A DNA stretch of 60,948 nt, taken from assembly GCA_011065065.1 (NCBI GenBank), contig JAAKFL010000001.1, positions 1 through 60,948 on the forward strand, given 5' to 3'. Source of the stretch: Chlamydiota bacterium. GTDB taxonomy: Bacteria > Chlamydiota > Chlamydiia > Chlamydiales > SLFE01. The notes under the pieces were generated by a model. The model worked only from the letters and a program-made list of their open reading frames with translations. It was not told the DNA's origin and did no database searches. Numbering within the stretch: the stretch's first letter is position 1; the number at the start of each line of letters is the position of its first letter. Below, one piece after another: positions 1 through 60,948 of the stretch. The position numbers and the translations under genes were made by a program.

Positions 1-11
1 AAATAATGAGA

Positions 12-44
12 TTCTCTCTGAGTTCTCTGCGACCTCTGTGGTGA
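12..44 (-). repeat. CACAGAG-type repeat module, reverse orientation
   Basis: ttctctctgagttctctgcgacctctgtggtga is the reverse complement of the caccacagagNcacagag module also seen at 3448, 13941, 37291 and 59080. Confidence 0.6.
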
Positions 45-193
45 TTTATATGCAAAAGTCTACGAGAAACCTATTTTCATGTAATTGATAATCAAAAAGA
101 TATGGTTCAGCGGGAACTTCTGTGCTTGGTGTAGCACAATCAATGATTGCGTGTATTGATAGCAGAAATTAACAATAGTAAGGAAGACATCTT

Positions 194-748
194 ATGTTAA
201 AAACCCTAATCACATTCATGCGTCACGGACATGCCATCGATGGAAAAGCTGATAAAATACGACCATTAAGCACTAAAGGCAGATTGCAGGTAAAACAATG
301 CGCGTTGCATTTAAAAACGCAGCCTCTTTTTGATCTCATTATTACCTCCTCGGCTGTAAGAGCAAAAGAAACTGCTCAAATTATTGTGGATGAAATAGAG
401 ACTCTTGCACCGGTCATTGAACGAGATGAACTTTATCAACCACCAAACTTAGATGATCAAGAGCTTGTTAATGAATTGTTAGAGAGATTAGGAGCGGTAC
501 CATTAAAAGTTTATAATAATCACGATGCTCAAGGTGCATGGGATAGATATTCTTCCTCTGCCTATAATGCTGTATGTGCAGAGATTGAGCGCCATTCCTC
601 TAAAAAAACATTAATAGTTGCTCACGGTAATATTATCAATGCCATTGGGTTGCGATTTTCTAAAAATGTTGAGGATTTGACTGAAATTTATTTCAATTAC
701 TGTGGAGGATTTGAAATTTACGAGGACAAATTTATACTCTTGCCATAA
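194..748 (+). CDS. histidine phosphatase superfamily protein (SixA/PGAM-like)
   Basis: 184-aa ORF with the N-terminal catalytic RHG motif (FMRHGHA) and a later AHGN motif. Confidence 0.7.
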   Translation: MLKTLITFMRHGHAIDGKADKIRPLSTKGRLQVKQCALHLKTQPLFDLIITSSAVRAKETAQIIVDEIETLAPVIERDELYQPPNLDDQELVNELLERLGAVPLKVYNNHDAQGAWDRYSSSAYNAVCAEIERHSSKKTLIVAHGNIINAIGLRFSKNVEDLTEIYFNYCGGFEIYEDKFILLP

Positions 749-820
749 AAATGGCATTTATCTCTTTGCTTAAGCTGCTTAAGAGGTTATGCAAGAGCTC
801 TATTGTATATTTTTTTCTGA

Positions 821-869
821 TGATCACCATGAATTAGTCCAATCTTCGCGCATCTTCGCGGTTTAATTT
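821..869 (-). repeat. CGCGAAGA-type repeat module with conserved flank, reverse orientation
   Basis: tgatcaccatgaattagtccaatcttcgcgcatcttcgcggtttaatt aligns by eye to the reverse complement of 19098-19165. Confidence 0.65.
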
Positions 870-972
870 CTACGATATCTTAAAAATTATTCGATAAATG
901 AGATAGGTTCATCTGCGCTGTGTCTAATATTTCTTGATAAAATTATCTAAATCTGTCATTATGGTCACTCAT

Positions 973-1046
973 GCACTGGTAGCTCAGCTGGATAGAGTAC
1001 GTGGCTACGGACCACGAGGTCAGGGGTTCGAATCCTCTCCAGTGCG
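973..1046 (+). tRNA. tRNA-Arg (anticodon ACG)
   Basis: Cloverleaf read by hand: acceptor GCACTGG/CCAGTGC, D arm GCTC..GAGT, anticodon stem CGTGG/CCACG with loop CTACGGA, T arm AGGGG-TTCGAAT-CCTCT. No encoded CCA. Confidence 0.9.
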
Positions 1047-1063
1047 AAACTTCAATAGAGTCT

Positions 1064-1699
1064 ATGATTATCAAAGCCATTCTTTCAGGTCCGTTTGAGA
1101 CTAACGCCTATGTCATTGGATGCCCTGCTACAAAAGAAGCAGCTATCGTGGATCCTGCGCCCGAGTCAACAAGTGCTGTGGTTGCGTTTCTTAAAAAAGA
1201 AAATTTGAAACCAATAAAAATTTTATTGACCCATACTCATTGGGATCACATTGCTGATATCCCAATACTGAGAAACGAATACGATCTCCCGATCTACGTG
1301 CATGAACGTGATGCCCAAAATCTCCGTCAACCAGGCTCCGATGGGCTGCCGCTGTTTGGGGCGATGGAGTCCATAGAGCCCGAACATTTGTTGAAAGAGG
1401 GTGACCAGGTTTCCGTTGGGGATCTTAATTTTCGGGTGATACATACTCCGGGCCATACCCCCGGTGGAATTTGTTTTTACGAGGAAAATAAAGGGATTCT
1501 GATCAGTGGCGACACACTTTTCAAAGGGACGATTGGCAACCTATCATTTCCTACCGCAAGTCCTGATGACATGTGGGACTCGCTAAAGAAATTGAATGAT
1601 TTGCCACCTGAGACAAAAATTTATCCAGGACATGGTCTTGAAACAACTATCGAAGAAGAATCTTGGTTGCCAAATGCTAAACAGTATTTTGGTGGTTGA
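1064..1699 (+). CDS. MBL-fold metallo-hydrolase (glyoxalase II-like)
   Basis: HTHWDH metal-binding motif and a later HTPGHTPG. Start moved to the ATG at 1064 because the ORF-track start at 1001 lies inside the tRNA. Confidence 0.85.
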   Translation: MIIKAILSGPFETNAYVIGCPATKEAAIVDPAPESTSAVVAFLKKENLKPIKILLTHTHWDHIADIPILRNEYDLPIYVHERDAQNLRQPGSDGLPLFGAMESIEPEHLLKEGDQVSVGDLNFRVIHTPGHTPGGICFYEENKGILISGDTLFKGTIGNLSFPTASPDDMWDSLKKLNDLPPETKIYPGHGLETTIEEESWLPNAKQYFGG

Positions 1700-1717
1700 T
1701 AAAGAGGAGAAAATATT

Positions 1718-2308
1718 ATGGTATTAGTCGGTAAAAAAGCCCCGGAATTCACCGCAAAAGCGGTCATCAAAGATAAAATTGTGGATGATTTTTCCCTTTC
1801 ATCATTGAAGGGAAAATACGTGATCTTATTTTTCTATCCACTTGATTTCACATTTGTTTGCCCAACAGAACTTCACGCCTTTCAAGAAAGGCTTGAAGAC
1901 TTTAAACAACGCGGAGCAGAAGTTGTCGGTTGTTCTGTGGACAGTCCTTATTCACACCTAGCCTGGTTGGAGACTCCAAAGTCAAAAGGAGGGATTGAAG
2001 GAATCGAGTACCCAATTCTCTCTGATCTGAAAAAAGACATTTCTGAAAACTACGGCGTTCTCATTCCTCACGAAGGAATTGCCTACCGCGGATTATTCCT
2101 CATCGATAAAGAAGGGACTGTTCGTCACCAAGTTGTGAATGACCTTCCCATTGGCAGATCTGTTGACGAAGCTTTGAGAACATTGGAAGCTTTGATCTTT
2201 TATGAGCAAAATGGTGAAGTCTGCCCCGCTAACTGGGAAAAGGGAAAAAAATCTATGAAACCTGATAGCTCAGGATTGAAAAAATATTTTGCAGGAGCTG
2301 CTCAGTAA
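1718..2308 (+). CDS. ahpC: 2-Cys peroxiredoxin (AhpC/Tsa family)
   Basis: Peroxidatic FTFVCPTE motif and resolving EVCPANW motif; GGAG Shine-Dalgarno upstream. Confidence 0.9.
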   Translation: MVLVGKKAPEFTAKAVIKDKIVDDFSLSSLKGKYVILFFYPLDFTFVCPTELHAFQERLEDFKQRGAEVVGCSVDSPYSHLAWLETPKSKGGIEGIEYPILSDLKKDISENYGVLIPHEGIAYRGLFLIDKEGTVRHQVVNDLPIGRSVDEALRTLEALIFYEQNGEVCPANWEKGKKSMKPDSSGLKKYFAGAAQ

Positions 2309-2310
2309 AT

Positions 2311-2703
2311 TTAAGCAGCATCCGTCAGATAATCATAGAAATCAGATTCGCTCATGATTAGGATGCTGCGGTGATTGACACATAGCGAAGAAACTGACTC
2401 AATGACCTCACAATTACCAACACCTGGGATACAAATTGCACTCAATCGAGATTCTAAAGGTCTTTGTTCAAGCTGCCAAAAACCTTCATAATAATCTTGA
2501 TAACTGTATCCCTCTTCCTTCACACGGAAAAAAATTAGATAAAAATCATGAAGCAACGCCTGAACGGCAAAATGAATCCCCTCACTGTCAGGGGCCGGCT
2601 GTCCCAAATTCTCATATAGCTGATGCATGGAACGACAATAATAAGGTATACGATAATCACCTCTCTCAGATTCACCAAATAATACAATTGTATCCGTACT
2701 CAT
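2311..2703 (-). CDS. hypothetical protein
   Basis: 130-aa ORF convergent with ahpC; no motif recognised. Confidence 0.55.
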   Translation of the reverse strand: MSTDTIVLFGESERGDYRIPYYCRSMHQLYENLGQPAPDSEGIHFAVQALLHDFYLIFFRVKEEGYSYQDYYEGFWQLEQRPLESRLSAICIPGVGNCEVIESVSSLCVNHRSILIMSESDFYDYLTDAA

Positions 2704-2801
2704 GGCCTTATCTCCCTTTATTCAGGTCATGCTTGTATTATAACAATTATTTTTATATATTTCAAACTATAAGAATATAAGGGGTTTAATAGCAATTACT
2801 T

Positions 2802-3422
2802 ATGCACTATATTATTGATGGATATAACCTTCTATTCCGCTTGATTCAGAGTCGTGAAAATTTGGAAATCTCTCGAAGAAGTTTCATTCAGGATTTGGAC
2901 GAGAAAGCCGAGTTATTGAAGTTGGATATTACCGTTGTATTTGACGGGCATTTTCAGGAAGACGAGGGAACACGGACTCATTATCGCAATCTTGAGATTA
3001 TTTTTAGTTCGTATGGTGAGTCGGCGGATGAGTTGATCGTATCTGAGCTTTCATCGAGTTTGGATGTCAGGAATGAAGTGGTGGTGACATCGGATCGTGA
3101 TTTAGCGTGGCGAGCGAAGAAGTTGCATGCCAAAACGGAGAGTACGGAAACATTTTATACATGGGTATTGGAACGTTTTAAGAAGCGTCAACGGAAGCAG
3201 AAGAAGGAGTCAGTTTCCAGAAAAGTGAAAGTGCCAGAACCGTCGCCTGAAGTTGTGGGGAGTCGAGAAGACACTGATTATTATCTGGAAGTTTTTGAGA
3301 AGAGATTAAAAGAAGAAGAAAAAAAACACATACCACGTCAGCGGAAGAAAAGCCAAGAAGAAGATGAGGTGGATGATTTTAAGCGTTGGTTGAGGATTTT
3401 TGAGAAGAGGCTTGAGGAGTAG
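2802..3422 (+). CDS. NYN/YacP-like (PIN-like) ribonuclease domain protein with a Lys/Glu-rich tail
   Basis: The N-terminus MHYIIDGYNLLF and the later VTSDRDL motif are typical of YacP/Rae1-type NYN domains. Confidence 0.65.
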   Translation: MHYIIDGYNLLFRLIQSRENLEISRRSFIQDLDEKAELLKLDITVVFDGHFQEDEGTRTHYRNLEIIFSSYGESADELIVSELSSSLDVRNEVVVTSDRDLAWRAKKLHAKTESTETFYTWVLERFKKRQRKQKKESVSRKVKVPEPSPEVVGSREDTDYYLEVFEKRLKEEEKKHIPRQRKKSQEEDEVDDFKRWLRIFEKRLEE

Positions 3423-3444
3423 GTTATGAGAACAAAACCGGATA

Positions 3445-3533
3445 TTTTTTTTTACCACAGAGACACAGAGGCACAGAGAAGAGTAATCAAAAAAAATTGT
3501 TTCTCCTATCTCTGTGTCTCTGTGGTAAAAAAT
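3445..3533. repeat. CACAGAG-type inverted pair (hairpin) between convergent genes
   Basis: Arms ttttttaccacagagacacagag (3448-3470) and ctctgtgtctctgtggtaaaaaa (3510-3532) are exact reverse complements. U-rich flanks on both strands fit a bidirectional terminator. Confidence 0.75.
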
Positions 3534-3542
3534 TATCTGGGT

Positions 3543-3995
3543 TTATTTGAGGATGCTGACACTGCGATTAAGCATCATTTCCAGAAGGTTCTGAACTTCA
3601 GCTTTTCCTTGCTCGGCCTCGTCTAAATTGCGTTTGATGGTCATTATTTTATCGACTAGATCGGGACATAAGGTGATTTTACGAACATTTCTGGCATTTT
3701 CATGTTCTTCGAAACTACTTGGAAGCATTTGGCGTAATTCTTCTAACTCTTTTTGGCTTAAGCCGGGAGCGGGTCTAAATCTGGTCACACGTTCTTGTAT
3801 TCGGGATCCATCGCTACTGAAAATATTGACAGATTTTTTGCCAAAAATATCTGCAGCGTTATTGAAGGCGAGATTCTCAGAGGGAATATAGATTTCTTTG
3901 ATCCAGCTAGAAGAGTCACGAATAGGATCACGGGAAATTTTGACTTCATATTGAAAAGCTTTAATAAGACAAGATTCGGATTTCATAGGTTCCAT
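3543..3995 (-). CDS. hypothetical protein
   Basis: 150-aa ORF; no motif recognised. Confidence 0.55.
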   Translation of the reverse strand: MEPMKSESCLIKAFQYEVKISRDPIRDSSSWIKEIYIPSENLAFNNAADIFGKKSVNIFSSDGSRIQERVTRFRPAPGLSQKELEELRQMLPSSFEEHENARNVRKITLCPDLVDKIMTIKRNLDEAEQGKAEVQNLLEMMLNRSVSILK

Positions 3996-4122
3996 TTTTC
4001 CTCCTTATGTTTGATATTTAGTGTATCGGAAAAATACTAATTTATCAAGGGAGGTTTTGTTATTGCGTGATCTAAAGAGTCTTTCTGTGGTAAAATAGGA
4101 TTTAATCAACGGAGGTATTTTT

Positions 4123-4380
4123 ATGATTATGAAAGTTCCAGGTGGTCTTGTTATTCCAAGAGGTGATATTGAATCCTACAGAAATCAGCAAGAAGATTCC
4201 AAAGTCAGTCTCGACGATATCGAAAGTCGCATGTTGTTTCAAGATTACGTTGATTCTTGTACTTGTTCTGATTCTTTTTTTATTTGTATTCAAGGAGTTG
4301 GAGATTATGTTTCTGGCTGTGTGTCAGAACTTTATGAAGATTTGTTTGGGGAGAATGATTCTAGGGAGAAATACACTTAA
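4123..4380 (+). CDS. small acidic Cys-containing hypothetical protein
   Basis: GGAGG sits 9 nt upstream of the ATG. The stop overlaps the next start (TAATG), which suggests translational coupling. Confidence 0.45.
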   Translation: MIMKVPGGLVIPRGDIESYRNQQEDSKVSLDDIESRMLFQDYVDSCTCSDSFFICIQGVGDYVSGCVSELYEDLFGENDSREKYT

Positions 4381-5705
4381 TGACTCTTACAGATGTTCAA
4401 CCACAACTACTTGAGAATTGGAGTTCTTTACCAAAAGAGGAACAGTCTCAACTGACTCAACAAATTCGTGCCATTGATCTTGAGATTTTCAAGAAATTAC
4501 AAGACGCTCTTCATGAAGAGAAAAAACTTCACGAAGACTACGCACCGCTTAAAAAATATCTCACTTCTGGTTCAGACGAGAACACTCAAGTGGGAAAAGA
4601 TTTGATTGCTCAGGGAAAAGTAGGCTGTATCATTATGGCAGGGGGGATGGGAACTCGACTGCATTTTGAGGGTTCAAAAGGGATGTTTCCGATCACTCAA
4701 TTTCGTCAAAAATCTCTTTTCCAGTACTTCTCAGATCGTATTCGTGCTGCCAGCAAGATGTATCAAAAAGATCTTCCTGTTACGATCATGACATCTTCTT
4801 TGAATGACAAACAAACTCGAAAATTCTTCAAAGATCACGAATATTTTGGTTTAAATCCCGAACAACTTTCTTTTTATGTTCAAGGGGACCTTCCCTTTCT
4901 TGATCAACAAGGAAATTTATTTTTCGATTCTCAAGCTCACATTGCAGAGGGACCTGATGGGAATGGCGAGTTGCTTCACCATTTTTATCATTCAGGTTTG
5001 TGGAAACGTTGGAAAGAGCAGGGAGTTGAATATGTGAATATTATTCTCATCGATAACCCACTAGCAGATCCCTTTGATCCAGAATTAGTCGGGACGCACA
5101 AGCAAGAACAATGTGACATATTAGTGAAGGGAATCAAAAGAGAAGACCCGAAAGAAAAACTTGGAGTTCTCGTGCGAATTCATGACAAAGTTCACATTGT
5201 CGAGTACTCTGAACTTCCTGAAAAAGATATGGAAGCAACACTTTCGAATGGTGATCTTAAGTTTCCCTGTGGAAACCTCAGTCTCTTTTCAGTCAAAATG
5301 GATTTTTTTGAAAAAATCAAAAGCACTGATTTACCTCTCCATAAAGCTTTTAAAGCTCTTTCCTATTTGGATGTGAATGGAAAAAGGGTGAAACCAACAG
5401 AACCAAATGCTTGGAAATTTGAAAAGTTTATCTTTGACATCTTTCCTCATGGAACCGTCGAAGTGATGGTGTATCCGAGGGAGGAGTGTTTTTCTCCGTT
5501 GAAAAGAAGGGAAGGGGCAGATAGCCCAGAAACTGTGATGAGGGATTTACAGGAATTTGATCGAAGGACTTATCACGCGATCAGTGGGCTGGAGCCCCCC
5601 TCTCGTCCTTTTGAATTAGATCCTCAATTTTATTATCCTACAGAAGATATGCGCAAGAAGTGGGAGGGGAAGGCATTGCCAGAGGGTGATTACATCCTTC
5701 CGTAA
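4380..5705 (+). CDS. UDP-sugar / UDP-N-acetylglucosamine pyrophosphorylase, eukaryotic UDPGP type
   Basis: AGGMGTRL nucleotide-binding motif and overall UDPGP-family layout (441 aa). Confidence 0.8.
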   Translation: MTLTDVQPQLLENWSSLPKEEQSQLTQQIRAIDLEIFKKLQDALHEEKKLHEDYAPLKKYLTSGSDENTQVGKDLIAQGKVGCIIMAGGMGTRLHFEGSKGMFPITQFRQKSLFQYFSDRIRAASKMYQKDLPVTIMTSSLNDKQTRKFFKDHEYFGLNPEQLSFYVQGDLPFLDQQGNLFFDSQAHIAEGPDGNGELLHHFYHSGLWKRWKEQGVEYVNIILIDNPLADPFDPELVGTHKQEQCDILVKGIKREDPKEKLGVLVRIHDKVHIVEYSELPEKDMEATLSNGDLKFPCGNLSLFSVKMDFFEKIKSTDLPLHKAFKALSYLDVNGKRVKPTEPNAWKFEKFIFDIFPHGTVEVMVYPREECFSPLKRREGADSPETVMRDLQEFDRRTYHAISGLEPPSRPFELDPQFYYPTEDMRKKWEGKALPEGDYILP

Positions 5706-5830
5706 TTTTAACGCAAAGATGCAAAAGTCGCAAAGACGCAAAGAGTTTTCAAGTGTTATTTGGACCAACGGTCCATGCGCTTTTTAGACGCAGATAGCAC
5801 AGATGAGTGCAGATGGATTAAACATTCACC
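5706..5830 (+). repeat. composite repeat: TTTTAAC-GCAAAGA module + TGGACC-N3-GGTCCA palindrome + GCAGAT module
   Basis: Begins directly after the stop codon. It is the inverted partner of 7187-7327. Confidence 0.8.
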
Positions 5831-6149
5831 ATTCGGTTGTTAGAGCGTGTACTTGCTCTTTTTTGTGTTATTTCTCCACTAACTGCTTTAGCTATAATTT
5901 CACTTTTCAAAAGTTCTTTTTTAATCATTTTTATAATCTCCATAGGCGCTCCCATTTTTCAAAAGAGAACCGAAGATTATAACATAAGGATGACATTTCA
6001 ACTTAGTTTTATAGGTGACATTATCACGTTGCGTTTACACTGGTATTTTCTTTCTTGAAAAAAAAAGAAAAAACAGCTAACCTATTTAGGTTATTTCACA
6101 TGAGATCTAAGAATAAATGTAAACCGTTTTTGCATATAAAGGAAGTTTT

Positions 6150-7178
6150 ATGGACATTCAATCACCTTCATCTGGATTTTTTGAACTAATACCTCACGAA
6201 GTAACCGTATCCATTTTTCAAAATCTTGACCCTTCTTACCGAGGCACACTTTCCTGTGTTTGCAAAGTCTGGAACGAAATTGTGAATAATCAGTCCTTAT
6301 GCCGGAATTGGAAAAAGAACTATATGGTTCAAGGTGAAGGAATCTGCTGTAAGGTCGAAGATTATACGGGATTGGTTCATATCGAGGTAGGTAGGAAAGA
6401 TAGTAGTGTATCTAATACTTGGGTTTATGGTAGAGGATATAACCTATTTGAACGGGTTCCCGTTTTGAAAGTGAAAATTGGATCTCACGTTTTGTGCTCC
6501 GATCGAAAACATGCATTACCATCTGATGGTATTACCACAGAAGGTAGTGAATTCGTTTATTACAGATATAGTGATAGTTTGCGGTTCAAATTAATAGCTC
6601 CTCAAACTATTGAAATTTATTCACATGATACTTTTGACGATCAGGAATCCAGGGTTTATGTGGATACATCTGCGGATTATCGTTATTTGGTGCATAAAAC
6701 ATTAGACCTTTTCCCAATTAATGTTGAAGAGGGAATTTCTTACTTTGTCTGCGACTTTATTCCAAGGGAAATTTCCGAAAGTGAAGCTCAGGAGAGATTT
6801 GACGTTTTTGTGGCGGATGTTTCTTTATCTGAATACCGGTGTATTTATAACCGTTTTGGCCTAGTTGTGGAAAATATTGGTGAAAAAGGGTATCAAATGT
6901 TTTTATCACGGCCCAGTGATGAATCCTTTGAAGAAATTAAAATCGATCCCAAATTTTTGCCCTATTCAAAAGAAAGTATACGTCATATTACTACGAAGAA
7001 TGTGACGTTTTCAGGGTTAGATTATGGTTATTATGAAGGAGGTTCTTTTAAATTAATTGTTGTCAATTATGCGTCTGAAGAGAGTGATAAGGAGATTATA
7101 GTTCACTTAGAAGGAGAGGAAGCGACAACCCTTGTGCAAACCAAAGGATTTACAGTTCCCTATCGTATCATAAAATGA
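6150..7178 (+). CDS. F-box domain protein
   Basis: aa 13-54, LIPHEVTVSIFQNLDPSYRGTLSCVCKVWNEIVNNQSLCRNW, fits the F-box consensus (LPxE..I...L....L..L..VCK.W..L). The C-terminal 290 aa are unassigned. Confidence 0.85.
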   Translation: MDIQSPSSGFFELIPHEVTVSIFQNLDPSYRGTLSCVCKVWNEIVNNQSLCRNWKKNYMVQGEGICCKVEDYTGLVHIEVGRKDSSVSNTWVYGRGYNLFERVPVLKVKIGSHVLCSDRKHALPSDGITTEGSEFVYYRYSDSLRFKLIAPQTIEIYSHDTFDDQESRVYVDTSADYRYLVHKTLDLFPINVEEGISYFVCDFIPREISESEAQERFDVFVADVSLSEYRCIYNRFGLVVENIGEKGYQMFLSRPSDESFEEIKIDPKFLPYSKESIRHITTKNVTFSGLDYGYYEGGSFKLIVVNYASEESDKEIIVHLEGEEATTLVQTKGFTVPYRIIK

Positions 7179-7186
7179 TCGCGAGG

Positions 7187-7327
7187 TTTTAGACGCAGAT
7201 GGATTGAGTCTTCATGAAGGTTCAATCCATCTGCGCTCATCTGTGTTATCTGCATCTAAAAAGCGTATGGACTGTTGGTCCAAATAACCCTTTGCGTCTT
7301 TGCGACTTTTGCATCTTTGCGTTAAAA
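7187..7327 (-). repeat. composite repeat: GCAGAT hairpin + TGGAC-N5-GTCCA palindrome + GCAAAGA module, reverse orientation
   Basis: Its reverse complement aligns to 5706-5817 over about 100 nt with about 5 substitutions and one 10-nt indel (hand alignment). Confidence 0.8.
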
Positions 7328-7337
7328 GTTCAAAAGT

Positions 7338-8294
7338 TCAAAAGTCACCCGGATTAAGAGGCGGCAACACCGTGACAAATGAAAGCTCTTCTACATTCTC
7401 CACCGTCGGAACAGCTTCGATTTCGTAATAATAATCCCCTTCGCGAAGCATCTGTATTTTCGTCACGATGCCCACCTTCAGCCCCTTTGGGAAAACTCCG
7501 TCCATCCCTGTCGTCACAAGAAGATCCCCAGCCTTTAAGATAGGCATATCCGATCTTAATTCTCGTTCAGGACCATATTTATCTTCATAATCATAATTGA
7601 AACCCTCTCCAATCAACAGATGCCCGCGAGATCTCCATAACACATTGGCACTCCCATGAACCTCTCCCTTTGCAAGGTAAAGTGTTTGCCCCTCGACCTC
7701 TCGCAGGGCGCGAACTGAAGGAGTGAGTTCAGGATCTGTGATCAGCCTGATGCGAGATTTATGTTCTTTCACAAGCTCCACAACCCCCACAATGGAATCT
7801 CCCACCACCACAGGACTGTTTTTGGCAATGACTGGACGTCCTAATTTTTTGTTCTCATTTTCTCCGACATTGATCCAAAGAGTGCTGTTCCAAGAAGTGG
7901 GAGATCGGTAAATCACTTTTGCCGGACAAGAGCATAGTTCGAGATCAAACAGGGTGTAGGCCTCTTTTTGATTCCTTTCAAGATTCTCTACTGTTTCTAA
8001 AGTTAATCCTGTTTGGGCAATCATCTCTGTGGCTGTAACCTGCAGCTCATGTTCCCAAATAAAAAGCGCTTTGATCTCTTCGAGCTTGCTTTTCAGGAGA
8101 GTATTTTCAAGCTCAAGGCTTTCGATTTTCTGTGCTATACTTTGGTCTTGTTGGTATTGGATTTTTTTCCAAAGGGGAGAGAGCATTCCCACCATGACAC
8201 TCTGAAATTTTTGTGATGTGGAAGCAGAGACACTTAAAAGAAGAACAAGGGTGAGGGCAATCAGAAGCCAAGGACGTTTTTTAATTTTTTTCAT
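7338..8294 (-). CDS. mreC: rod shape-determining protein MreC
   Basis: N-terminal TM segment, a coiled-coil region, and a C-terminal beta domain with TTGMDGVFPKGLKVG. Overlaps the aspC stop by 4 nt. Confidence 0.75.
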   Translation of the reverse strand: MKKIKKRPWLLIALTLVLLLSVSASTSQKFQSVMVGMLSPLWKKIQYQQDQSIAQKIESLELENTLLKSKLEEIKALFIWEHELQVTATEMIAQTGLTLETVENLERNQKEAYTLFDLELCSCPAKVIYRSPTSWNSTLWINVGENENKKLGRPVIAKNSPVVVGDSIVGVVELVKEHKSRIRLITDPELTPSVRALREVEGQTLYLAKGEVHGSANVLWRSRGHLLIGEGFNYDYEDKYGPERELRSDMPILKAGDLLVTTGMDGVFPKGLKVGIVTKIQMLREGDYYYEIEAVPTVENVEELSFVTVLPPLNPGDF

Positions 8295-9475
8295 AGCACT
8301 TCGTTGAACGCCTCAGCAACTGTTTTCACATTTTTTGAAGTCACTCCCGCGATGTTCATTCTCCCATTCGAAGGCATGTAGATTCCATGTTCAGCACGCA
8401 ACAAACTCACCTGTTCGCGGTTGAGTCCCGTCATTGAGAACAATCCCCGTTGGTTTTGAATAAACGAAAAGTCGATAGAACTTTTGGTAGAATAGAGTTC
8501 CGCAACCAAAGCTTTACGCATTTCAATGATGCGATCACGCATATTCACAAGCTCCTCTTTCCATTCCAATGTTAATTCCGGAGACTGTAAGATAGTTTTC
8601 ACTATTCGGGCTCCGTGGGCCGGAGGAGAAGAATAAATCCCCCGGACAGTAGATTTGATTTGTGAGGCTAACTTCTTTACCGTATCTGCAGAATCGACAA
8701 AGAACGCCAAAAGCCCGATTCTTTCTCCATATAAACCAAAATTTTTAGAATGAGAAATTGTCAAAGCCATTTCATGCCCCTCATCAGCGAAATGGCGAAT
8801 CACCGCCGCATCCTGATCAAGTCCCCCACTAAATCCCTGATAAGCCATGTCAAAAATGGGAAAAAGTCCTTTTTCCTTCACCAGTGTGGAGATGATTTTC
8901 CACTGGTCGAAAGTAGGATCTATCCCAGTCGGATTGTGGCAACAAGCATGAAAGAGGATGAGGTCCCCATTTTTCATCATTTTGATGGCATCACACATCT
9001 CTTCAAAATCAAGTGTATGGTTGTGAGAGTAAGGGTAATGACCCAGTTCAAAGCCGCAACGTGAGAAAATATGGCGGTGGTTTGACCATGACGGGTGCGA
9101 CAGATAGAGGGTAGAGTTAGGGAATTGTTCTTTAAGAAAATCGCCAGCAATTTTGAGCGCTCCAGACCCCCCAACAGTCTGGGACGCATAGACTCGAGAC
9201 CTGTGGGGTGAATCTTCCCCCATTGCCAATTTAAGAGATTCTTCAATAAATCCCGGATCACCATCCATAGGAAGATATTCGTTATTTAGATTTTGTTCTA
9301 GAAGACGGACTTCCGCCTTTTGAACGCTGGTCAGGACAAGGGGATGACCCTCGGCATCGCGATATGCCCCGACCCCTAAGTTCACCTTGTTAGGGCGCTG
9401 ATCAGCAGCGAATAACGGGGGAATACACAGTATTGGGTCTTCGGGAATGAGTTCAGTATTTTTAAAATAAGTCAT
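8291..9475 (-). CDS. aspC: aspartate/aromatic amino acid aminotransferase (class I)
   Basis: NLGVGAYRD near the N-terminus and the PLP-lysine motif SHSKNFGLYGERIG. Confidence 0.9.
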   Translation of the reverse strand: MTYFKNTELIPEDPILCIPPLFAADQRPNKVNLGVGAYRDAEGHPLVLTSVQKAEVRLLEQNLNNEYLPMDGDPGFIEESLKLAMGEDSPHRSRVYASQTVGGSGALKIAGDFLKEQFPNSTLYLSHPSWSNHRHIFSRCGFELGHYPYSHNHTLDFEEMCDAIKMMKNGDLILFHACCHNPTGIDPTFDQWKIISTLVKEKGLFPIFDMAYQGFSGGLDQDAAVIRHFADEGHEMALTISHSKNFGLYGERIGLLAFFVDSADTVKKLASQIKSTVRGIYSSPPAHGARIVKTILQSPELTLEWKEELVNMRDRIIEMRKALVAELYSTKSSIDFSFIQNQRGLFSMTGLNREQVSLLRAEHGIYMPSNGRMNIAGVTSKNVKTVAEAFNEVL

Positions 9476-9540
9476 AGACCTCCAGATGAGTCGAAATCAT
9501 TCAAAATTGTAATATAAAGAGTCTTTTTTTAAAACTCGCC

Positions 9541-9686
9541 TTTGTACAATTTTTGAACTCATCTTCCGAGAGAAGCTTCCTCCAGCTGGATAAATTTCTC
9601 AGGAAGGGTAAAAAATACCCTTCCTTCGAAATTTATTACGCTGGAGATTGCTTCTCTCTGGAATATTCGGTCAAAAATTGTACAAA
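9541..9686. repeat. 146-nt imperfect palindrome in the aspC/rpoD divergent intergenic region
   Basis: The termini tttgtacaatttttga (9541-9556) and tcaaaaattgtacaaa (9671-9686) are exact reverse complements. Interior blocks gagagaagc, ctccagc, ataaatttc and aggaagggta also pair. Confidence 0.75.
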
Positions 9687-9887
9687 ATCGAGTAAAGAAA
9701 TCTTGAGTTAAATCCCCAACTTCTATAAAAGATGGGGTATTGAATAATTCCAACACTAGCAGGCTTGACAAAAACCCCCACATATTCAATGATATTACGT
9801 ACAGATTCTGCGAATTTTTTTGCATAACTTTAAATAGTGAAGTGAAAGAATTTGCTTTTTTTGTCGACACTTTAATTTTACGGTGGC

Positions 9888-11552
9888 ATGAGCAAATCCA
9901 ACAATAAAGATACTTTTACTCCTCAACATCAGCAAAAGATTGATGAGCTGGTGACTCTTGCAAAAGACCAGGGTTTTATCACTTACGAAGAAATCAACGA
10001 TATCTTACCCATGTCGTTTGATAACCCTGAACTGATCGACCAGGCGTTGATTTTCCTGACGGGAATGGATATACAGATTCTCAATCAATCTGAAGTTGAG
10101 CGTCAAAAAGAGCGTAAAAAAGAGGCCAAAGAGCTTGAAGCTCTTCCTAAACGGGCAGAAGGGACACCGGATGATCCCGTACGAATGTACCTTAAAGAGA
10201 TGGGTTCAGTCCCTCTTCTTAGCCGAGAAGAAGAGGTTGAAATTTCCAAGCGAATTGAAAAAGCTCAGCAACAAGTTGAAAAAATTATTTTACGATTCCG
10301 ATATTCTGCTTCTGAAGCCATTGCCATAGCGGCGTATCTTGTTCAAGGTAAGGAACGTTTTGATAAGTGCATTTCGGAAAAAGAGGTTTCGAATAAACAG
10401 GAATTTTTGAAGAAGCTCCCTAAATTATGTGATTTGTTGAAAAATGAAGATCTTGCTTTGGAATATCTCTTTGTTCAGCTTGATAATCCCAAGATCAAGA
10501 AAACTCAGGTAGTAAAAGTTCAAGAGGAAGTTGAAAAGAGCCGGATCCGGACTCAGGCTTATTTAAGGCATCTGCATCTTCGCTCCAATATTATCGAAGA
10601 TTTTGGGGAAGTCATTCTCCAATCATACAATCGATTTTTGGAGTTAGAGAAAGAGATCAATGAGTTGGCCCCTCGTGCAGAGTTGAATCGATTTGCGATG
10701 GCCAAGATGAAAGCGGCCAAGCGGAAGTTGCAGAAGAAAGAGTTAGCAGCGGGCCGAACACTGGAAGAGTTTAAGAAAGATGTTCGGATGCTTTATCGTT
10801 GGATGGATAAAGCACAAGAGGCGAAGCGGGAGATGGTGGAATCCAATCTCCGTTTGGTCATTTCGATTGCAAAAAAGTATACTAACCGTGGTCTTTCCTT
10901 CTTGGATTTGATTCAAGAAGGGAATATGGGCTTGATGAAAGCTGTCGAGAAGTTTGAGTATCGTCGAGGGTATAAATTTTCGACATATGCGACTTGGTGG
11001 ATTCGTCAGGCGGTGACCAGGGCGATTGCTGACCAAGCGCGAACGATTCGAATACCGGTTCATATGATTGAGACCATCAATAAAGTGTTGCGTGGTGCCA
11101 AGAAGTTGATGATGGAGACGGGGCGTGAGCCTACGCCTGAGGAATTGGCTGAGGAACTCGGGATTACTCCAGAGCGTGTCCGCGAGATTTATAAAATCGC
11201 TCAGCATCCGATATCCCTTCAAGCGGAAGTGGGTGATGGGGGAGAAAGTCAGTTTGGGGACTTCTTGGAAGATACCACAGCCGACTCGCCATCCGAAGCC
11301 ACAGGTTATTCGATATTGAAGGACATGATGGCCGAAGTGCTTGAAACTTTGAGTGACAGAGAGCGGAAAGTTTTGATTCAACGATTTGGACTTGCTGATG
11401 GTAAGCCGAAAACCTTGGAAGAGGTGGGAGTTGAGTTCAACGTCACACGTGAACGGATTCGTCAGATTGAGGCCAAAGCGCTGCGTAAGATGAGGCACCC
11501 CACTCGGTCGAAGCGATTGCGATCTTTCCTAGAGTTCTTGGAAGAAGAATGA
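9888..11552 (+). CDS. rpoD: RNA polymerase primary sigma factor (sigma-70 / sigma-66 type)
   Basis: Region 2 motif [27 protein letters not shown] and region 4.2 motif [30 protein letters not shown]. Confidence 0.95.
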
Positions 11553-11612
11553 TACCTTATGTATTTATACCGATCGTGATTAAAAAATCGGGATTTTGGC
11601 TTTGAGAAAGAC

Positions 11613-11681
11613 CCGTGATTAAGCGATCATAAGTCGATCCATATTATTAATATTGATCGACTTATGATCGCTTAATCACGG
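11613..11681 (+). terminator. 27-bp perfect inverted repeat: candidate rpoD terminator and/or dinG leader structure
   Basis: ccgtgattaagcgatcataagtcgatc, a 15-nt AT loop, then gatcgacttatgatcgcttaatcacgg, followed by aggttttctcttt. The 3' arm abuts the GGAGG upstream of the dinG TTG start. Confidence 0.4.
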
Positions 11682-11692
11682 AGGTTTTCTCT

Positions 11693-13915
11693 TTGTCAAA
11701 AACCGATTTTTTAAACACGATTGGTATAGATCCCGAACCGATACTTGAGCTCTTAAAACCGGGCGGTCGATTATGCGCGTTCCTAAAGGAGTTTGAGTCA
11801 CGGCCTCAACAAGCGGAAATGATGGAAAGTGTCATTTCTGCTTTCAATGACAAAGAAATTTCTCTTATTGAAGCTGGAACCGGAACGGGTAAAAGTATCG
11901 CTTATCTAATTCCGGCTGTCATCAAAGCCGTTTATCATAAAGAACGGACACTGATCTCGACTAAAACAATTAATCTTCAGGAACAATTAATCCAAAAAGA
12001 CTTGCCGCTTGTCAGCAAGGTTTTGGGAGTCGACTTTAAGGCGGTTTTGGTCAAAGGGATGGGCAATTATCTTTGCCTGCGTAAACTACAAGATTCCTCG
12101 ATGGAAGAATTATTTCTTCCGAACAATCAAGCCGATCAGCTGCGAAGGATTGCCGCTTGGGGACAACAGACGAAGACGGGTTCAAAATCTGATCTTCCTT
12201 TTAATCCTTTCTCCGCTGTTTGGGAAAAGGTCAATTGCGAAGCTGATACTTGTACGTTTCGAAAGTGTCCTTTTTATCAGCAGTGTCACTTTTTTAAGGC
12301 GCGCGAAGAAGCCAAAGATGCGCAGATTTTGGTGTCAAACCATCACTTATTATTTGCTGACCTTGCTTTAAGAGCTGAAGAGGAGAATTATGAAGAAGCG
12401 GCTCTGTTGCCTTCGTACAAACATGTCGTGGTAGACGAAGCGCATCATATTGAAGAGGTGGCGACTGATTTCTTTGCACAACGCGTTTCGCGAACCGACT
12501 TGATGAAGATTATGGGACGATTGGCTTCGGAAAAGGCCGGAGATGATGCGGGGAGACTTCCTCTTCTCAAAAAAAAACTCATTCAATTTTACAAAAAAGG
12601 GCCGCATGATCAGATTGAGAACCTTCTGAATACTTTCAATGTCGATTTATCTTTTTGTCGTCGAGAAGTCATTCAAGGTATTGCCGATTTGTTTCAGGCG
12701 CTTTCATTTTTCTTTGAAGAAAAGCTTTCGAAACAGGATGAGGAAAATAAGCTTCGTCTCCATCCTCATCATTATTCAGAAAAAGTCTGGGAAGAAGAGG
12801 TAGTGCCGGCGGCACAAAAGTTCTTGCATTCCATTAAAAAATATGTGCGGATGCTTCAGACCCTCTGCCGTGATATTAGAGACATTGATCAAGATCAGCT
12901 TCAAGAACAAGCTCTAGGGTTGTTGACCGAAGTCAACGCTTATGCAGGCCGATTGGATTCTTATGGTCAGGTTGTTGAGGAATTTGTTTTTAGTGAGATC
13001 AAGGATGATAGTGTTCGTTGGATTGAAAGCCATCAAATGAAAACTTTGAATAACATTCACTTGATTGAAGCCAAGCTCGACGTCTCACCTCATTTAGTGC
13101 AGAACTTTTTCTCGAAATTTCAGACCATTATCCTGTGTAGTGCGACACTCAGCACAAATCAAAATTTCGGATTTATGAAAAAGAGGTTGGGGCTCGATTC
13201 AGATCTACTTTCTTGTCGCACGATCAATGAGAAGATTTTTCAATCTCCTTTTAACTTTCAAAAGCAATCGCTACTTCTGGTTCCTTCGACTTTACCGCCC
13301 CCTAACCATAAAAATTATGTTGATGTGGCATCTGAAAGCATATTGCAAGCGATTAAGGCCAGTCACGGAAACTGTTTCATTCTTTTTACATCATACACCA
13401 TGTTGAAACAATGTTATGAAAAACTGAGCTCAAGACTGCGAAGTCTCCGTTTCCCCATCATGAAGCAAGGAGATGATCAGAGGCAAGCTTTACTATGTTT
13501 GTTTCGAAAGACAGAAAGATCGGTCCTTTTTGCCACAGATTCGTTTTGGGAGGGAGTTGACGTTTCAGGGGAAGCTTTGCGTTGCGTGATTTTGGTGAAA
13601 TTGCCCTTCAAAGTCCCTTCTGAGCCTATTTTTCAGGCCCGTTCAGAGTTGATTGCCAAGAACGGAGGAGATCCCTTTAGGGATTATGCGCTTCCCGGAG
13701 CCGTTGTCAAATTCAAGCAAGGTTTTGGTCGATTGATTCGTCATAAGTGTGATCGAGGAGTCGTCGTTGTTCTCGATACCCGTTTGATGACCAAAGGGTA
13801 TGGAAAAATCTTCTTAAGAAGTTTGCCTGATTGTCCAAAATTGTTTACTCAGGATCTGGAAAAAGAGATGAAGGAATTTTATCGGCGGACTTATCCATTA
13901 GTTCTTTCGAGGTAA
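11693..13915 (+). CDS. dinG: DinG/XPD-family ATP-dependent DNA helicase
   Basis: Walker A AGTGTGKS, DEAH box VVDEAHH, and the Fe-S Cys cluster CEADTCTFRKCPFYQQC. Confidence 0.85.
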   Translation: MSKTDFLNTIGIDPEPILELLKPGGRLCAFLKEFESRPQQAEMMESVISAFNDKEISLIEAGTGTGKSIAYLIPAVIKAVYHKERTLISTKTINLQEQLIQKDLPLVSKVLGVDFKAVLVKGMGNYLCLRKLQDSSMEELFLPNNQADQLRRIAAWGQQTKTGSKSDLPFNPFSAVWEKVNCEADTCTFRKCPFYQQCHFFKAREEAKDAQILVSNHHLLFADLALRAEEENYEEAALLPSYKHVVVDEAHHIEEVATDFFAQRVSRTDLMKIMGRLASEKAGDDAGRLPLLKKKLIQFYKKGPHDQIENLLNTFNVDLSFCRREVIQGIADLFQALSFFFEEKLSKQDEENKLRLHPHHYSEKVWEEEVVPAAQKFLHSIKKYVRMLQTLCRDIRDIDQDQLQEQALGLLTEVNAYAGRLDSYGQVVEEFVFSEIKDDSVRWIESHQMKTLNNIHLIEAKLDVSPHLVQNFFSKFQTIILCSATLSTNQNFGFMKKRLGLDSDLLSCRTINEKIFQSPFNFQKQSLLLVPSTLPPPNHKNYVDVASESILQAIKASHGNCFILFTSYTMLKQCYEKLSSRLRSLRFPIMKQGDDQRQALLCLFRKTERSVLFATDSFWEGVDVSGEALRCVILVKLPFKVPSEPIFQARSELIAKNGGDPFRDYALPGAVVKFKQGFGRLIRHKCDRGVVVVLDTRLMTKGYGKIFLRSLPDCPKLFTQDLEKEMKEFYRRTYPLVLSR

Positions 13916-13940
13916 AGTACTCCCAACGAACTTTATGCTT

Positions 13941-13977
13941 TTTTTCACCACAGAGGCACAGAGGTACAGAGAAGAGT
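13941..13977 (+). repeat. CACAGAG-type repeat module
   Basis: tttttcaccacagaggcacagaggtacagagaagagt lies between convergent genes. Confidence 0.7.
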
Positions 13978-14008
13978 CATAATATAATTTTTGTTGCTCC
14001 TTTACACT

Positions 14009-15157
14009 CTATTTATCTGTTAACATTTCCCTGTACAATAAGGGCAACGCAATACTTAACTGTTCTTCCACTTCCAACAATGTTTCTGGATCCACTTGGC
14101 AAAAATAGGGAACCTTGCAGTAAGCTTTATGTTTTCCGTTTAAAGAAACTGCTTCGGAAACAGGGTAATAGGGCAAAATCCAGTACCCTCCTAAAAAATG
14201 AAGGTCAATTTGACGGTTATTGTAAGCCAAAATGAAAGCCACCCGCATAGTAGGTTGAAAAATTTGATTATCGAAGTGGGGAACAGGGATAGGATCTGAT
14301 GAAAAGAATTCTTCAACGATAAATGTATCAAAGTGATCTTTATACCAGTATTGATAAGACTTGTCAGGGTCTATATGTAGTTGGGAACTTTTGATTAAAA
14401 TATATTTAAGGGTTTCATCCAGATCTTCTTGATTCACGATGATGACACCGTTTCCAAGGTAGGCCCCACGAGGTTTAATCACAAATTGATCACTTTGTAT
14501 CTCTGAAATGATTTTTTTGGCTAAATCTAGAGAATATATTTTCTCATAAAGATTCCATCTTGGTTTGAATGAGGCCAATATTTCATTGCGGGAGAAAAGT
14601 TCAGTCATTTTATATTTGTCTTGCCAATAGGAGTTGGAGGCAGCATCAATGAAAATGATACCGGGGTACTTTTCGATAAATTTGTCGATATTTTGAATTT
14701 GCCTTCCTCTTAAACAAACACACCCATGATAAGACTGGAGATTATACGGATCTTCAACGGGAAGTACGGACTGACGCATAAAATGGGAATCGGATTTTAT
14801 TGAATTAACTCCCTTCGTGACATGCCATTCAGGGGATGACTTCAATATGTTGCAAATTTGCACTTCAGAAAAACTGTCGGCTGTTGTCCAAAATTCATTT
14901 TGGTATTGGAGTAACGTATGATAGAAATTTATAGGGATAATTCCTGGCTCTCCATGTGAAAATCGATCACCATAAAAAGTCGAATCGGTTCCATGCTGGA
15001 TTTCACAAATTTTGACTCCGTCTCTCTGATTATATTTAAGGTCGGCAATGAGAAATGTTATGTCCGCAGGAAGCGTTGCATCGATCAATTCGTTTTCGAC
15101 ACCTTCGAGAGTGCTAACAAGTAGCAGTACCCAAAGAATAAGTATTTTAATTTTCAT
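14009..15157 (-). CDS. secreted ATP-grasp-like (TTL-like core) protein, paralog 1
   Basis: Signal-peptide-like N-terminus MKIKILILWVLLLVSTLEG. Core FVIKPRGAYLGNGVIIV, then FIVEEF...QPTMRVAFILAY, resembles the ATP-grasp/TTL WIxKP..G.G.GI and KFDLRVYVLV blocks. No clear E-x-N Mg site seen. Confidence 0.6.
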   Translation of the reverse strand: MKIKILILWVLLLVSTLEGVENELIDATLPADITFLIADLKYNQRDGVKICEIQHGTDSTFYGDRFSHGEPGIIPINFYHTLLQYQNEFWTTADSFSEVQICNILKSSPEWHVTKGVNSIKSDSHFMRQSVLPVEDPYNLQSYHGCVCLRGRQIQNIDKFIEKYPGIIFIDAASNSYWQDKYKMTELFSRNEILASFKPRWNLYEKIYSLDLAKKIISEIQSDQFVIKPRGAYLGNGVIIVNQEDLDETLKYILIKSSQLHIDPDKSYQYWYKDHFDTFIVEEFFSSDPIPVPHFDNQIFQPTMRVAFILAYNNRQIDLHFLGGYWILPYYPVSEAVSLNGKHKAYCKVPYFCQVDPETLLEVEEQLSIALPLLYREMLTDK

Positions 15158-15168
15158 GTATGAACCTT

Positions 15169-16305
15169 TTAATTCTCTGCAATTAACATCTCTTTGTACA
15201 ACAAAGGTAATGCCACATGAAGTTGTTTTTCGACCTCCCTCAACGTTTCAGGGTCTACTCGGTAAAAATAGGGAATCTTGCCACAGTTTTTATGTTTTTC
15301 ATTTAAGGTGCCTTCATCGGATAATGATAAACGTGGAAGTTTCCAATACGCTCCAAGAATATGTAAATCAATCTCACGATTATGATAAGCACAAATGAAA
15401 GCCACGCGCATTGTTGGTTGATAGAGTTGATTATCAAGATGAGGGATACAGAGGGGATCTGATGCGATGAATTCTTCGACAAGGAAGGTGTGAGATCGAT
15501 CTTTATACCAATAATTGTAAGAATTATCAGGATCTTTATCAAGTTGACGACTTTTGATGAGAATATATCGCAGTGTTTCATCTAAATCCTCTTGATTGAC
15601 AATGATCACACCATTTCCTAAATAGGAACTTCTGGGCTTAATGACAAACCAATCACTTTTTATTTCTTCGATAATTTTTTGAGCGAGTTGCGCATCGTAT
15701 TCCTTTTTATAAAGATGCCATCTTGGTTTGAATGAGGACAGGTTTTCATTGCGAGAAAACAGCATCGACATCTTATATTTATCTTCCCAGTAGGGAATAG
15801 ATGCCTCATCAATGAGAATGATCCCCGGGTATTTTTTCATGAATTTGCGATGTTTGTTAAGAACCCATTTTCTTGTACATATACATCCATGATAGCTTTG
15901 GATGTTAGTCGGATCTTCAACAGGAAGGGCCGCTTGTTGCAAAAAAAATGCGTTTCTTTCAACAGCTGGTAGATGATCAAGCACATGCCATTCAGGTGAG
16001 GCCATCAACTGATTTTTTATCTGCGCCTCAGAAAAATTATTATGAGTCGTCCAAAATTCATTTTGATATTGAAGTAACGTGAGGTAAAAATTTTCGGGAA
16101 TAATCCCTGGTTCGCCATGAGAATAGCGATCGCCGGAAAATGCTGAAGCAATTCCATGCTGAATCTCACAAATTTTCACACCATCCTTTTGATTGTACTT
16201 AAGATCGGCAACGAGGAATGTGATATCCACTGGGTATTGAGATTCAAAACCTTCTAAAGTGAAAATGAAAAAGAGAGCCGTAAGAAATATTGCTTTAAAT
16301 TTCAT
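15169..16305 (-). CDS. secreted ATP-grasp-like (TTL-like core) protein, paralog 2
   Basis: Roughly two thirds identical by eye to the adjacent paralog. Same signal peptide ending TLEG and the same FVIKPR..YLGNGVIIV core. Only an 11-nt gap to paralog 1. Confidence 0.6.
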   Translation of the reverse strand: MKFKAIFLTALFFIFTLEGFESQYPVDITFLVADLKYNQKDGVKICEIQHGIASAFSGDRYSHGEPGIIPENFYLTLLQYQNEFWTTHNNFSEAQIKNQLMASPEWHVLDHLPAVERNAFFLQQAALPVEDPTNIQSYHGCICTRKWVLNKHRKFMKKYPGIILIDEASIPYWEDKYKMSMLFSRNENLSSFKPRWHLYKKEYDAQLAQKIIEEIKSDWFVIKPRSSYLGNGVIIVNQEDLDETLRYILIKSRQLDKDPDNSYNYWYKDRSHTFLVEEFIASDPLCIPHLDNQLYQPTMRVAFICAYHNREIDLHILGAYWKLPRLSLSDEGTLNEKHKNCGKIPYFYRVDPETLREVEKQLHVALPLLYKEMLIAEN

Positions 16306-16401
16306 GTGTGACTTTTCGTGAAATTTAATCTTAGATTATCCTCGAGAGTCATATATTGCAAATTTCAAGCCCTAAATGATTCATATCATGAAGTTAAGAG
16401 A

Positions 16402-16617
16402 ACAGTATCCGTAGGGAAGTCGCATGAAGAAATTTCTTAACGTTTACCAACCATTTTTCCTGAAAAAGCATCCTGTATATCCTTATTATCCTGCCTATCC
16501 TGTTTTTTTTTCGGACGTGAAAAATAGGATAGGCAGGATAGTAAGGATTAACAGGATAAAACGTCCAGAAAATTGTATCAAGAAATTTTTTTATGCAATT
16601 TCACTGACAGTATCCGT
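16402..16617. mobile_element. MITE-like element carrying an ATCCTG-type hairpin, flanked by 11-nt direct repeats
   Basis: ACAGTATCCGT occurs at 16402-16412 and 16607-16617. Imperfect terminal inverted repeats are agggaagtcgcatgaagaaatttctt and caagaaatttttttatgcaatttcactg. The central hairpin is 16470-16507 / 16520-16557. Confidence 0.4.
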
Positions 16618-16724
16618 GCCGGCGTTCAATGAAGTTCTATAAATTCTTCTTTATAAAAAACATGCATTTTGTGTATAAGTAAAAAACTTAGGTAGAAAAG
16701 TTTTATACAAATTTGGAGTTCTCT

Positions 16725-17504
16725 ATGAGTAGTCGATTTATGAGTTTTATTATTTCAGTTATCTTGATCTTTTCCATATTATTGCCCGATTTTGCTTTTT
16801 CTGAAGTTGGAGTTGAGGGATATCAAAGCAGGAGAAAAATTTCTTCACAAGAGGCTGCTGAGTTAGAATCAGGATGCCATGATGATGAGACTTATTGGGA
16901 GGCCGAAAGTGTAGGTCCTGTTTGCGAAGCCTCTTCCCAGCCAGATGAGTCAGTTCACGTCAATCTAAAGCCACGAAGGGTCTCAGTGCCATCATCGCCG
17001 AGTCGAGAAGAAGTGGACTGTCCATATGTTTATGAAGAACCCTGCGAACCGATGCTTTACGAAGAGTGTAATGAACCCTGTGCTCCTTGTGGGAAAAAGT
17101 TTTTGTTTCCAATTGCAGCCACTGCTGCGGGATTGGCGATTGGGGCCGTTGAAGCGACAAATTGTCATAAAGGTTGTGATCCGCTTGCTGATCAGTTGGA
17201 TTTTGTGGTGACGATAACTTTAAGTCCTGATGAATCTGCTGCCAGTTTGGGTCTTGATATTCTTTTTCCTAATCTATCACTCCTTCAAGCACTTAGTTTC
17301 TCTTCGAGCTCATCTGGAACGTTCACTCAGACAAGCGTTTCCACTACCAATTTTGTGAGTGGTGATAATTTCACTGTTGATGTGACTGCTGAAAGTCAGG
17401 CGTCCAATTTGATTGTGAGTGGGAGGATTAACGGAGTGATCTTTGATACACAAACTGTTCCAAGTCCAAATACTTCAACAAATTTAACCTTTACGATTCC
17501 TTGA
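16725..17504 (+). CDS. lineage-specific envelope/secreted protein, paralog P1 (Cys-rich acidic region, glycine-zipper hydrophobic segment, Ser/Thr-rich C-terminal domain)
   Basis: Signal-like N-terminus, CPYVYEEPCEPMLYEECNEPCAPC, FLFPIAATAAGLAIGAV, and a C-terminus GVIFDTQ...NLTFTIP. Start moved to the ATG at 16725, downstream of GGAG. Confidence 0.7.
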   Translation: MSSRFMSFIISVILIFSILLPDFAFSEVGVEGYQSRRKISSQEAAELESGCHDDETYWEAESVGPVCEASSQPDESVHVNLKPRRVSVPSSPSREEVDCPYVYEEPCEPMLYEECNEPCAPCGKKFLFPIAATAAGLAIGAVEATNCHKGCDPLADQLDFVVTITLSPDESAASLGLDILFPNLSLLQALSFSSSSSGTFTQTSVSTTNFVSGDNFTVDVTAESQASNLIVSGRINGVIFDTQTVPSPNTSTNLTFTIP

Positions 17505-17511
17505 GGTAGTC

Positions 17512-17976
17512 ATGAAAAGAGTCGTGCTTGTGAGACATGCTAAGCCCGAAAGTGCTGCATTTACGAATGACTCAGAAAGACCTTTGAGTGATGAAGGGCG
17601 TCAGGTTCATGAAAAGATCTCTCATGAATTGAGACAACAAAACATTGTGCCCACAAAAATTATAACCTCTCCTTTATTAAGAGCCAGGCAAACCGCTGAG
17701 ATTATGTCAAAAGTCTTTGATGGTGTTCCGATTCAGGAATCGGCGATTTTAGATGGAACGCATAGCGTAGATGAGATTGTTGAGACGATTGCAGACATGG
17801 AACATGGAGAAAGCATTTTTCTTGTAGGTCATGATCCGAACATGACCCAATTTGTCAATAAGCTCGGATCTGAAAAGGTAACGGAAGGGGTTCATAAGAG
17901 TGGGTGTGTCGTTTTTGATTTTCCGGATGAAATTTCCTTTGGGAAAGGGCAATACGTCGGATACATTCATCCGTGA
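17512..17976 (+). CDS. sixA: SixA-like phosphohistidine phosphatase (histidine phosphatase superfamily)
   Basis: VLVRHAKPE (RHA catalytic motif) and VGHDPN (second His). 154 aa, typical of SixA. Starts 8 nt after the P1 stop. Confidence 0.7.
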   Translation: MKRVVLVRHAKPESAAFTNDSERPLSDEGRQVHEKISHELRQQNIVPTKIITSPLLRARQTAEIMSKVFDGVPIQESAILDGTHSVDEIVETIADMEHGESIFLVGHDPNMTQFVNKLGSEKVTEGVHKSGCVVFDFPDEISFGKGQYVGYIHP

Positions 17977-18043
17977 TAATTTTCTTTCAATATATCGAAT
18001 TTTTTGGTAAAAGTATTTTTTTAGTCTTCAAATTGGTGTCGTT

Positions 18044-18406
18044 ATGTACAAGTACATTTTTATCTTAGTCACTGTTCTTCTACCACTTTCAGCATTTGCA
18101 GATGGTGGGGTAACAGGGTATCGGACTCAAAGACCGACTACAACTTCCAAAACTGTTGTGGAATCTGGTTGCCGTGATGCTGGCATGCGTTCCGAATTGG
18201 AAAATGTGGGAATTCCCAGGAAGGACCCGATAGAAATTGTGGTTCAATATGTTGAGCCAGATGATGAAGAAGTGGTTATGGCAGATGAGTTATTGATTCT
18301 GGATGCCGAAAGGTCTGTGCCGGCTGCAAAAGGGAAGAGAAGAGTGTCTCCCTCAAGATCATCGCTTTCTAATTCTCCCTTAAAACCAATAAGAGCCTCA
18401 AATTGA
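18044..18406 (+). CDS. paralog P2: N-terminal-module-only member of the P1 family
   Basis: Signal peptide plus GVTGYRTQR...ESGCRD matches P1 GVEGYQSRR...ESGCHD. KRRVSPSRSS matches P1 PRRVSVPSSPS. The hydrophobic and C-terminal domains are missing. Confidence 0.55.
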   Translation: MYKYIFILVTVLLPLSAFADGGVTGYRTQRPTTTSKTVVESGCRDAGMRSELENVGIPRKDPIEIVVQYVEPDDEEVVMADELLILDAERSVPAAKGKRRVSPSRSSLSNSPLKPIRASN

Positions 18407-18423
18407 ATGAAAGGAGTCCAGGA

Positions 18424-19053
18424 ATGTTCGGTCGTTTCGCAAAGTTTGTGTTTTTGACATTCGCTCTCTTCACAATGTCTCTCTCTGGTTACTCTGAATG
18501 GAGGGGCTATGAAGAGGACGGCATGTACATGGATGAGGAAGATCAAGAGTTAGTGGTTAAGCCTCTACCAAAAGGTTATCATCCTGTTTCTGACGAATGG
18601 CATGATACGACAAAGGGGCCTCCTTTGTGTAAATTTGTCATTCCTGCGGGAATCGCTGCCATTGGTTTGACAATTGGGGCTGTTAAGGCTCTGGAATGTG
18701 AAAATTGTGTTTATAAAACTGCATTGCAATTTACCGGTTCTTTTCAGGCCTCAACTGGTGGAGATACAACTTTGGTATTTAAGATTCTCTTTCCTGATAC
18801 TATTGTTTTTTATAATGATAGCCTTATTTCTGGAGATGCTACAGGGGGGGCAGCAGTCAATTTTTCAAGTGGAACGACCACGAGTTATAAGAGCGGAGAT
18901 ACATTTACAGTGAGTGTCATCAGCCTCAGTTCGACAGGTAGCAGTAGCCCAACAAATTTTACGGTTAATGGGCTCATAGCAGGCGTTATTTTTGATACGC
19001 AAAGTGCAACACCTCCGACAGGAACGACAACATTTACCTTCACCATACCCTAA
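18424..19053 (+). CDS. paralog P3 of the P1 family
   Basis: AAGGAG sits 7 nt upstream of the ATG at 18424. FVIPAGIAAIGLTIGAV and the C-terminus GVIFDTQ...TTFTFTIP match P1. Confidence 0.7.
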   Translation: MFGRFAKFVFLTFALFTMSLSGYSEWRGYEEDGMYMDEEDQELVVKPLPKGYHPVSDEWHDTTKGPPLCKFVIPAGIAAIGLTIGAVKALECENCVYKTALQFTGSFQASTGGDTTLVFKILFPDTIVFYNDSLISGDATGGAAVNFSSGTTTSYKSGDTFTVSVISLSSTGSSSPTNFTVNGLIAGVIFDTQSATPPTGTTTFTFTIP

Positions 19054-19093
19054 TCAGCTTCTGGGAGTTCTGAGATTCTTTTTTGAAATATAT

Positions 19094-19358
19094 CTTAAAA
19101 ATTTAACCGCGAAGATCGCGAAGATCGCGAAGATGCGCGAAGACTGGAGCCATTCATGGTGATTTTTCGATGGACGTGTCCGATTTGAAGCTTCGAAACG
19201 GAGTAGAGTTTACATTTTTAAATATTTTTTAAATTAGTTTTACTTCATATACATATAACCTCTTTACGCAGTAGGGTTTGAAAAAGATTAATTGAAATTA
19301 GTCTGTTTCTTCGCGCATCTTCGCGGTCTTCGCGATCTTCGCGGTTAAATTTTTTAAG
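19094..19358. mobile_element. MITE-like element with ~55-nt CGCGAAGA-type terminal inverted repeats
   Basis: The left arm cttaaaaatttaaccgcgaagatcgcgaagatcgcgaagatgcgcgaagac matches the reverse complement of the right arm (19303-19358) with few mismatches. The interior is about 140 bp and AT-rich. No ORF. Confidence 0.45.
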
Positions 19359-19434
19359 TCACGAAAATCCTTAATATATCTGGAAACGGACTCTGGTGAG
19401 ATATGTATAAAATATTCATACTCAATCACAAATA

Positions 19435-19474
19435 CATCCTGTTCATCCTAGCTATCCTACTCATCCTGTTTTCG
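19435..19474 (+). repeat. ATCCTG-type repeat module
   Basis: catcctgttcatcctagctatcctactcatcctgttttcgg has the same 9-nt unit structure as 16470 and 44656. Confidence 0.65.
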
Positions 19475-19512
19475 GTTTGCAATCCTAAAAATAGTTCTTT
19501 ATATAGAAAGAT

Positions 19513-19803
19513 ATGAGGATAAAAGTAATTACAATCAGTGTGTTAGTGGCTTTATGCCTCGTGTGTTCCGAGACTAAAGCTGCGACGTTTGGGAAACCTC
19601 ACTGGAAGTCTTATTCCGAATGTACTGAAGAAGAGTATCATAAGTCTTTGCTAGTCAAAAGGAAAAGTCCTAAAGATGTCTTTTGCGGATTATTAAAACG
19701 CGTACGGCTGAGTTGCATAACATTTAAAAGTGCCATGGCAAAAGATGAAGTGCCGGGAGATAGCATGTATTTCATCAACCTTAACTTTTCTCACGAGTTT
19801 TAG
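19513..19803 (+). CDS. small secreted hypothetical protein
   Basis: Signal-peptide-like MRIKVITISVLVALCLVCSETKA. Ends 12 nt before the SNF transporter gene. Confidence 0.45.
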   Translation: MRIKVITISVLVALCLVCSETKAATFGKPHWKSYSECTEEEYHKSLLVKRKSPKDVFCGLLKRVRLSCITFKSAMAKDEVPGDSMYFINLNFSHEF

Positions 19804-19815
19804 CGGAGAGATCCT

Positions 19816-21327
19816 ATGACTGAATCACGAGATCGTTGGCCGTCAAAGACCATTTTCATCTTTGCAGCCATTGGATCTGCTGTGGGACTCGGAAATATTT
19901 GGCGATTTCCCTATCTCGTTGGAAAGTATGGGGGAGGAGCCTTTCTTTTTCCCTATCTCTTGTTATTATTTCTCTTCGGGATACCACTTCTTATTCTTGA
20001 ATTTTCGTTAGGACAAAAAATGCAGCAAGGGGCCGTTGGGGCCATGAAAAGAATTCGGAAGTCGTTTTCGGGCATTGGTTTAGGCGCTATCTGTTGTAGT
20101 TTTTTTGTCGCTTGCTATTACGCCGTTGTGATGGCGTGGTGCTTGTTATACTGCTTTTACTCCGTCAACATTGCATGGGGTGATGACCCCAGCACATTTT
20201 TCTTTGAAAATGTGTTACAGTCATCCAGTTCGCCTAATGAAATGTGGATGATTCCAACACATGTCTTGGCAGCTCTGGTGTTTGTTTGGGTTTGTGTCTA
20301 TTTTTGCATATGGAAGGGAGTCAGAAGCGTCAGCGCTGTCGTGACGATCACCATGCCTCTTCCCGTGATTCTCTTGATCATTTTACTGATTAGAGGAGTC
20401 ACTCTGCCCGGTGCCATGGATGGATTGATATATTATGTTAAACCTGACTTCCAAGCTCTTCTCAATACCGAAGTTTGGATGGCAGCTTTAACACAAATCT
20501 TCTTTAGCTTATCTGTGGGATTTGGAGTGATGATCGCCTATGGGAGCTACGAAAAAAAGACAAGCGATATCGTCAAAAGTGCTTACATCATAGCAGTGTC
20601 CGATGCGGCCATTGCCATTCTTTCTGGATTAGTTGTTTTTTCGACATTGGGTCATATGGCTTTGCAAAGTGGCGAATCGCTCGCAAAGCTTGCAGCATCA
20701 GGTCCAAGTTTGGCGTTTATTGTGTTTCCTAAGGCATTATCTTTGATACCAGGGGCCGCCTTCTTTTCGGTATTTTTCTTCTTAACCCTTTTGCTTTTGG
20801 GGATTGATAGCCTGTTTTCTCTTGTGGAAGCCATTTCGACAACTCTTCATGACCAATGGAGTTTTATACGAAAAGAGGACCTGACGCTTTATGTCTGTAC
20901 ATTCAGTTTTATTGGAGGACTCATTTTTACCACAACGGCGGGAATCTATTTTCTCGATATTTCCGATCATTTCATTACGATTTATGGAATTGTGACCGTC
21001 AGCCTTCTTCAATCTTTTGTGATAGGATGGGGGTATCCTGCAGGAAAATTGTGTGAATGGATCAATCAAGTTTCTGTGTGGAAGCTGTCGAAGTGGTGGT
21101 CATTTGCCATTCGTTATTTTGTACCTATCTGTTTAATTGTCTTGTTGTTTACCGCTCTTTATCGCGATGTGACGGTGCCTTATGGGGGTTACCCCAAATG
21201 GGCCATTATTATGATGGGATGGAGCACAATTTCACTGATGATTTTTTTAGGGTTAGTTTACTCCTTTATAACAACACGCAAAAAATCGACAAACCCTTTC
21301 CATGTGGACGATAAAAGTTATGACTGA
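19816..21327 (+). CDS. sodium-dependent transporter, neurotransmitter:sodium symporter (SNF) family
   Basis: GLGNIWRFPYL signature; multi-pass hydrophobic profile. Confidence 0.9.
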   Translation: MTESRDRWPSKTIFIFAAIGSAVGLGNIWRFPYLVGKYGGGAFLFPYLLLLFLFGIPLLILEFSLGQKMQQGAVGAMKRIRKSFSGIGLGAICCSFFVACYYAVVMAWCLLYCFYSVNIAWGDDPSTFFFENVLQSSSSPNEMWMIPTHVLAALVFVWVCVYFCIWKGVRSVSAVVTITMPLPVILLIILLIRGVTLPGAMDGLIYYVKPDFQALLNTEVWMAALTQIFFSLSVGFGVMIAYGSYEKKTSDIVKSAYIIAVSDAAIAILSGLVVFSTLGHMALQSGESLAKLAASGPSLAFIVFPKALSLIPGAAFFSVFFFLTLLLLGIDSLFSLVEAISTTLHDQWSFIRKEDLTLYVCTFSFIGGLIFTTTAGIYFLDISDHFITIYGIVTVSLLQSFVIGWGYPAGKLCEWINQVSVWKLSKWWSFAIRYFVPICLIVLLFTALYRDVTVPYGGYPKWAIIMMGWSTISLMIFLGLVYSFITTRKKSTNPFHVDDKSYD

Positions 21328-22243
21328 AAGTATCATTTCAAAAGAATTTTTCTGGCGGAGAATCCACTCTTTAGCAGGACTCTGGTTGATTCTATTTATC
21401 ATTGAGCATCTTTTAACCAACTCTCAATCAGCTTTATTTTTTGGAGATGATGGTCACGGATTCATCGATTCTGTCAATTGGATTCATGACTTGCCCTATT
21501 TGCCTGTGATTGAACTAGCAGTACTGGGGATTCCATTTTTAATCCATGGGCTTTGGGGAATCAAATATGCTCGCGAATCTCGAATTAACTCTACACGTAC
21601 AGATGGAGCTCAACCTGATTTAAGTCGGTACCGTAACAATCGGGCTTTTACCTGGCAAAGGGTCACCTCATGGTTATTGATTGTGGGTGTGATTGGTCAT
21701 GTGGTCCAAATGCGATTTATGGATTATCCCTCGGAATCTCAATTGGGATCAGAGCAATTTTATGTTGTCAGAATCACTGACGATTCTGGCCTGCCAACAC
21801 TTGCAGAAAGGCTCGATTTTAAGATTTACAATTCCCAAGACATTGCAACCTATATGAAAGAGATTGAACGACAACCGGTACAAGCGGGACCATTGGTTGA
21901 ACAGAAATTTCATCAACAAGAACAATGGCTTGAATTTTTAACGAGCAAGCCATTAAAAGGAAATCAAGTGATGGCTGTGGCGAAAGATTTTGGAACTGCC
22001 TCTTTGCTTACAGTTCGTGACACATTTAAAATGCCCTTGATGATTATTCTTTATACCTTGTTTGTGATTGCGGCTGGTTATCATGCGTTTAATGGATTGT
22101 GGACAGCGTTTATTACGTGGGGAGTGAACATCACGGAAAAAACGCAAAAAAGATTTAAGAATGTGACGAATGTCCTGATGCTCCTTGTCATTTTTCTAGG
22201 GTTAGCATCAGTTTGGTTAACTTACATTAATTTGCGTAACTAG
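21320..22243 (+). CDS. sdhC: succinate dehydrogenase cytochrome b subunit
   Basis: Polytopic protein immediately upstream of sdhA/sdhB. The ATG at 21320 overlaps the upstream stop by 8 nt. Confidence 0.7.
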   Translation: MTESIISKEFFWRRIHSLAGLWLILFIIEHLLTNSQSALFFGDDGHGFIDSVNWIHDLPYLPVIELAVLGIPFLIHGLWGIKYARESRINSTRTDGAQPDLSRYRNNRAFTWQRVTSWLLIVGVIGHVVQMRFMDYPSESQLGSEQFYVVRITDDSGLPTLAERLDFKIYNSQDIATYMKEIERQPVQAGPLVEQKFHQQEQWLEFLTSKPLKGNQVMAVAKDFGTASLLTVRDTFKMPLMIILYTLFVIAAGYHAFNGLWTAFITWGVNITEKTQKRFKNVTNVLMLLVIFLGLASVWLTYINLRN

Positions 22244-22252
22244 GAGGTTTTT

Positions 22253-22498
22253 ATGGAACTTAACGCAAAAGCATTTGGTCTCGCGGGAGGGATCTTATGG
22301 GGTGTCTCCATGTTTATCATGACATGGCTTAGTCTATGGACTGGTTATGGCGCTCTTTTTCTTGATGCTATGATGGGAATTTACCCAGGATTTGAGATCA
22401 GTCCTGTGGGAAGTTTCATTGGTTTAGCTTATGGATTTATCGATGGAGTTGTCGGCTTGTTCATACTCGGTTGGCTTTATAACCGCTTTAGATTTTAA
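22253..22498 (+). CDS. small two-TM membrane protein inserted between sdhC and sdhA
   Basis: Strong AGGAGG 6 nt upstream. 81 aa with two Gly-rich hydrophobic segments. Resembles small proteins often annotated as a holin-like family (from memory, unverified). Confidence 0.7.
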   Translation: MELNAKAFGLAGGILWGVSMFIMTWLSLWTGYGALFLDAMMGIYPGFEISPVGSFIGLAYGFIDGVVGLFILGWLYNRFRF

Positions 22499-22510
22499 GT
22501 TTAAGGTATT

Positions 22511-24397
22511 ATGACTCTTGAAAAACGTAAAGAGGTCATCGTTGTTGGCGGTGGCCTAGCAGGTCTTTCTGCGGCTTTAAAACTGGCGGAAAATGACTGT
22601 CATGTCCAAATTGTCTCATTGACAAAGTGTCGGCGGTCTCATTCTGTTTGTGCGCAGGGAGGTATCAATGCGGCGATGAATTTGATGGGGGAGGATGATT
22701 CTCCGATCATTCACGCCTACGATACTATGAAGGGGGGCGATTTCCTCGCCGACCAACCTGCAATTCTCGAAATGTGCCTGTGTGCTCCTTCCATCATCCG
22801 GATGATGGACCGGTTTGGTTGTGCCTTCAATCGGACACCGGAAGGAAATATGGACTTTCGTCGTTTCGGAGGAACTCTTTACAACCGCACAGCTTTCTGC
22901 GGAGCTACAACCGGACAGCAACTGATGTACTCGCTGGATGAACAGGTGCGGCGGCATGAAGCTAAGGGTGAAGTTGAAAAATTTGAAAACCACGAATTTT
23001 TGCGTTTGGTTCGTGATGAAAACGGAGTCACTCGTGGCATTGTCCTGATGGATCTGTTCAATCTTAAACTTGAAGTGCTCAAGGCCGATGCTGTGGTGAT
23101 TGCAACAGGGGGATTGGGCGTCCTTTTCAAAATGTCGACAAATTCAACCTTCTGTACGGGGGCTGCGAATGGAAGACTCTATCAGCAAGGCATGGAATAC
23201 GCGAATGGAGAATTCATTCAAATCCATCCTACTACGATTCCTGGAATCGATAAGCTGCGACTGATGTCCGAATCTGCCCGCGGTGAAGGGGGACGCATTT
23301 GGGTTTATGGGGATTCTTCGAAAACCATCACAACACCTGAAGGAAAAACGGTTCCTTGTGGAGAAACCGGAAAGCCATGGTACTTTTTGGAAGAGCTTTA
23401 TCCTGCATTCGGAAACCTTGTGCCTCGTGATATCGGAGCCCGCGAAATTCTCCGCATTTGCGAAAAAGGGTTGGGTGTCGATGGCAAAATGCAAGTGTAT
23501 CTCGATGTCACTGAATTATCCGATGAGAAAAAACAAAAGCTTGGGGCGATTTTAGAGATTTACGAGAAGTTTACCGGAGAAGATCCCCGAAAAATCCCCA
23601 TGAGAATTTTCCCCGGCGTTCACTATACAATGGGCGGAGGCTGGGTCGATTGGCCCGCGGTAGATGATCCCGACCGGTGGGAACGTTACCGTCAGATGAC
23701 CAATATTCCCGGATGTTTCAACATCGGAGAATCTGATTTCTCTTATCACGGATCCAACAGATTAGGCGCAAACGCTCTTCTTTCCTGCATCTACAGTGGT
23801 CTTGTGGTGGGAGTCGAAGTGCCCCGTTACATCGAGAACTTAAAAAAATCCACATCGGAACAACCTTTTCAAGAGGCCTTAGAAAAAGAAAAGGCTTTTA
23901 AAGAAGATTTGTTGTCTCGAAACGGATCAGAAAATATTTATCAGCTCCATGACCAACTTGCAGAAAAATTAGTCAATAATGCTACCGTAAAGCGCAATAA
24001 TGAAGACCTCGAAAAAACGCTCGACTTTATCAAAAAGATCAAGGAGCGTTATAAAAACATCACGATTCCTGATCAAAGTCGTTTTGCGAACAAGAGTTAC
24101 ATCTTTGCCCATCAATTTGATGCCATGCTCGATTTGGCGTTAATTATTGTGAAGGGAGCGCTCCTTCGTGATGAATTTAGGGGAGCTCATTTTAAAGAAG
24201 GCTTTAAAGAGCGGAATGATAAAAAATGGTTGAAACATACCATTGCCACCTATGACCCGTCCAAGGACGAACCTGTCATCTCGTACAGAAATGTCGACCT
24301 ACGTCACCTTGATCCGATACCACGAAACTACGTCAGTGCAAAAAAGGTGAAACCTACGCTGAATAATGTTCCGAATAATATTCAGCTGCCCATTTAG
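22511..24397 (+). CDS. sdhA: succinate dehydrogenase flavoprotein subunit
   Basis: FAD-binding VVGGGLAGLSAA, the covalent-FAD His context RSHSVCAQGGI, and HPT/RLGANAL motifs. Confidence 0.95.
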   Translation: MTLEKRKEVIVVGGGLAGLSAALKLAENDCHVQIVSLTKCRRSHSVCAQGGINAAMNLMGEDDSPIIHAYDTMKGGDFLADQPAILEMCLCAPSIIRMMDRFGCAFNRTPEGNMDFRRFGGTLYNRTAFCGATTGQQLMYSLDEQVRRHEAKGEVEKFENHEFLRLVRDENGVTRGIVLMDLFNLKLEVLKADAVVIATGGLGVLFKMSTNSTFCTGAANGRLYQQGMEYANGEFIQIHPTTIPGIDKLRLMSESARGEGGRIWVYGDSSKTITTPEGKTVPCGETGKPWYFLEELYPAFGNLVPRDIGAREILRICEKGLGVDGKMQVYLDVTELSDEKKQKLGAILEIYEKFTGEDPRKIPMRIFPGVHYTMGGGWVDWPAVDDPDRWERYRQMTNIPGCFNIGESDFSYHGSNRLGANALLSCIYSGLVVGVEVPRYIENLKKSTSEQPFQEALEKEKAFKEDLLSRNGSENIYQLHDQLAEKLVNNATVKRNNEDLEKTLDFIKKIKERYKNITIPDQSRFANKSYIFAHQFDAMLDLALIIVKGALLRDEFRGAHFKEGFKERNDKKWLKHTIATYDPSKDEPVISYRNVDLRHLDPIPRNYVSAKKVKPTLNNVPNNIQLPI

Positions 24398-24406
24398 GGG
24401 GTATTT

Positions 24407-25174
24407 ATGGCAGAGACATTCATACTAAAAATCTACCGGGGAACTCCTGGCAACCAATACTGGGAAGAGTTCGAGTTGGACCTCGTCCCCTTTGCCAATG
24501 TCATTTCATCATTGATGGAAATCGAAAAAAATCCGGTCAATCGAAAAGGAGAAAAAGTCGATCCTGTTGTTTGGGAGCAAGGGTGTCTAGAAGAAGTCTG
24601 TGGATCATGTTCAATGTTGATCAACGGTTATCCACGCCAAGCGTGCACCGCCTTGATCGAACCCATTATCAAAGAAACCGGAAACAACACGATTGTATTG
24701 GCTCCCTTCACAAAATTTCCCTTAGTGCGAGACCTCATTGTCGACCGCTCGATCATGTTTGATAATCTTAAAAAAGCGCATGCTTGGATTGATACCGACT
24801 TGACCTTTGATAGTGGCCCTGGGCCTCGTATCAGTCCCAAAGTCCAACAAGTCATGTATGCACTTTCTACATGCATGACCTGTGGATGTTGTTCAGAATC
24901 ATGTCCCAACGTCAATTCAAAAACCAAGTTTATGGGTCCTGCGCCTCTTTCGACAGTGCGTTTGTTGAATATGCATCCCATCGGGATGACGCAAAGGGGA
25001 GAGCGGTTGAATGCTTTGATGGAAGAAGGGGGCATTGCAGGTTGTGGTAACGCCCAAAACTGCGTCAAAGTTTGTCCCAAAGGAATTCCTTTGACCGATA
25101 GCATTGCCGAAATCGGCCGCGCTGTCACCATGCAGGCGCTGAGGAATATCTTTGGCAGGCCAGAGGACGAATAA
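24407..25174 (+). CDS. sdhB: succinate dehydrogenase iron-sulfur subunit
   Basis: Cys clusters CLEEVCGSCSM, CMTCGCCSESCP and CVKVCPKGIP. Confidence 0.95.
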   Translation: MAETFILKIYRGTPGNQYWEEFELDLVPFANVISSLMEIEKNPVNRKGEKVDPVVWEQGCLEEVCGSCSMLINGYPRQACTALIEPIIKETGNNTIVLAPFTKFPLVRDLIVDRSIMFDNLKKAHAWIDTDLTFDSGPGPRISPKVQQVMYALSTCMTCGCCSESCPNVNSKTKFMGPAPLSTVRLLNMHPIGMTQRGERLNALMEEGGIAGCGNAQNCVKVCPKGIPLTDSIAEIGRAVTMQALRNIFGRPEDE

Positions 25175-25176
25175 GA

Positions 25177-25317
25177 AGCCGCAGATTCACACAGATTTTC
25201 GCAGTTAGATTAACGCAAAGATGATTGAGCAAGTCAGGCACGGACAACTTTGCTCCTTAGCGTCTTTGCCCCTTTGTGTTAATCTATCTGCGGCAATCTG
25301 CGTTCATCTGCGGCTAA
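25177..25317. repeat. composite imperfect palindrome: GCAGAT x3 + TTAAC + GCAAAG modules on each arm
   Basis: The left arm agccgcagattcacacagattttcgcagttagattaacgcaaag aligns with the reverse complement of the right arm, agccgcagatgaacgcagattgccgcagatagattaacacaaag. Confidence 0.75.
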
Positions 25318-25429
25318 AATCCTTTGAACAAGTCGCTTACGACCTCCACCAAATTTTTCTTGAAACCTTAGATCCATTATGGCAACCTTGAATGTGCCCC
25401 TTAACGCTAATTGTTAAATAAGGTTCGTT

Positions 25430-27070
25430 ATGCAAGAAGATTACGAAGAGTTTTCACCGCAAGAAATCAAACTTCTAGAAAACTATGTGACCAATACATC
25501 AAGCCACATATTCTGCCTCCGCAACCTGCCAGAGGTGATTAAAGGGGCTCTATTCTCTCGTTATTCCCGCTCCTCTCTTGGTTTGCGAGCCCTTCTTCTT
25601 AAAGAATTTATACTCAATGAAGAAGAAGCGTCATTTGGGAGCATTGTCCCGACATCTGTTGATGAAACTGCGGAAAATCAGATGTTAGCATTGAAGAAGG
25701 CGCAAAGTTTTTATGATCGGATTCTCGATGGTTATGGGGATGATTCCATCGGAGAGTTGGGCGGAGCTCATGTGGCGATTGAAAATGTGTCAATGTTAGC
25801 AGCAAAGTTGATTGAAGATCGCCGTATCGGCGGATCGCCGTTAGAAAAGTCGACGCGTTACATTTACTTTGATCAGAAAGTGAACGGCGAGTACCTGTTT
25901 TATCGCGAACCAATTTTGATGACGTCAGCCTACCGCGATGCCTATGTTGACACTTGCAATATGCTTTTTGAAACTTACAGCAAATTGATTCCTCCGTTAA
26001 CAGACTTGATGGAAGCCAAGTTCCCTAAAGGAGACTCGATTTCAACAGGAGCTTACAAAGCGTCGATTCGTGCGAAAGTGTTAGATTGTCTTCGTGGATT
26101 GCTTCCTGCGGGCACCCTGACCAATATGGGAATCTATGGAAACGGTCGATTTTTCGAACACATGATTCAACGACTTCATTGCAATAATCTGGCTGAATTA
26201 CAAGACATCGGAAAACGTTGTCATCAAGAGCTTGGAAAAGTGATCCCTTCGTTCGTCCGTCGTTCACATACTGAACATCGGAACCAAGTCGGTTTTGCCA
26301 AATTCCAAGAGGCTATGGGATCATCCATTAAATTGATTACTGAGCACAATACGGGATTTAAAGAACGAACAACTGAGCCTGGAGTTCGTCTCATTTCATT
26401 TGATCCTGATTCCCCTTCAAAAGTGGCAGCGGGATTATTGTTTGAACATTCTGATAAAGGTTTGCATGAATTGCGGGAATATTGTCGCAATCTGCCTAAA
26501 GAAGAAATTGCGAGCATTTTGGATGCGGGCTGTATGGCGCGTGAGAACAGACGTCACAAAAGTCCTCGGGCGTTGGAACATGCGGAATTTACATTTGAGA
26601 TCATTGCGGACTTTGGTGCCTATCGCGATTTGCATCGTCATCGTATTCTGACACAAGAAAGACAACTTCTCACTTGTGATTACGGTTTTTATATTCCGTC
26701 CGAGCTTGATGAAATGTCTGAGAAGGGAGCTTATATTGAAGCTATGGAACGGGCGAAAAAAGTTTACGACACCATTGCCGAGGAGTTGCCGGAAGAAGCG
26801 CAATACATCGTGCCGATGGCGTACAACATTCGTTGGTACTTCCATGTGAACCTTCGGGCTCTTCAATGGATTTGCGAATTGCGTTCAGCAGCTGCAGGGC
26901 ATCCGACATATCGCCTGATTGCGCAAGAGATGGCGAGACAGGTCTCTGAAGCCATTCCTGAATTTGAGCGGTTCTTCAAGTTTGTCGATTATGAAGGATA
27001 TGATTTGGGAAGGTTGGGGCAAGAGCAAAGAAAAGCTGAAAAAGCTAAGAGGGTGTCTCAAAAGTTATGA
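25430..27070 (+). CDS. thyX: FAD-dependent thymidylate synthase, long tandem-domain form
   Basis: ThyX-type RHR motif (YRDLHRHRILTQERQ) in the second half. The 546-aa length matches the long chlamydial ThyX form as I recall it. Confidence 0.7.
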   Translation: MQEDYEEFSPQEIKLLENYVTNTSSHIFCLRNLPEVIKGALFSRYSRSSLGLRALLLKEFILNEEEASFGSIVPTSVDETAENQMLALKKAQSFYDRILDGYGDDSIGELGGAHVAIENVSMLAAKLIEDRRIGGSPLEKSTRYIYFDQKVNGEYLFYREPILMTSAYRDAYVDTCNMLFETYSKLIPPLTDLMEAKFPKGDSISTGAYKASIRAKVLDCLRGLLPAGTLTNMGIYGNGRFFEHMIQRLHCNNLAELQDIGKRCHQELGKVIPSFVRRSHTEHRNQVGFAKFQEAMGSSIKLITEHNTGFKERTTEPGVRLISFDPDSPSKVAAGLLFEHSDKGLHELREYCRNLPKEEIASILDAGCMARENRRHKSPRALEHAEFTFEIIADFGAYRDLHRHRILTQERQLLTCDYGFYIPSELDEMSEKGAYIEAMERAKKVYDTIAEELPEEAQYIVPMAYNIRWYFHVNLRALQWICELRSAAAGHPTYRLIAQEMARQVSEAIPEFERFFKFVDYEGYDLGRLGQEQRKAEKAKRVSQKL

Positions 27071-27133
27071 TTTGGATGATTTATGTGGTCAATTGGCCAC
27101 ATAAAGCATCCAAATCATTACTTTCGAGACACC
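27051..27133. repeat. 83-nt near-perfect palindrome overlapping the thyX stop codon
   Basis: gggtgtctcaaaagttatgatttggatgatttatgtggtcaat versus the reverse complement of the right arm, gggtgtctcgaaagtaatgatttggatgctttatgtggccaat: 4 mismatches in 43. Confidence 0.75.
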
Positions 27134-27212
27134 CTCTAAACTCCGTCAATAATTTTCTTGGTTCAAAACTCACTTAACCTCTATTGTTTTAGAAAAATGG
27201 AGGTTAAGAGTT

Positions 27213-37390: not shown

Positions 37391-38113
37391 TTAATGAAAA
37401 ATTGAACTAAAAAAAGAAAGAATAGGATGGTCCATGCTGTAAAGAGCTTTTTTTGCAGATGGATTTCCTAATTCTTTGGCACGTCCATAATATTCACGCG
37501 CTTTCCCACGGTCTTTTGGGACTCCCAGCCCTTTTCGATACAGATCTCCGATTTTTCTTATTCCCGGAGGAGAATTGCTTTTTTCAGTACGTTGATACCA
37601 TTTTAATGCCGAGGCATAATTTCGGGATCGTAATTTGGCATCACCAATACGAATTTTGGCCAGAATGCTCCCTGCATCCGAAGCATTTTTATACCAACAA
37701 ATGGCTTTACAGATGTCAGCTTCCATCTTATGGATGTATAAATTATCTTCTTCCCAAAGAACCCCATCCCGGAATAGGTCTCCCATTTTGATCATACTGG
37801 GGATATGGTTCTTATCGCAGGCTTTTACTAACCAATACATGGATGTTTCAAAGTTTTCTTCATAAACATAACAACTGTGCCAAAACATGGATTCCGCTAC
37901 CCCTAATTCGGCCCCTTTTTTAGCCCACTTTTTCGATTTTTCGGGTTGATTGGTTTCGACATAAATTTGTCGGAGCATCTCTGCTGCTGCTCCATCTCCT
38001 TTCTTTGTCCGCTTTTTGAGTTGATAAATTGTGGGCTCTGCAGTGAGAGTATTGATAGCTTCGGCCTTGTTCCACAAGGGCTTATGTTCATTTGTGTTGT
38101 ACAGGGGATCCAT
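37391..38113 (-). CDS. Sel1-like (SLR/TPR) repeat protein
   Basis: Repeated A..WY.KAA..G...A...LG..Y..G.GV..D...A..WY units. Confidence 0.85.
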   Translation of the reverse strand: MDPLYNTNEHKPLWNKAEAINTLTAEPTIYQLKKRTKKGDGAAAEMLRQIYVETNQPEKSKKWAKKGAELGVAESMFWHSCYVYEENFETSMYWLVKACDKNHIPSMIKMGDLFRDGVLWEEDNLYIHKMEADICKAICWYKNASDAGSILAKIRIGDAKLRSRNYASALKWYQRTEKSNSPPGIRKIGDLYRKGLGVPKDRGKAREYYGRAKELGNPSAKKALYSMDHPILSFFSSIFH

Positions 38114-38153
38114 GGGTGCTCCTTTAAAAAATTAAATTAACATCCAGATATAT

Positions 38154-39491
38154 TTATTTCCAATTCAATCGTTTTCTAGCCAAAGGATGTCCTCTCCTTC
38201 CAGCTTTGAGAAGGAACTTGAACCCTTCATCAAAATCATCTGAAATCAAAAGGTCGCCAAGATGATACATCGCTTCAACGAGTCCTATGTTTGCCGCTTT
38301 TCTGAACCAAAATTCTGCACACTTTTGATTCACTTTTTTTCCAATTCCATCACGATAGCAAATTCCCATCGTATTCATCGCGATGGCATATCCCTTTTCT
38401 GCGGATTGGGAAAAATGTTCCCAGGCTTTTTCAAAATCTTGGGAGAATTCAGTTCCATTTGCGTACATTTTGCCCAGGTTGTAATGCGCTTTCGCACTTC
38501 CTTTTCTCGCAGCCTCTTGGTACCAGACCCGAGCAGAATGATAATCCTTTTCCACCCCTTTTCCCGTGTAGTATAAGGAGGCCAGATCATTCATAGCTTC
38601 GACATTATCTCTTTTAACGGCTTCTATGAAACACTTCAATGCCAGTTCATAATCCCGTGGAAGTCCTTTTCCGTGTAGATACATCCAACCTAAATGGCTC
38701 ATCGCTTTTGGATTTTTCATGGCCGCTGCTTTGATGTAATATTTTACCGCTTTATGATCGTTTTTTTTCATACCTAGTCCATTCTCATGCATAATGCCTA
38801 GTTTATCCAGTGCACCGGTGTTTCCTTTTTTGGCAGCCTCCTTAAAATATATTTTTGCGTTAAGATAACTTTGAGGGAGAAATTTTCCTTTAAAGAACAA
38901 CTTTCCAATCGCATATTTTGATGGAGCATGTCCCAATCTCGCGGCTTCAAGCCATAATTTATAGGCCTTGACTAAAGATTTCTCGACTTTTTTATGTATG
39001 TTTGCTCGTTCGTATAATAATTGACATTTCTGTTTATCTATTTTTAGGGCTGGCGGTTTGATGGCTTTTTGAGGTTCATAAATTGAACGTTCTAAGATCA
39101 TGGATTCGATTTCTGAAATTCCCTGCTCGAGTTTTTCAAAAAAATTGGGAGATTCTAGTTCTTCAATCAGAGCTTCAAGGTTTTTATCGGGCGTTTCAAA
39201 AGGTTCGGGAGGAGGTGGTTCATCTGGATAAATCGAGGTGATTTTTTCAAGGTCTGCAAACTCATCATCGATCGATCGTCTTGTATCAATATCCGCTGGC
39301 GGAGGGGTCTCCATTCGTACATTAGGAAAAATTTTATCAAGATCAGCATCCATAAGATTTACATGCGACCCCATCGTGATAGTTTTGATTGCTGCATGAG
39401 AGACTTTCCTATCTTCGACCAGGCTGGCAGGAAGAAATTTTTTGCAAAACTGGGGAAGGATGTCATTGAAATGTACCTTTCCTGTTTTCAT
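38154..39491 (-). CDS. Sel1-like repeat protein with a Pro/acidic N-terminal region
   Basis: About 7 SLR units (for example AVKYYIKAAAMKNPKAMSHLGWMYLHGKGLPRDYELA). Start placed at the ATG at 39491, preceded by GGAGA; the ORF extends to 39530. Confidence 0.85.
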   Translation of the reverse strand: MKTGKVHFNDILPQFCKKFLPASLVEDRKVSHAAIKTITMGSHVNLMDADLDKIFPNVRMETPPPADIDTRRSIDDEFADLEKITSIYPDEPPPPEPFETPDKNLEALIEELESPNFFEKLEQGISEIESMILERSIYEPQKAIKPPALKIDKQKCQLLYERANIHKKVEKSLVKAYKLWLEAARLGHAPSKYAIGKLFFKGKFLPQSYLNAKIYFKEAAKKGNTGALDKLGIMHENGLGMKKNDHKAVKYYIKAAAMKNPKAMSHLGWMYLHGKGLPRDYELALKCFIEAVKRDNVEAMNDLASLYYTGKGVEKDYHSARVWYQEAARKGSAKAHYNLGKMYANGTEFSQDFEKAWEHFSQSAEKGYAIAMNTMGICYRDGIGKKVNQKCAEFWFRKAANIGLVEAMYHLGDLLISDDFDEGFKFLLKAGRRGHPLARKRLNWK

Positions 39492-39546
39492 GGATATCTC
39501 CATGTTACTGAAACATGTGGGTAATATCAATGAGGAATGAGACTAT

Positions 39547-40527
39547 CTAATGGCTTTGGATGGCCATAAGGAGAGCCTCCTTTTGATCAGATGCCTTTGA
39601 CACGCTGACCAGTTCACAAATTTGTCCAATTTGTTTCTTAAGAGTCCTATAATGAGTGTTCGGTTGAAGAATATGACGGATGACTGTGTGATTTTTTAAA
39701 ATATCATAAACTTTATTAGCATTGGTTTGATAATCTGTCTTGATTGGGACAAAATTGGCCTCTTTTTTTAACACGACGGTCACATTTCCACCATAATCAG
39801 AGTGATCCACAAAGACACACTTCAATCCATTCAATTGTCCAAAAAAAGCGAGTGTTTCGGCATTAAAATGATAGAGATGTGCAAAGTGATAACAATTTCC
39901 TGGATAGTGACAGATGGCTTCAATATTGGGAACCTCAATAATCAAATGCCCACCTTCTTTTAAATGCTGAGCTAAAAGCCCCACTCTTGATTTGGGGTCT
40001 TGTAAATGCTCTAGCACATGAAACATCGTGATCACATCAAATGATTTCTCGACAGGAAGCTGATCCGAAATAAAGCCATTTTGAATGGGAAGTCCTAAAT
40101 CTTTTTGGGCATACTGAGCATATCCCTCGTTGGGCTCAATTCCCATCACGGACAATCCCTGTTGCTGCATCAAAAAGACAAACTCTCCTCCTCCCGAACC
40201 CAAGTCAAGCAACTCAGATCCCTCAGTCAGATACTCCGATAATTGATGCAAACGGTGCATGGCGACACGGCCAGCACGATAGGTATGTTTCTTTTTTGGC
40301 TTAAAAGTCCCTTTGTACTGCTTTCGATAATCTTTCTCATAAAATCTTTGGATCATTTCGCTATCCGGCTGGGGATCTGTCCACGCGAGACCACAAGTTT
40401 GACATAAAACGGTTCTCAACGGCTGATTGTGGCGGTCACATTCTCCAATAATCCACGTCTCGGTTCCACCGCAAAGATTGCAGGGAGTCTTAGATTGATT
40501 TGATGAAAATAAAGTCGTCAAAAGCAT
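39547..40527 (-). CDS. class I SAM-dependent methyltransferase with an N-terminal Cys4 zinc ribbon
   Basis: CNLCGG...CQTCG ribbon, SAM motif I LLDLGSGGGEF, and the post-I/II spacing typical of Methyltransf_11/23-type domains. Confidence 0.8.
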   Translation of the reverse strand: MLLTTLFSSNQSKTPCNLCGGTETWIIGECDRHNQPLRTVLCQTCGLAWTDPQPDSEMIQRFYEKDYRKQYKGTFKPKKKHTYRAGRVAMHRLHQLSEYLTEGSELLDLGSGGGEFVFLMQQQGLSVMGIEPNEGYAQYAQKDLGLPIQNGFISDQLPVEKSFDVITMFHVLEHLQDPKSRVGLLAQHLKEGGHLIIEVPNIEAICHYPGNCYHFAHLYHFNAETLAFFGQLNGLKCVFVDHSDYGGNVTVVLKKEANFVPIKTDYQTNANKVYDILKNHTVIRHILQPNTHYRTLKKQIGQICELVSVSKASDQKEALLMAIQSH

Positions 40528-40734
40528 TCCTTTTTGTCAATTATAGTGAATTTTGTGACTTGGGATCAAGGGTTAAAACGCCTATATTTTAAAGAAAAAA
40601 TTTGATATAATGTTTATAGAGAGAAGCTTAGTCATTGAATTTGCTTAAAACTTTAAAATTTTCTTTAATTGTTAGGCTTTTTTTGCCATTTTTGAATATA
40701 TATACATAATGTTTTATATCAATTTCAGGGGAAG

Positions 40735-42753
40735 ATGGCAGGAATGACAAGTTCTATTGGGAAAAGGCCCTTTATTCAGGAGATAAAATATCAGCTGAGT
40801 AGGGTTCATGACTGTGTTCTCCGTGGTTCCAATTCCCGGTTGTGGAGGGTGCAAAGAGAAGAAGATATTATGGAAACCATAACCCATAACAAGATCAAGA
40901 AGTTAATCAAGAAATTTGACCAGTTTGAAGAGCAACCTGGTGACTTTGAGGTGGTTGATGATATTCTGGCTCGGGCTGATCAATGTTTAAGGGAGGGTAA
41001 AAAATACAAATCCAAGCAGATGACGGCTGCCTGTCATAAGCTTGAGGGTCGCAAAGTGTCTTTGATTTATCGAACTGAGAGAGACGAAGACCTCTCAGTC
41101 CCCCACACTCAGGATTATTTAAAGCATGAATTGAATCAAAAAATGGTCGACTGGATCTATGTTTATCCTGGGTTTAATCCAGACTCGCATGATCGAGATC
41201 CAGAAAGAAAGATCATTGAAGTGTGTGAAAGGTATCCCGCTTACGCCAATTTGTTATTAAAAGATGAGAAGTTGCTAATTGAATTTTTTAAATGGGCGAT
41301 TCGCGACAACAATCAAGTCGCTCCTATGGTGATGTTTGCCTCTCTGCAAGAACTTTTGAAGAGATGCAATATTTCTCAAAGAACGGGATATAATGCAGGT
41401 GAAGATCTCAGGATTAAAACCGATTATGATAGAGAAGGACATATCCTCAGATCTTTGTGGTTGCCCATTGAAGCAACACCTCAGAATATTGCAGAAAGAG
41501 ACAAAAAGGTGACCCTTAAAGATGGTTCTGAGAGGACGATCGAGGAGATCCTGGAATTATTTAAAAATAAAGTTCACACACCCGGTGATTTGGAATTTTT
41601 TCCTCGAGTCGGCATCACTTACTGGCCTTCTTATGAACCTTGGAAAGTGATGAATGTTGCCAGTCCCACTTTTTGGCATGAGGGTCCGCAATTGAGAATT
41701 CTGGATGTTGAAGAAGCTCAGAATATTTATGGGAAAACTGTCCCAGGTCTTAAGATCATTGAACCCATGGTGCCTCTCGATAGTCTTATTGAACATGAGG
41801 AGGATGGAACCTATTGGATGGAGCATGATCGATTCCTTTTTAATGAAGTAGAACCGATTGAGTGGCATGGCAGTTTGGTGAAAGTGAGGATGAGGGAAAG
41901 AATTCCTGTTGACGGCAAGAATTTCATTCAAGTTGTGAGGGCCACGAAAGAAAAAGATATGAGTTTTCTTCGTACCCATTCTTTTGGTGACATCTTAATT
42001 CCCTTGGAATCGGGACGTTATTATCTTTTTAATATGGGAAAGTATCCAAAATTTTATCCCGAGACAACATATCGCTTGCTCAGCAGTTTTGTGAAAGTTG
42101 TTTTGGCCGTTTTGCAAATTGTGGATGACAATGTGTTCTTCAATCACCGCAATCACACACGGGAATGCATTGGGTTGAAGCCGGAAGAGGGGAGAGTGCT
42201 TTTAGAAATCGTGCGGTTCTTGTTAATTCTTGCACGGGATGACAAGCTTGGTTTCGAGTTCCAGACCGAAGGGTGTGCCAAGATGTTGCAGGTGGACATT
42301 GTGAAAACACTGATTTATATCACGACTACTTTTGAAGAAATTTCCGATGAAGAAATAAAAAAGAAAATTACCGAACTTCTCTACACTCCTGAGATGGATC
42401 AATATGACCTTGATCATGTTCCTAACTTTTTTAGGACAACTCTTGACAAAGTGAATCCCGAAGGGGCTTTGGGTATTGTTTTTACATTGATCAAAAAATG
42501 TTTTTATTGGATGCAACCTTATCTTGTCTCCTTGACTTACTTGATAATAGGTGTGTGGAGAGGAATGACATTTCAGATTGGAGGACGTGCCGTGAAGCTT
42601 TCTCATATGCGGTCGTCGTGCTGGCATGACGGTTCGTCTTATAAACACAGCCTTTATCACCCTGGATATATGCATCAGCAGCAGGAAGATAAAGGCATTA
42701 CTTTACTCAGACGAAAACTCGACCTGATTAAATTGCCGTTCTATAAGGATTAA
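40735..42753 (+). CDS. large lineage-specific protein, paralog A (conserved His415/Asp464/Cys514; C-terminal hydrophobic segment)
   Basis: 672 aa. Shares VCERYP...L..F..W.IRD and an ungapped 100-aa H...D.NV...R...C block with the downstream gene. Confidence 0.8.
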   Translation: MAGMTSSIGKRPFIQEIKYQLSRVHDCVLRGSNSRLWRVQREEDIMETITHNKIKKLIKKFDQFEEQPGDFEVVDDILARADQCLREGKKYKSKQMTAACHKLEGRKVSLIYRTERDEDLSVPHTQDYLKHELNQKMVDWIYVYPGFNPDSHDRDPERKIIEVCERYPAYANLLLKDEKLLIEFFKWAIRDNNQVAPMVMFASLQELLKRCNISQRTGYNAGEDLRIKTDYDREGHILRSLWLPIEATPQNIAERDKKVTLKDGSERTIEEILELFKNKVHTPGDLEFFPRVGITYWPSYEPWKVMNVASPTFWHEGPQLRILDVEEAQNIYGKTVPGLKIIEPMVPLDSLIEHEEDGTYWMEHDRFLFNEVEPIEWHGSLVKVRMRERIPVDGKNFIQVVRATKEKDMSFLRTHSFGDILIPLESGRYYLFNMGKYPKFYPETTYRLLSSFVKVVLAVLQIVDDNVFFNHRNHTRECIGLKPEEGRVLLEIVRFLLILARDDKLGFEFQTEGCAKMLQVDIVKTLIYITTTFEEISDEEIKKKITELLYTPEMDQYDLDHVPNFFRTTLDKVNPEGALGIVFTLIKKCFYWMQPYLVSLTYLIIGVWRGMTFQIGGRAVKLSHMRSSCWHDGSSYKHSLYHPGYMHQQQEDKGITLLRRKLDLIKLPFYKD

Positions 42754-42756
42754 TCT

Positions 42757-44544
42757 ATGCCTATGACATTCGATGGTCATTTGTCCCAAGTGACCGATTT
42801 ATTATCTGACAACCAACCCGTAGCAGGTCTTCCATCGGGACAATGGAAAAAAAACGGATGGATTCATGCAAAATTACAAAATTTATTTAATGTTGATGAC
42901 ACACGAATCTTCAGTTTGGGGAAAGCCTTTTGTAATGCACTTGATGATTTAGAAAAATCTTATCGCTTAGCGGAAGATCCCGAGTGGTTTTCATTAGGTG
43001 AAATCATTGTCTTAAAACTTAAAATCCAAGACTGCCTATCTGCCAGAAAGGTTGAGTTTTTGGTTCTGCAAAGGTTGATTGGCTTAAAGCGTCGGGAGAA
43101 TTTTTCTGCAGCAAAAATTCTTACCACTCTAGAGACTTATACTTTTCAAGAGGGAGCCATTAGATGGAAAAGGTCGCAAAAACATTTTTATATCACAAAA
43201 TGGTTGGATGATGATCAAGAGAGGGTTGATGATGTGTGTGAGCGTTATCCCGATTTTGTTCGTCTGTTATGTCGAGATCCCAACTTGTTTTCTCAGTTTT
43301 TAGATTGGACGATTCGCGATCATATGAGTGTGAGCAGTTTTGTTGAGTTCCCAAAAACACAAGAACTTTTGAGAAAAATTGAGTTAGCCCCTTCTGCTAG
43401 TATTGCCCGAAAACCCAAATTGAAGATCAAGACAAAACATGGGGTTAAATATCTCACTTTTCCACTCTATGCCAATCATCATGGAACCATAAGATCAAAA
43501 TCTGTGAGGTTATGGGAAAAGGATAGAGAATACGAATTAGCTGGAGGATATCGCACCACTTTACGTGAGATTTATCATGAGCTTTCGCGTAAAAACAAAC
43601 ATTGGGTGAACTATGTTATTACAGAAAACGGATTTGAGAATTGGAATGTACGCGAGTGGGGGACTCTTGATTCCGATGGAAAAAGTGTCCGTTCGGCTTT
43701 ACCAAGAGATCGCTGGTTCCACAACGTCCCCATTCTCGAGCGATTGAGCCTCGAAAAAGCGCAAAACCGATACGGACAAGACTTGGATGGTACCAACTAC
43801 GGAATAGCTTTGCGGGCAACTCGTCGTCGACAAGACCTCGATGTCATTGGATCTCATTCTTTTTTTGAGCTGTGCATTCCAGATAAAAAGGGAGGATATT
43901 TCACGATTTGTCCGGGTAAACTCACTTTATATCTTCCTCAATCTGTTTGGGATCTTGTCAAAATCTTTGGAAATACAGTTGAGGGAGTCATCGTGAGTCA
44001 CGATTCCAACGTTGTGTATCCATGGAGACAACAAACACGTTATTCTGTGACTGTTGAGACCAATGAGTTTCTTTGGTTTGCAGAGAAAATGAGGGTGTCT
44101 ATTGAAAATGGTCGCACTGGAAATTTAGTCTTCTCGCTCCTTGCTGATAGTTGTTCTGTCTGGTCCCAAAACCTGATGAATGAACTGCTCAAGCACTTGC
44201 CAGACGATCACCCTCAAAAATTGACGGCTGAAGAAGAGTTGAATTTCTTTATCATGAAAATTAAGGAGACAGAGCCCAATGGGCCGTTAAGTTATTTGAT
44301 CGGAATCATTAAGTTTTTTCCCGAGTTTTTACAACCTATCGTCACATATATTATCTTACTCGCTTTTTATCCATTCCGAGGGAAATGGGTGTACGAAGAA
44401 GATGGGACACCACGTTGGGTTTCAGCTTATCGAAGTCAATCGTGGAATCACTTGCAGATTCATAATCCAGCGAACTTGTTTCACCAACAGATCAATGAGG
44501 GAAGATTTTTGCCGAGTGGTCTTCTTCCCGAATGGCTTCAGTAA
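42757..44544 (+). CDS. large lineage-specific protein, paralog B (conserved His367/Asp416/Cys466; C-terminal hydrophobic segment)
   Basis: 595 aa. Starts 3 nt after the stop of paralog A and carries the same conserved blocks. Confidence 0.8.
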   Translation: MPMTFDGHLSQVTDLLSDNQPVAGLPSGQWKKNGWIHAKLQNLFNVDDTRIFSLGKAFCNALDDLEKSYRLAEDPEWFSLGEIIVLKLKIQDCLSARKVEFLVLQRLIGLKRRENFSAAKILTTLETYTFQEGAIRWKRSQKHFYITKWLDDDQERVDDVCERYPDFVRLLCRDPNLFSQFLDWTIRDHMSVSSFVEFPKTQELLRKIELAPSASIARKPKLKIKTKHGVKYLTFPLYANHHGTIRSKSVRLWEKDREYELAGGYRTTLREIYHELSRKNKHWVNYVITENGFENWNVREWGTLDSDGKSVRSALPRDRWFHNVPILERLSLEKAQNRYGQDLDGTNYGIALRATRRRQDLDVIGSHSFFELCIPDKKGGYFTICPGKLTLYLPQSVWDLVKIFGNTVEGVIVSHDSNVVYPWRQQTRYSVTVETNEFLWFAEKMRVSIENGRTGNLVFSLLADSCSVWSQNLMNELLKHLPDDHPQKLTAEEELNFFIMKIKETEPNGPLSYLIGIIKFFPEFLQPIVTYIILLAFYPFRGKWVYEEDGTPRWVSAYRSQSWNHLQIHNPANLFHQQINEGRFLPSGLLPEWLQ

Positions 44545-44566
44545 TTAGTGGCCCGTGCGTTTTTTG

Positions 44567-44793
44567 GCCGCAGATGAACGCTGATGATCGCGGATGGAAT
44601 TTTAACGCAAAGATGCAAAGTCGCAAGTCACTTATTATAAACCATTTAAAAAAAACATCCTGTCCATCCTTACTATCCTTTTATCCTGTTACCCTGTGCT
44701 AAAAAAACAGGATAAAAGGATAGTAAGGATGGACAGGATGTGGTTATTTCCCGATAGGGGTCCTGAAAGGACTGGCTCGCTTTGCGTTAAAAA
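44567..44793. repeat. composite repeat: GCAGAT module + TTTTAAC-GCAAAG module + nested ATCCTG hairpin + reverse GCAAAG terminus
   Basis: The ATCCTG arms at 44656-44690 and 44706-44740 are near-perfect reverse complements. The outer pair is ttttaacgcaaag (44600) and ctttgcgttaaaa (44780). Confidence 0.75.
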
Positions 44794-47355
44794 TTACGAA
44801 AGGTGCCCCTGAATGAAACCCATGATCTTCATCATGTGCACCTGGTCCGTTGAACCGAACACCTTTCCAAGCTTCTCATCTGGATTGATATTCCGCTTAT
44901 CCTTCGGATCCTGAAGATCGTTCGCTTTGATATACTCCCACACCTTCTTTAACACATCACCACGCGGCATTTCGTCAGCACCTGTAATGGCGGCTAGCTC
45001 TGCCGATAGCTTAAGGGGTTTGGTGGTTACAGCAGTATTTTTTCGTGTTTTCTTAGTTTTTGTTTTCGCCTTAGCCTTCGCTTTTCCTTTGGCTTTTTTC
45101 GCTTTTTTCTTGTAGGGGGTGCGAGGATAATTGGGATATTTTTCTTTGAGTTTATCCAAATCGTTGACAATGACATCACACTCGGGATAGGTCGAGCACG
45201 AATAAAATACTTTTCCAAATCGCGAACGACGCGCTGTAATTTTTCCTGGACAATCAATCGCAGGACATTCTGGCATATCGGCCTCAGGAATCGCTAACTC
45301 TCCTTTCTTAGGAATCTGGATGATTCCTCGACAATCAGGATAGCGTGAACACCCTAAAAAAGTGCCGTACCTTCCGTGACGAATCTTCATCTCCGATTGA
45401 CACTTAGGACAGGGTTGATCCCAGTCAAAATCCTCAGCATAATCTTCTTTGGAGAAGTCCATTTGCTCAATGGGAGCACTAAATGTACACTCGGGATAAT
45501 TGGAACAGCCGAAAAAATACTTCGATTTGAACCACACCTTTTGCAACTTGCCGCCACAATCAGGACAATCTTTATCAGTCAGGATTTTGGGAATAAAGGC
45601 CGACTTTTCCGCTTCTTCAAGTGTTGGAATAAAGTCATCCCAAAACTCACGAATGAGCGATTTCCAGTCTTTCTTGTCCGCAGCAATGAGTTCGAGTGTA
45701 TCTTCCAAATTTGCCGTGAAGCCTACATCCATAATTTTGGTAAAGTTAGCCTCCAATAAATCAGCAATCACACATCCTAGCTCAGTCGGCTTGAGGCGAT
45801 TTCCCTCTTTTACTGTGTATTCACGATTTTGAATTTTGTTCATGATCGAGGCGTAAGTTGAAGGACGCCCAATTCCCGATTTCTCCAGCTCCTTCACCAA
45901 CGAAGCTTCAGTAAATCGTGGCGGAGGACGGGTAAAAGATTGTTCAGATGTGAGTTCCTGAAGTGACAATGATTGACCTTCCTGGAGGTCAGGAAGCTTC
46001 CGGTCAAGCTCTTCTTCATCATCATCATCATCATCCATCATCTCATGATAGGCGGCCAACCACCCAGAAAACTTCAACACTGAACCTGTAGCTCGTAACA
46101 TAATATTGTCACCCGCTTGAATGTCTGCAGACAGAGTGTCATAAATGGCCGATTTCATCTGTGAGGCAATAAATCTTTGCCAGATCAACAAATAGATGTT
46201 GAATTGGTCGTTGCTCAAATAAGGGCGGACAGTGTCAGGGTGGTTATGAAGATTTGTCGGCCGTATCGCTTCGTGAGCATCCTGTGAATTCTTCTTAGAT
46301 GAATACATTCTTGGCTTTTGTGGGACATACTCGTTACCAAAACGATCAGCGATGTATTTACGGGCTTCATCAATAGCATTTGGTTCCACACGAACAGAGT
46401 CTGTACGCATGTAGGTAATGAGACCCTCTGTTCCCGCGTTCCCTAATTCGAGACCTTCATAAAGCTGCTGTGCGATGCTCATTGTTCGGGAAGTGGAGTA
46501 GCCGTGGTGGCGGCTAGCCTCTTGTTGTAAAGTTGAGGTGATAAACGGAGGAACCGGATTTCTTTTCTTTTCTTTCCGTTCTACCTTAGTCACCGAATAA
46601 GGAACATCTTTCATCATAGAAAGAATTTTTTGCGCCTCTTCTTCATTTCCAATGAGAGTGACCTCTTTCCCTTCAATAGGTTCTTTTTCCACTTTCTTCC
46701 CATCGACAGAATAAAGCGATGCTTTAAAAGACTTTGCATCATCCAACAGTAAAAGAAGAGCCCCTAAATTCCAATACTCGACAGGATTGAACGCTTCGAT
46801 CTCTCTTTCCCTTTGCACCACTAACTTTAACGCAACTGACTGCACTCTTCCAGCAGATACCCACTTCGATTTTCCTCTTTGAATCCTGCGGTTTAATAAC
46901 GGAGAAATCTTATATCCCACGATCCGGTCCAGTAACCGTCTCGCTTGTTGCGCATCCACAAGCGGCTGATTGATCTCCCGGGGGTTTTCTAATGCTCTTG
47001 AGACTTCTTCTTTCGTGATCGCATTGAATGAAATCCGCTTACATTTTGTGGATTCAGGGAGAATCTGTTTAATATGCCAGGCAATGGCTTCTCCTTCACG
47101 GTCAGGGTCAGGGGAAAGGTAGACGACATCAGCCTCTTTGGCAGCTTTCTTCAAGCGGTCGATGACTGCCTTCTTATCCGCCATAATTTGGTAGATCGGC
47201 TCGAAATCATTATCAGTATCAATACCAAAATCTTTTTGCGGCAGATCGCGGATATGTCCAACCGAGGATTCAAAAGCATATTTTGAACCTAGGAATTTTT
47301 TTAATGTTTTTATCTTTGCGGGCGACTCCACAATGATCAGCGGCTTCTTGGCCAT
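44794..47355 (-). CDS. topA: DNA topoisomerase I with a C-terminal SWIB domain
   Basis: Toprim N-terminus LIIVESPAKIKT, three Cys4 zinc ribbons, a Lys-rich linker KKAKKAKGKAKAKAKTKTKK, and a C-terminal SWIB-like segment LSAELAAITG...VLKKVWEYIKANDLQDP. Confidence 0.95.
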   Translation of the reverse strand: MAKKPLIIVESPAKIKTLKKFLGSKYAFESSVGHIRDLPQKDFGIDTDNDFEPIYQIMADKKAVIDRLKKAAKEADVVYLSPDPDREGEAIAWHIKQILPESTKCKRISFNAITKEEVSRALENPREINQPLVDAQQARRLLDRIVGYKISPLLNRRIQRGKSKWVSAGRVQSVALKLVVQREREIEAFNPVEYWNLGALLLLLDDAKSFKASLYSVDGKKVEKEPIEGKEVTLIGNEEEAQKILSMMKDVPYSVTKVERKEKKRNPVPPFITSTLQQEASRHHGYSTSRTMSIAQQLYEGLELGNAGTEGLITYMRTDSVRVEPNAIDEARKYIADRFGNEYVPQKPRMYSSKKNSQDAHEAIRPTNLHNHPDTVRPYLSNDQFNIYLLIWQRFIASQMKSAIYDTLSADIQAGDNIMLRATGSVLKFSGWLAAYHEMMDDDDDDEEELDRKLPDLQEGQSLSLQELTSEQSFTRPPPRFTEASLVKELEKSGIGRPSTYASIMNKIQNREYTVKEGNRLKPTELGCVIADLLEANFTKIMDVGFTANLEDTLELIAADKKDWKSLIREFWDDFIPTLEEAEKSAFIPKILTDKDCPDCGGKLQKVWFKSKYFFGCSNYPECTFSAPIEQMDFSKEDYAEDFDWDQPCPKCQSEMKIRHGRYGTFLGCSRYPDCRGIIQIPKKGELAIPEADMPECPAIDCPGKITARRSRFGKVFYSCSTYPECDVIVNDLDKLKEKYPNYPRTPYKKKAKKAKGKAKAKAKTKTKKTRKNTAVTTKPLKLSAELAAITGADEMPRGDVLKKVWEYIKANDLQDPKDKRNINPDEKLGKVFGSTDQVHMMKIMGFIQGHLS

Positions 47356-47410
47356 ATGGTTTCTGTCTCCTTGAGAGTTAAGAAAAGTCTTTATCTTAAC
47401 TTATTTATAA

Positions 47411-48514
47411 TTAATGGGCAACATGTGCTTTCTTATATATACGCCCGGGGTATTCTTTTACCTGCTTCTTTAATATAAGACTCATTATCAAAACATTTAA
47501 TTTCTGGATAGGGAGATTTGCCAGCGAGGCCAGGTGGTCGATACCGATTTCATCTTGGGGAAAGATCTTAAGTAGCTCTTCTTCTTCGCGTTCTAGTTTA
47601 GGGGGCGCAGGCTTGATTTCCAAATTTTTTTTTATTGTAGGCAGCCATCCTTTGAAATCTTCTTTGATATCTTCCGGTTTGCTGACGAATTTTGCTTGTT
47701 GACTCTTTATTAATGTGTGATTTCCTTCAAAATTTGGGATATCGGCCCTTCCTGAAAGGGCATAGAGGTTCCGTCCTTGAGCCAATCCCATCCGCATGGT
47801 GATCATGGCGCCACTTTTCACAGGAGCTTCAATCAAAAGTATTCCAGAAGACATTCCGCTGACAATCCGGTTTCTTTGCGGAAATCTTTGGCGGTCAGGG
47901 GGAGTATTCATAGGAAATTCGCTGATGACGGCGCCGTTTTCGGCAATGACACTGGCAAGATTTTTGTTTTCACTAGGGTAGATATTGCAAAGACCCGACC
48001 CCAAAACAGCTATGGTGCGACCCTTTTTTCGAGCTCCTTCATGCGCTGCAGTATCAATTCCGCGGGCTAATCCACTGATGATGGTAAAGCCTTGATGAGC
48101 GAGCTCTAAACCAAACTTATGGGCCATTTCCAAACCATAGTGAGTGGCGGAGCGGGTTCCGATAATGGCGATGGATTGATGGTCCGAAGGAGTCATATCT
48201 CCTTTTACGTAAAGGAGGATCGGAAAATCGGGGATGTTGAGGAGTCTTTTGGGGTATCGCTTGTCGGTAAAGGGGATGATTTGGGCATCAAAGCGGTGGG
48301 CGAGATTTTGATCAAGTTCAGCGGTTTGAGTAGCCTCTTCGGGATTCCATTGACTGATGATCTTAGAACCAAAACCGGGAAGTTTTCTCAAATCTTCTGG
48401 CGAAGCATTCAGGGCATCGACTGCGGAACCAAAAACTTGGAGTAACAGCTGAATTTTGACGGAGCCGAGAAGCGGCATGGAGTTTAGAGTGATAAGAGCG
48501 TTCAGTTCGTTCAT
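47411..48514 (-). CDS. dprA: DNA processing protein DprA (Smf)
   Basis: SGLARGIDTAAHEGA Rossmann-like core. The dprA-topA adjacency is common in bacteria. Confidence 0.85.
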   Translation of the reverse strand: MNELNALITLNSMPLLGSVKIQLLLQVFGSAVDALNASPEDLRKLPGFGSKIISQWNPEEATQTAELDQNLAHRFDAQIIPFTDKRYPKRLLNIPDFPILLYVKGDMTPSDHQSIAIIGTRSATHYGLEMAHKFGLELAHQGFTIISGLARGIDTAAHEGARKKGRTIAVLGSGLCNIYPSENKNLASVIAENGAVISEFPMNTPPDRQRFPQRNRIVSGMSSGILLIEAPVKSGAMITMRMGLAQGRNLYALSGRADIPNFEGNHTLIKSQQAKFVSKPEDIKEDFKGWLPTIKKNLEIKPAPPKLEREEEELLKIFPQDEIGIDHLASLANLPIQKLNVLIMSLILKKQVKEYPGRIYKKAHVAH

Positions 48515-48605
48515 GTGGGGTGATTATATGGGTTCCATGAACTTTTTGTAAATGGACGGGATGGACGAAATGTCATTTACGTCGTTTTCGTCGTTTTTAG
48601 ACTTC

Positions 48606-48640
48606 AAAAAAAGTGGTGGTAATTGACATTACCACCACTT
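48606..48640 (-). terminator. orphan intrinsic terminator on the minus strand
   Basis: On the minus strand, a perfect stem agtggtggtaat / attaccaccact around a 4-nt loop, followed by tttttt. No ORF of 60 aa or more lies upstream of it on that strand. Confidence 0.55.
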
Positions 48641-49320
48641 CGTAAGAACATACACATATAAGCTTCGGTAAGAAGCTGTCATTCGTGATGCATTCGTGAC
48701 AAGTGTACAAGTTTCAAGCTCACAGTCTGTGTCTTATGTCATACTTAATGTACAAATTCACACGCCTTAAGGCGTTTTCGAAAAAATAGACAAAACTTCA
48801 AAGATGCAGCGGATTTTAAATTCCTCCAATCCAAACTCCACAAGCGATGCACTGATGAACATCCCCAACCCAGAACAGTCTAAACTTTAATCTTCCTAAC
48901 CGTTCCCTCCTTTAAGATTCCCCAATCTCAAGAAGGTGATCCCTATTTTAACGCTTGCAATTTGTAAAATTTAAGATCTAAGTTAGGTTAACCTCCATTT
49001 ATTACTTGTGCTAGGTCGAGAAAACAGCGCGCTTTGTCGCTTTTGCTTATTTTCCCTTTATGTTTTCAACCTCGCTTGTCTCCAAACGAGTTCATTTTCA
49101 AACCAGTTTCAAAGTTCCAAAGTTACACCCAAAGTGCGTGGTTTCGAGCTTTACAGACTTGTGTCACCCCCTTTTTTGCTCCAGCGTCCCACTAGTATTG
49201 GGCTGTGTACCGCATGCCCCAAATCAACAGCATGCGACCAGGACAAGAAAAACAATAAAGTCCTGTTATTGTTCTATTTATCACTTTATATAAAAATCAT
49301 CAAGGCTTAAATTATTGGGT

Positions 49321-50484
49321 ATGTACCGAAAAGCGAGCCTTTTTTCTTTCTGGAGCTCTCAGCACCTCTTTCGAATTGATTTCCGGGTCCTCCCCGTCAT
49401 CCTTTCGCTCATGTGTATCAGTATCTTAGTGATCGGATCCCATTCGTCTGAACAGGGAGTCGACTCCCTGATGGAAATCTTCAAAAGCGCTTTTGTCAAA
49501 AAACAAATCCAGTTTTTTGCGGTTTCTATCGGTGTCTTCATTTTTTTTGCTGGAATCGATTACAATAAACTCCGAGAATGGGTATGGGTGATCTATGTCC
49601 TTGCTGTTCTCGCTCTTATAGGTCTGTTTTTTACTGACTCCATCGCACGTGTCCACCGGTGGTATCGAATTCCTTTGATCGGGATTAGTATGCAACCGGC
49701 TGAGTATACGAAACTTGCAGTGGTAATCAGTCTGAGTTGGTTTTTGGAAAAGAGAAAGGACCGGTCGCAAGATTGGAGTACGGCTTTTTTTAGTGGGATC
49801 ATTGTGGGAATTCCCTTTTTGTTAATTCTGAAACAACCCGACTTGGGATCGGCCCTTGTTTTATATCCGATTGCTTTGGTGATGTTTTATTATGGTGGTC
49901 TCAATCCGTTATTAATCCGATTGATGACCTGGTTTGGTGCCCTTGTTCTTTTGATTGTGGCATTGTTCTTTCTGCAGATTGTCTCCCATGATGACTTAAG
50001 ACCTTATGCCTCAAGGGTCATAAAGGAGTATCAGTATGACCGGCTCAATCCAAATAATCACCATCAAAAAGCCTCGTTGACTGCGATTGCAGTTGGCGGA
50101 GTGACGGGGACTGGGTGGAATAAGAGCGAGTACACAGGAGGTGGTTGGTTGCCGGCTCCGTTTACCGATTCCGTTTTTCCAGCATTTGGAGAAGAATTTG
50201 GTTTTCTAGGACTTTTATTGATGATGGTTCTTTTTTATGCTTTAGTTTATTTTAGTTTCCAGGTTACGGCTATGGCCAAGGATCACTTTGGGCGCCTATT
50301 GTCTGCAGGGATTAGTGTCTACCTTGCCATGCATATCTTGGTGAATGTGGGGATGATGTGTGGGCTTTTGCCGATTACAGGAGTTCCGCTGATTTTAGTG
50401 ACTTATGGAGGGTCTTCGGTATTATTGACAATGACAGCGTTGGGAATATTACAAAGTATTTATAGTCGAAGGTTTACGTATTAG
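49321..50484 (+). CDS. SEDS-family peptidoglycan glycosyltransferase (RodA/FtsW)
   Basis: Polytopic protein with KQPDLGSAL and QPAEYTKL motifs. ATG at 49321 (the ORF-track start at 49315 is TTG). Confidence 0.85.
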   Translation: MYRKASLFSFWSSQHLFRIDFRVLPVILSLMCISILVIGSHSSEQGVDSLMEIFKSAFVKKQIQFFAVSIGVFIFFAGIDYNKLREWVWVIYVLAVLALIGLFFTDSIARVHRWYRIPLIGISMQPAEYTKLAVVISLSWFLEKRKDRSQDWSTAFFSGIIVGIPFLLILKQPDLGSALVLYPIALVMFYYGGLNPLLIRLMTWFGALVLLIVALFFLQIVSHDDLRPYASRVIKEYQYDRLNPNNHHQKASLTAIAVGGVTGTGWNKSEYTGGGWLPAPFTDSVFPAFGEEFGFLGLLLMMVLFYALVYFSFQVTAMAKDHFGRLLSAGISVYLAMHILVNVGMMCGLLPITGVPLILVTYGGSSVLLTMTALGILQSIYSRRFTY

Positions 50485-50499
50485 AGTAAAGGAAAAATT

Positions 50500-50970
50500 A
50501 TGAGTGTAAAGCATCCGTTTTTTTTGTGTCCTGGAGAGTGGCTGGGTGAAGGAAAGATCGGGTTTAGTGCCTCAGATGAAGAGCTTCAGTTTTATACGCA
50601 TTGGAATATTTTGGATTCAGGAGATGTTCAGCTGGGGCAAAAAAATGTCCGATGTACCCAAGAAGTGGAAATGCAGGATGCAGCTGATGAAAAAATGTTT
50701 AACCGATTTCACTTTACCGAGATTGGAATCCAGAGTTTTAAAATTTTACTCGAAAACGAGCAGATAGGGACTGTTTTTGGTGAAGGGATTATCGAAAAAG
50801 ACAAGGTGGCTTGGGAGTTTCGTGGACATCCTCATATTGAAGGATTTGAGGTTTACACTTTAGGGGAAAATGGTGAGTATGAATTTCACGCTGAATATAT
50901 TTCTCCAGAAGGCTATCGATCGATTATTAATGGTCGGATTTGGAAGAAACAGTATTCTAAGAAGTCTTAA
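50500..50970 (+). CDS. hypothetical protein
   Basis: 156-aa ORF with AGGA upstream; no motif recognised. Confidence 0.55.
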   Translation: MSVKHPFFLCPGEWLGEGKIGFSASDEELQFYTHWNILDSGDVQLGQKNVRCTQEVEMQDAADEKMFNRFHFTEIGIQSFKILLENEQIGTVFGEGIIEKDKVAWEFRGHPHIEGFEVYTLGENGEYEFHAEYISPEGYRSIINGRIWKKQYSKKS

Positions 50971-51458
50971 ATTTCTAAAAGATTGCGCACCCATCGTTCC
51001 TTAGGCTGCTCATCAAGGGGAAGGGAATGAAAAAATTCTTTTATACTATTAAAGTAATCCTGTTCTCCCAACAACTTCAATGAGTCTACCATCTTTCCTA
51101 AACGGACTTCATAATGGTTCCATGTCTGATTATGGTCGGGATTGCTGATAGGGCTTCGGTTTTCGATATCCCATCCCCAAGAAAGGACTAAGAGTTCGAC
51201 ACCCCGGCGGAAATTCTTCATGAATTCTGCGTCACTCTTGAGATCTAAAATTTCTTGTTGATAAATGGTGTATTTTGCTCCCTGGCCAGCGCTGGTTCGC
51301 GCTATGGGAAACATCCACCAATCGTAATGATGAAGAAGAAAGGCGTTCCAATCGTGGTTTTGTGCCCAATTCTCAAACTGTTGCAATTGCTGAAAATGCT
51401 GTTTTTTCAGGTTCTCTATGCCAACAAATTGGGGATTGTGTGCAGGAATGTTCTTCAT
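50967..51458 (-). CDS. hypothetical protein (possible OGFr-N-like domain)
   Basis: HHYDWWMFPI resembles the H.YIQW.FP block of the OGFr N-terminal domain family; weak, from memory. Confidence 0.5.
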   Translation of the reverse strand: MKNIPAHNPQFVGIENLKKQHFQQLQQFENWAQNHDWNAFLLHHYDWWMFPIARTSAGQGAKYTIYQQEILDLKSDAEFMKNFRRGVELLVLSWGWDIENRSPISNPDHNQTWNHYEVRLGKMVDSLKLLGEQDYFNSIKEFFHSLPLDEQPKERWVRNLLEI

Positions 51459-51466
51459 GGTTTATG

Positions 51467-52582
51467 TTAATTTTCCACTTGGGGAGCTCCGTTCGATGAT
51501 TCGAAAAAAAACTTTTTCCCCAGATTGTAAACAGTCAAAAGAATCAGTAGCGGGCAACTGATTTCTAGAATTGGTGTTGTCACCACCATCAACCCATCAA
51601 ATGTGAATAAGGAAAGGAAATAGGTCAGAACAACTCCTATAATCACTGAATAGGAGGATGTTTCATCCCAGGGTAAATACTTTTCCTTCACAAAATCGGC
51701 AAAGACAGACAACATCGCCACTGAAGTTGTCAAACAAGCCAAAAAGACCACTCCAACAGGAATGATGCTCCATTGTGGTCCTAAGAACTGGCGAGAAATA
51801 AAGGGTAACAGCTGGTCTTTGGCGAGCGGAGCCAACAGGTCAGCGTTTCGTGCGGCCATATAGATTAAAGCCAAATAAACCATGGCTAATATTGACATCC
51901 CAATAAAACCGGATAATAAAGCCTTTTTCATTGATTGCCCTACAGGCATTTTCTCCGCTTGAATCACGGCAATAATCGATAACGAGAAGAAAAATGAAGC
52001 TATGAGATCCATTGTTTCATAACCATGGGCCAACCCGGTATGAAAAATTGAAGCTGTGGATTCAATTGAGGTTGGAGGCGCTTCAGTGCCTAACATCCCC
52101 AGTACCCACAAGACAGCTAAACAAATCAGCAAAGCGGGTGTTAAAAAATATCCCAAAACTTCGATCATGCGACTTTTCCTTACAATGGAAAAATAGACTA
52201 AGGCTGAATACACAATCCCAAAAATCCAAAGAGGCACCGTCGGAACAGCTGTCGCAAACGATTCATAGGCAACCCGGATACATCGCGGGGCGGCTCCAAA
52301 AGGAATCCAGACCATCATCAACAATGACACAAAAATTAAGGCGTTTCGTTTTCCAATGGTCTCAAAAAACTTGTTGGTGTTTCCCTGATAAGCCACCATG
52401 GCGACAACCCCAAATAAAGGGCCGATCACTCCGGATAGCAAAAATCCCAGAAAGACAGTAAACCAGTGATCTCCCGCGTATTGACCGAGAAATAGCGGGA
52501 ATACAAGATTTCCCGATCCGAAAAACATCGCGAAAAAAGCGAGTCCAATAGTAAATGGTGAAAATTTTTTTGGTTCTGACAT
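51467..52582 (-). CDS. brnQ: branched-chain amino acid transport system II carrier protein
   Basis: The N-terminus GLAFFAMFFGSGNLVFPLFLG is typical of BrnQ (LIVCS family); polytopic. Confidence 0.85.
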   Translation of the reverse strand: MSEPKKFSPFTIGLAFFAMFFGSGNLVFPLFLGQYAGDHWFTVFLGFLLSGVIGPLFGVVAMVAYQGNTNKFFETIGKRNALIFVSLLMMVWIPFGAAPRCIRVAYESFATAVPTVPLWIFGIVYSALVYFSIVRKSRMIEVLGYFLTPALLICLAVLWVLGMLGTEAPPTSIESTASIFHTGLAHGYETMDLIASFFFSLSIIAVIQAEKMPVGQSMKKALLSGFIGMSILAMVYLALIYMAARNADLLAPLAKDQLLPFISRQFLGPQWSIIPVGVVFLACLTTSVAMLSVFADFVKEKYLPWDETSSYSVIIGVVLTYFLSLFTFDGLMVVTTPILEISCPLLILLTVYNLGKKFFFESSNGAPQVEN

Positions 52583-52758
52583 GTGATGAAATCCTCTTCG
52601 CTATGAATGATGTTGGTTTAAATGGCTAGCATCAACAACAACATCGATTGTTCAAACAGGATTTATTCATTTCATCACACCCTTGATATAAAAATCTATT
52701 TTTAATAGATTCGGTATAAACCTAATTCTATCAGTAATTATTATTTTTGGCAATGTGA

Positions 52759-53550
52759 ATGGTTTCTATTTTGATATATTTGGGGATCGGAGCTCTAGGG
52801 GGAATCCTGGCGGGGCTCTTGGGGCTGGGTGGTGGTTTAATCGTAGTTCCGTGCCTGGCGTTTACCTTCGCAAAACTGGGGTTTCCTTCTGATATTCTGA
52901 TGCATTTCGCCATTGGTTCCTCCCTTGCCGCGATGATCACCACCACCTTTTTCTCCACTTGGGCGCATCATCGGATGGGGACGGAAATCCTGCCGATTTA
53001 TAAATTGATGGCGGGAGGAATCATCATAGGCTCATTTTTAGGAGCTCTTACAGCTGATTTTGTCCACTCCGTGATTCTCAGCGTGGCCTTTGGAGGCTTT
53101 GCTTTGATTTTTTCCTTTCAATATTTTTTGAATATCGAGTGGCAACGACGTTCATCTGAACCCAACAATCGTCTGACTATGGGCTGTTCGGTGGTGATTG
53201 GGATGATTTCCGCTTTGTTGGGAATTGGAGCTGGCACAGTAGGTCTTCCCTTTTTGACCTCGTATGAGAAAGCTCCCTTGCATCAAGCGGTGGGGATTGC
53301 TGCTGCGTTATCATTCACCGTCTCCATATTTGGAACGATCAGTTATCTCTTCACAGGATTGAACGAACCTGTGACACCTCCGTTCAGTACGGGGTATATT
53401 TATTGGCCGGCAGTTTTGGGAATCAGTTTAGGCAGTCCGCTTTTTGCATGGGGATCGGCAAGGGTAGCGCATATGTTACCAGTTTTGGCGTTGAAACGGA
53501 TTTTTGCTGTAGTGCTGTTTGTGATTGGAATTCGGATGCTCTTTTTTTAA
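52759..53550 (+). CDS. TauE/SafE-family (DUF81) anion exporter
   Basis: GLLGLGGGLIVVP motif, repeated as LLGIGAGTVGLP in the second half. Confidence 0.8.
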   Translation: MVSILIYLGIGALGGILAGLLGLGGGLIVVPCLAFTFAKLGFPSDILMHFAIGSSLAAMITTTFFSTWAHHRMGTEILPIYKLMAGGIIIGSFLGALTADFVHSVILSVAFGGFALIFSFQYFLNIEWQRRSSEPNNRLTMGCSVVIGMISALLGIGAGTVGLPFLTSYEKAPLHQAVGIAAALSFTVSIFGTISYLFTGLNEPVTPPFSTGYIYWPAVLGISLGSPLFAWGSARVAHMLPVLALKRIFAVVLFVIGIRMLFF

Positions 53551-53820
53551 CCGCGGATGAAATTTTAACGCAAAGGGGCAAAGACACAAAGACACAAAGA
53601 CGCAAAGATTTGTGCTTGTGCATTATGATCACGAAGTGATCTCGAACTTTTAGACGCAGATGTCGCAAATGAACGCAGATTTTTTTAACTTGAAAAAGTT
53701 AAAAAAATCTGCGTTCATTTGCGACATCTGCGTCTAAAAAGCGCATGGACCGTTGGTCCAAGTCAGGCGAACTCTTTCTTTGCGTCTTTGTGTCTTTGCT
53801 TCTTTGCGGTTAAATTTTTT
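53551..53820. repeat. 270-bp nested composite palindrome (GCAAAG arms outside, perfect GCAGAT hairpin inside)
   Basis: The inner stem 53648-53691 / 53696-53739 is 44 bp with no mismatch and a GAAA loop. The outer arms are at 53563-53608 and 53775-53820. A TGGACC-N3-GGTCCA palindrome lies at 53746-53760. Confidence 0.9.
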
Positions 53821-54362
53821 AAGACGATTTTACAAAAATATTCGTGAATCCCAGAATCATCCGTTAACTCAGGATGAAACGTCGCCCCTAAAAAACACCC
53901 CTGCTGCACCAAGACAGGCTCACCGTTCATCTCCCCCAACACATTCACGTCCTCTCCCACAGATTGAATCCGTGGTGCGCGAATAAAAATCCCCGGATAT
54001 TTCCGCTTTCTCCTTGAAGGAAATTTGATGTCTAATGAACATCGGCAAGATTCAATTTGCCGTCCATACCCATTTCGCTTCACAGTAATGTCTAAGCAAT
54101 TCTGCGCCATTAGAATCAAACCGGCACACGTTCCAAAAACTGGCTTAGCAGCCATAAATTCTTTTAAAGGTTCTTCGAAATCGGTAAAAGTGATTTGTTT
54201 TTGAATGGTTGTGGATTCTCCACCAGGAATAACCAACGCGTCACATCTTTCAAGATCTTGGGGCTGACGCACCTCAAAGGTGGCCACACCCAGTCGTTGC
54301 AACATTTCGATATGCTTGGTAAATCCGCCTTGCAAGGCAAGAACTCCGATCACACACTTCAT
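53763..54362 (-). CDS. pdxT: pyridoxal 5'-phosphate synthase glutaminase subunit
   Basis: GVLALQGG, the catalytic CAG context FGTCAGLIL, and FHPELT. The last ~15 codons run into the repeat element. Confidence 0.9.
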   Translation of the reverse strand: MKCVIGVLALQGGFTKHIEMLQRLGVATFEVRQPQDLERCDALVIPGGESTTIQKQITFTDFEEPLKEFMAAKPVFGTCAGLILMAQNCLDITVKRNGYGRQIESCRCSLDIKFPSRRKRKYPGIFIRAPRIQSVGEDVNVLGEMNGEPVLVQQGCFLGATFHPELTDDSGIHEYFCKIVLKNLTAKKQRHKDAKKEFA

Positions 54363-54367
54363 CAACC

Positions 54368-55273
54368 TTACCAACCTCGATTCGCTAAAAGCTCTTCTTT
54401 CTTCAAGTTCTCAATAATGATCCCTTTCATCGCTTCCTTCAGCCCCATGGATACTTTGGCCAGCATCTCAGGATCTTTGAAATGACTGACAGCTGAGACC
54501 ATCATTTTAGCTCTTTTCGCTGGATCATTGGATTTGAATATTCCTGATCCCACAAAGACACTTTCAGCTCCAAGGTGCATCATGAGTGCTGCGTCGGCCG
54601 GCGTTGCCACCCCGCCTGCGGCAAATAGGGGAACGGGGAGTTTCCCATTTTCCGCTACATGTTGCAGTAGCTCGTAGGAAGCTCCAAGCCTTTTCGCTTC
54701 AGCAAAGAGCTCTGCATGGTCCATCGTGGTGACGGATTTGATTTGGCGCATGATTGTTCGCATATGGCGTACCGCTTCGACAATGTTACCTGTTCCTGCT
54801 TCGCCTTTGCTGCGCAGCATGGCGGCGCCTTCCGAGATCCGACGTAAGGCCTCACCTAAATCCTTGCATCCGCATACAAAAGGGATGTTGAATGAATGTT
54901 TTTCGATGTGATTTTCTTCGTCGGCAGGAGTCAACACTTCGCTTTCATCAATGAAGTCGACAAACAGCGCTTCTAAGATATCTGCTTCAGTGAAATGGCC
55001 TATCCGGCATTTCGCCATCACAGGAATGGAGACCTCTTTTTGGATCTCTTGGATAATTTCAGGGTTCGACATACGGGCGACTCCCCCTTCTGCACGAATA
55101 TCAGAAGGAATTTTCTCCAGCGCCATGACTGCAACGGCACCCGCGTCTTCTGCAATCCGCGCTTGTTCCGCGTTTGTTACATCCATGATCACTCCGCCCT
55201 TCAGCATTTCTGCCAGGCCAACCTTCACTTCAAAAGATCCTTTTTGGGGGAGATGTTTTTCTTCTTTGCTCAT
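54368..55273 (-). CDS. pdxS: pyridoxal 5'-phosphate synthase lyase subunit
   Basis: [14 protein letters not shown] and the downstream PdxS/SNZ blocks. ATG at 55273 preceded by GGAG. Confidence 0.95.
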
Positions 55274-55303
55274 GATAGACTCCAATGTACTAGTGCTCTG
55301 GCA

Positions 55304-56098
55304 CTAAAGATGTTGAAATGGGTTTGTTGATTGTCCAAAATCTCTTGTTGTTTTTCTACGTTTTAATTCGCTTCGTATTGAAAAAAGCAAATCCATGTCA
55401 AAGTCTTTGCTTGCGGCCCATCTTAAATATTCTAGCGGGACCTCTTTCATTAAACGCCCTTTGTGCTGACCAAGCGGCATGTACTTTAGGGCAATGGGCT
55501 TTTTCAATGTATTCAGAAGTTGATGGGTCGTATTAAACCGCTGACTTAAATAGCGGAAGACTCCAATGTTTACCACCACATCATTCAAGGCGCGGTGAGC
55601 CCCTTCAAATTCAATATTAAAATGTTGACGCAATTGATCAAGAGAATTCGACGGGCTTTCTCCGTATAACCTGGCCATCCGCAAGGTGTCGATAAAGGTG
55701 TTATCTATAATCTGGCATTTGACTCCTTCTCGATTTGCAGAATGAGTAATCAAATTGATGTCGAACTGAATGTTGTGTCCTACAATGATGTGGTTGCCAA
55801 TAAAATCGAGAAATTCCGGCAAGGCATCCTTGATAACAGTCTTTCCTGTCACCATGTCTTGGGTAATATTATGAATCGCAATGGAAGCTTCTGGAATAGG
55901 GCATTCGGGATCGATCAGAGCATCTTTTTGTTCGAGAATTTCCTTAATGGTAAATTTTGCCGCGGCAATTTCAATGATGCGATCATTTTTAGGATCTAAA
56001 CCGGTCGATTCACAATCAACACAAACAAAGACATCTTTCTCGATAGGACGGGATTTCTTTTTCAAATTATTCCTCTTCTTCACTTTGTAAGGCTTCAT
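55304..56098 (-). CDS. DEDDh 3'-5' exonuclease (DnaQ-like) with a C-terminal DUF3820-like segment
   Basis: Exo I motif VCVDCESTGL, Exo III H..L.D context GAHRALNDV, and a C-terminal block PLGQHKGRLMKEVPLEYLRWA. Confidence 0.8.
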   Translation of the reverse strand: MKPYKVKKRNNLKKKSRPIEKDVFVCVDCESTGLDPKNDRIIEIAAAKFTIKEILEQKDALIDPECPIPEASIAIHNITQDMVTGKTVIKDALPEFLDFIGNHIIVGHNIQFDINLITHSANREGVKCQIIDNTFIDTLRMARLYGESPSNSLDQLRQHFNIEFEGAHRALNDVVVNIGVFRYLSQRFNTTHQLLNTLKKPIALKYMPLGQHKGRLMKEVPLEYLRWAASKDFDMDLLFSIRSELKRRKTTRDFGQSTNPFQHL

Positions 56099-56696
56099 TG
56101 ATTAATCGAATCAATTCCTGCCTCCCAATATTCTTAGTTGCAGAATAAAAGGTCGGGACAATATTATCAGCACCAAATGATCGGAGTATTTTTTGACAAT
56201 TGGCTTTCCGTTCATTCTTGCTGACTTTATCCACTTTGGTCAACACCAGAATCATTGATTTTTCGTTATGGATAATCCATTCTAACAGCTGCCGGTCATC
56301 ATCATTGGGCATGCGCCTGATATCAAACAAAAATAGAATGACTTTCAAATGGTCCCGGTTCTCTAAGTATGATTGGATCATAGGCCCCCAAGACTTCCGA
56401 ATTTTTTCAGGGACTTTCGCAAATCCATATCCTGGGAGATCTGTAAAAGCAAGAGATCCGTCAAGGGTAAAAAAGTTTAGCGCCTGGGTTTTGCCCGGAG
56501 TCGATGAGGTGCGTGCCATTTTCCTATGGCGAAAGAGGTGGTTGATCAAAGTGGATTTTCCGACGTTTGACCGACCAGCAACGGCAACTTCAGACATGGG
56601 TCGTCCGTCTTCGCTAAAGAGTCGAGGGTAGTGTTCCGACTTTAAAACGGTCTTGACAAAGATTGGATCTCTAAACTCATATTTTTTCATGTCCAC
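56067..56696 (-). CDS. engB: ribosome biogenesis GTPase EngB (YihA)
   Basis: G1 GRSNVGKSTLIN, G3 DLPGYG, G4 TKVDK. Confidence 0.9.
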   Translation of the reverse strand: MDMKKYEFRDPIFVKTVLKSEHYPRLFSEDGRPMSEVAVAGRSNVGKSTLINHLFRHRKMARTSSTPGKTQALNFFTLDGSLAFTDLPGYGFAKVPEKIRKSWGPMIQSYLENRDHLKVILFLFDIRRMPNDDDRQLLEWIIHNEKSMILVLTKVDKVSKNERKANCQKILRSFGADNIVPTFYSATKNIGRQELIRLINEALQSEEEE

Positions 56697-57123
56697 ACTC
56701 TAATACCGTCACCAGACGACGGTTTTCTCCCAAATGCTCCAACTTGACCTTGATGTATGGCTTGGGGAGATAAGGCGCCATTCTCTCCGGCCACTCAATG
56801 CAGCAAGTGACGCCGCCTTCATCCAATAATTCGTCAAAACCCATCGCTAGAAACTCGTCTGGATCCTCCAAGCGATAGAGATCAAAATGATAGACGATGC
56901 GGTCTCCCTCGTAAATATTCAAATAGACAAATGTCGGGCTGTTGACCTGATCCTGCGGGTAATCCATCATCCCCGAAACAATCCCTTTGATCATCGTTGT
57001 CTTTCCCGATGCAAGATCTCCTTCAAAACACAAAATAGATCCTTCAGGTAACTGCTTCGCAAGATCTTGGCCGAATGACAGGGTTTCTTCAACTGAATTT
57101 AGTTCATAACTTTTCATGATCAT
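56677..57123 (-). CDS. tsaE: tRNA t6A biosynthesis ATPase TsaE
   Basis: P-loop GDLASGKTT, HFDLYRL and IEWPE motifs. Confidence 0.85.
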   Translation of the reverse strand: MIMKSYELNSVEETLSFGQDLAKQLPEGSILCFEGDLASGKTTMIKGIVSGMMDYPQDQVNSPTFVYLNIYEGDRIVYHFDLYRLEDPDEFLAMGFDELLDEGGVTCCIEWPERMAPYLPKPYIKVKLEHLGENRRLVTVLECGHEKI

Positions 57124-57153
57124 GATGGAGGGTGGGCGGAAGGAAAGAATGGT

Positions 57154-60948: not shown

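Follow-up and report, generated by a model that had tools for sequence, protein, structure and literature searches.

The window analysed here, to which all window coordinates refer, is a 60,948-nt contig stretch from a Chlamydiota bacterium. It encodes an F-box protein of 342 amino acids (6150–7178, plus strand) between two housekeeping genes: that for UDP-sugar pyrophosphorylase (UDPGP; 4380–5705, plus strand; PF01704, E 9.6e-31), which is syntenic in three relatives (L003, L004, and L007), and mreC (7338–8294, minus strand; PF04085), which is convergent with both UDPGP and the F-box gene. The F-box occupies residues 12–52 and matches PF12937 (36.7 bits, cut-off 24.3) and PF00646 (33.8 bits, cut-off 20.5) above the curated cut-offs, which bears out the annotation made in the original prediction. 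Ahead of the gene lies a unique region of 30% GC (5829–6149, plus strand), which by BLAST resembles neither the repeats described below nor the upstream regions of paralogs; it contains a terminator-like hairpin (5842–5859) and, immediately ahead of the ATG, the ribosome-binding site AAGGAAG. The F-box gene has a GC3 of 0.29, against 0.35–0.46 in the adjacent conserved genes.

Composite repeats in inverted orientation enclose this segment where the original prediction had placed them: the left one begins at the base following the UDPGP stop codon (TAA, 5703–5705), and the right one reaches to within 10 nt of the mreC stop codon (7338–7340). Their arms pair as an outer set (5697–5747 with 7286–7336; 51 nt) and an inner set (5751–5828 with 7215–7292; 78 nt), each 90% complementary, and overall 5706–5828 mirrors 7215–7327, with an exact 38-nt outer arm, ~90% identity inside it, and one 10-nt indel. 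Exactly two copies of the 38-mer TTTTAACGCAAAGATGCAAAAGTCGCAAAGACGCAAAG exist, at 5706–5743 (plus strand) and at 7290–7327 (minus strand), with 0 occurrences expected in 100 shuffles, so the predicted identity of the outermost 38 nt holds. The next ~64 nt had been credited with about five substitutions and a 10-nt indel; the indel is present, as a gap between outer arm and next module of 16 nt on the left versus 6 nt on the right, and the 69 nt beyond it contain seven mismatches. Within the right repeat, originally drawn as 7187–7327, the portion 7215–7327 mirrors the left copy, but 7187–7214 is the right copy's own hairpin partner arm. The 38/38 match was rejected as a significant feature in itself: the arm consists mostly of family-invariant GCAAAG cores with ~7 free positions, and by our own calculation zero mismatches is unsurprising.

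Both repeats belong to a family of nested palindromes, 160–270 bp long, laid out as an outer arm OL (TTTTAAC and GCAAAG octamers), a hairpin module X, a long CGCAGAT hairpin, a module Y, and a second outer arm OR. The reference complete element (53552–53817), reading OL, Y, long hairpin, X, OR, lies between the convergent genes for TauE and PdxT (SNO) and folds at −97.7 kcal/mol (z −17). The left copy matches positions 2–125 of the 251 in an nhmmer profile of complete elements (at 5704–5828). It comprises an outer arm (5706–5743, plus strand) of TTTTAAC followed by four GCAAAG-type octamer units, which aligns to the OL arms of complete elements; a module X (5760–5786, plus strand) consisting of the hairpin TGGACC-AAC-GGTCCA followed by TGCGCTTTTT, a block invariant in six of six copies and scored by a terminator scan as weakly terminator-like and directed away from UDPGP; and one arm of the central CGCAGAT-type hairpin (5782–5828, plus strand), delimited by the profile and a six-copy alignment. 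The copy terminates at the palindrome centre, its partner arm is missing, and its stability when folded alone is unremarkable (z −1.4). The right copy, reversed, matches positions 2–210 of 251 at 7329–7149. Its outer arm (7290–7327, minus strand), an exact reverse complement of 5706–5743, is followed by a module X (7262–7283, minus strand; alignment and terminator scan), a weakly terminator-like hairpin with a T-run downstream of mreC that carries two G-to-A variants in common with the L013 copy and not with the left one. Next comes the central hairpin (7187–7261; inverted repeat 7194–7214/7215–7235, RNA fold z −3.7 to −4.2), in which one arm (7187–7214) has lost 19 nt between GCAGAT repeats and the partner (7215–7261) is full length. 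A degenerate module Y (7149–7186, minus strand; 7167–7201 is 83% identical to 53628–53662) forms the truncated inner end; it overlaps the final codons and stop of the F-box ORF, with its inner limit at ~7149–7167, and the inner-facing outer arm that lies beyond Y in complete elements is absent.

The UDPGP/F-box spacer thus holds half an element and the F-box/mreC spacer ~84% of one, each with its OL–X end facing its housekeeping gene and its inner end lost. Since module X lies on both outer sides and a remnant of Y lies inside, these are two head-out copies and not a single palindromic element split by cargo, a candidate that we therefore rejected. Given two outward-pointing copies with lost inner ends, an inverted-repeat geometry around the gene follows automatically.

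That the F-box segment was misplaced or misoriented between UDPGP and mreC during assembly deserves mention, since contigs break in repeats and the short-read contigs L001, L002, L025, and L026 all end within them. Such an artefact is extremely improbable. L001 (window 3523–7302) runs from UDPGP through the entire left repeat and on into the F-box gene, and is independent of L025 (7248–18294), with which it overlaps by 55 nt that are unique among the sampled sequences and hold variants specific to the right copy; the exact repeat measures just 38 nt, and the assembled gene order agrees with the conserved synteny of relatives. The assembly join is accordingly supported.

Searching 105.6 kb of this genome with nhmmer recovered seven substantial copies, plus fragments, adjoining unrelated genes, with copies 75–90% identical to one another. 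Complete copies (~220–265 bp) have mirrored outer arms of 26–41 nt that are 88–94% complementary, and the outer arms of any one complete element have element-specific variants in common. On other contigs, complete or variant copies lie at 9126–9374 of L012, at 210–428 of L014 (at the 3' end of groEL), at 189–347 of L013 (in the spacer between a needle-like gene and rpe), and at 3394–3534 of L020 (between EamA and RmuC), the last a variant without module X and without one hairpin arm; the family also sits next to an unidentified 487-aa ORF. Fragments occur in the window at 25.2 kb and 44.6 kb, and one-arm fragments elsewhere in it (e.g., 823–886). Intergenic saturation, which had been named as grounds for abandoning the cassette idea, is nearly reached: repeats of this modular kind occupy 13 of the 32 window spacers (~40%), and four of the window's gene units are bordered on both sides by repeat-bearing spacers, base rates that are rough, coming from ~106 kb of sampled genome.

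The units that build these repeats, 7–9 nt long, come in interchangeable flavours (CGCAAAG, CACAGAG, CGCGAAGAT, CGCAGAT, and ATCCTGT), and at 44545–44793 and 25175–25323 modules of one flavour sit inside those of another. On one side of a second lineage-specific ORF (orf150, 3543–3995) there is a CACAGAG palindrome, and on the other side another half arm of that flavour. Certain copies run into the ends of genes, to which they supply C-terminal codons, as for PdxT (53763–54374) and the F-box gene (7149–7178). Every copy starts (T)TTAAC and ends GTTAA(A); a TTAA or TA target duplication would be palindromic and would merge with the terminal repeat. The needle-like gene/rpe spacer holds an element in L013 and measures 79 nt without one in the relative L017, and the RpoD/helicase spacer holds a 140-nt palindrome here versus 0–13 nt in relatives. 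These spacers, filled here and unfilled there, indicate that elements insert without cargo; with relatives this distant (MreC 68% identical), the comparison records presence or absence and not precise insertion. A preferred orientation of module X, as terminator of the adjacent gene, was considered and set aside: the copies lie mostly between convergent genes, where either orientation fits, and L013 supplies a counter-example. Among 185,579 species-representative genomes, none gave an exact match to the 26-nt pattern of module X; a scan of 35 window ORFs revealed no transposase domain; Rfam returned nothing meaningful over 5500–7500; and literature searches uncovered no account of repeats like these from Chlamydiae. 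The family is a set of highly modular, hairpin-forming intergenic repeats, previously undescribed, in a novel chlamydial lineage.

Orthologous intervals were taken from contigs encoding MreC homologs, located by exact-protein look-ups; a scan of the same 185,579 genomes with the UDPGP protein gave no relatives. There are 1858 MreC homologs, the nearest 61–68% identical, with ~40–46% identity to those of Waddliaceae and Parachlamydiaceae. The order RpoD–AspAT–MreC–[slot]–UDPGP is kept in the nearest relatives, and the content of the slot differs. In L003 (MreC 68% identical) it is empty, the mreC and UDPGP stop codons overlapping in a TTAA (gaTTAAgg), which upholds the proposal that the F-box gene was added here. 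L004 and L007 contain unrelated ORFs of 529 and 137 amino acids, respectively, and no repeats flank either; the slot thus varies independently of the repeats. Homology of these slot genes to the F-box gene was considered, and none was found. Lineage-specific genes recurrently occupy the convergent UDPGP/mreC junction, and the F-box gene is one such insertion, of putative effector type.

With the F-box protein, a word-index search found only the query itself and an alignment-based search one further member, and an exhaustive phmmer search revealed a small chlamydial paralog family, with seven full-length homologs at 31–46% identity. The protein combines the N-terminal F-box with a conserved, beta-rich C-terminal region that belongs to no Pfam family; the AlphaFold2 model of the window protein has a pLDDT of 68.6, with low confidence in the first 50 residues, and a Foldseek comparison of it with the PDB gave no match with E < 0.01. 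We regard this as a new family of putative F-box effectors with an uncharacterised C-terminal region. The same metagenome-derived genome encodes six other paralogs, at four loci (L018, three in L020, L021, and L022). According to the original prediction the repeats might drive expansion of the family, with more frequent flanking of F-box paralogs than of other genes by the same modules as the test. The idea is not supported: none of the six has these modules within 700 nt, and among their loci only L018 shows another palindrome, of the ATCCT type, upstream. All paralogs are at most 46% identical, which gives no sign of recent cassette copying, and there is an age mismatch between them and the repeat copies, at 75–90%. 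Repeat-driven cassette mobility as a general engine is not supported. In the presumed closest relative, the nearest homolog is P0122 (45% identical), at acpP/dinB, bracketed by 55-nt direct repeats that are the sole two copies in 14.9 kb; a neighbour-joining tree pairs it with the window protein, and since the two occupy different loci, relocation or differential loss would be required.

The two flanking copies do not form a special pair: left-versus-right identity is 0.86–0.90, compared with 0.87–0.88 to the L014 copy and 0.92–0.94 to the L013 copy over shared parts, and the module X variant of the right copy matches L013. By our own calculation, two of three X-bearing copies would fall in adjacent spacers by chance with a probability of ~0.18. 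We consider it probable, at roughly 0.6, that the flanking repeats are two worn copies of the dispersed hairpin repeat that arrived independently of a lineage-specific F-box gene in a permissive slot. The gene was added at the junction, as the original cassette interpretation implied; that the repeats define an F-box cassette or drive the family's expansion is not supported, the flanks being separately truncated members of a dispersed intergenic family. An integron-type cassette was likewise dismissed: no integrase gene turned up, and the flanking sequences belong to the dispersed family and are not attC-like sites.

A tentative alternative, which we judge rather unlikely, gives the repeats a mechanical part in the arrival of the gene, in either of two versions: the F-box segment, with a partial repeat at its 3' side, joined into a resident palindrome broken at or near its hairpin centre, or a composite pair of MITE-like elements (miniature inverted-repeat transposable elements) with intact outer arms moved whole into the TTAA between the two stop codons. 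In its favour, the left copy is cut at the symmetry centre of its hairpin, as a break at the hairpin tip followed by insertion would leave it, and nested flavours elsewhere in the window suggest palindrome interiors as favoured joining sites; the presence of X on both sides and of the Y remnant inside tells against one element split by cargo. The terminal sequences of the 1.6-kb unit (TTTTAACGCAAAG ... CTTTGCGTTAAAA) equal those of one canonical element, with outer arms identical at 38 of 38 positions, and the empty site in L003 is the TTAA of both stops, matching the TTAAC and GTTAA with which every copy starts and ends. A palindromic TTAA is, however, indistinguishable from part of the terminal repeat, and scanning 35 window ORFs turned up no transposase; the whole OL–F-box–OR unit came up solely in contigs that match the window at 100% identity, with no second copy. 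The alternative could also draw on the loop-proximal motif GGATTRAACNTTCA, common to the left and right copies and absent from the others, on the bracketing of P0122 at another locus by its unique direct repeats, and on the insertion of orf150 between CACAGAG arms. Against the alternative stand the six paralogs without modules, the slot genes of L004 and L007 that came without repeats, and the commonness of half elements and of elements without cargo. The adjacency statistics are weak (~0.18 here and ~0.1 in L017, by our own calculations), and treating L003 and L017 as one organism draws solely on their common sample and similar GC.

A broader form of this idea is that, in this uncultured chlamydial lineage, nested palindromes serve as landing pads or recombination substrates for the capture of accessory and effector genes and for their relocation between housekeeping 3' ends. 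The F-box gene, P0122 between its 55-nt direct repeats, and orf150 between its CACAGAG arms are candidates for such events, and we hold the proposal as a whole to be improbable.

The inverted copies might alternatively function as a pair, with their arms 86–100% complementary over ~115 nt, 1.4 kb apart, and their outer arms perfectly conserved: either they would allow inversion of a 1.5-kb F-box segment, or they would form an mRNA stem of ~115 nt in UDPGP read-through transcripts that controls processing or stability of the F-box message. We think this very unlikely. Inversion would not switch expression, since the segment has its own upstream region and ribosome-binding site, and all independent contigs show one orientation; read-through would have to pass terminator-like hairpins at 5761–5775 and 5842–5859, between UDPGP and the F-box gene, and the other paralogs have no such arms.

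Under independent arrival, the reading we favour, the F-box gene would have entered a permissive slot between the converging 3' ends of UDPGP and mreC, and the nested-palindromic repeat would have colonised many spacers, mostly just past stop codons, spreading perhaps by MITE-like copying or by recombination and decaying by deletions centred on the palindrome. Repeats would have reached, or persisted in, new spacers independently of the F-box gene, and module X, with its hairpin and T-run, may contribute to the termination or stability of transcripts from UDPGP and mreC. Were the landing-pad proposal true, it would mean that repeats mediate the movement of genes in a phylum considered to have few mobile elements, and said not to be littered with them (Domman et al. 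2014, PMC4209131). Mechanical involvement of the repeats, if true, would offer a concrete mechanism for accessory gene movement in obligate intracellular bacteria. Independent arrival, if it holds, counsels caution: inverted-repeat framing in a repeat-rich genome does not by itself make a cassette. Its by-products are an undescribed repeat family in ~40% of sampled spacers, a recurrent UDPGP/mreC slot, and a new F-box family.

The repeats resemble MITEs and REP (repetitive extragenic palindrome) elements. Bacterial MITEs include the Correia elements of Neisseria and the Rickettsia palindromic elements, and the likeness extends to short length (160–270 bp here), non-coding character, terminal inverted repeats, strong hairpin potential, many dispersed and mostly intergenic copies (75–90% identical here), differing presence between related genomes, and the overlap of some copies with gene ends, to which they add C-terminal codons. 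Unlike MITEs, these repeats have no cognate transposase or parent insertion sequence identified among the 35 window ORFs scanned, and their arms are arrays of 7–9-nt units of several flavours, mutually nested. Cyanobacterial STRR (short tandemly repeated repetitive) heptamer arrays likewise consist of intergenic tandem 7–8-nt units with several flavours per genome, but the arrays here build the mirrored arms of long nested palindromes, and the host is a chlamydia.

REP/BIME elements and REPINs (PMC3733652) are proteobacterial, composite or mosaic extragenic palindromes at gene 3' ends or between convergent genes, with proposed roles in termination and mRNA stabilisation; in position and composition the repeats here are alike. 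REP units measure 20–40 nt and have a GTAG or CGTC head, whereas the present repeats, at 160–270 bp, are five to ten times longer, start with TTTTAAC, and consist of tandem 7–9-nt units, so that a 20–40-nt palindrome with a GTAG or CGTC head does not describe them. We know of no RAYT (REP-associated tyrosine transposase) gene for this organism.

As in composite transposons and Pack-MITEs, a pair of inverted copies of one element, intact at their outer ends but degraded and truncated at their inner ends, bracket one gene that is absent from a relative's orthologous site; unlike in those systems, there is no evidence that the unit moved whole, neither a second copy nor a transposase was found, and the F-box paralogs are not similarly bracketed. 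The F-box family itself invites comparison with the expanded F-box effector families of Parachlamydiaceae (Domman et al. 2014, PMC4209131). It belongs to a different, uncharacterised lineage and has a C-terminal region that is neither LRR nor TPR; it shares with them the N-terminal F-box, a count of seven or more paralogs per genome, three of them in tandem (L020), and a pattern of divergence that fits old birth-and-death evolution.

The enclosed gene (ORF 6150–7178, 342 codons) scores above the curated cut-offs of both Pfam F-box models at residues 12–52, confirming the identity assigned to it in the original prediction. It lies between the genes for UDP-sugar pyrophosphorylase (UDPGP; 4380–5705, forward strand) on the left and MreC (7338–8294, reverse strand) on the right, and has a GC3 of 0.29 versus 0.35–0.46 in the adjoining conserved genes. 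A repeat scan of the region returned inverted arms at 5697–5747/7286–7336 (51 nt) and 5751–5828/7215–7292 (78 nt), each pair 90% complementary; AT-rich DNA (321 nt, 30% GC) also lies between the arms. The 38-mer named in the original prediction has two exact occurrences, at 5706–5743 (+) and 7290–7327 (−), against 0 expected from shuffled sequence. Direct reading and the scan agree on the predicted place of the inverted pair, and the repeats do abut the stop codons of both housekeeping neighbours, UDPGP and mreC. Between the right repeat and mreC lies a tandem octamer, GTTCAAAA x2 (7328–7343), which overlaps the mreC stop codon. Scaffolds identical to window positions 3523–7302 and 7248–18294 are present in two independent assemblies of the same sample; their overlap, a unique stretch of 55 nt within the right repeat, argues against an assembly artefact, an explanation we regard as extremely improbable.

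Alignment of six copies yielded the canonical layout of the dispersed repeat: an outer arm, OL (TTTTAAC followed by two to five octamers of GCAAAG type); module X (a small hairpin, TGGACC-AAC-GGTCCA, followed by TGCGCTTTTT); a long central hairpin with two arms (h and h') of CGCAGAT-type units; module Y (the hairpin GATCAC-NNN-GTGATC); and OR, which mirrors OL. A third window copy of the inner module TTGGACCAACGGTCCATGCGCTTTTTAGACGCAGAT lies at 53726–53761, contained in a complete nested palindrome (53552–53817, 266 nt) between convergent TauE and PdxT genes, which folds with −97.7 kcal/mol (z = −17). The PdxT (SNO) ORF (53763–54374) continues into this element's outer arm for about 55 nt before its stop, and its C-terminal residues, like the F-box ORF's last few codons, appear to be repeat-encoded. 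Three additional copies (L012, L013 and L014) came from scanning JGI/GenBank metagenome contigs for the pattern. These contigs belong to WGS set SDBV01, in which an F-box paralog of the window sample also occurs, and they have several other repeat families in common with the window; they are therefore taken to derive from the same organism. On L020, a contig from the same sample, the EamA/RmuC spacer contains a variant element (3394–3534) that is missing X and one of the hairpin arms.

A profile of three complete copies was searched against 105.6 kb of this genome. The left F-box-flanking copy covers profile positions 2–125 of 251, the first half up to the symmetry centre, and the right copy, on the reverse strand, covers positions 2–210 of 251. 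The latter holds OL, X and both hairpin arms, one of them shortened by a 19-nt slippage deletion; its degenerate Y overlaps the final codons of the F-box ORF, and it lacks the inner-facing outer arm found beyond Y in complete elements. This coverage shows two truncated copies arranged head-out and tail-in. A single element split by cargo would have X and Y on opposite sides of the gene, with which the architecture of the copies disagrees.

The intergenic DNA of the window is rich in related modular repeats of tandem 7–9-nt units, in the flavours CGCAAAG, CACAGAG, CGCGAAGAT, CGCAGAT and ATCCTGT. Most are palindromes starting right after stop codons, and some are nested, as at 44545–44793 and 25175–25323. 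In these compound elements the order is CGCAGAT, CGCAAAG, ATCCTGT palindrome, GTCCTGAAAGGAC hairpin and CGCAAAG, with the nesting at 25.2 kb the reverse of the canonical element. In a BLAST census of window spacers of at least 30 nt, 13 of 32 carried a dispersed repeat (convergent genes, 5/7; tandem, 5/15; divergent, 2–3/9). Four gene units within the window are bordered on both sides by repeat-bearing spacers, and by our calculation two among three X-bearing copies would be adjacent in 32 spacers with a chance of ~0.18. Left and right copies share an identity of 0.86–0.90, L014 matches each at 0.87–0.88, and two variant bases in the X of the right copy are common to L013 and absent from the left copy. 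By these comparisons the two copies are not an exceptional pair, and the 38/38 match between the outer arms is less remarkable than at first sight, because most positions are family-invariant cores. We consider it very unlikely that the two copies serve a function as a pair, whether by inversion or by forming a long-range stem in RNA.

Repeats also adjoin several other genes. The RpoD/helicase spacer (11553–11731) holds a 140-nt nested palindrome set of CGTGAT type (arms 11613–11646/11648–11681, 97% complementary); in relatives this spacer is only 0–13 nt, pointing to cargo-free insertion in the window. Another palindromic repeat, of 173 nt, occupies the divergent AspAT/RpoD spacer (9521–9692) and recurs, 83% identical, between two T3SS-needle-like genes of the same organism (L013, 658–830). 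The gene for a further eukaryote-like candidate effector, a 498-aa ankyrin-repeat protein (27213–28709), has a 100-nt palindrome (27043–27142) in front of it that overlaps the ThyX 3' end, and is followed by a GC-rich hairpin (28705–28764). Two tandem paralogous ORFans (14009–16305; 382 and 378 aa, 70–77% nucleotide identity, no Pfam match) have repeat elements on both sides (13939–14020 and 16420–16565). Finally, a one-arm CGCGAAG fragment (823–886) lies just upstream of tRNA-Arg (ACG; 972–1047) and a metallo-beta-lactamase-fold ORF (1001–1699); since the tRNA overlaps the listed GTG start of this ORF, its true start is probably further downstream.

Turning to relatives, the nearest MreC homologs come from metagenomic relatives (61–68% identity), with Waddliaceae and Parachlamydiaceae at ~40–46%, which places the window organism in an undescribed chlamydial lineage. 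The order RpoD–AspAT–MreC–[slot]–UDPGP is kept in these relatives, the slot being the junction between the convergent 3' ends. Comparison of this interval recovered an empty site in L003 (MreC 68%), where the two stop codons overlap in gaTTAAgg. The slot holds an unrelated 529-aa ORF in L004 and L005 (67%) and a 137-aa ORF with no Pfam match in L007 and L008 (61%), in both cases without flanking repeats; in L010 (54%), HipA/HipB-type genes adjoin mreC. The junction is a recurrent, repeat-independent site of lineage-specific gene gain.

We propose, with a probability of about 0.6, that an F-box effector-type gene was gained in this permissive slot, that the gain created two spacers, in each of which a copy of a selfish, hairpin-forming repeat of MITE/REP-like type is now decaying, and that the inverted geometry arose as a side effect. 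UDPGP and mreC transcripts may be weakly terminated at module X. Possibly, though we think it unlikely, the repeats instead took part in integration: either a palindrome served as the site of breakage and joining, or the copies moved together as a composite pair. The 1.6-kb unit bears the termini of a single element, the left copy stops at the centre of the hairpin, where breakage is plausible, and a loop-proximal motif is common to both copies and absent from the others. The closest homolog, P0122 (45% identical; on L017, presumed closest relative), comes from the same sample as the empty-slot L003 and sits at another locus (acpP/dinB), bracketed by 55-nt direct repeats (3687–3741 and 4862–4916, 93% identical) that are the only copies within 14.9 kb; the upstream one lies inside a larger nested palindrome (3657–3796). 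A second lineage-specific window ORF bounded by same-family repeat pieces, orf150 (3543–3995, reverse strand, no Pfam match), is missing from the yacP/orf85 junction of L004 and L007; on one side it has a complete 87-nt CACAGAG palindrome (3446–3532) and on the other an additional half arm of that flavour (4082–4096). These points are suggestive, each weak by itself; they could also arise if young, unconstrained accessory-gene spacers tolerate repeats better than conserved-operon spacers.

An exhaustive phmmer search of 1.8 billion representative proteins found seven full-length F-box homologs (31–46% identity), five of them from the window's own sample. P0123 (L018) neighbours a second ORF with a weak F-box match, P0127 and P0125 share L020 with a third tandem copy, and P0124 and P0126 lie on L021 and L022, respectively. 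Window repeat families are present on L018 and L020. The three tandem paralogs (L020, 4964–8248) have no adjoining dispersed repeats, the variant CGCAAAG element being 1.4 kb away. The CGCAAAG/X element was absent within 700 nt of the F-box genes at all four paralog loci; only L018 has an upstream palindrome, of the different ATCCT type, right after the mcsB stop. The family is old: every pair in it is at most 46% identical, the window gene pairing only weakly with P0122, and the repeat copies are far more alike among themselves. The absence of the modules at paralog loci and this disparity in age do not support the original suggestion that repeat recombination drove F-box expansion. Chlamydial F-box expansions have been ascribed to tandem duplication and birth-and-death evolution (Domman et al., PMC4209131), an account in which repeat-flanked cassettes are not described.

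In the F-box protein (AlphaFold2 mean pLDDT 68.6, pTM 0.68), the N-terminal F-box is followed by a conserved beta-rich region; it has no Pfam family other than the F-box and no PDB fold match. Judging from other bacterial F-box effectors, it would probably recruit the host SCF ubiquitin ligase to substrates. Module X had no exact match in 185,579 reference genomes, and a literature search found no description of the repeat family. The repeat family is thus previously undescribed, yet its kind, that of MITE-like or palindromic repeats between genes, is known; the F-box family, too, is new, yet of a familiar kind.

Follow-up and report, generated by a model that had tools for sequence, protein, structure and literature searches.

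The window, the whole 60,948-nucleotide stretch of Chlamydiota DNA that was analyzed, encodes two adjacent proteins predicted to be ATP-grasp ligase-type enzymes of an unnamed family of intracellular bacteria. On balance we lean towards reading the pair as Sec-exported carboxylate-amine ligases, predicted to be catalytically intact, with a permuted domain, driven by host ATP and modifying an exported bacterial macromolecule. The export signal on an ATP-using enzyme is odd because there is normally no ATP outside the bacterial cytoplasm. The fold, the conserved residues of the ATP site and the export-type leaders are described first, followed by the distribution of the family and its linkage to a partner gene in a sister clade.

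Gene pair and export signals

Two intact ORFs on the minus strand, encoding proteins of 378 and 382 aa, are 11 nt apart (Table 1). The spacer reads aaggttcatac, and the tandem arrangement reported in the first-pass annotation is confirmed. That annotation had put the two proteins at about two thirds identical, in agreement with the 65% identity over 379 columns found by BLASTP, and the hydrophobic N-termini it described are seen in both translations, each paralog starting with MK.K and a hydrophobic stretch that ends in TLEG. The two genes are probably co-transcribed; no terminator-like site was found within positions 13800-16800. A promoter-like site (TTTGCA-16-GATAAT) is located upstream of the pair at 16362-16335 but is only a candidate, because such sites are no more frequent here than shuffling would lead one to expect. 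The GC content of the two genes is 0.372 and 0.373 versus a gene mean of 0.422.

Table 1. Features of the ATP-grasp gene pair, in positions of the window
Feature	Coordinates	Strand	Description
Gene 1, upstream gene of the pair	15169..16305	-	378 aa; signal peptide and permuted ATP-grasp domain (predicted); from ORF, AF2 model and fold matches
Gene 2, downstream paralog	14009..15157	-	382 aa; 65% identical; all family-invariant residues present, numbering +5
Spacer	15158..15168	-	11 nt; AAGG Shine-Dalgarno-like element
Divergent intergenic region upstream of the pair	16306..16712	.	Promoter-like site and hairpin repeat element
Predicted Sec signal peptide, gene 1 (residues 1-19, MKFKAIFLTALFFIFTLEG)	16249..16305	-	Basic n-region, hydrophobic core, small residue at -1
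Predicted Sec signal peptide, gene 2 (residues 1-19, MKIKILILWVLLLVSTLEG)	15101..15157	-	Hydrophobic maximum 3.55
N-terminal beta-hairpin, gene 1 (residues 27-50)	16156..16227	-	Invariant D34, C46, E47, Q49; proposed equivalent of the Mg-binding D...E-x-N
N-terminal beta-hairpin, gene 2 (residues 32-55)	14993..15064	-	D39, E52, Q54
ATP-binding core, gene 1 (residues 175-300)	15406..15783	-	D175-K176, K193, K223, G230-N-G232 loop, E277 hinge, R300
ATP-binding core, gene 2 (residues 180-305)	14243..14620	-	From Pfam match and family alignment

By our own heuristic, both window proteins are called as carrying a Sec (type I) signal peptide. The heuristic looks for a basic n-region and a hydrophobic core, then small side chains at -3 and -1, with the mature domain beginning directly behind. 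The Kyte-Doolittle 10-residue maximum of the gene 1 leader is 2.89. By the same heuristic, a signal-peptide-like leader of 12-45 aa with a hydrophobic core is present in 133 of 173 family members. These leaders have A-x-A-like sites 3-5 residues ahead of the first strand. In relatives the sites (marked by a slash) read LHSA/SKYPVD and VHA/SERYPVD, and in the window proteins ..TLEG/FE and ..TLEG/VE. The window proteins may also be secreted beyond the periplasm.

Fold and ATP-site residues

The AF2 model of the gene 1 product has a pLDDT of 94.9 and a pTM of 0.91. Searched against the PDB with Foldseek it gave 37 matches at E<=0.001, all of them ATP-grasp enzymes (probability 1.00, E down to 1e-7), including glutathione synthetases, YgiC, Ddl, ArgX, RimK, DcsG, and biotin carboxylases. 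PDB sequence and profile searches gave nothing meaningful, and the window proteins have no match in NCBIfam. The best sequence-profile match of the family is Pfam PF14397 (ATPgrasp_ST), which weakly matches 35 of 70 members (best E 1e-8) and in the gene 1 product spans residues 168-285. One member, P0037, scores above the curated cut-off (35.1 bits, over part of the profile). The family as a whole matches about positions 14-165 of the 278 in the profile and the window proteins positions 14-125; with 22.5 and 18.3 bits, below the cut-off of 31.4, the latter are not whole-domain members of PF14397, and the sugar-transfer context of that family is lacking in the window. The model and these matches support the assignment to the three-domain ATP-grasp fold in the broad sense. 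An ATP-grasp fold behind a signal peptide, as proposed in the first-pass annotation, is supported by the Foldseek matches, the weak ATPgrasp_ST matches and the leaders across the family; the tubulin-tyrosine-ligase (TTL)-like identity and the role as a host-tubulin effector that were attached to it are not supported, as discussed below.

The motif blocks quoted previously (DKYKM..LF, FKPRW.LY, FVIKPR..YLGNGVIIV, VEEF, and QPTMRVAF) are all present and are the best-conserved parts of an alignment of 70 family sequences, which are about 40-65% identical to the window protein with a mean column identity of 44%. Invariant in this alignment (gene 1 numbering) are D34, C46, E47, Q49, S54, F121, D175, K176, L182, K193, and P194, as well as L207, V221-P224, G230, G232, L241, W266, E277, R300, and P324. 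When aligned to a RimK profile with hhalign, the DK motif falls on RimK D99-K100, the lysine of VIK (K223) on RimK K141, and G230/G232 on the G-loop. VEEF with E277 corresponds to V-Q-E-Y of RimK (Q177-E178), and R300 falls after this hinge. The window proteins have the two ATP-phosphate-binding lysines (K176 and K223) and the glycine-rich loop (G230 and G232) of an ATP-grasp enzyme and, by alignment, the acidic hinge residue that contacts adenosine (E277).

Like the window proteins, the RimK and LysX-ArgX ligases (E. coli RimK, 5zct; ArgX, 3vpb) have the ATP-grasp fold, and they add amino acids onto protein C-terminal carboxylates, the chemistry proposed here. The alignment to the RimK profile extends over the DK motif, the strand with the lysine, the glycine loop and the hinge; once the elements are re-ordered, it takes in the D/E-x-N hairpin as well. 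RimK and LysX-ArgX are cytoplasmic with the classical order of elements, whereas the window proteins have a predicted signal peptide and probably the last hairpin first, with Q for N, and the profile similarity between RimK and the window family is weak (probability 60-80%).

A proposed circular permutation

The first-pass annotation could not find the usual C-terminal E-x-N and took this as a doubt about fold or activity. The motif is indeed absent there: no conserved acidic residue follows R300 in the 70-sequence alignment, and D...E-x-N is not C-terminal. Judged from sequence comparison, the Mg-binding motif is probably present as D34...E47-x-Q49, shifted to the N-terminus by circular permutation, within a hairpin whose strands span residues 27-38 and 42-50 in the AF2 model of gene 1. 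Moved to the C-terminus, the hairpin aligns in hhalign on RimK D248/E260/N262. The re-ordering lifts the score against the RimK profile from 40.7 to 46.3, which none of 22 shuffled controls reached. For the hairpin module by itself the score is 21.3; shuffled versions average 11.0 (sd 2.7), and none of 60 came up to it. The permutation is backed by one of three canonical profile tests, the re-ordered hairpin giving no score gain with two smaller canonical ATP-grasp profiles. Artificial re-ordering of single sequences, in either of two designs, neither lengthened nor strengthened their ATP-grasp match in Pfam scans. A RimK alignment taken from a protein search, with about 88-90% identity along its whole length, was of no use as a profile. 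Q49 stands where the canonical motif has N, and clade B has E-x-G-E in place of E-x-Q.

The classic example of circular permutation among ATP-grasp enzymes is human glutathione synthetase, in which E-x-N (E144 and N146) comes before the ATP-binding lysines. Eukaryotic-type glutathione synthetases (2hgs, 1m0w, 8fbz), YgiC/GspS-like proteins and 3n6x are the top Foldseek matches of the gene 1 model, near full length, with E values from 1e-7 to 4e-5 and TM scores of 0.39-0.45. This group nevertheless differs from the window family in size, has no signal peptide and shows no sequence-profile relation to it. With E. coli YgiC, hhalign aligned only the lysine strand (22 columns, probability 0.5%), and neither PF04174 nor GSP_synth (PF03738) has a Pfam match in the window proteins. 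In hhalign a 25-sequence CP_ATPgrasp_1 (PF04174) profile in native order gave a probability of 0.2%; since that profile is unrelated, the proposed permutation is not of its type. The permutation proposed for the window family moves the last hairpin only and looks independent.

Family distribution and a collagen-like partner

The family profile matches 759 cluster representatives at E<=0.001 and 323 at E<=1e-30, far beyond chance. Its members come almost exclusively from intracellular bacteria, in several phyla, with a patchy, transfer-like spread. Within the Chlamydiota it is found in 32 of 400 genomes, in none of the four from the window's own family-level group and in none of the 29 of Chlamydia-like size. 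Chlamydia is named in none of the database matches listed; a homolog is encoded by the cultivable amoeba symbiont Waddlia chondrophila. In a genome of the same genus that shares the neighborhood, the phosphatase gene comes 45 nt after dinG, and an ATP-grasp gene is lacking. As part of our reading, the gene pair would be an accessory, horizontally mobile, tandem duplicate. In a deep sister clade, three members carry N-terminal ankyrin repeats.

Across the 61 loci that were screened, a collagen-like gene is the only conserved neighbor, and none of the genes next to the window pair recurs. The collagen-like gene (PF01391, E 5e-39) lies directly upstream on the same strand, often overlapping, in 12 of the 16 members of one clade (support 99) and is absent from all members outside it. 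The head of its product is TNF/BclA-like, is conserved and ends in QLD; a glutamate loop (GL.EE) is invariant. In Chlamydiae and Dependentiae the ligase and its partner each carry a signal peptide, and in three Saccharimonadia loci neither does. We consider this coupling the best functional clue. A search of the window's genome, 80% complete, found neither the head domain nor the collagen repeats of the partner. No homology to the head was found for the "TFTIP" proteins neighboring the pair, membrane proteins with C-terminal tails reading ..FTFTIP. One relative (L111) adjoins a secreted M15-type peptidase and another (L112) an MptE-like protein, each a single case.

A possible ATP supply

Five TLC-type (ATP/ADP-type) nucleotide transporters are encoded in the window's genome. 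Four of five non-chlamydial genomes with signal-peptide members code for 2-8 TLC transporters each; genome G401 has a signal-peptide member but no TLC transporter. None is encoded in the four genomes whose family members are without a signal peptide or in any of 14 control genomes. The presence of TLC transporters may just mark an intracellular lifestyle.

Proposed function

We read the pair as exported protein- or glycan-modifying ligases that would run on host ATP. The last beta-hairpin of the classical fold, with the Mg-binding D...E-x-N, would have been relocated to the N-terminus, so that it follows the cleavage site of the signal peptide directly. The exported protein would fold beyond the cytoplasm, whether periplasmic, surface-bound or in the lumen of the vacuole, where host-supplied ATP may be met as it crosses the periplasm en route to the bacterium's nucleotide transporters. 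The enzyme would then activate a carboxylate on a co-exported envelope or surface macromolecule of the bacterium, to which an amine such as an amino acid would be ligated. In this genome the substrate would most likely be a protein C-terminus or an acidic side chain, possibly an acidic sugar on a glycoprotein.

A more specific version, which we put forward tentatively, is a post-export, ATP-dependent protein-modification system of intracellular energy parasites whose host ATP is drawn in through the periplasm, with a new permutation that fits the signal peptide, decorating or cross-linking their own surface proteins. In one clade the modified surface protein would be the collagen-like fiber with its TNF/BclA-type head.

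The general view is that no ATP drives chemistry in the bacterial periplasm or at the cell surface. If this more specific version is true, ATP would power reactions in what textbooks regard as an ATP-free compartment. A conserved, catalytically intact and exported ATP-grasp family with an export signal gained and lost together with that of its partner would be a clear counter-example, tied to the way Chlamydiae, Dependentiae and symbionts like them live by scavenging ATP. The ligase and the collagen-like fiber protein would provide a testable enzyme-substrate pair in organisms with an almost unknown surface biology, and an apparently independent circular permutation would be added to the ATP-grasp fold. 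Animals offer a precedent for an ATP-grasp ligase domain that follows a secretion signal: CPED1/C7orf58 is a secreted, TTL-like ATP-grasp protein and a predicted modifier of cell-surface polymers (PMC2824669). It differs in being eukaryotic and in having a PC-esterase and a cadherin-like domain as fusion partners; no sequence relation to the window family was detected.

Alternative readings

The window proteins could instead be host-directed effectors, exported by Sec and then carried by type II secretion or vesicles into the ATP-rich host cytosol, where they would ligate amino acids to a host protein; tubulin would be one special case. The near confinement of the family to intracellular bacteria of several phyla with transfer-like spread, the ankyrin repeats (a typical host-interaction module) in three members of the deep sister clade, and the lack of conserved bacterial neighbors in most clades are all in favor of this reading, and Legionella effectors with a predicted ATP-grasp fold have been reported (PMC11696984). 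We nevertheless think it unlikely. Export by Sec does not in itself carry a protein into the host, no member of the family turned up in the 29 Chlamydia-sized genomes, and its sole conserved partner is a bacterial collagen-like fiber protein whose signal peptide is gained or lost with that of the enzyme.

The tubulin case is not supported. TTL enzymes (PF03133) belong to the same superfamily as the window proteins, and the K...K...E...R order is the general ATP-grasp order. PF03133 is absent at E<=10 in hmmscan of both proteins and is not among the four Pfam families matched at E<=0.01 across 70 members, and the 50 best PDB fold matches include neither a TTL nor a TTLL structure. There is no tubulin link for the window proteins. 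The proposal of a host-tubulin effector also disagrees with the distribution given above, Chlamydia being absent from the matches listed, and with the operonic association with a bacterial collagen-like protein in the sister clade. As far as the window is concerned, a tempting link to the modification of microtubules by pathogenic chlamydiae drops out for lack of support.

It is similarly improbable, in our judgment, that the pair are periplasmic ligases for small molecules or the cell wall, with an amino acid attached, instead of to a protein, to the stem peptides of peptidoglycan, to lipopolysaccharide or to some other glycan of the envelope. PF14397, the closest family in Pfam, is associated with sugar transfer, D-Ala-D-Ala ligases are among the fold matches, and the L111 and L112 neighbors would fit such a role. 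Those neighbors are single cases, though; glycan genes were found beside none of the ten clade-B neighbors scanned, and no cell-wall or glycan genes flank the pair in the window.

We give very little credence to the pair being non-catalytic relics, exported proteins with an ATP-grasp fold that no longer ligate and serve, for example, as binding proteins where there is no ATP. In favor of relics, the asparagine of the canonical E-x-N is replaced by glutamine, and exported ATP-dependent enzymes are nearly unknown in bacteria; against them, every aligned ATP-site position is invariant across the 70 sequences and both paralogs conserve these residues.

Gene Pair and Family Membership

The two intact reverse-strand genes are separated by 11 nt, with an AAGG element inside, and their products share 65% identity over 379 columns (BLASTP). 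Both begin with MK.K and a hydrophobic stretch followed by TLEG. The first-pass annotation had described a tandem pair of similar genes with these leaders and a set of motif blocks; the ORFs and BLASTP bear this out, as does the family alignment, of which those blocks are the best-conserved portions. The pair has a GC content of 0.372 and 0.373 compared to a gene mean of 0.422 (sd 0.03). Four other window genes are near or below the pair in GC, far under the mean, and may be further acquired genes. A hairpin-forming repeat upstream of the pair lies at the edge of a segment absent from a same-genus genome.

Features of the window, paired active-site residues (gene 1 numbering; profile comparison) and loci of family members
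Feature	Location	Strand	Description
Gene 1	15169-16305	-	Intact ORF, 378 aa
Gene 2	14009-15157	-	Intact ORF, 382 aa
Repeat, caggataggcaggat...	16402-16617		Divergent intergenic region
Membrane-protein cluster	16713-19053	+	Three paralogs, 263, 120 and 216 aa
SixA-like histidine phosphatase	17512-17976	+	PF00300, E 6e-11
Low-GC genes (four)	35483-37322, 6150-7178, 194-748		GC 0.354-0.369
D175-K176	Gene 1 product		Pairs with RimK D99-K100
K223	Gene 1 product		Pairs with RimK K141
G230-N-G232 loop	Gene 1 product		Pairs with RimK glycine loop
E277	Gene 1 product		Pairs with RimK E178
Collagen-ligase module	L022:4578-7167, L024:4612-7179, L033:5174-7146		Found at nine further loci
Clade-B gene pair	L055:3841-7908		MAG labelled Pseudomonadota
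Multidomain protein	L059:276-4904		MAG labelled Omnitrophota
Overlapping gene pair	L111:4543-6008		Contig of relative P0004

Searching 5.8 billion proteins returned 187 relatives of like length, from environmental Chlamydiae (Waddlia, Parachlamydiaceae and many metagenome-assembled genomes) and some otherwise-labelled genomes. Among 1.84 billion cluster representatives, 759 match the family profile at E<=0.001, and 323 of them still do so at E<=1e-30. The few relatives carrying a source name are labelled "hypothetical" or "uncharacterized", and "Chlamydia" is not a source name among the family matches listed. Pfam matches to ATP-grasp families were all sub-threshold, the best being PF14397 (ATPgrasp_ST), where the window proteins score 22.5 and 18.3 bits and the cut-off is 31.4; this family was matched in 35 of 70 members. 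NCBIfam and PDB sequence searches gave no match, and a literature search found no paper describing the family. It is a new ATP-grasp family with an export signal and a probable permutation of its own, built on a basic fold kind already known. By sequence it is nearest to classical ligases of the RimK/ATPgrasp_ST type; the fold search places it closest to eukaryotic glutathione synthetase. The latter was reportedly recognized as a permuted ATP-grasp by Polekhina et al. in 1999.

Fold and Active Site

The AlphaFold2 model, built from a 70-sequence alignment, has a pLDDT of 94.9 and a pTM of 0.91. All 37 Foldseek matches in the PDB at E<=0.001 are ATP-grasp enzymes, led by eukaryotic glutathione synthetases, YgiC and 3n6x, then D-Ala-D-Ala ligases, ArgX, DcsG, RimK and biotin-carboxylase domains. 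The predicted structure thus indicates that the earlier assignment to the ATP-grasp fold was right. The likeness to tubulin-tyrosine ligase (TTL) proposed with it did not hold, as Pfam TTL was unmatched even at E<=10 and no TTL/TTLL structure is within the best 50 PDB matches.

We compared the family profile to one of E. coli RimK with 16 chlamydial RimK-like ORFs. The paired residues D175-K176, K223, G230/G232 and E277, along with R300 after the hinge, are invariant across the family alignment. In native order the alignment ends at RimK residue 206. Past R300 the family alignment has no conserved acidic residue, and the C-terminal end is modeled as a single long helix. The mature N-terminus forms a long β-hairpin (strands 27-38 and 42-50) bearing invariant D34, C46, E47 and Q49. 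In clade B, a deep sister clade, K-I-L-E-x-G-E-G is found where other members read K-I-C-E-I-Q-x-G.

With residues 22-60 placed after the C-terminal helix, the alignment extends to RimK residue 270, pairing D34 with D248, E47 with E260 and Q49 with N262. The score is 46.3 versus 40.7 in native order (probability 80% versus 60%), and the controls (20 column shuffles, the reversed module and its omission) all stay at 40.7-40.9. By itself the module matches RimK 241-269 with a score of 21.3; the shuffles average 11.0 (sd 2.7) and 0 of 60 reach that value. The controls favor a circular permutation moving a Mg-type hairpin to the N-terminus, but neither two smaller profiles built from other ATP-grasp families of chlamydiae nor single-sequence Pfam scans reproduced the gain, and we therefore rate the permutation as quite likely instead of established. 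The E-x-N motif noted as missing at first pass is indeed absent C-terminally, with D34/E47/Q49 as a predicted N-terminal equivalent in the RimK profile comparison. A permutation of the Pfam CP_ATPgrasp_1 type was ruled out (hhalign probability 0.2%).

Export Signals

Leaders were scored heuristically in the 173 members with an anchorable first strand. In 133 the leader is 12-45 residues long, contains a hydrophobic core, has small residues at -3/-1 and stops 3-5 residues short of that strand, as in ..LHSA|SKYPVD and ..VHA|SERYPVD. Another 19 have fewer than 12 residues ahead of the domain, probably from truncated gene calls, and in 14 the leader's hydrophobic core is weak (some of these, too, look truncated). 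The basic N-terminus suggests an N-in orientation and so points to a domain outside the cytoplasm. An uncleaved membrane anchor is unlikely, since the proposed metal-binding strand would begin nearly at the cleavage site.

Distribution

The window's organism is an environmental chlamydia whose nearest named relative is Criblamydia (RpoD 83% identical). The window's genome (1.9 Mb, 80% complete) has only the two family copies. The family is present in 32 of 400 Chlamydiota genomes, with tandem copies recurring, and in none of four other genomes of the window's own taxonomic family. It was also not found in any of 29 genomes from a taxonomic family with genomes of 1.0-1.2 Mb, the size of Chlamydia. 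Relatives are found in genomes labelled Dependentiae/Babeliales, Pseudomonadota, Gammaproteobacteria, Saccharimonadia and Omnitrophota, where bin labels may be wrong.

The same-genus genome reads rpoD, dinG, 45 nt, the SixA-like phosphatase gene and the same paralogous membrane proteins, without the ATP-grasp gene. Metagenome contigs of similarly close relatives (SNF transporter ~80% identical) have one ATP-grasp gene at the opposite cluster end, flanked by the SNF transporter gene and sdhC. In the tree, the window pair groups with these relatives in a five-member clade (support 99). Given this absence, the other position, the clade and the low GC, it is an accessory gene that moved within a small region, was duplicated in the window and is missing from the sister genome.

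Collagen-like Partner

Across the loci examined, the only conserved neighbor is a collagen-like gene. Within one clade (support 99), a collagen-repeat gene (PF01391, E 5e-39) directly precedes the ATP-grasp gene on the same strand in 12 of 16 members, in many cases overlapping the start codon; no member outside this clade has such a gene. Its product has a conserved head of ~150 residues ending in N-V-V-Q-L-D; modeled at pLDDT 73.6, the head matches TNF-family trimers and the Bacillus spore protein BclA. In Chlamydiae, Dependentiae and similar loci with a complete N-terminus, a signal peptide precedes both the ligase and the collagen-like protein. Neither has one in three Saccharimonadia loci, where the gene overlap excludes a missed leader. 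Such a joint change of compartment by the ligase and its partner argues that the two proteins act on each other. A literature search found no paper tying ATP-grasp enzymes to collagen-like proteins, and the partner was not found in the window's genome (80% complete). The translationally coupled module occurs in genomes labelled Chlamydiae, Dependentiae and Saccharimonadia, with both signal peptides present or both absent.

Possible Function

The evidence best fits an exported ATP-grasp ligase that would add an amine to an envelope or surface carboxylate. Once exported, the enzyme would activate a carboxylate on a co-exported macromolecule, with host ATP as the energy source, tapped in the periplasm en route to TLC-type nucleotide transporters. 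Five TLC copies are encoded in the window's genome and 2-8 in four of five non-chlamydial genomes with signal-peptide members, G401 being the exception. None are encoded in three Saccharimonadia and one Omnitrophota genome, whose members lack a leader, or in 14 control genomes. As the genomes are few and related, this co-occurrence is a pattern and not a test.

In the collagen clade the likely target would be the collagen-like fibre protein, possibly at the conserved Asp of its C-terminus, at the glutamate that is invariant in its GL.EE loop, or on its glycans. For the window we can only speculate that the neighboring membrane proteins ending in ..FTFTIP are substrates. Their genes remain linked to the ATP-grasp gene in relatives, and no relation to the collagen-partner head was detected. 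The three paralogs, around the SixA-like phosphatase gene, each combine a signal peptide with an acidic Cys/Pro-rich stretch, a hydrophobic segment rich in Gly/Ala and a β-rich domain. The cluster is syntenic in the same-genus genome and metagenome relatives, with tails of FTFTIP, FTITLP, IFTTP or SFVAP.

Three other explanations remain. A secreted host-directed effector would fit the patchy spread of the family and the ankyrin repeats on three clade-B members. A cell-wall or glycan ligase would fit the ATPgrasp_ST affinity and single neighbors. An inactive relic is unlikely because the ATP site is invariant. Published predictions for comparison include a secreted TTL-like ATP-grasp of animals (PMC2824669) and Legionella effectors resembling ATP-grasp enzymes (PMC11696984).

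Among other relatives, the L055 genome, with eight TLC transporter matches, encodes two clade-B ATP-grasp genes, one ankyrin-fused, and a Fic-domain gene (PF02661, E 3e-24) comes next. At L059 the ATP-grasp domain lies mid-chain in a 1542-aa protein without a signal peptide. At L111 the gene for a 253-aa helical protein without a Pfam match overlaps, with its end, the ATP-grasp gene, and a secreted M15-type peptidase-like protein is encoded ahead of the latter.

Follow-up and report, generated by a model that had tools for sequence, protein, structure and literature searches.

A tandem paralogue family of Chlamydiota with a conserved His-Asp-Arg-Cys residue set as a candidate divergent branch of the permuted papain-like thiol enzymes

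Two adjacent genes, A and B, in a 60,948-nucleotide stretch of DNA from a Chlamydiota bacterium (the window) encode members of a large protein family with a nearly invariant set of His, Asp, Arg and Cys residues, and there is about an even chance that this is a family of thiol enzymes and a far-diverged branch of the circularly permuted papain-like (NlpC/P60) superfamily. The nucleophile would be a helix-start Cys (C514 in A, C466 in B) and the general base a beta-strand His 99 residues before it (H415 and H367), while the Asp and Arg (D464/R472 and D416/R424) may position the His, lend stability to the transition state or support the fold. This placement is proposed because the His-strand precedes the Cys-helix, the wider family carries an 'NC' motif and a set of weak profile matches points the same way, with the H-box/NC enzymes Lnb/DUF4105, LRAT/PLAAT, TseH, YiiX/YebB and PPPDE as the putative kin.

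Environmental chlamydiae are obligate intracellular symbionts whose host-interaction proteins are, to our knowledge, mostly uncharacterised. The family comprises hundreds of sequence clusters, with tandem pairs at fixed chromosomal sites and active-site-like residues, yet it has no Pfam or NCBIfam model. Lipoprotein N-acyltransferases and lipid-targeting toxins were recently recognised as members of the permuted NlpC/P60 superfamily; were the family to be a true permuted NlpC/P60 acyltransferase or hydrolase, the superfamily would gain a branch of large, soluble, multi-domain proteins from intracellular bacteria and the Cys would offer a concrete, mutable target for functional work. Should it lie outside the permuted NlpC/P60 enzymes, the family would represent a new thiol-enzyme fold.

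Genes A and B (Table 1) are the upstream-type and downstream-type members of a tandem pair on a shared strand, with 3 nt from the A stop to B, and the A product is a 100% match to an NCBI MAG protein. Residues 155-654 of A align with 152-582 of B at 23% identity (BLASTP, E=7e-27), and A 414-520 aligns with B 366-472 without a gap. By sequence comparison A and B are real, intact paralogues with homology far above chance, in keeping with the original prediction, in which both open reading frames, their paralogy, the gap-free block and the arithmetic of the His, Asp and Cys codon positions were right.

Table 1. Positions in the window of genes A and B, their domains, the proposed active-site codons and neighbouring F-box genes
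Feature	Position	Strand	Basis or remark
Gene A (K940chlam3_00041)	40735-42753	+	672 aa as annotated, ORF list; family HMM E=4e-129
Gene B (K940chlam3_00042)	42757-44544	+	595 aa; family HMM E=5e-147
A alternative start codon Met46	40870-40872	+	aligned 'MET...' start in 5 full-length A-type homologues
A N-terminal all-helical domain, aa ~46-220	40870-41394	+	AlphaFold model DSSP, pLDDT mostly 83-96
A conserved VCERYP...W.IRD block, aa 163-191	41221-41307	+	inside N-terminal helical domain
A beta-rich middle domain, aa ~226-395	41410-41919	+	
A putative catalytic core, aa 396-532	41920-42330	+	AlphaFold DSSP and family alignment
A His415 codon, proposed general base	41977-41979	+	150/150 in family
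A Asp464 codon	42124-42126	+	147 Asp and 3 Glu among 150
A Arg472 codon	42148-42150	+	150/150 in family
A Cys514 codon, proposed nucleophile	42274-42276	+	149/150, plus one gap
B putative catalytic core, aa 348-484	43798-44208	+	A/B alignment, domain-only AlphaFold model
B His367 codon	43855-43857	+	
B Asp416 codon	44002-44004	+	
B Arg424 codon	44026-44028	+	
B Cys466 codon	44152-44154	+	
F-box genes near the pair	35483-36250 and 36309-37322		

An exhaustive profile search recovered 547 family representatives at E<=1e-3, of which 338 reach E<=1e-30, the named records being all of Chlamydiota type but for one MAG labelled Verrucomicrobia. Residue and spacing counts were taken from 150 representatives with an overall identity of about 25%, and counts of weak profile matches from 151 members in two disjoint halves (79 and 72). 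None of the 16 close homologues covering these positions departs from the His, Asp and Cys, which are invariant or nearly so in the wider family (Table 1) and are retained by all 44 copies from the window and 28 related loci, where K, P and R are also kept except at locus L028. An invariant Arg at His+57 (R472 in A, R424 in B) had been overlooked in the original prediction. In 109/150 members the Cys lies 99 residues after the His, and in 144/150 this distance falls within 98-101; the Asp follows the His by 49 in 117/150. As both copies retain the full residue set, A and B are probably both active.

Of the secondary positions first listed from the A/B block, G+12 (113), Y+14 (129), G+20 (145), K+21 (128), P+27 (144) and N+51 (134 of 150, counted from the His) hold family-wide, with P423, G435 and P442 of A at least 96% conserved (n=150), while V+52 and R+61 show no conservation in the alignment of 150 representatives. 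Around the Cys the family consensus is an 'ENC' motif, with Asn preceding the Cys in 137/150, Gln at Cys-6 in 131/150 and Trp at Cys+3 in 129/150; A and B themselves depart from the NC motif, having Gly and Ser respectively, and from the Gln at Cys-6. From His+12 to His+21 the consensus is G-R-Y-x-I-Y-P-F-G-K, in which neither Asn, Glu nor Asp is conserved. Four residues, His, Cys, Asp and Arg, that stay almost unchanged among 150 proteins of about 25% overall identity form a pattern typical of an active site, and structural cores usually conserve Gly, Pro, Trp or hydrophobic residues instead, such that a non-enzymatic structural or binding protein with purely structural conserved residues is very unlikely, even though the family has no significant similarity to any enzyme.

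The AlphaFold model of A (pLDDT 80.3, pTM 0.80) was read from DSSP strings and pLDDT, which give the order of elements rather than atomic distances. In the putative core a strand is followed by the strand 414-423 carrying H415, a further strand, a low-confidence amphipathic segment (436-463), the residues Asp464, Asn466 and Arg472, with R472 directly preceding strand 473-481, a helix, and finally helix 513-532, of which C514 is the second residue. The segments 436-463 and 507-511, flanking the putative active site, have pLDDT below 50. In the domain-only model of B (pLDDT 72.8) strands and helices follow one another as in A, and the Cys lies three residues inside its helix. With the His in a strand and the Cys capping a helix both residues look catalytic, in line with the Cys-dependent enzyme first proposed, and the element order of the two models is compatible with a permuted NlpC/P60 fold, as judged from DSSP order only and with no Foldseek match. 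Upstream of the core, the N-terminal VCERYP...W.IRD block noted in the original prediction is real, its W187 being at least 90% conserved family-wide, and the middle domain of A holds an A-type-specific insertion of ~56 aa (aa ~340-395) that neither B nor the family consensus contains. Each of the two is a soluble protein of ~600 aa in three parts, helical at the N-terminus, beta-rich in the middle and, at the C-terminus, putatively catalytic.

In agreement with the initial failure to assign A or B to a family, there was no significant Pfam, NCBIfam or PDB-sequence match for the family and no match in PDB profile searches, and on these searches the family is unannotated to date. Five members, A and B among them, were compared with PADLOC anti-phage defence profiles and matched none at E<=1. 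Foldseek searches of PDB and BFVD with the A and B-domain models gave no neighbour, papain-like or other, among the matches listed (best E 0.43-0.58, TM <=0.2). Below threshold, Lnb_N (PF13387, DUF4105) was the sole Pfam family matched by more than two members in each disjoint half, with 10/79 (best E 0.0038) and 5/72 (best E 0.0015) giving 15/151, although an E of 0.0015 is not by itself significant with 151 queries and the recurrence is partly due to the queries being homologous to one another. No member reaches the Pfam cutoff, the best score being 17.2 bits (E 0.0038) against a gathering score of 22.2, and neither A and B, even at E<=10, nor the family consensus sequence matched Lnb_N. In the two matches inspected, profile positions 94-154 of 175 map onto the Cys-containing segment. 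PPPDE gave weak matches in 2/151 members (best E 0.068) and the permuted papain-like family YebB in one (E 0.065), neither of them significant, while Pfam LRAT matched none of the 151 members. With hhalign against PLAAT/LRAT just the NC motif aligned, at a probability of ~10%; the ENC motif of the family fell on Cys113 of PLAAT3, within NCEHF, over 17-20 columns (P=0.0024).

These searches leave the permuted papain-like idea of the original prediction plausible but unproven, with the NC motif and the recurrent sub-threshold Lnb_N matches in its favour and neither a structural (Foldseek) nor a significant profile match to secure it. They also bear on the fairly improbable reading in which the His, Asp, Arg and Cys are catalytic within a new fold that has no papain-like or NlpC/P60 kinship, the NC resemblance being convergent or a chance one. 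This would explain why the full-length and domain-only models lack a structural neighbour and why the profile matches are all sub-threshold and confined to ~60 residues round the Cys, with the His half of the Lnb_N domain left without a match; moreover, the usual position of the third residue (His+12 to +17, in the next strand) carries conserved Gly and Tyr and none that is polar as in NlpC/P60. Against a new fold, three permuted papain-like families occur among the weak matches while no other fold class recurs, and the His-strand and Cys-helix-cap geometry and the 99-residue distance agree with Lnb. A His, an Asp and a Cys together are also known as a set of zinc ligands, and the invariance of each at a fixed spacing, together with the absent papain-like structural match, could reflect a catalytic or structural metal site in a metalloenzyme or metal-stabilised scaffold. 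This seems quite improbable, as a Cys at a helix start after Asn, with Gln at Cys-6 and a strand His, is a papain-type arrangement and metalloenzyme families are missing among the weak matches.

Chlamydia carries tandem clan CE paralogues, ChlaDub1 and ChlaDub2 of C. trachomatis, and in clan CE enzymes the His and Asp lie ~15-20 residues apart on adjacent strands. The original prediction had likened the linear order of His, Asp and Cys to that of clan CE deubiquitinases; on this reading A and B would be clan CE (Ulp1, ChlaDub or YopJ-like) deubiquitinases or acetyltransferases, and their genes are likewise tandem chlamydial paralogues with this residue order. Yet the family differs from ChlaDub1 (mentioned in PMC10318531) and ChlaDub2 in spacing and size and has no detected sequence or structural similarity to them. 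Peptidase_C48, C55 and other CE profiles found no match at E<=5 in 151 members, none of the many CE structures in PDB was among the Foldseek matches listed, and the His-to-Asp distance of 49 is far from that of CE enzymes, such that this suggestion is effectively refuted.

To return to the permuted papain-like placement, Lnb is a lipoprotein N-acyltransferase of Bacteroides with a periplasmic domain joined to a multi-pass membrane domain, and the third triad residue lies 17 after the His, being Asn66 in Lnb and Glu81 in TseH. DUF4105 has been described as a permuted NlpC/P60 clade (PMC12994826) and in Lnb His49 and Cys148 are 99 residues apart with C148 being essential (bioRxiv 10.1101/2024.05.31.596883). 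The family resembles Lnb in having the His before the Cys, at this same distance in most members, and an NC-type motif. It differs in that all its matches fall under the gathering score, in having no conserved Asn at His+17, and in that A and B lack both a signal peptide and a convincing transmembrane segment and carry ~350 additional N-terminal residues in two domains. The family has no N-terminal hydrophobic segment, a 19-residue hydropathy window of >=1.6 occurring in the N-terminal part of 4/150 members and the C-terminal part of 11/150. For Lnb no counterpart of the family's invariant Asp (+49) and Arg (+57) is described.

The likeness to LRAT/PLAAT lies in the succession of His strand, strand, flexible loop, strand and helix, followed by 'SENC' starting a helix, with the family consensus LVFQIESENCAKW comparable with VLYKLTSENCEHF of PLAAT3. 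As to the NCEHF-type motif, the Cys is at most three residues from the helix start in both models, and Asn precedes it in most of the family but is missing from A and B themselves. PLAAT3 has a second His 12 residues on (H23/H35), whereas the family has no second His and mostly Gly at His+12; its proteins are also four to five times bigger, and PLAAT structures were not among the Foldseek matches listed for either model. The C-terminal hydrophobic stretch first likened to that of LRAT enzymes exists in both proteins (Kyte-Doolittle over 19 residues of 1.3 in A and 1.6 in B), but both models continue with helices and strands beyond it in the manner of a globular domain and, given its rarity in the family, it is not a conserved C-terminal transmembrane anchor. 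PPPDE/DeSI (Peptidase_C97) and YiiX/YaeF/YebB (C92) share the permuted His-then-Cys order; in DeSI-1 this distance is ~70 rather than 99, and neither group gave a structural match.

Permuted NlpC/P60 H-box/NC enzymes form an acyl-thioester intermediate and hand it on either to water, as hydrolases or phospholipases, or to an acceptor, as acyltransferases. This thioester chemistry makes acyl transfer or hydrolysis the most likely chemistry of the family by analogy, the substrate being a lipid or a peptide/isopeptide, with a lipid slightly favoured. It is doubtful whether the family goes further and forms a new Chlamydiota-confined Cys-His-Asp(-Arg) enzyme class, either with a new fold or as a divergent permuted papain-like branch with two unique accessory domains, in which the two-paralogue module acts on a host or envelope substrate, either a lipid or a ubiquitin-like modifier, through a reaction undescribed in bacteria.

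TseH and Tox-Act1, T6SS toxins in which the catalytic His and Cys are essential for toxicity, belong to sister clades of DUF4105 (PMC12994826) and would fall in the same proposed superfamily branch as the family. They are small toxin domains encoded beside immunity and secretion-system genes, while A and B instead lie between housekeeping genes, with no immunity-like or T6SS genes adjoining A/B or the examined family loci, and neither Foldseek search had TseH (6V98) among its 50 listed matches. Family genes usually occur as conserved tandem pairs beside housekeeping genes (uvrB and topA, or valS at other loci), and at L002, L003 and L005 the tandem pair with its 3-nt gap is syntenic between uvrB and topA. 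A and B form a two-gene, operon-like pair that has stayed together across genomes. F-box genes do lie nearby, as originally pointed out, but their neighbourhood is a variable insert missing from these three syntenic loci, for which reason it lends no guilt-by-association to A/B and the suggested functional link falls away.

The start of gene A may lie downstream of the annotated ATG. Residues 1-45 are weakly conserved with a pLDDT of 29-61, favouring a start at Met46, whereas the ATG at 40735 is preceded by a GGGGAAG motif and by a promoter-like site (40683-40710), both of which count against it.

The family to which proteins A and B belong is real, strongly conserved and previously unannotated, occurring in Chlamydiota-type genomes. 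In the window, which is one contig of a metagenome-assembled Chlamydiae genome, genes A and B lie on a common strand separated by 3 nt and were the only family copies detected by local HMM search. BLASTP aligned A with B over ~500 residues at 23% identity (E=7e-27), with A 414-520 aligning with B 366-472 without gaps. The annotated start of A may be too far upstream since the aligned Met46 (40870) is the start in five full-length A homologs, with residues 1-45 (40735-40869) showing weak conservation and low model confidence. In favour of the annotated start, 40735 is preceded by a promoter-like site (40683-40710) and by a purine-rich GGGGAAG motif.

Features of the window, of the related locus L005 and of two family members (P0036 and P0144) scanned against Pfam
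Feature	Located in	Position	Strand	Length	Remarks
Gene A	window	40735-42753	+	672 aa	genuine ORF; 100% match to NCBI K940chlam3_00041
Gene B	window	42757-44544	+	595 aa	genuine ORF; 100% match to NCBI K940chlam3_00042
Variable block	window	35483-40527			between uvrB and A; two F-box, two Sel1 and one methyltransferase genes
F-box gene	window	35483-36250			in variable block
F-box gene	window	36309-37322			in variable block
Sel1-repeat gene	window	37391-38113	-		in variable block
Sel1-repeat gene	window	38154-39530	-		in variable block
SAM-methyltransferase gene	window	39547-40527	-		N-terminal CxxC...CxxC motif; flanks A, divergent
topA-SWIB fusion gene	window	44794-47355	-		flanks B, convergent; C-terminal SWIB/MDM2 domain, Pfam E 3e-27
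Three tandem family copies	L005	8001-13772		660, 630, 592 aa	middle copy recently duplicated from the upstream (A) type
Lnb_N match	P0036	residues 401-462			holds Cys448
Lnb_N match	P0144	residues 410-470			holds Cys456

Word-index searches returned only 17 close relatives, and no further members were found when the homolog search was rerun with the alignment. Using the alignment of these 17 as query, an exhaustive HMM search recovered 547 family representatives (clusters at 50% identity) with a cutoff of E<=1e-3, of which 338 passed E<=1e-30; nearly all representatives are 450-700 aa long and match over their full length. Conservation was counted in an alignment of 150 representatives with ~25% identity to A. 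His415 and Arg472 (A numbering) were strictly invariant, while the position of Cys514 held Cys in 149 with a gap in the remaining one, and that of Asp464 was D in 147 and E in three. Around the Cys, an Asn was found directly N-terminal in 137/150, a Gln at Cys-6 in 131/150 and a Trp at Cys+3 in 129/150, with Pro423, Gly435 and Pro442 each at least 96% conserved, giving a family consensus core of HAYLEVAIPxGDGRYxIYPFGKFA ... YPDENxFYxHRQHA ... GNLVFQIESENCAKWVQ. Conserved residues were also present in the N-terminal and middle domains, among them E65, R113, W140, W187, R216, E287 and W297. A and B themselves fall in a divergent clade that has lost the Gln at Cys-6 and that has, in place of the Asn before the Cys, Gly in A-type and Ser in B-type members.

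The fixed His-Asp-Cys spacing first noticed between A and B is confirmed and much strengthened by the larger alignment, with a His-to-Cys distance of 99 in 109 and a His-to-Asp distance of 49 in 117 of the 150 members. The codon coordinates that the original prediction quoted for these three residues were arithmetically correct, while its list of conserved residues needs amending, having missed the invariant Arg (His+57) and included V+52 and R+61, which are not conserved family-wide. With its active-site-like set of His, Asp, Arg and Cys, this unannotated and strongly conserved group bears out the proposal of a novel, putatively Cys-dependent, enzyme family. No prior account of the family was found in literature searches and tblastn found no family match on plasmids.

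Searches of A and B against Pfam and NCBIfam gave nothing relevant even at E<=10, and neither protein was matched by PADLOC. No true match came from PDB sequence searches, whether run with A, with B or with profiles built from the 150 members or from a sub-clade. The only hits were repeated ones of the family profile to human syntenin-1 (e.g. 7fsg; E 0.016-0.07), which are spurious, reflect a chance resemblance of the syntenin string 'QINGENCAGW' to 'QIESENCAKW' of the family, and are likely to turn up again in similar searches. Family members were also scanned singly against Pfam, 79 in one set and 72 in a disjoint second set (151 queries in total). Lnb_N (PF13387, formerly DUF4105) was matched by 10 of the 79 (best E 0.0038), with nearly all other Pfam families being matched by one member each, and by 5 of the 72 (best E 0.0015), among which it was the sole family matched by more than two members. 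In the two matches inspected (see table), Lnb_N positions 94-154 of 175 mapped to the helix and ENC-motif region with the Cys. PPPDE/Peptidase_C97 was matched by two members and the NCBIfam YebB permuted papain-like family by one; a guess that the members with 'ENCAHW' were those matching PPPDE proved wrong. Lnb_N, PPPDE and YebB are all NlpC/P60-type enzymes of the circularly permuted papain-like kind, with the His ahead of the Cys. The family consensus sequence gave no Lnb_N match in Pfam, and an E of 0.0015 is non-significant as it would be expected fairly often by chance with 151 queries; nor is the recurrence of Lnb_N independent evidence since the queries are mutually homologous. Alignment of the family core with PLAAT3 (sequence verified against the PDB) by hhalign placed the ENC motif on NCEHF over 17-20 columns only with a probability of ~10%, and against a four-sequence PLAAT/LRAT profile, with PLAAT3 as its verified sequence, only the NC motif aligned.

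DUF4105/Lnb is a Bacteroides lipoprotein N-acyltransferase in which C148 is essential, with a predicted triad of His49-Asn66-Cys148 (bioRxiv 10.1101/2024.05.31.596883), and forms a permuted NlpC/P60 clade adjoining the lipid-targeting T6SS toxins Tox-Act1 and TseH (PMC12994826). Like most members of the family, Lnb has a His-to-Cys distance of 99, and this literature fits a permuted papain-like picture. At the position after the His where NlpC/P60 enzymes usually have their third polar residue, the family has Gly and Tyr. All of these matches to known families are below significance, and they do not suffice to place the family in any named one. The permuted papain-like lead of the original prediction nevertheless stands as the best hypothesis at hand, a distant relationship that we consider evenly poised between true and false.

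Protein A was modelled with AlphaFold2 on the 17-sequence alignment (pLDDT 80.3, pTM 0.80), giving a helical N-terminal domain (~46-220), a beta-rich middle domain (226-395) and a C-terminal alpha/beta domain. Strand 414-423 carries His415 at its second position and is followed by a short strand at 429-433 and by a hydrophobic, amphipathic segment (436-463) with pLDDT <50; Arg472 lies just N-terminal to strand 473-481, and helix 513-532 has Cys514 at its second position. When the B domain was modelled alone (aa 318-595, pLDDT 72.8), the order of elements was the same. Foldseek searches, run against the PDB for full-length A and against both the PDB and BFVD for the catalytic domain of B, gave nothing better than E 0.4, with best E values of 0.4-0.6 and top matches of TM <=0.2 and rmsd >10 A. 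Repeated matches to Vibrio phospholipases and a match to SseI (E 4.6) were dismissed as non-significant.

In the mechanism that we infer, Cys514 (Cys466 in B) would be activated by His415 (His367) for attack on a carbonyl group, whether of an ester, a thioester or an amide. The acyl-thioester so formed would then be released by reaction with water or with an acceptor nucleophile. The proposed role of Asp464 and Arg472 is to hold the His in orientation, to stabilise the oxyanion or to brace the sheet. Between the His hairpin and the Asp, the amphipathic segment modelled at low confidence lies where PLAAT/LRAT enzymes have a flexible membrane-interacting loop, and it could serve as a lid or in binding membrane or substrate. 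Substrate recognition probably comes from the conserved N-terminal and middle domains. The substrate may be a lipid or a peptide/isopeptide, and the proteins may act in the bacterium or in the host. Two further suggestions, a likeness to clan CE deubiquitinases and an LRAT-like C-terminal anchor, were not upheld. The former found no sequence or structural support and has the wrong His-to-Asp spacing, while the putative anchor shows moderate hydrophobicity in A and B, is followed in both models by more helices and strands and has transmembrane-like hydropathy in only 11 of 150 members. The proteins look soluble and without a signal peptide.

A genome scan with the sub-clade alignment identified 23 loci, with named records from Parachlamydiaceae (including isolate HS-T3), Waddlia/Waddliaceae, Chlamydiales, Chlamydiia and one MAG labelled Verrucomicrobia. 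Same-strand tandem pairs were the rule, being detected by local HMM search at 10 of the 23 scanned loci as well as in the window and the related loci L002, L003 and L005. In two Parachlamydiaceae genomes an opposite-strand gene splits the tandem copies (L009 5582-6571 and L010 5732-6739, both on the - strand), that in L010 encoding an OGFr_N (opioid-growth-factor-receptor N-terminal) domain (E 1.7e-23), which is known chiefly from animals. A second locus type adjoins valS, and a 2.29-Mb Waddliaceae contig has family copies at two sites. Among loci of one type, an upstream copy is closest to other upstream copies and a downstream copy to other downstream ones, indicating that the tandem pairs are old and have been retained. 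The His, Asp and Cys are kept in 44/44 copies, as are the Lys, Pro and Arg in all but one copy (L028), and with this residue set conserved in both partners both are presumably active.

The order uvrB, pair, topA is shared by L002 and L003, while L005 has three tandem copies and five more genes between uvrB and topA, and the sequence of L001 stops short of any uvrB position. The topA-SWIB fusion also adjoins the pair in L002, L003 and L005 and is split into two ORFs in L001. The F-box genes, whose proximity had made a deubiquitinase-like or lipid-modifying effector pair seem attractive, are real but lie in a block that differs across the syntenic loci, its counterpart being a 177-aa gene without Pfam match in L002, Sel1/TPR genes in L003 and nothing in L005. 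On this synteny the argument from the F-box neighbours was rejected. With different or no genes at the equivalent site in related genomes, 35483-40527 looks like a variable insertion hotspot for eukaryote-like or repeat genes. On the topA side, at a distance of a few kb, L001 (10943-12148) and L002 (15009-17752), both from Waddliaceae-type genomes, encode eukaryote-like RhoGEF-domain and ankyrin-repeat proteins. Elsewhere in the window, a strongly negative AT skew (-0.31) at 30001-32000 is spanned by two tandem ORFs of ~400 aa each (29909-31120 and 31120-32340), identified by synteny with L002 as Trp/Tyr permease paralogs that lie upstream of trpS and uvrB.

Follow-up and report, generated by a model that had tools for sequence, protein, structure and literature searches.

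Dual-function RNAs such as RNAIII/hld of Staphylococcus aureus, SgrS/SgrT of Escherichia coli and SR1/SR1P of Bacillus subtilis are long structured transcripts with their own promoter and terminator that carry one small ORF. In certain lineages the ORF is absent although the RNA is retained; SgrT, for example, is missing in some enterobacteria. The STAB-SD, a stabiliser in the 5' part of mRNAs, is a perfect Shine-Dalgarno (SD)-like sequence in a long leader, distant from any start codon and unused by it; it occurs in the Bacillus thuringiensis cry3A leader and in the aprE and gsiB leaders, and reportedly pairs there with the 3'-terminal part of 16S rRNA. Among the chlamydiae hardly any regulatory RNAs are known to us, and the host of the RNA described here, an obligate intracellular chlamydia, is not known to have Hfq. 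IhtA, the conserved chlamydial sRNA that has been studied best, is about 100-120 nt long, was described in Chlamydiaceae and regulates hctA in Chlamydia.

In the present study a spacer was examined in the genome of a Chlamydiota bacterium, within a stretch of 60,948 nt that is referred to as the window. In the explanation that we prefer and, taken as a whole, hold with moderate confidence, the minus strand from 48606 to about 49268 encodes a structured RNA of some 660 nt, which belongs to an undescribed single-copy family. The predicted transcription unit (48606-49303, minus strand) comprises a promoter, two 5' hairpins, a three-helix core, hairpins with UGGRGRA loops and an intrinsic terminator (Table 1).

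As in the dual-function RNAs, the RNA part of the chlamydial unit is more conserved than the peptide and apparently has a role of its own. Neither in sequence nor in Rfam do the two show any similarity, however, and the chlamydial loops are G-rich and SD-like, whereas those of RNAIII are C-rich and anti-SD. The translated small ORF that characterizes a dual-function RNA is found in relatives but not in the window, and because of this absence the window's copy is a derivative of such an RNA and not a current member of the class. The likeness to the STAB-SD lies in the decamer AAGGAGGUGA, which is complementary to the 16S tail, has no start codon behind it and may bind the tail here as well. The STAB-SD is, however, a short linear element of Firmicutes that protects against RNase J, whereas the chlamydial decamer is placed in the apical loop of a covarying three-helix domain; moreover, the chlamydial SD-like motif is repeated in further hairpin loops and outlasts the downstream ORF. 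With CsrB, RsmY and RsmZ the RNA shares the repetition of GGA-loop hairpins along several hundred nucleotides of non-coding transcript, but its loops are GGAGG or GGGGA and not ANGGA, and one of its domains is far more conserved than the Csr/Rsm repeats. Covarying helices around invariant junction nucleotides and a 5' UTR position in most families are reminiscent of a riboswitch. Unlike a riboswitch, the domain has no adjacent expression platform, the first terminator being 290-690 nt and the start codon 250-400 nt downstream, and it is kept without an ORF; in the window no ORF lies between the core and the terminator. Like IhtA, the present RNA would be a chlamydial riboregulator conserved across species, but it is 0.55-0.85 kb long, unrelated in sequence and found in 0 of 27 small Chlamydiaceae-type genomes. 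6S RNA was rejected as a candidate (RF00013 had no match in G000, G004, G021, G098 and G136); it is rod-shaped, about 180 nt long and opened by a central bubble, whereas the core here consists of three short helices, stacked on one another and closed by an apical loop of 30 nt, within an RNA of 660 nt.

The spacer and its predicted transcription unit

The spacer (48515-49320) separates the starts of dprA and of a SEDS (rodA/ftsW) gene. Its longest minus-strand ORFs measure 37, 35, 34, 33 and 30 aa, so that none of at least 60 aa exists on that strand, as an earlier reading made from the sequence alone had stated. The two plus-strand ORFs mentioned in that reading are indeed the only ones of at least 60 aa (100 and 77 aa); a shorter one of 53 aa is also present. 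Since their status as ORFs is not conserved in relatives, the minus-strand ORFs of 33-37 aa and the plus-strand ORFs of 53-100 aa were rejected as genes. A scan for tRNA and tmRNA had no match within the spacer. The strong excess of C over G on the plus strand, previously estimated at about 37 against 15 in 48841-48960, proved to be exactly that on recounting, and a skew as negative as this occurs in only 0.5% of the 120-nt intervals across the 61-kb window. In the minus-strand transcript GGA occurs 17 times and UCC twice, and GGAG six times against no CUCC. The purine motifs and local hairpins quoted before are present in the sequence, and the one at 49210-49236 is conserved in relatives, where the changes in its stems are fully compensated.

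Table 1. Positions of the elements of the RNA unit and of other features of the spacer
Feature	Position	Strand	Details
Plus-strand ORF	49008..49310	+	100 aa
Plus-strand ORF	49060..49293	+	77 aa
Plus-strand ORF	49034..49195	+	53 aa
-35 hexamer TTGATG	49298..49303	-	Read from the sequence; TTGATG or TTGAAG kept in L002, L003 and L005
-10 hexamer TAAATA	49275..49280	-	17-nt spacer from -35
5' hairpin H1 (CAGGAC...GUCCUG)	49239..49265	-	MFE fold; position kept in G001 and G004
5' hairpin H2 (GCAUGC...GCAUGC), UUGGGG-type loop	49212..49235	-	Fold and comparison
Core: helices P1, P2 and P3 (stacked), conserved internal loops, apical loop about 30 nt long	49122..49207	-	86 nt; covariance model R2
Apical-loop decamer AAGGGGGUGA	49164..49173	-	AAGGAGGUGA in most relatives; complements 16S 3' end UCACCUCCUU
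Hairpin H4 (CUCGUUUG-GAGA-CAAGCGAG)	49071..49090	-	RNAalifold: 9 pairs, several changed on both sides
Conserved mid-RNA block UGCAAGCGUUAAAAUAGGGA	48940..48959	-	Near-identical in window, G001, G004 and G002 despite saturated neutral sites
UGGGGA-loop hairpin (UUGAGAU-UGGGGA-AUCUUAA)	48912..48931	-	AUUGGGGAAU / AUUGGAGAAU motif recurs in other families
UGGAGGA-loop hairpin	48811..48835	-	Family-wide consensus CAACU-UGGAGGA-GUUUG
Region of the relatives' pre-SD hairpin, SD GGUGGAGAA and 55-70-aa ORF	48640..48810	-	Here without ORF
Intrinsic terminator	48606..48639	-	12-bp stem AGUGGUGGUAAU/AUUACCACCACU, GUCA loop, U7 ending at 48606
dprA promoter, near-consensus TTTACA-18-TATAAT	48523..48552	-	11/12 matches; outside the RNA unit, downstream of the terminator

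The promoter had been recognized in the sequence-only reading; its boxes are real and are kept in three relatives from the window's family, but the coordinates given were off by about 13 nt. From these boxes transcription is predicted to start near 49268. In most other families TTGNNN-17-TA-rich boxes, read by eye, are found about 100 nt upstream of the core, where a scan with the strict sigma-70 consensus revealed few sites. The terminator, also proposed before, was recovered by a terminator scan as a stem at 48638-48616 followed by a T run. Among the 28 loci with enough downstream sequence, 22 have a strong terminator 290-690 nt downstream of the core. As dprA has its own promoter 3' of the RNA-gene terminator, it is independent of read-through from the RNA gene.

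The two 5' hairpins keep their positions while their stems are replaced. At the position of H1 the stem is wholly different, GGGCGA/UCGCCC in the genus-mate G001 (99% complete; the source genome, G000, is 80% complete) and GCGGGC/GCCCGC in G004, and that of H2 is swapped for CGAGUGUC/GACACUCG and CCUCAUAUC/GAUAUGGGG in these two genomes, respectively. H4, which is flanked by the A-rich GAAAAUGAA and GUUGAAAA, varies in length with a conserved CUCG/CGAG base (21 genomes). The UGGAGG of the hairpin at 48811-48835 is invariant in all 13 aligned relatives that bear the ORF, with the stem pairs retained. Folding of the single sequence gave the same helices; z was -2.0 for the 5' domain and -6.4 for the RNA as a whole. 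Conservation is poor in the 3' third of the spacer, with 35-50% identity to the genus-mate.

Covariation, strand and distribution of the core

The core element in the window is more than chance, as it scores 95 bits (E about 5e-26) with covariance model R2, which also finds single copies in dozens of genomes. Of the helix cells 93.6% are paired, and 46 cells and nine pairs change on both sides. The covariation score was reached by none of 500 shuffles, and in controls with slid partners pairing fell to 27-44% of the cells. Thirty-two G-U cells would be A-C mismatches if read on the opposite strand. These pairs fit only the minus strand, which is therefore the strand of the RNA. The earlier proposal of a minus-strand RNA of about 0.6 kb is thus supported in its strand, promoter, structure and terminator by the comparison with related genomes.

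This strand assignment bears directly on the suggestion that the conservation reflects a plus-strand feature, either the 5' UTR or promoter of the SEDS gene or a genuine plus-strand ORF of 53-100 aa. In the window's family the element always adjoins the SEDS start, with the -35 box 12-18 nt from the start codon, and ORFs of 100 aa (window) and 107 aa (G001) overlap the core. In all other families, however, the core is not beside SEDS; there a TPR-like gene precedes it, and the orientation corresponds to the minus strand of the window. ORFs antisense to the core are missing in most families, and the shared peptide stretch is the mere reverse complement of the invariant core. Together with the G-U cells this makes a plus-strand origin of the conservation scarcely credible.

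By BLAST, 49051-49316 of the window is 74-84% identical within the same family; in three other families the core (49128-49211) is matched at 75-80% identity, beside different neighbours. The covariance models and the compensated stems likewise show that sequence and structure are conserved in relatives. The genes downstream vary by family: aroB, topA, a collagen-like gene, a vWA gene, and convergent enolase or LRR genes. The core model was positive in 40 of 150 and 38 of 151 sampled genomes of chlamydiae, always with exactly one copy; these include 16 of 17 of family f31, whereas family f35, with Chlamydiaceae-like genomes of 1.0-1.3 Mb, had none in 27. With model R3, 6 of 100 scored prokaryote-wide loci were positive, all 6 of them chlamydial; at least 120 loci matched the loose sequence pattern from which this set was drawn, and L138-L157 (20 loci) were left out. 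The RNA family is widespread in environmental chlamydiae, being present in Parachlamydiaceae, Waddliaceae and at least a dozen further GTDB families, at least 15 in all. Cultivable carriers exist, namely Waddlia chondrophila, in which the locus lies upstream of topA (G075:C1, about 1,825,560-1,826,290), and Protochlamydia, for instance P. amoebophila.

The core was recovered from no more than about a quarter of the genomes sampled; strict filters or incomplete assemblies may explain some of the misses.

No Rfam 15 family matched the core when 47000-51000 was searched by cmscan at E values up to 10, in line with an RNA outside Rfam 15; the only chance matches, STnc390 (20.6 bits against 50) and mir-1502, fell on the terminator hairpin. 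In the open-access literature no description of this RNA and no report of an RNA conserved across environmental chlamydial families was found. As a single-copy RNA that is absent from Rfam it can be added as a new family, and spacers of 0.6-0.8 kb need no longer be treated as "empty" in annotation.

The small ORF of relatives and its loss in the window's genus

In other families the unit ends in an ORF of 55-70 aa (MSPKxCSLAxDE...GxITVSF) that begins with GTG and closes with a conserved ...G.ITVSF stop. Its mismatches are distributed over the codon positions at about 1:1:2, which is a coding signature, and it has been called independently as a gene, annotated "hypothetical", in genomes that include Waddlia chondrophila and Protochlamydia sp. 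R18. The protein had no match in Pfam or NCBIfam and no similarity to the CsrA profile. AlphaFold2 gave a mean pLDDT of 57, with no secondary structure predicted and no confident fold. The RNA is more conserved than this accompanying protein.

The ORF profile A5 was positive in G003, G004 and G092 and found nothing in G000 or G001. A three-frame hmmsearch of 48640-48810 gave no protein-level signal, and BLAST of the window against the ORF region of the relatives gave no significant nucleotide match. A pseudogene remnant, which the sequence-only reading had considered, is thus not recognisable in this region; a faint collinearity in the MAFFT alignment is not evidence, and the ORF was called lost. 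That it was lost in the window's genus rather than gained elsewhere rests on parsimony. A second line without the ORF (L033, family f13) also keeps the RNA. The core is 82% identical between the window and G001, whereas the four-fold degenerate sites of the adjacent SEDS gene are 31% identical. With neutral sites saturated, this identity indicates that the RNA of the window's genus is under selection although the ORF is gone. The earlier alternatives of a regulatory or sponge RNA and of a decayed gene were therefore each correct in part, as the ORF has disappeared and the RNA part is conserved. The genus offers a natural experiment, an mRNA without its ORF in which the leader is kept, by which RNA function is separated from peptide function.

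If the ORF is gone, the rest of the unit might simply be decaying and functionless in the source genome, and the low identity of the 3' third of the spacer even to the genus-mate would fit this. However, promoter, H1, H2, core, H4, mid-block, GGAGG hairpin and terminator are kept in both genomes without the ORF, the stems are compensated, and the core has diverged far less than the four-fold sites. A dead remnant is consequently very unlikely.

G-rich loops and candidate partners of the RNA

The loop consensus AAGG(A/G)GGUGA is nearly invariant and complementary to the 3' end of 16S rRNA, which reads GGAUCACCUCCUU in G004, G075 and G092; GGAGGUG within it varies hardly or not at all among the 30 genomes aligned. 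Over its ten nucleotides AAGGAGGUGA complements the chlamydial 16S tail. No conserved AUG, GUG or UUG at a usable distance after the AAGGAGGUGA loop was found in the alignments. A hidden start after the decamer, or upstream small ORFs after other GGAGG motifs, were rejected, as none is conserved. The loop thus has what marks a STAB-SD-like element, namely an SD-like sequence complementary to 16S rRNA that no start codon follows. Family-wide, GGAG occurs 131 times against 26 for CUCC, GGAGG 51 times against 6 for CCUCC, and GGA 370 times against 133 for UCC. Hairpins with G-rich loops number 43 where 17 are expected (20 genomes), and in the window 5 against 0.9 expected from shuffles.

The window's own loop has GGGGG instead of GGAGG, which places one G-U in the proposed pairing.

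In the explanation that we prefer, the ancestral unit is an mRNA with its own promoter, a leader of 350-450 nt, the 55-70-aa ORF with its GTG start, and a terminator; the leader contains the P1-P3 core, the pair of 5' hairpins before it and several others presenting GGAGG-type loops. In the window's genus the ORF has been lost, with promoter, leader structure and terminator kept by purifying selection, so that the remainder would work as a non-coding RNA. As the likeliest mechanism, though tentatively, AAGGAGGUGA and the UGGAGGA/UGGGGA loops are suggested to pair with the CCUCC tail of 16S rRNA and thereby to dock 30S subunits. A docked subunit would originally load, stabilise or gate translation of the small ORF, and in the window's genus the RNA would be retained as a ribosome-binding riboregulator. 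The invariant complement to the 16S tail provides a testable idea for the control of ribosome access in bacteria that mostly lack CsrA. It is more doubtful whether the RNA represents a new class of ribosome-targeting riboregulators, in which a housekeeping-like, single-copy long RNA of environmental chlamydiae would capture the anti-Shine-Dalgarno tail of 30S subunits with its invariant AAGGAGGUGA and its GGAGG loops, and whose transition from mRNA to non-coding RNA would be complete in this genus. If this were true, global translation would be tuned, for example at the switch between replicating and infectious forms.

The main alternative partner would be a protein that binds GGA or GGAGG. 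The RNA would then titrate this protein, as CsrB and RsmZ do with CsrA, and the ribosome would not be its partner. This sponge, raised already in the sequence-only reading, agrees with the excess of GGA over UCC and of G-rich-loop hairpins, those of the window RNA having UGGAGGA, UGGGGA or UGGAGACA loops. CsrA is, moreover, somewhat commoner among carriers of the RNA (13 of 40 genomes) than among non-carriers (16 of 110). On the other hand, CsrA (PF02599) was found in none of the six genomes of the window's family and is absent from 27 of the 40 RNA-positive genomes, among them the near-complete G092, G136 and G035 as well as G001. No Rfam model of CsrB or Rsm matches, nor does the small-ORF product resemble CsrA. 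A CsrA sponge was therefore rejected for the window's family. As CsrA was not found there, the partner would have to be another, unfamiliar protein, and we regard titration as improbable. Still somewhat less probable is a cis-regulatory sensor: an aptamer of riboswitch type, or a leader that senses a protein or temperature, would gate translation of the small ORF and in the window's genus would be a vestige or re-used. The core does look like an aptamer, with covarying stems around invariant internal-loop nucleotides, and in most families it sits in the 5' UTR of a conserved ORF. In addition, a covarying hairpin abuts the SD of this ORF (GGGUAG-GUGGAGAA), which a conserved UUCUUC-like stretch upstream could mask. 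Against such a sensor stand the distance of the core from the start codon (250-400 nt, with no expression platform adjacent) and the fact that no known riboswitch model matches; furthermore, two species that lack the ORF still share the core at 82% identity despite saturated neutral sites, and it is also kept in L033.

Against ribosome docking stands that the highly conserved three-helix domain exceeds what a simple SD-like docking site needs.

The RNA unit and its neighbours

The chlamydial origin of the window is indicated by topoisomerase I with its C-terminal SWIB domain, dprA and the SEDS (RodA/FtsW) gene. The 806-bp spacer between the latter two had been described from the sequence alone as poor in ORFs, with a minus-strand terminator and an excess of C over G, and this description held. 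The longest minus-strand ORF is 37 aa, the plus-strand ORFs overlap each other, a terminator-like site at 48638-48616 is followed by a T run, and 48841-48960 contains exactly 15 G and 37 C, a skew that is equalled in only 0.5% of the 120-nt windows of the 61-kb window. The promoter-like TTGATG-17-TAAATA was also present, although about 13 nt away from where it had been placed. ARAGORN found no match in the spacer. With promoter and transcription start as predicted, the RNA would be about 660 nt long. Just past its terminator, immediately 5' of dprA, lies that gene's own sigma-70 promoter, which is nearly perfect.

Coordinates of the features (window, unless a locus is given)
Feature	Position	Strand	Remark
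Topoisomerase I	44794-47355	-	C-terminal SWIB domain
dprA	47411-48514	-	
dprA promoter	48523-48552	-	TTTACA-18-TATAAT, 11/12 consensus
Terminator	end 48606	-	full 12-bp stem AGUGGUGGUAAU/AUUACCACCACU + U7
RNA unit, predicted extent	~49268 to 48606	-	
RNA unit promoter, predicted	49303-49298 / 49280-49275	-	
SEDS (RodA/FtsW) gene	start 49315/49321	+	
Small protein gene, locus L009 (G004)	1962-2120		
Small protein gene, locus L029 (G075, Waddlia)	~2290-2475		
Small protein genes, many other loci			

The -35 box of the RNA unit is situated only 12-18 nt from the start codon of SEDS on the opposite strand (49298-49321); an antisense overlap between the 5' part of the RNA unit and the promoter and 5' UTR of SEDS is therefore unavoidable. 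This arrangement is kept in the window's family (loci L002, L003 and L005). In the same-family genome G004 (L002, 3-1493 (-)) the SEDS/RodA frame is some 100 residues longer, reaching into the following gene, and its C-terminus departs from that of the window beyond ...ITYGG, which points to a frameshift or an assembly error.

Throughout the window's family the stretch from promoter to terminator is collinear. It comprises the -35 and -10 boxes, the 5' hairpins H1 and H2, the core domain with helices P1-P3, hairpin H4, the block UGCAAGCGUUAAAAUAGGGA, the AUUGGGGAAU hairpin, a hairpin with a UGGAGGA loop and the terminator. No long same-strand ORF runs across the part from core to terminator. 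A strong terminator, a hairpin with a U-run (-15 to -23 kcal/mol), was found 290-690 nt past the core in 22 of the 28 loci whose downstream sequence was long enough. In most families TTGNNN-17-TA-rich boxes were read by eye at about 100 nt 5' of the core; a strict consensus scan gave few promoter sites there. Since the genes downstream vary by family (aroB, topA, collagen-like, vWA, convergent enolase or LRR), the RNA unit stands alone.

Conservation and structure of the core

The candidate RNA noticed by the sequence-only reading is conserved in relatives. When 40 related genomes were searched at the DNA level, four members of the window's family proved to share 49051-49316 at 74-84% identity, and three other families an 80-nt core stretch (49128-49211) at 75-80%. 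Outside the window's family the core does not adjoin SEDS; it is located 3' of a TPR-like gene (220-280 aa) and is oriented as on the minus strand of the window. Most families have 70-280 nt between this conserved TPR-like gene and the RNA unit downstream of it (L006 1791-2459 (-), L008 575-1369 (+) and at least 20 other loci), a linkage that is broken in the window's family, where SEDS adjoins it instead. The TPR-like protein has an N-terminal membrane helix, and its gene is divergent from another gene, which is parB in L006, the sole locus in which this neighbour was read.

The covariance model R2 detected exactly one copy in each of 40 out of 150 genomes of the order, and the refined model R3 one copy in each of 38 genomes from a phylum-wide sample of 151; E-values are rough owing to the short model calibration. 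The tallies include 16 of 17 genomes in family f31 and none of 27 in family f35, which, to judge from its genomes of 1.0-1.3 Mb, presumably represents the Chlamydiaceae; two protein matches and genome sizes are the basis of the family names. A permissive pattern search across all prokaryote genomes yielded at least 120 loci, 100 of which were scored with R3; six of these scored, all of them chlamydial MAGs.

The aligned copies share three stacked helices, P1-P3, with compensatory changes: P1 is CCCAA/UUGGG in the window, CUCGGA/UCCGAG in locus L007 and CUUAA/UUGAG in L006. In the 30-genome alignment, which was fitted to the model so that the counts favour the structure, 93.6% of the cells were paired versus 86.3% in shuffles, both sides had changed in 9 of 18 pairs, and the covariation score was reached by none of 500 shuffles. 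When the 3' partner was shifted by 1-3 columns, pairing fell to 27-44%. As G-U occurs in 32 cells, where the opposite strand would give A-C, it is the minus strand of the window that is functional. The same helices were obtained from an independent MAFFT/RNAalifold alignment of eight sequences and from a single-sequence fold. H1 and H2 are constant in position and wholly different in stem sequence between the window, its genus-mate G001 and G004. The entire predicted RNA folds far better than its shuffles (z = -6.4, from only 20 shuffles).

A small reading frame and its loss

Full-length alignment revealed a reading frame in most families, which takes up the final 170-210 nt ahead of the terminator. 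Its SD, GGUGGAGAA, is adjoined by a covarying hairpin, CUACCC...GGGUAG, and followed by a GTG start and 55-70 codons ending in ...V.I.G.ITVSF-stop. Mismatches among relatives are distributed at about 1:1:2 over the codon positions (e.g. 14/7/28 and 16/13/36), gene callers independently predict the frame with an identical start, and two copies have been annotated, as "putative uncharacterized protein" (Waddlia chondrophila 2032/99) and as "hypothetical protein" (Candidatus Protochlamydia sp. R18). Together these three lines show that the frame is coding, and in all likelihood the ancestral form of the RNA unit was a long-leader mRNA. The small protein (consensus MSxKxCSLAxDE...FEPxLxxLV...VxIxGxITVSF) matched no Pfam or NCBIfam family and has no similarity to CsrA; AlphaFold2 yielded no confident model (pLDDT 57) and no secondary structure. 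Its C-terminus carries alternating hydrophobic residues and a final Phe, as in the C-terminal strand of outer-membrane proteins, without a signal peptide.

A profile of the small protein matched in G003 and G004 of the window's family and in G092, another carrier, each time 300-400 nt past the core, and found nothing in the window's own genome G000 (80% complete) or in G001 (99% complete). Searched with the profile in three frames, 48600-48830 gave no signal, and BLAST detected no similarity between the window's stretch and the ORF region of relatives. Because neither profile nor BLAST matched, the small ORF is considered lost, as opposed to a recognisable pseudogene. Of the earlier proposals, a regulatory RNA or a decayed gene, each was partly true: the RNA is conserved and the small ORF is lost. 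Between the window and G001 the four-fold degenerate sites of SEDS are 31% identical, which is saturation, versus 82% for the core segment; the mid-block TTGCAAGCG.TAAAATAGGGATCAC is near-perfect, GGAUUGGAGGA is retained, and promoter and terminator are present in both. A second ORF-less lineage (L033, family f13) likewise has RNA and terminator. That the window and G001, both without the ORF, share this conservation argues for selection acting on the RNA itself.

G-rich loops and possible partners

The most conserved nucleotides of the RNA unit form an apical-loop decamer, AAGGAGGUGA, in which GGAGGUG varies little or not at all across 30 genomes; the window has AAGGGGGUGA. The 3' end of 16S rRNA, read as ...GGAUCACCUCCUU in G004, G075 and G092, is exactly complementary to the decamer, after which no start codon occurs. 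UGGAGGA and UGGGGA loops are displayed on further hairpins, and the window's RNA contains five such G-rich-loop hairpins versus 0.9 expected. Transcripts of the family contain GGAG 131 times versus 26 for CUCC, and GGAGG 51 times versus six for CCUCC. This excess of GGAG and scarcity of its complement would leave the loops unpaired.

As no universal cellular partner carrying CCUCC is known apart from the 16S tail, docking of 30S subunits is the mechanism that we prefer. Originally, docking may have loaded or protected the mRNA of the small ORF; comparable loading or protection has been proposed for STAB-SD leaders. In the window's genus the RNA might have been retained as a trans-acting or ribosome-binding RNA. 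The obvious alternative, a CsrA-type sponge, is confronted with the finding of CsrA in none of six genomes of the window's family and its absence from 27 of the 40 carriers; on the former count and for want of an Rfam match, membership of the Csr/Rsm sponges was rejected. The loops could alternatively be bound by a GGA-binding protein of another kind. A riboswitch-like sensor is possible, but fits poorly with the gap of 250-400 nt to the small ORF and with retention of the RNA after ORF loss. The distribution of CsrA in chlamydiae is patchy: 29 of the 150 genomes sampled have it, and entire families, the window's included, lack it.

The Rfam scan suggested earlier returned only chance matches, on the terminator hairpin (Rfam 15, E up to 10), and membership of an Rfam family was rejected. 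Identity with 6S RNA was rejected as well: the Rfam 6S model, which matches 5 of 14 control genomes, found nothing in five chlamydial genomes (G000, G004, G021, G098 and G136), where 6S is either absent or diverged beyond this model. No mention of the RNA came up in searches of open-access literature, papers on chlamydial transcriptomes and regulation included. We rate the unit as a new RNA family, which most resembles a dual-function RNA or a structured leader with SD-like docking sites.

Follow-up and report, generated by a model that had tools for sequence, protein, structure and literature searches.

A dispersed family of nested palindromes in a Chlamydiota genome keeps its central hairpins perfect, possibly by arm-to-arm copying

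REPINs, which are composed of inverted REP units and form hairpins with compensatory changes (Bertels & Rainey 2011, PMC3116915), share this trait with the repeat family reported here. Both are dispersed, mostly extragenic and non-coding, both combine two inverted units into a long hairpin, and both persist as a population within a genome. However, REPINs are mobilised by RAYT transposases, whereas none of the three Y1_Tnp genes in the genome studied here is flanked by the family. The two also have no sequence relation, and the present family is distinguished by arms made of tandem 8-9-nt units, a nested four-helix design, and stems that are strictly perfect, with no mismatch or wobble.

Bacterial MITEs such as Correia, ERIC, and the Rickettsia palindromic elements are small, multi-copy sequences with terminal inverted repeats, which are often co-transcribed with neighbouring genes and can fuse to the ends of ORFs. 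The family described here is likewise short, non-coding, dispersed, and multi-copy, with terminal inverted repeats (88-94% complementary at the locus under study, perfect over 40 bp in the outer arms of the copy on contig C35). The likeness extends, by description rather than by sequence comparison, to the 19 codons and the stop codon that the element supplies to pdxT. Unlike MITEs, the candidate gene-bearing relative encodes no known transposase but a PD-(D/E)XK nuclease.

A mutational process provides another point of comparison. In quasipalindrome correction (Ripley model), template switching turns imperfect inverted repeats (quasipalindromes) into perfect ones (PMC7202029), and inter-strand template switching inverts the spacer (PMC13100816). 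The model predicts perfect repeats, mirrored changes, and, for its inter-strand version, inversion of the spacer, a pattern that matches the one observed here. The cases known so far are individual mutational events and inverted repeats in yeast promoters. To our knowledge, it has not been described as a steady state that keeps a whole repeat family perfect, and it leaves the other, imperfect hairpin families of this genome unexplained.

Finally, the element resembles a provisional class of tandem-unit palindromes associated with GxxExxY genes, with which it shares an A/T-rich terminus followed by three to five tandem 8-9-nt units in inverted arms, in several flavours. In this layout, the outer arms consist of TTTTAAC and GCAAAGAC units and the central arms of TTTTAGAC and CGCAGATG units. 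The class includes gene-bearing and gene-less versions, as shown for the CGCGAAGAT flavour (contig C2) and for the GCAAAGAC flavour (genome G016). Unlike the other palindromes of the class, the element has a second flavour (CGCAGATG) nested inside it, which forms a perfect hairpin flanked by mini-hairpins of its own, A and B. No published description of an association between GxxExxY genes and palindromes was found in the literature searched.

The locus in question occupies positions 53551-53820 of the window, by which we mean the whole 60,948-nt stretch of DNA analysed. An inverted-repeat search identified two 44-nt arms (53648-53691 and 53696-53739), 100% complementary and separated by a 4-nt GAAA spacer, which bears out the mismatch-free 44-bp stem and GAAA loop reported in a preliminary description of this DNA; the chance expectation for the 26-nt arm core is 0.00 occurrences in the window. 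The outer inverted pair that the same description saw around the hairpin is also present, built of GCAAAGAC-type 8-nt units, and is imperfect: arms 53560-53600 and 53777-53817 are 88% complementary, and an alternative register (53578-53608 and 53777-53807), shifted by one 8-nt unit, yields 94%. This register is ambiguous because the arms are tandem 8-mers. The RNA fold energy, which the preliminary description had suggested computing, is -147.9 kcal/mol for 53551-53820 (z = -17.7 vs shuffles) and -71.1 kcal/mol for the 92-nt hairpin alone. The features of the locus, its flanking genes, and two further family fragments of the window are listed below.

5704-5825, minus strand: half copy (nhmmer), with the right central arm, module B, and the outer arm
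7167-7330, plus strand: decayed copy (nhmmer), with a left arm lacking two units and three mismatches in the remaining stem
52759-53550, plus strand: TauE/SafE-family gene (Pfam PF01925, E = 6e-46), with its stop codon 1 nt before the composite
53560-53608, plus strand: left outer arm, with AAATTTTAAC as its A/T-rich terminus and then five 8-nt units of the GCAAAGAC type
53627-53647, plus strand: module A, consisting of mini-hairpin GATCAC-GAA-GTGATC and TCGAAC; family members share it, with compensatory variants in its stem
53648-53691, plus strand: left arm of the central stem, with TTTTAGAC, three ~9-nt CGCAGATG-type units, and an A/T-rich tip
53692-53695, plus strand: loop GAAA, variable across the family
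53696-53739, plus strand: right arm of the central stem, reverse-complementary to the left arm without exception
53740-53762, plus strand: module B, AGCGCA plus mini-hairpin TGGACC-GTT-GGTCCA
53763-54374, minus strand: pdxT (SNO glutamine amidotransferase) ORF (PF01174), with the Pfam domain ending at about residue 184
53777-53820, plus strand: right outer arm, with GTCTTTGC-type units and the GGTTAAATTT terminus; its minus strand encodes the C-terminal tail of PdxT

The composite had initially been placed between the TauE-family gene and pdxT. This is correct on the TauE side, where the gene ends at 53550, but not on the pdxT side, where the ORF terminates within the element: it crosses the right outer arm, and its last ~19 residues (LKNLTAKKQRHKDAKKEFA) as well as the TGA at 53763-53765 are element sequence. 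In seven relatives, from all of which the element is absent, PdxT ends 4-15 residues past the HxYF motif; the element has therefore either taken the place of the original 3' end of pdxT or lengthened it, most likely by insertion at that end. The closest PdxT in relatives is only 56-57% identical and lies in a different synteny, with no orthologous copy or empty site recognised, and a PdxT-based scan of genome contigs for related loci returned only distant phyla. Family copies reshape gene 3' ends repeatedly, beyond pdxT, and 17 of the 20 assessable gene ends neighbouring family copies are 3' ends. The TAA of the TTTTAAC terminus acts as the stop codon next to other copies (e.g., C169:4461-4463). 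Neighbouring ORFs that terminate within the element or at its terminus were also seen at C169:4454-4704 and C148:1-232.

The host genome is a 1.9-Mb MAG (G000; 221 contigs, 41.7% GC, ~80% complete) derived from a short-read metagenome assembly. A search with the core sequence allowing 4 mismatches found four further loci in this genome, and a profile census with nhmmer identified at least 13 copies whose central hairpin is complete along with many decayed, partial, or outer-arm-only versions, the copies lying on different contigs and in both orientations. A unique, recently formed palindrome is thus rejected, and the option of recent formation raised in the preliminary description is not supported, since the locus holds one copy of a dispersed family. 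Family elements measure ~215-260 bp and have a common layout. Their left half runs from a TTTTAAC terminus through three to five GCAAAGAC-type units and a linker to module A (GATCAC-GAA-GTGATC-TCGAAC), the centre comprises TTTTAGAC, roughly three 9-mers of the CGCAGATG type, and a variable tip with a 0-7-nt loop, and the right half continues from module B (AGCGCA-TGGACC-GTT-GGTCCA) through a linker to the mirrored outer arm. When the nine full copies having both outer arms were folded, all nine formed an outer stem around hairpin A, the central hairpin, and hairpin B, i.e., a four-way junction (-131 to -176 kcal/mol). Across the family, the base of the central stem is conserved, as are hairpins A and B on either side of it; the distal part of the central stem is variable, and the stem of mini-hairpin A shows compensatory variants among copies.

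Four family fragments lie elsewhere in the window (5704-5825, 7167-7330, 25229-25282, and 44549-44596). The decayed copies are deletion derivatives, and one asymmetric copy has mismatches. Two copies, C187:9111-9388 and C143:2716-2901, lie within additional palindromic shells (ACGGCAGTGG...CCACTGCCGT and GCGGATTTTTTTTT...AAAAAAAAATCCGC, respectively), which suggests insertion into the centres of older palindromes. Beyond this genome, a BLAST search of 30 relatives with the composite matched only outer-arm units, and a pattern search for modules A and B across 400 sampled genomes of the phylum found none outside G000. A search for target-site duplications met flanks that are A/T-rich and self-palindromic (AAATTT), in which direct and inverted repeats are indistinguishable; no clear duplication was found at the family copies, nor an empty site in the close relatives examined, and it is from their dispersion that we infer that the elements are mobile. 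Our best reading of the element is a lineage-specific, non-coding, dispersed nested-palindrome repeat of ~250 bp, MITE- or REPIN-like and tied to the GxxExxY-associated tandem-unit class.

The most distinctive property of the family is the state of its central stems. All 13 are perfect, at 33-47 bp each and 541 bp in total with 0 mismatches, while between copies the arms show a mean divergence of 30%, with variation in 32 of 42 alignment columns. In a 10-copy alignment, 20 of the 33 stem pairs have changed in both arms and none in a single arm, each of the 330 cells is a Watson-Crick pair without wobble, and no measure is matched by any of 500 shuffles. Several of the stem-pair swaps are transversions (AU<->UA, GC<->CG), and indels at the tip are mirrored between the arms. 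Divergence of the arms is correlated with that of the flanking scaffold (Mantel r = 0.45, p = 0.02; both average ~0.30), indicating that the stem is inherited with its copy and is not obviously slower-evolving. Active maintenance, another option considered at the outset, is supported: the arms of 13 copies have stayed perfect despite ~30% divergence, i.e., through concerted, mirrored change. The loops behave differently from the modules around them. In both pairs of near-identical copies (C35/C53 and C140/C47, the sole such pairs, with unrelated flanks), the 4-nt loop is reverse-complemented while the orientation of modules A and B is unchanged, and across the family the loop reads GAAA, ATTC/GAAT, ATAA, TGAG/CTCA, TTTC, AAAA, AGAA, T, ATGAATA, or is missing. 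Given this variation and flipping, a role for the GNRA-type tetraloop noted in the preliminary description is not supported. Taken together, these patterns suggest that one arm is recurrently copied from the other.

Perfect pairing might instead reflect selection on structure, with mismatched copies being purged, whether the structure works at the RNA level, in bidirectional termination, 3'-end stabilisation, or RNase III processing, or at the DNA level as a cruciform. The strong bias of family copies to 3' ends and convergent genes would fit such a role, but is also expected for any tolerated insertion. Similarly, the fold is extremely stable, mini-hairpin A has compensatory variants, and module B, followed by TTTTT on the minus strand, i.e., the pdxT strand, obtains a terminator-like, marginal score; the central stem, however, leads into AAAAAGCG on the plus strand and, on the minus strand, into AAAAGTTC, without the T-run of an intrinsic terminator. 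Selection on RNA also tolerates G-U pairs, yet 0 of the 330 cells are wobble or one-sided, several swaps are transversions that lack a viable intermediate, and neither the sequence nor the orientation of the loop is conserved. An Rfam search returned only generic miRNA-precursor hairpin matches, all below the gathering threshold, so that no known RNA family was matched. Overall, we consider selection on structure an improbable explanation for the perfect stems.

Comparison with other hairpins of the genome showed that perfection is specific to the family. When short-loop hairpins with arms of 28 bp or longer were compared, all 13 of the family proved perfect but only 5 of 58 others (Fisher p = 1.5e-10). 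Other long short-loop hairpin families have 0.03-0.16 mismatches per bp, and a 24-copy CCCGGGATT...ATATT family has 0.057 mismatches per bp at 19% divergence between copies. Arm mismatches amount to 4-6% in other tandem-unit flavours, the family's own GCAAAGAC outer arms included, and 3 mismatches occur in a CGCAGATG hairpin that stands alone at C25:4620-4692, lacking modules A and B. Generic homogenisation of hairpins in an SbcCD-less genome is thus insufficient: because other families and flavours are imperfect, generic template switching is not the whole story, and a family-specific factor is needed. This extra factor could be the position of the stem at the apex of a ~250-nt palindrome, or the stem base and the A and B hairpins serving as cis sites for an enzyme.

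The same comparison bears on the quality of the assembly. The source is a short-read metagenome assembly, in which de Bruijn bubble-popping or hairpin chimeras could have faked perfect arms or flipped loops, and a k=31 Logan contig ends inside the left outer arm, at the edge of the element, a break that is expected because the element is a repeat. Against such an artefact, the 13 perfect copies differ from one another, and dozens of other hairpins in the assembly keep 1-9 mismatches. Moreover, a second public assembly (ENA ERZ23486227 scaffold_1415, 51,205 bp, vs our 60,948-bp contig) is identical over 3,600 nt, entire element included, and the 92-nt hairpin is shorter than a typical read and has unique, asymmetric flanks. 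We therefore regard an assembly origin of the perfect stems as highly improbable.

Genome-wide, 334 perfect inverted-repeat pairs were counted (arms of at least 18 bp, spacers of up to 300 nt, 1.9 Mb). Perfect arms of 64-77 bp with spacers of 95-230 nt occur in other families at C192:104-458, C98:364-739, C220:6559-6826, and C10:1580-1802. Within the window, other long hairpins are located at 44655-44741, 11613-11681, 27048-27137, and 9568-9658; these four include an ATCCTG-unit palindrome with perfect 36-bp arms, a copy of the CCCG..GATT...ATATTA family with 1 mismatch, and two hairpins with 43-45-bp arms and 4-8 mismatches.

Long perfect palindromes are a textbook case of instability in bacteria. 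SbcD was not found in the genome or in any of six genomes of the same taxonomic family, including a 99%-complete congener, and scored above the cut-off in only 3 of 30 relatives. For SbcC, the genome yielded only a sub-threshold ATPase match; ExoI was not found, and ExoVII and MutS are present. The preliminary description had listed the absence of palindrome removal as an option and advised a check for sbcCD, and the results agree with it. We propose that these palindromes are tolerated and persist because the lineage lacks SbcCD, and that recurrent re-copying of one arm from the other would keep the central stem perfect. The likeliest route would be replication template switching at the apex of the palindrome, and switching between strands would also invert the loop. 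Template switching offers the best explanation for the data, as substitutions and indels that mirror each other, an alignment free of one-sided states, and inverted loops all match its products; we infer the copying mechanism itself from this match.

The genome encodes four PDDEXK_3 (GxxExxY) genes. Every visible flank of these genes consists of a terminus and tandem-unit arms of other flavours, and the gene on contig C2 is bracketed by TTTTAACC and CGCGAAGAT units (TTTTAACCGCGAAGATCGCGAAGAC ... gene ... ATCTTCGCGATCTTCGCGGTTAAAA). In G016, a genome of the same order and a different family, 38-nt GCAAAGAC-type arms (92% complementary) bracket a 139-aa ORF matching PF13366 (PDDEXK_3, 1.3e-37), and gene-less GCAAAGAC-armed versions with a 137-nt interior adjoin the gene-bearing one. 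The outer shell of the element therefore falls within a class in which a small PD-(D/E)XK nuclease is carried elsewhere. The element is most likely a gene-less derivative or a passenger of this GxxExxY-bracketing class, with a putative role for the nuclease. Positions 1327-2923 of locus L033 (G016:C5:33490-36526) form a tandem array in which gene-less (137-nt interior) and gene-bearing GCAAAGAC-armed units alternate; there, the arm itself provides the coding sequence for the first 17 residues of the PDDEXK_3 ORF, and a second copy of the gene is truncated.

We also looked for the central flavour in a gene-bearing form. No PDDEXK_3 gene bracketed by CGCAGATG units was found on 11 foreign metagenome contigs, the metagenome scan returned gene-less, imperfect palindromes in unrelated high-GC organisms and two chance coding matches, and a scan of viral contigs gave 0 matches. 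The CGCAGATG/CGCGGAT-unit palindromes on the foreign contigs belong to unrelated high-GC organisms and have clearly imperfect arms, sometimes with another flavour inside, which indicates that the nesting of flavours recurs across phyla. At L070:5455-5640 and L072:519-660, both on high-GC foreign metagenome contigs, CGCAGATG-unit palindromes enclose CACGGAGA or CACAGAGA units. Other potential partners were considered as well. The three Y1_Tnp genes found in this ~80% complete genome (C176, C183, and C187) have unrelated GC-rich repeats as flanks that do not match the family, and a RAYT partner was rejected on this basis. Two near-identical Y1-transposase (RAYT/IS200-like) genes at C187:5930-6259 and C183:8837-9166 have their own GC-rich REP-like hairpins (GGGGCTAACCAC...CCCCCTACCGGGG) and look like a separate REP/RAYT-type system. 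The 23S-IVS four-helix-bundle protein, sought as another candidate partner, is absent from the genome.

A further explanation is that the central stems are born perfect. An enzyme specific to the element, whether the GxxExxY nuclease, a Y1 transposase, or another partner, would nick the conserved stem base between AAC and TTTTAGAC. Whenever the element is mobilised or processed, the second arm would then be made anew on the first by hairpin-primed fold-back synthesis, much like the terminal resolution of rolling-hairpin 'flip/flop' systems. Such a process would account for perfection being family-specific (13/13 vs 5/58, p = 1.5e-10), for loops that flip, and for a stem base and hairpins A and B that are conserved while the distal stem varies. 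The single-strand fold is also suggestive, as four-way junctions are typical substrates of PD-(D/E)XK resolvases. That the sole stand-alone CGCAGATG hairpin without A and B has 3 mismatches points the same way, although this correlation between A/B and perfection has n = 1. On the other hand, the PDDEXK_3 and Y1_Tnp genes of the genome are flanked by other repeat types, with no cognate gene found, and modules A and B occur in no other of the 400 phylum genomes, so that no gene-bearing version is known. We also know of no case of this mechanism for bacterial chromosomal repeats. Birth or re-birth of perfect stems through such an enzyme is unlikely, though we treat it as a serious rival to template switching, and we are quite doubtful of the claim that the central hairpins are substrates of a dedicated enzyme, perhaps the GxxExxY PD-(D/E)XK nuclease acting on the four-way-junction fold, with a stem-base nick and fold-back resynthesis of an arm.

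We favour, with a confidence modestly above even, the reading of these elements as a repeat family whose arms are copied by template switching in an SbcCD-less host, and which is a derivative or passenger of the GxxExxY class. If upheld, the family would provide a natural system for measuring arm-to-arm hairpin copying, whether by template switching or by an element-encoded activity. If the central hairpins were instead enzyme substrates, they would represent a bacterial chromosomal analogue of rolling-hairpin 'flip/flop' and define a new way in which palindromic mobile DNA is propagated or maintained. The link to PDDEXK_3 / GxxExxY would, if it holds, connect one class of palindromic repeats with a nuclease family that is large and uncharacterised. 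For environmental chlamydiae, these elements rewrite gene 3' ends, as with the tail and stop codon of pdxT, and break short-read assemblies, while a whole family of long perfect palindromes persists with ~30% drift, zero arm mismatches, and flipping loops.
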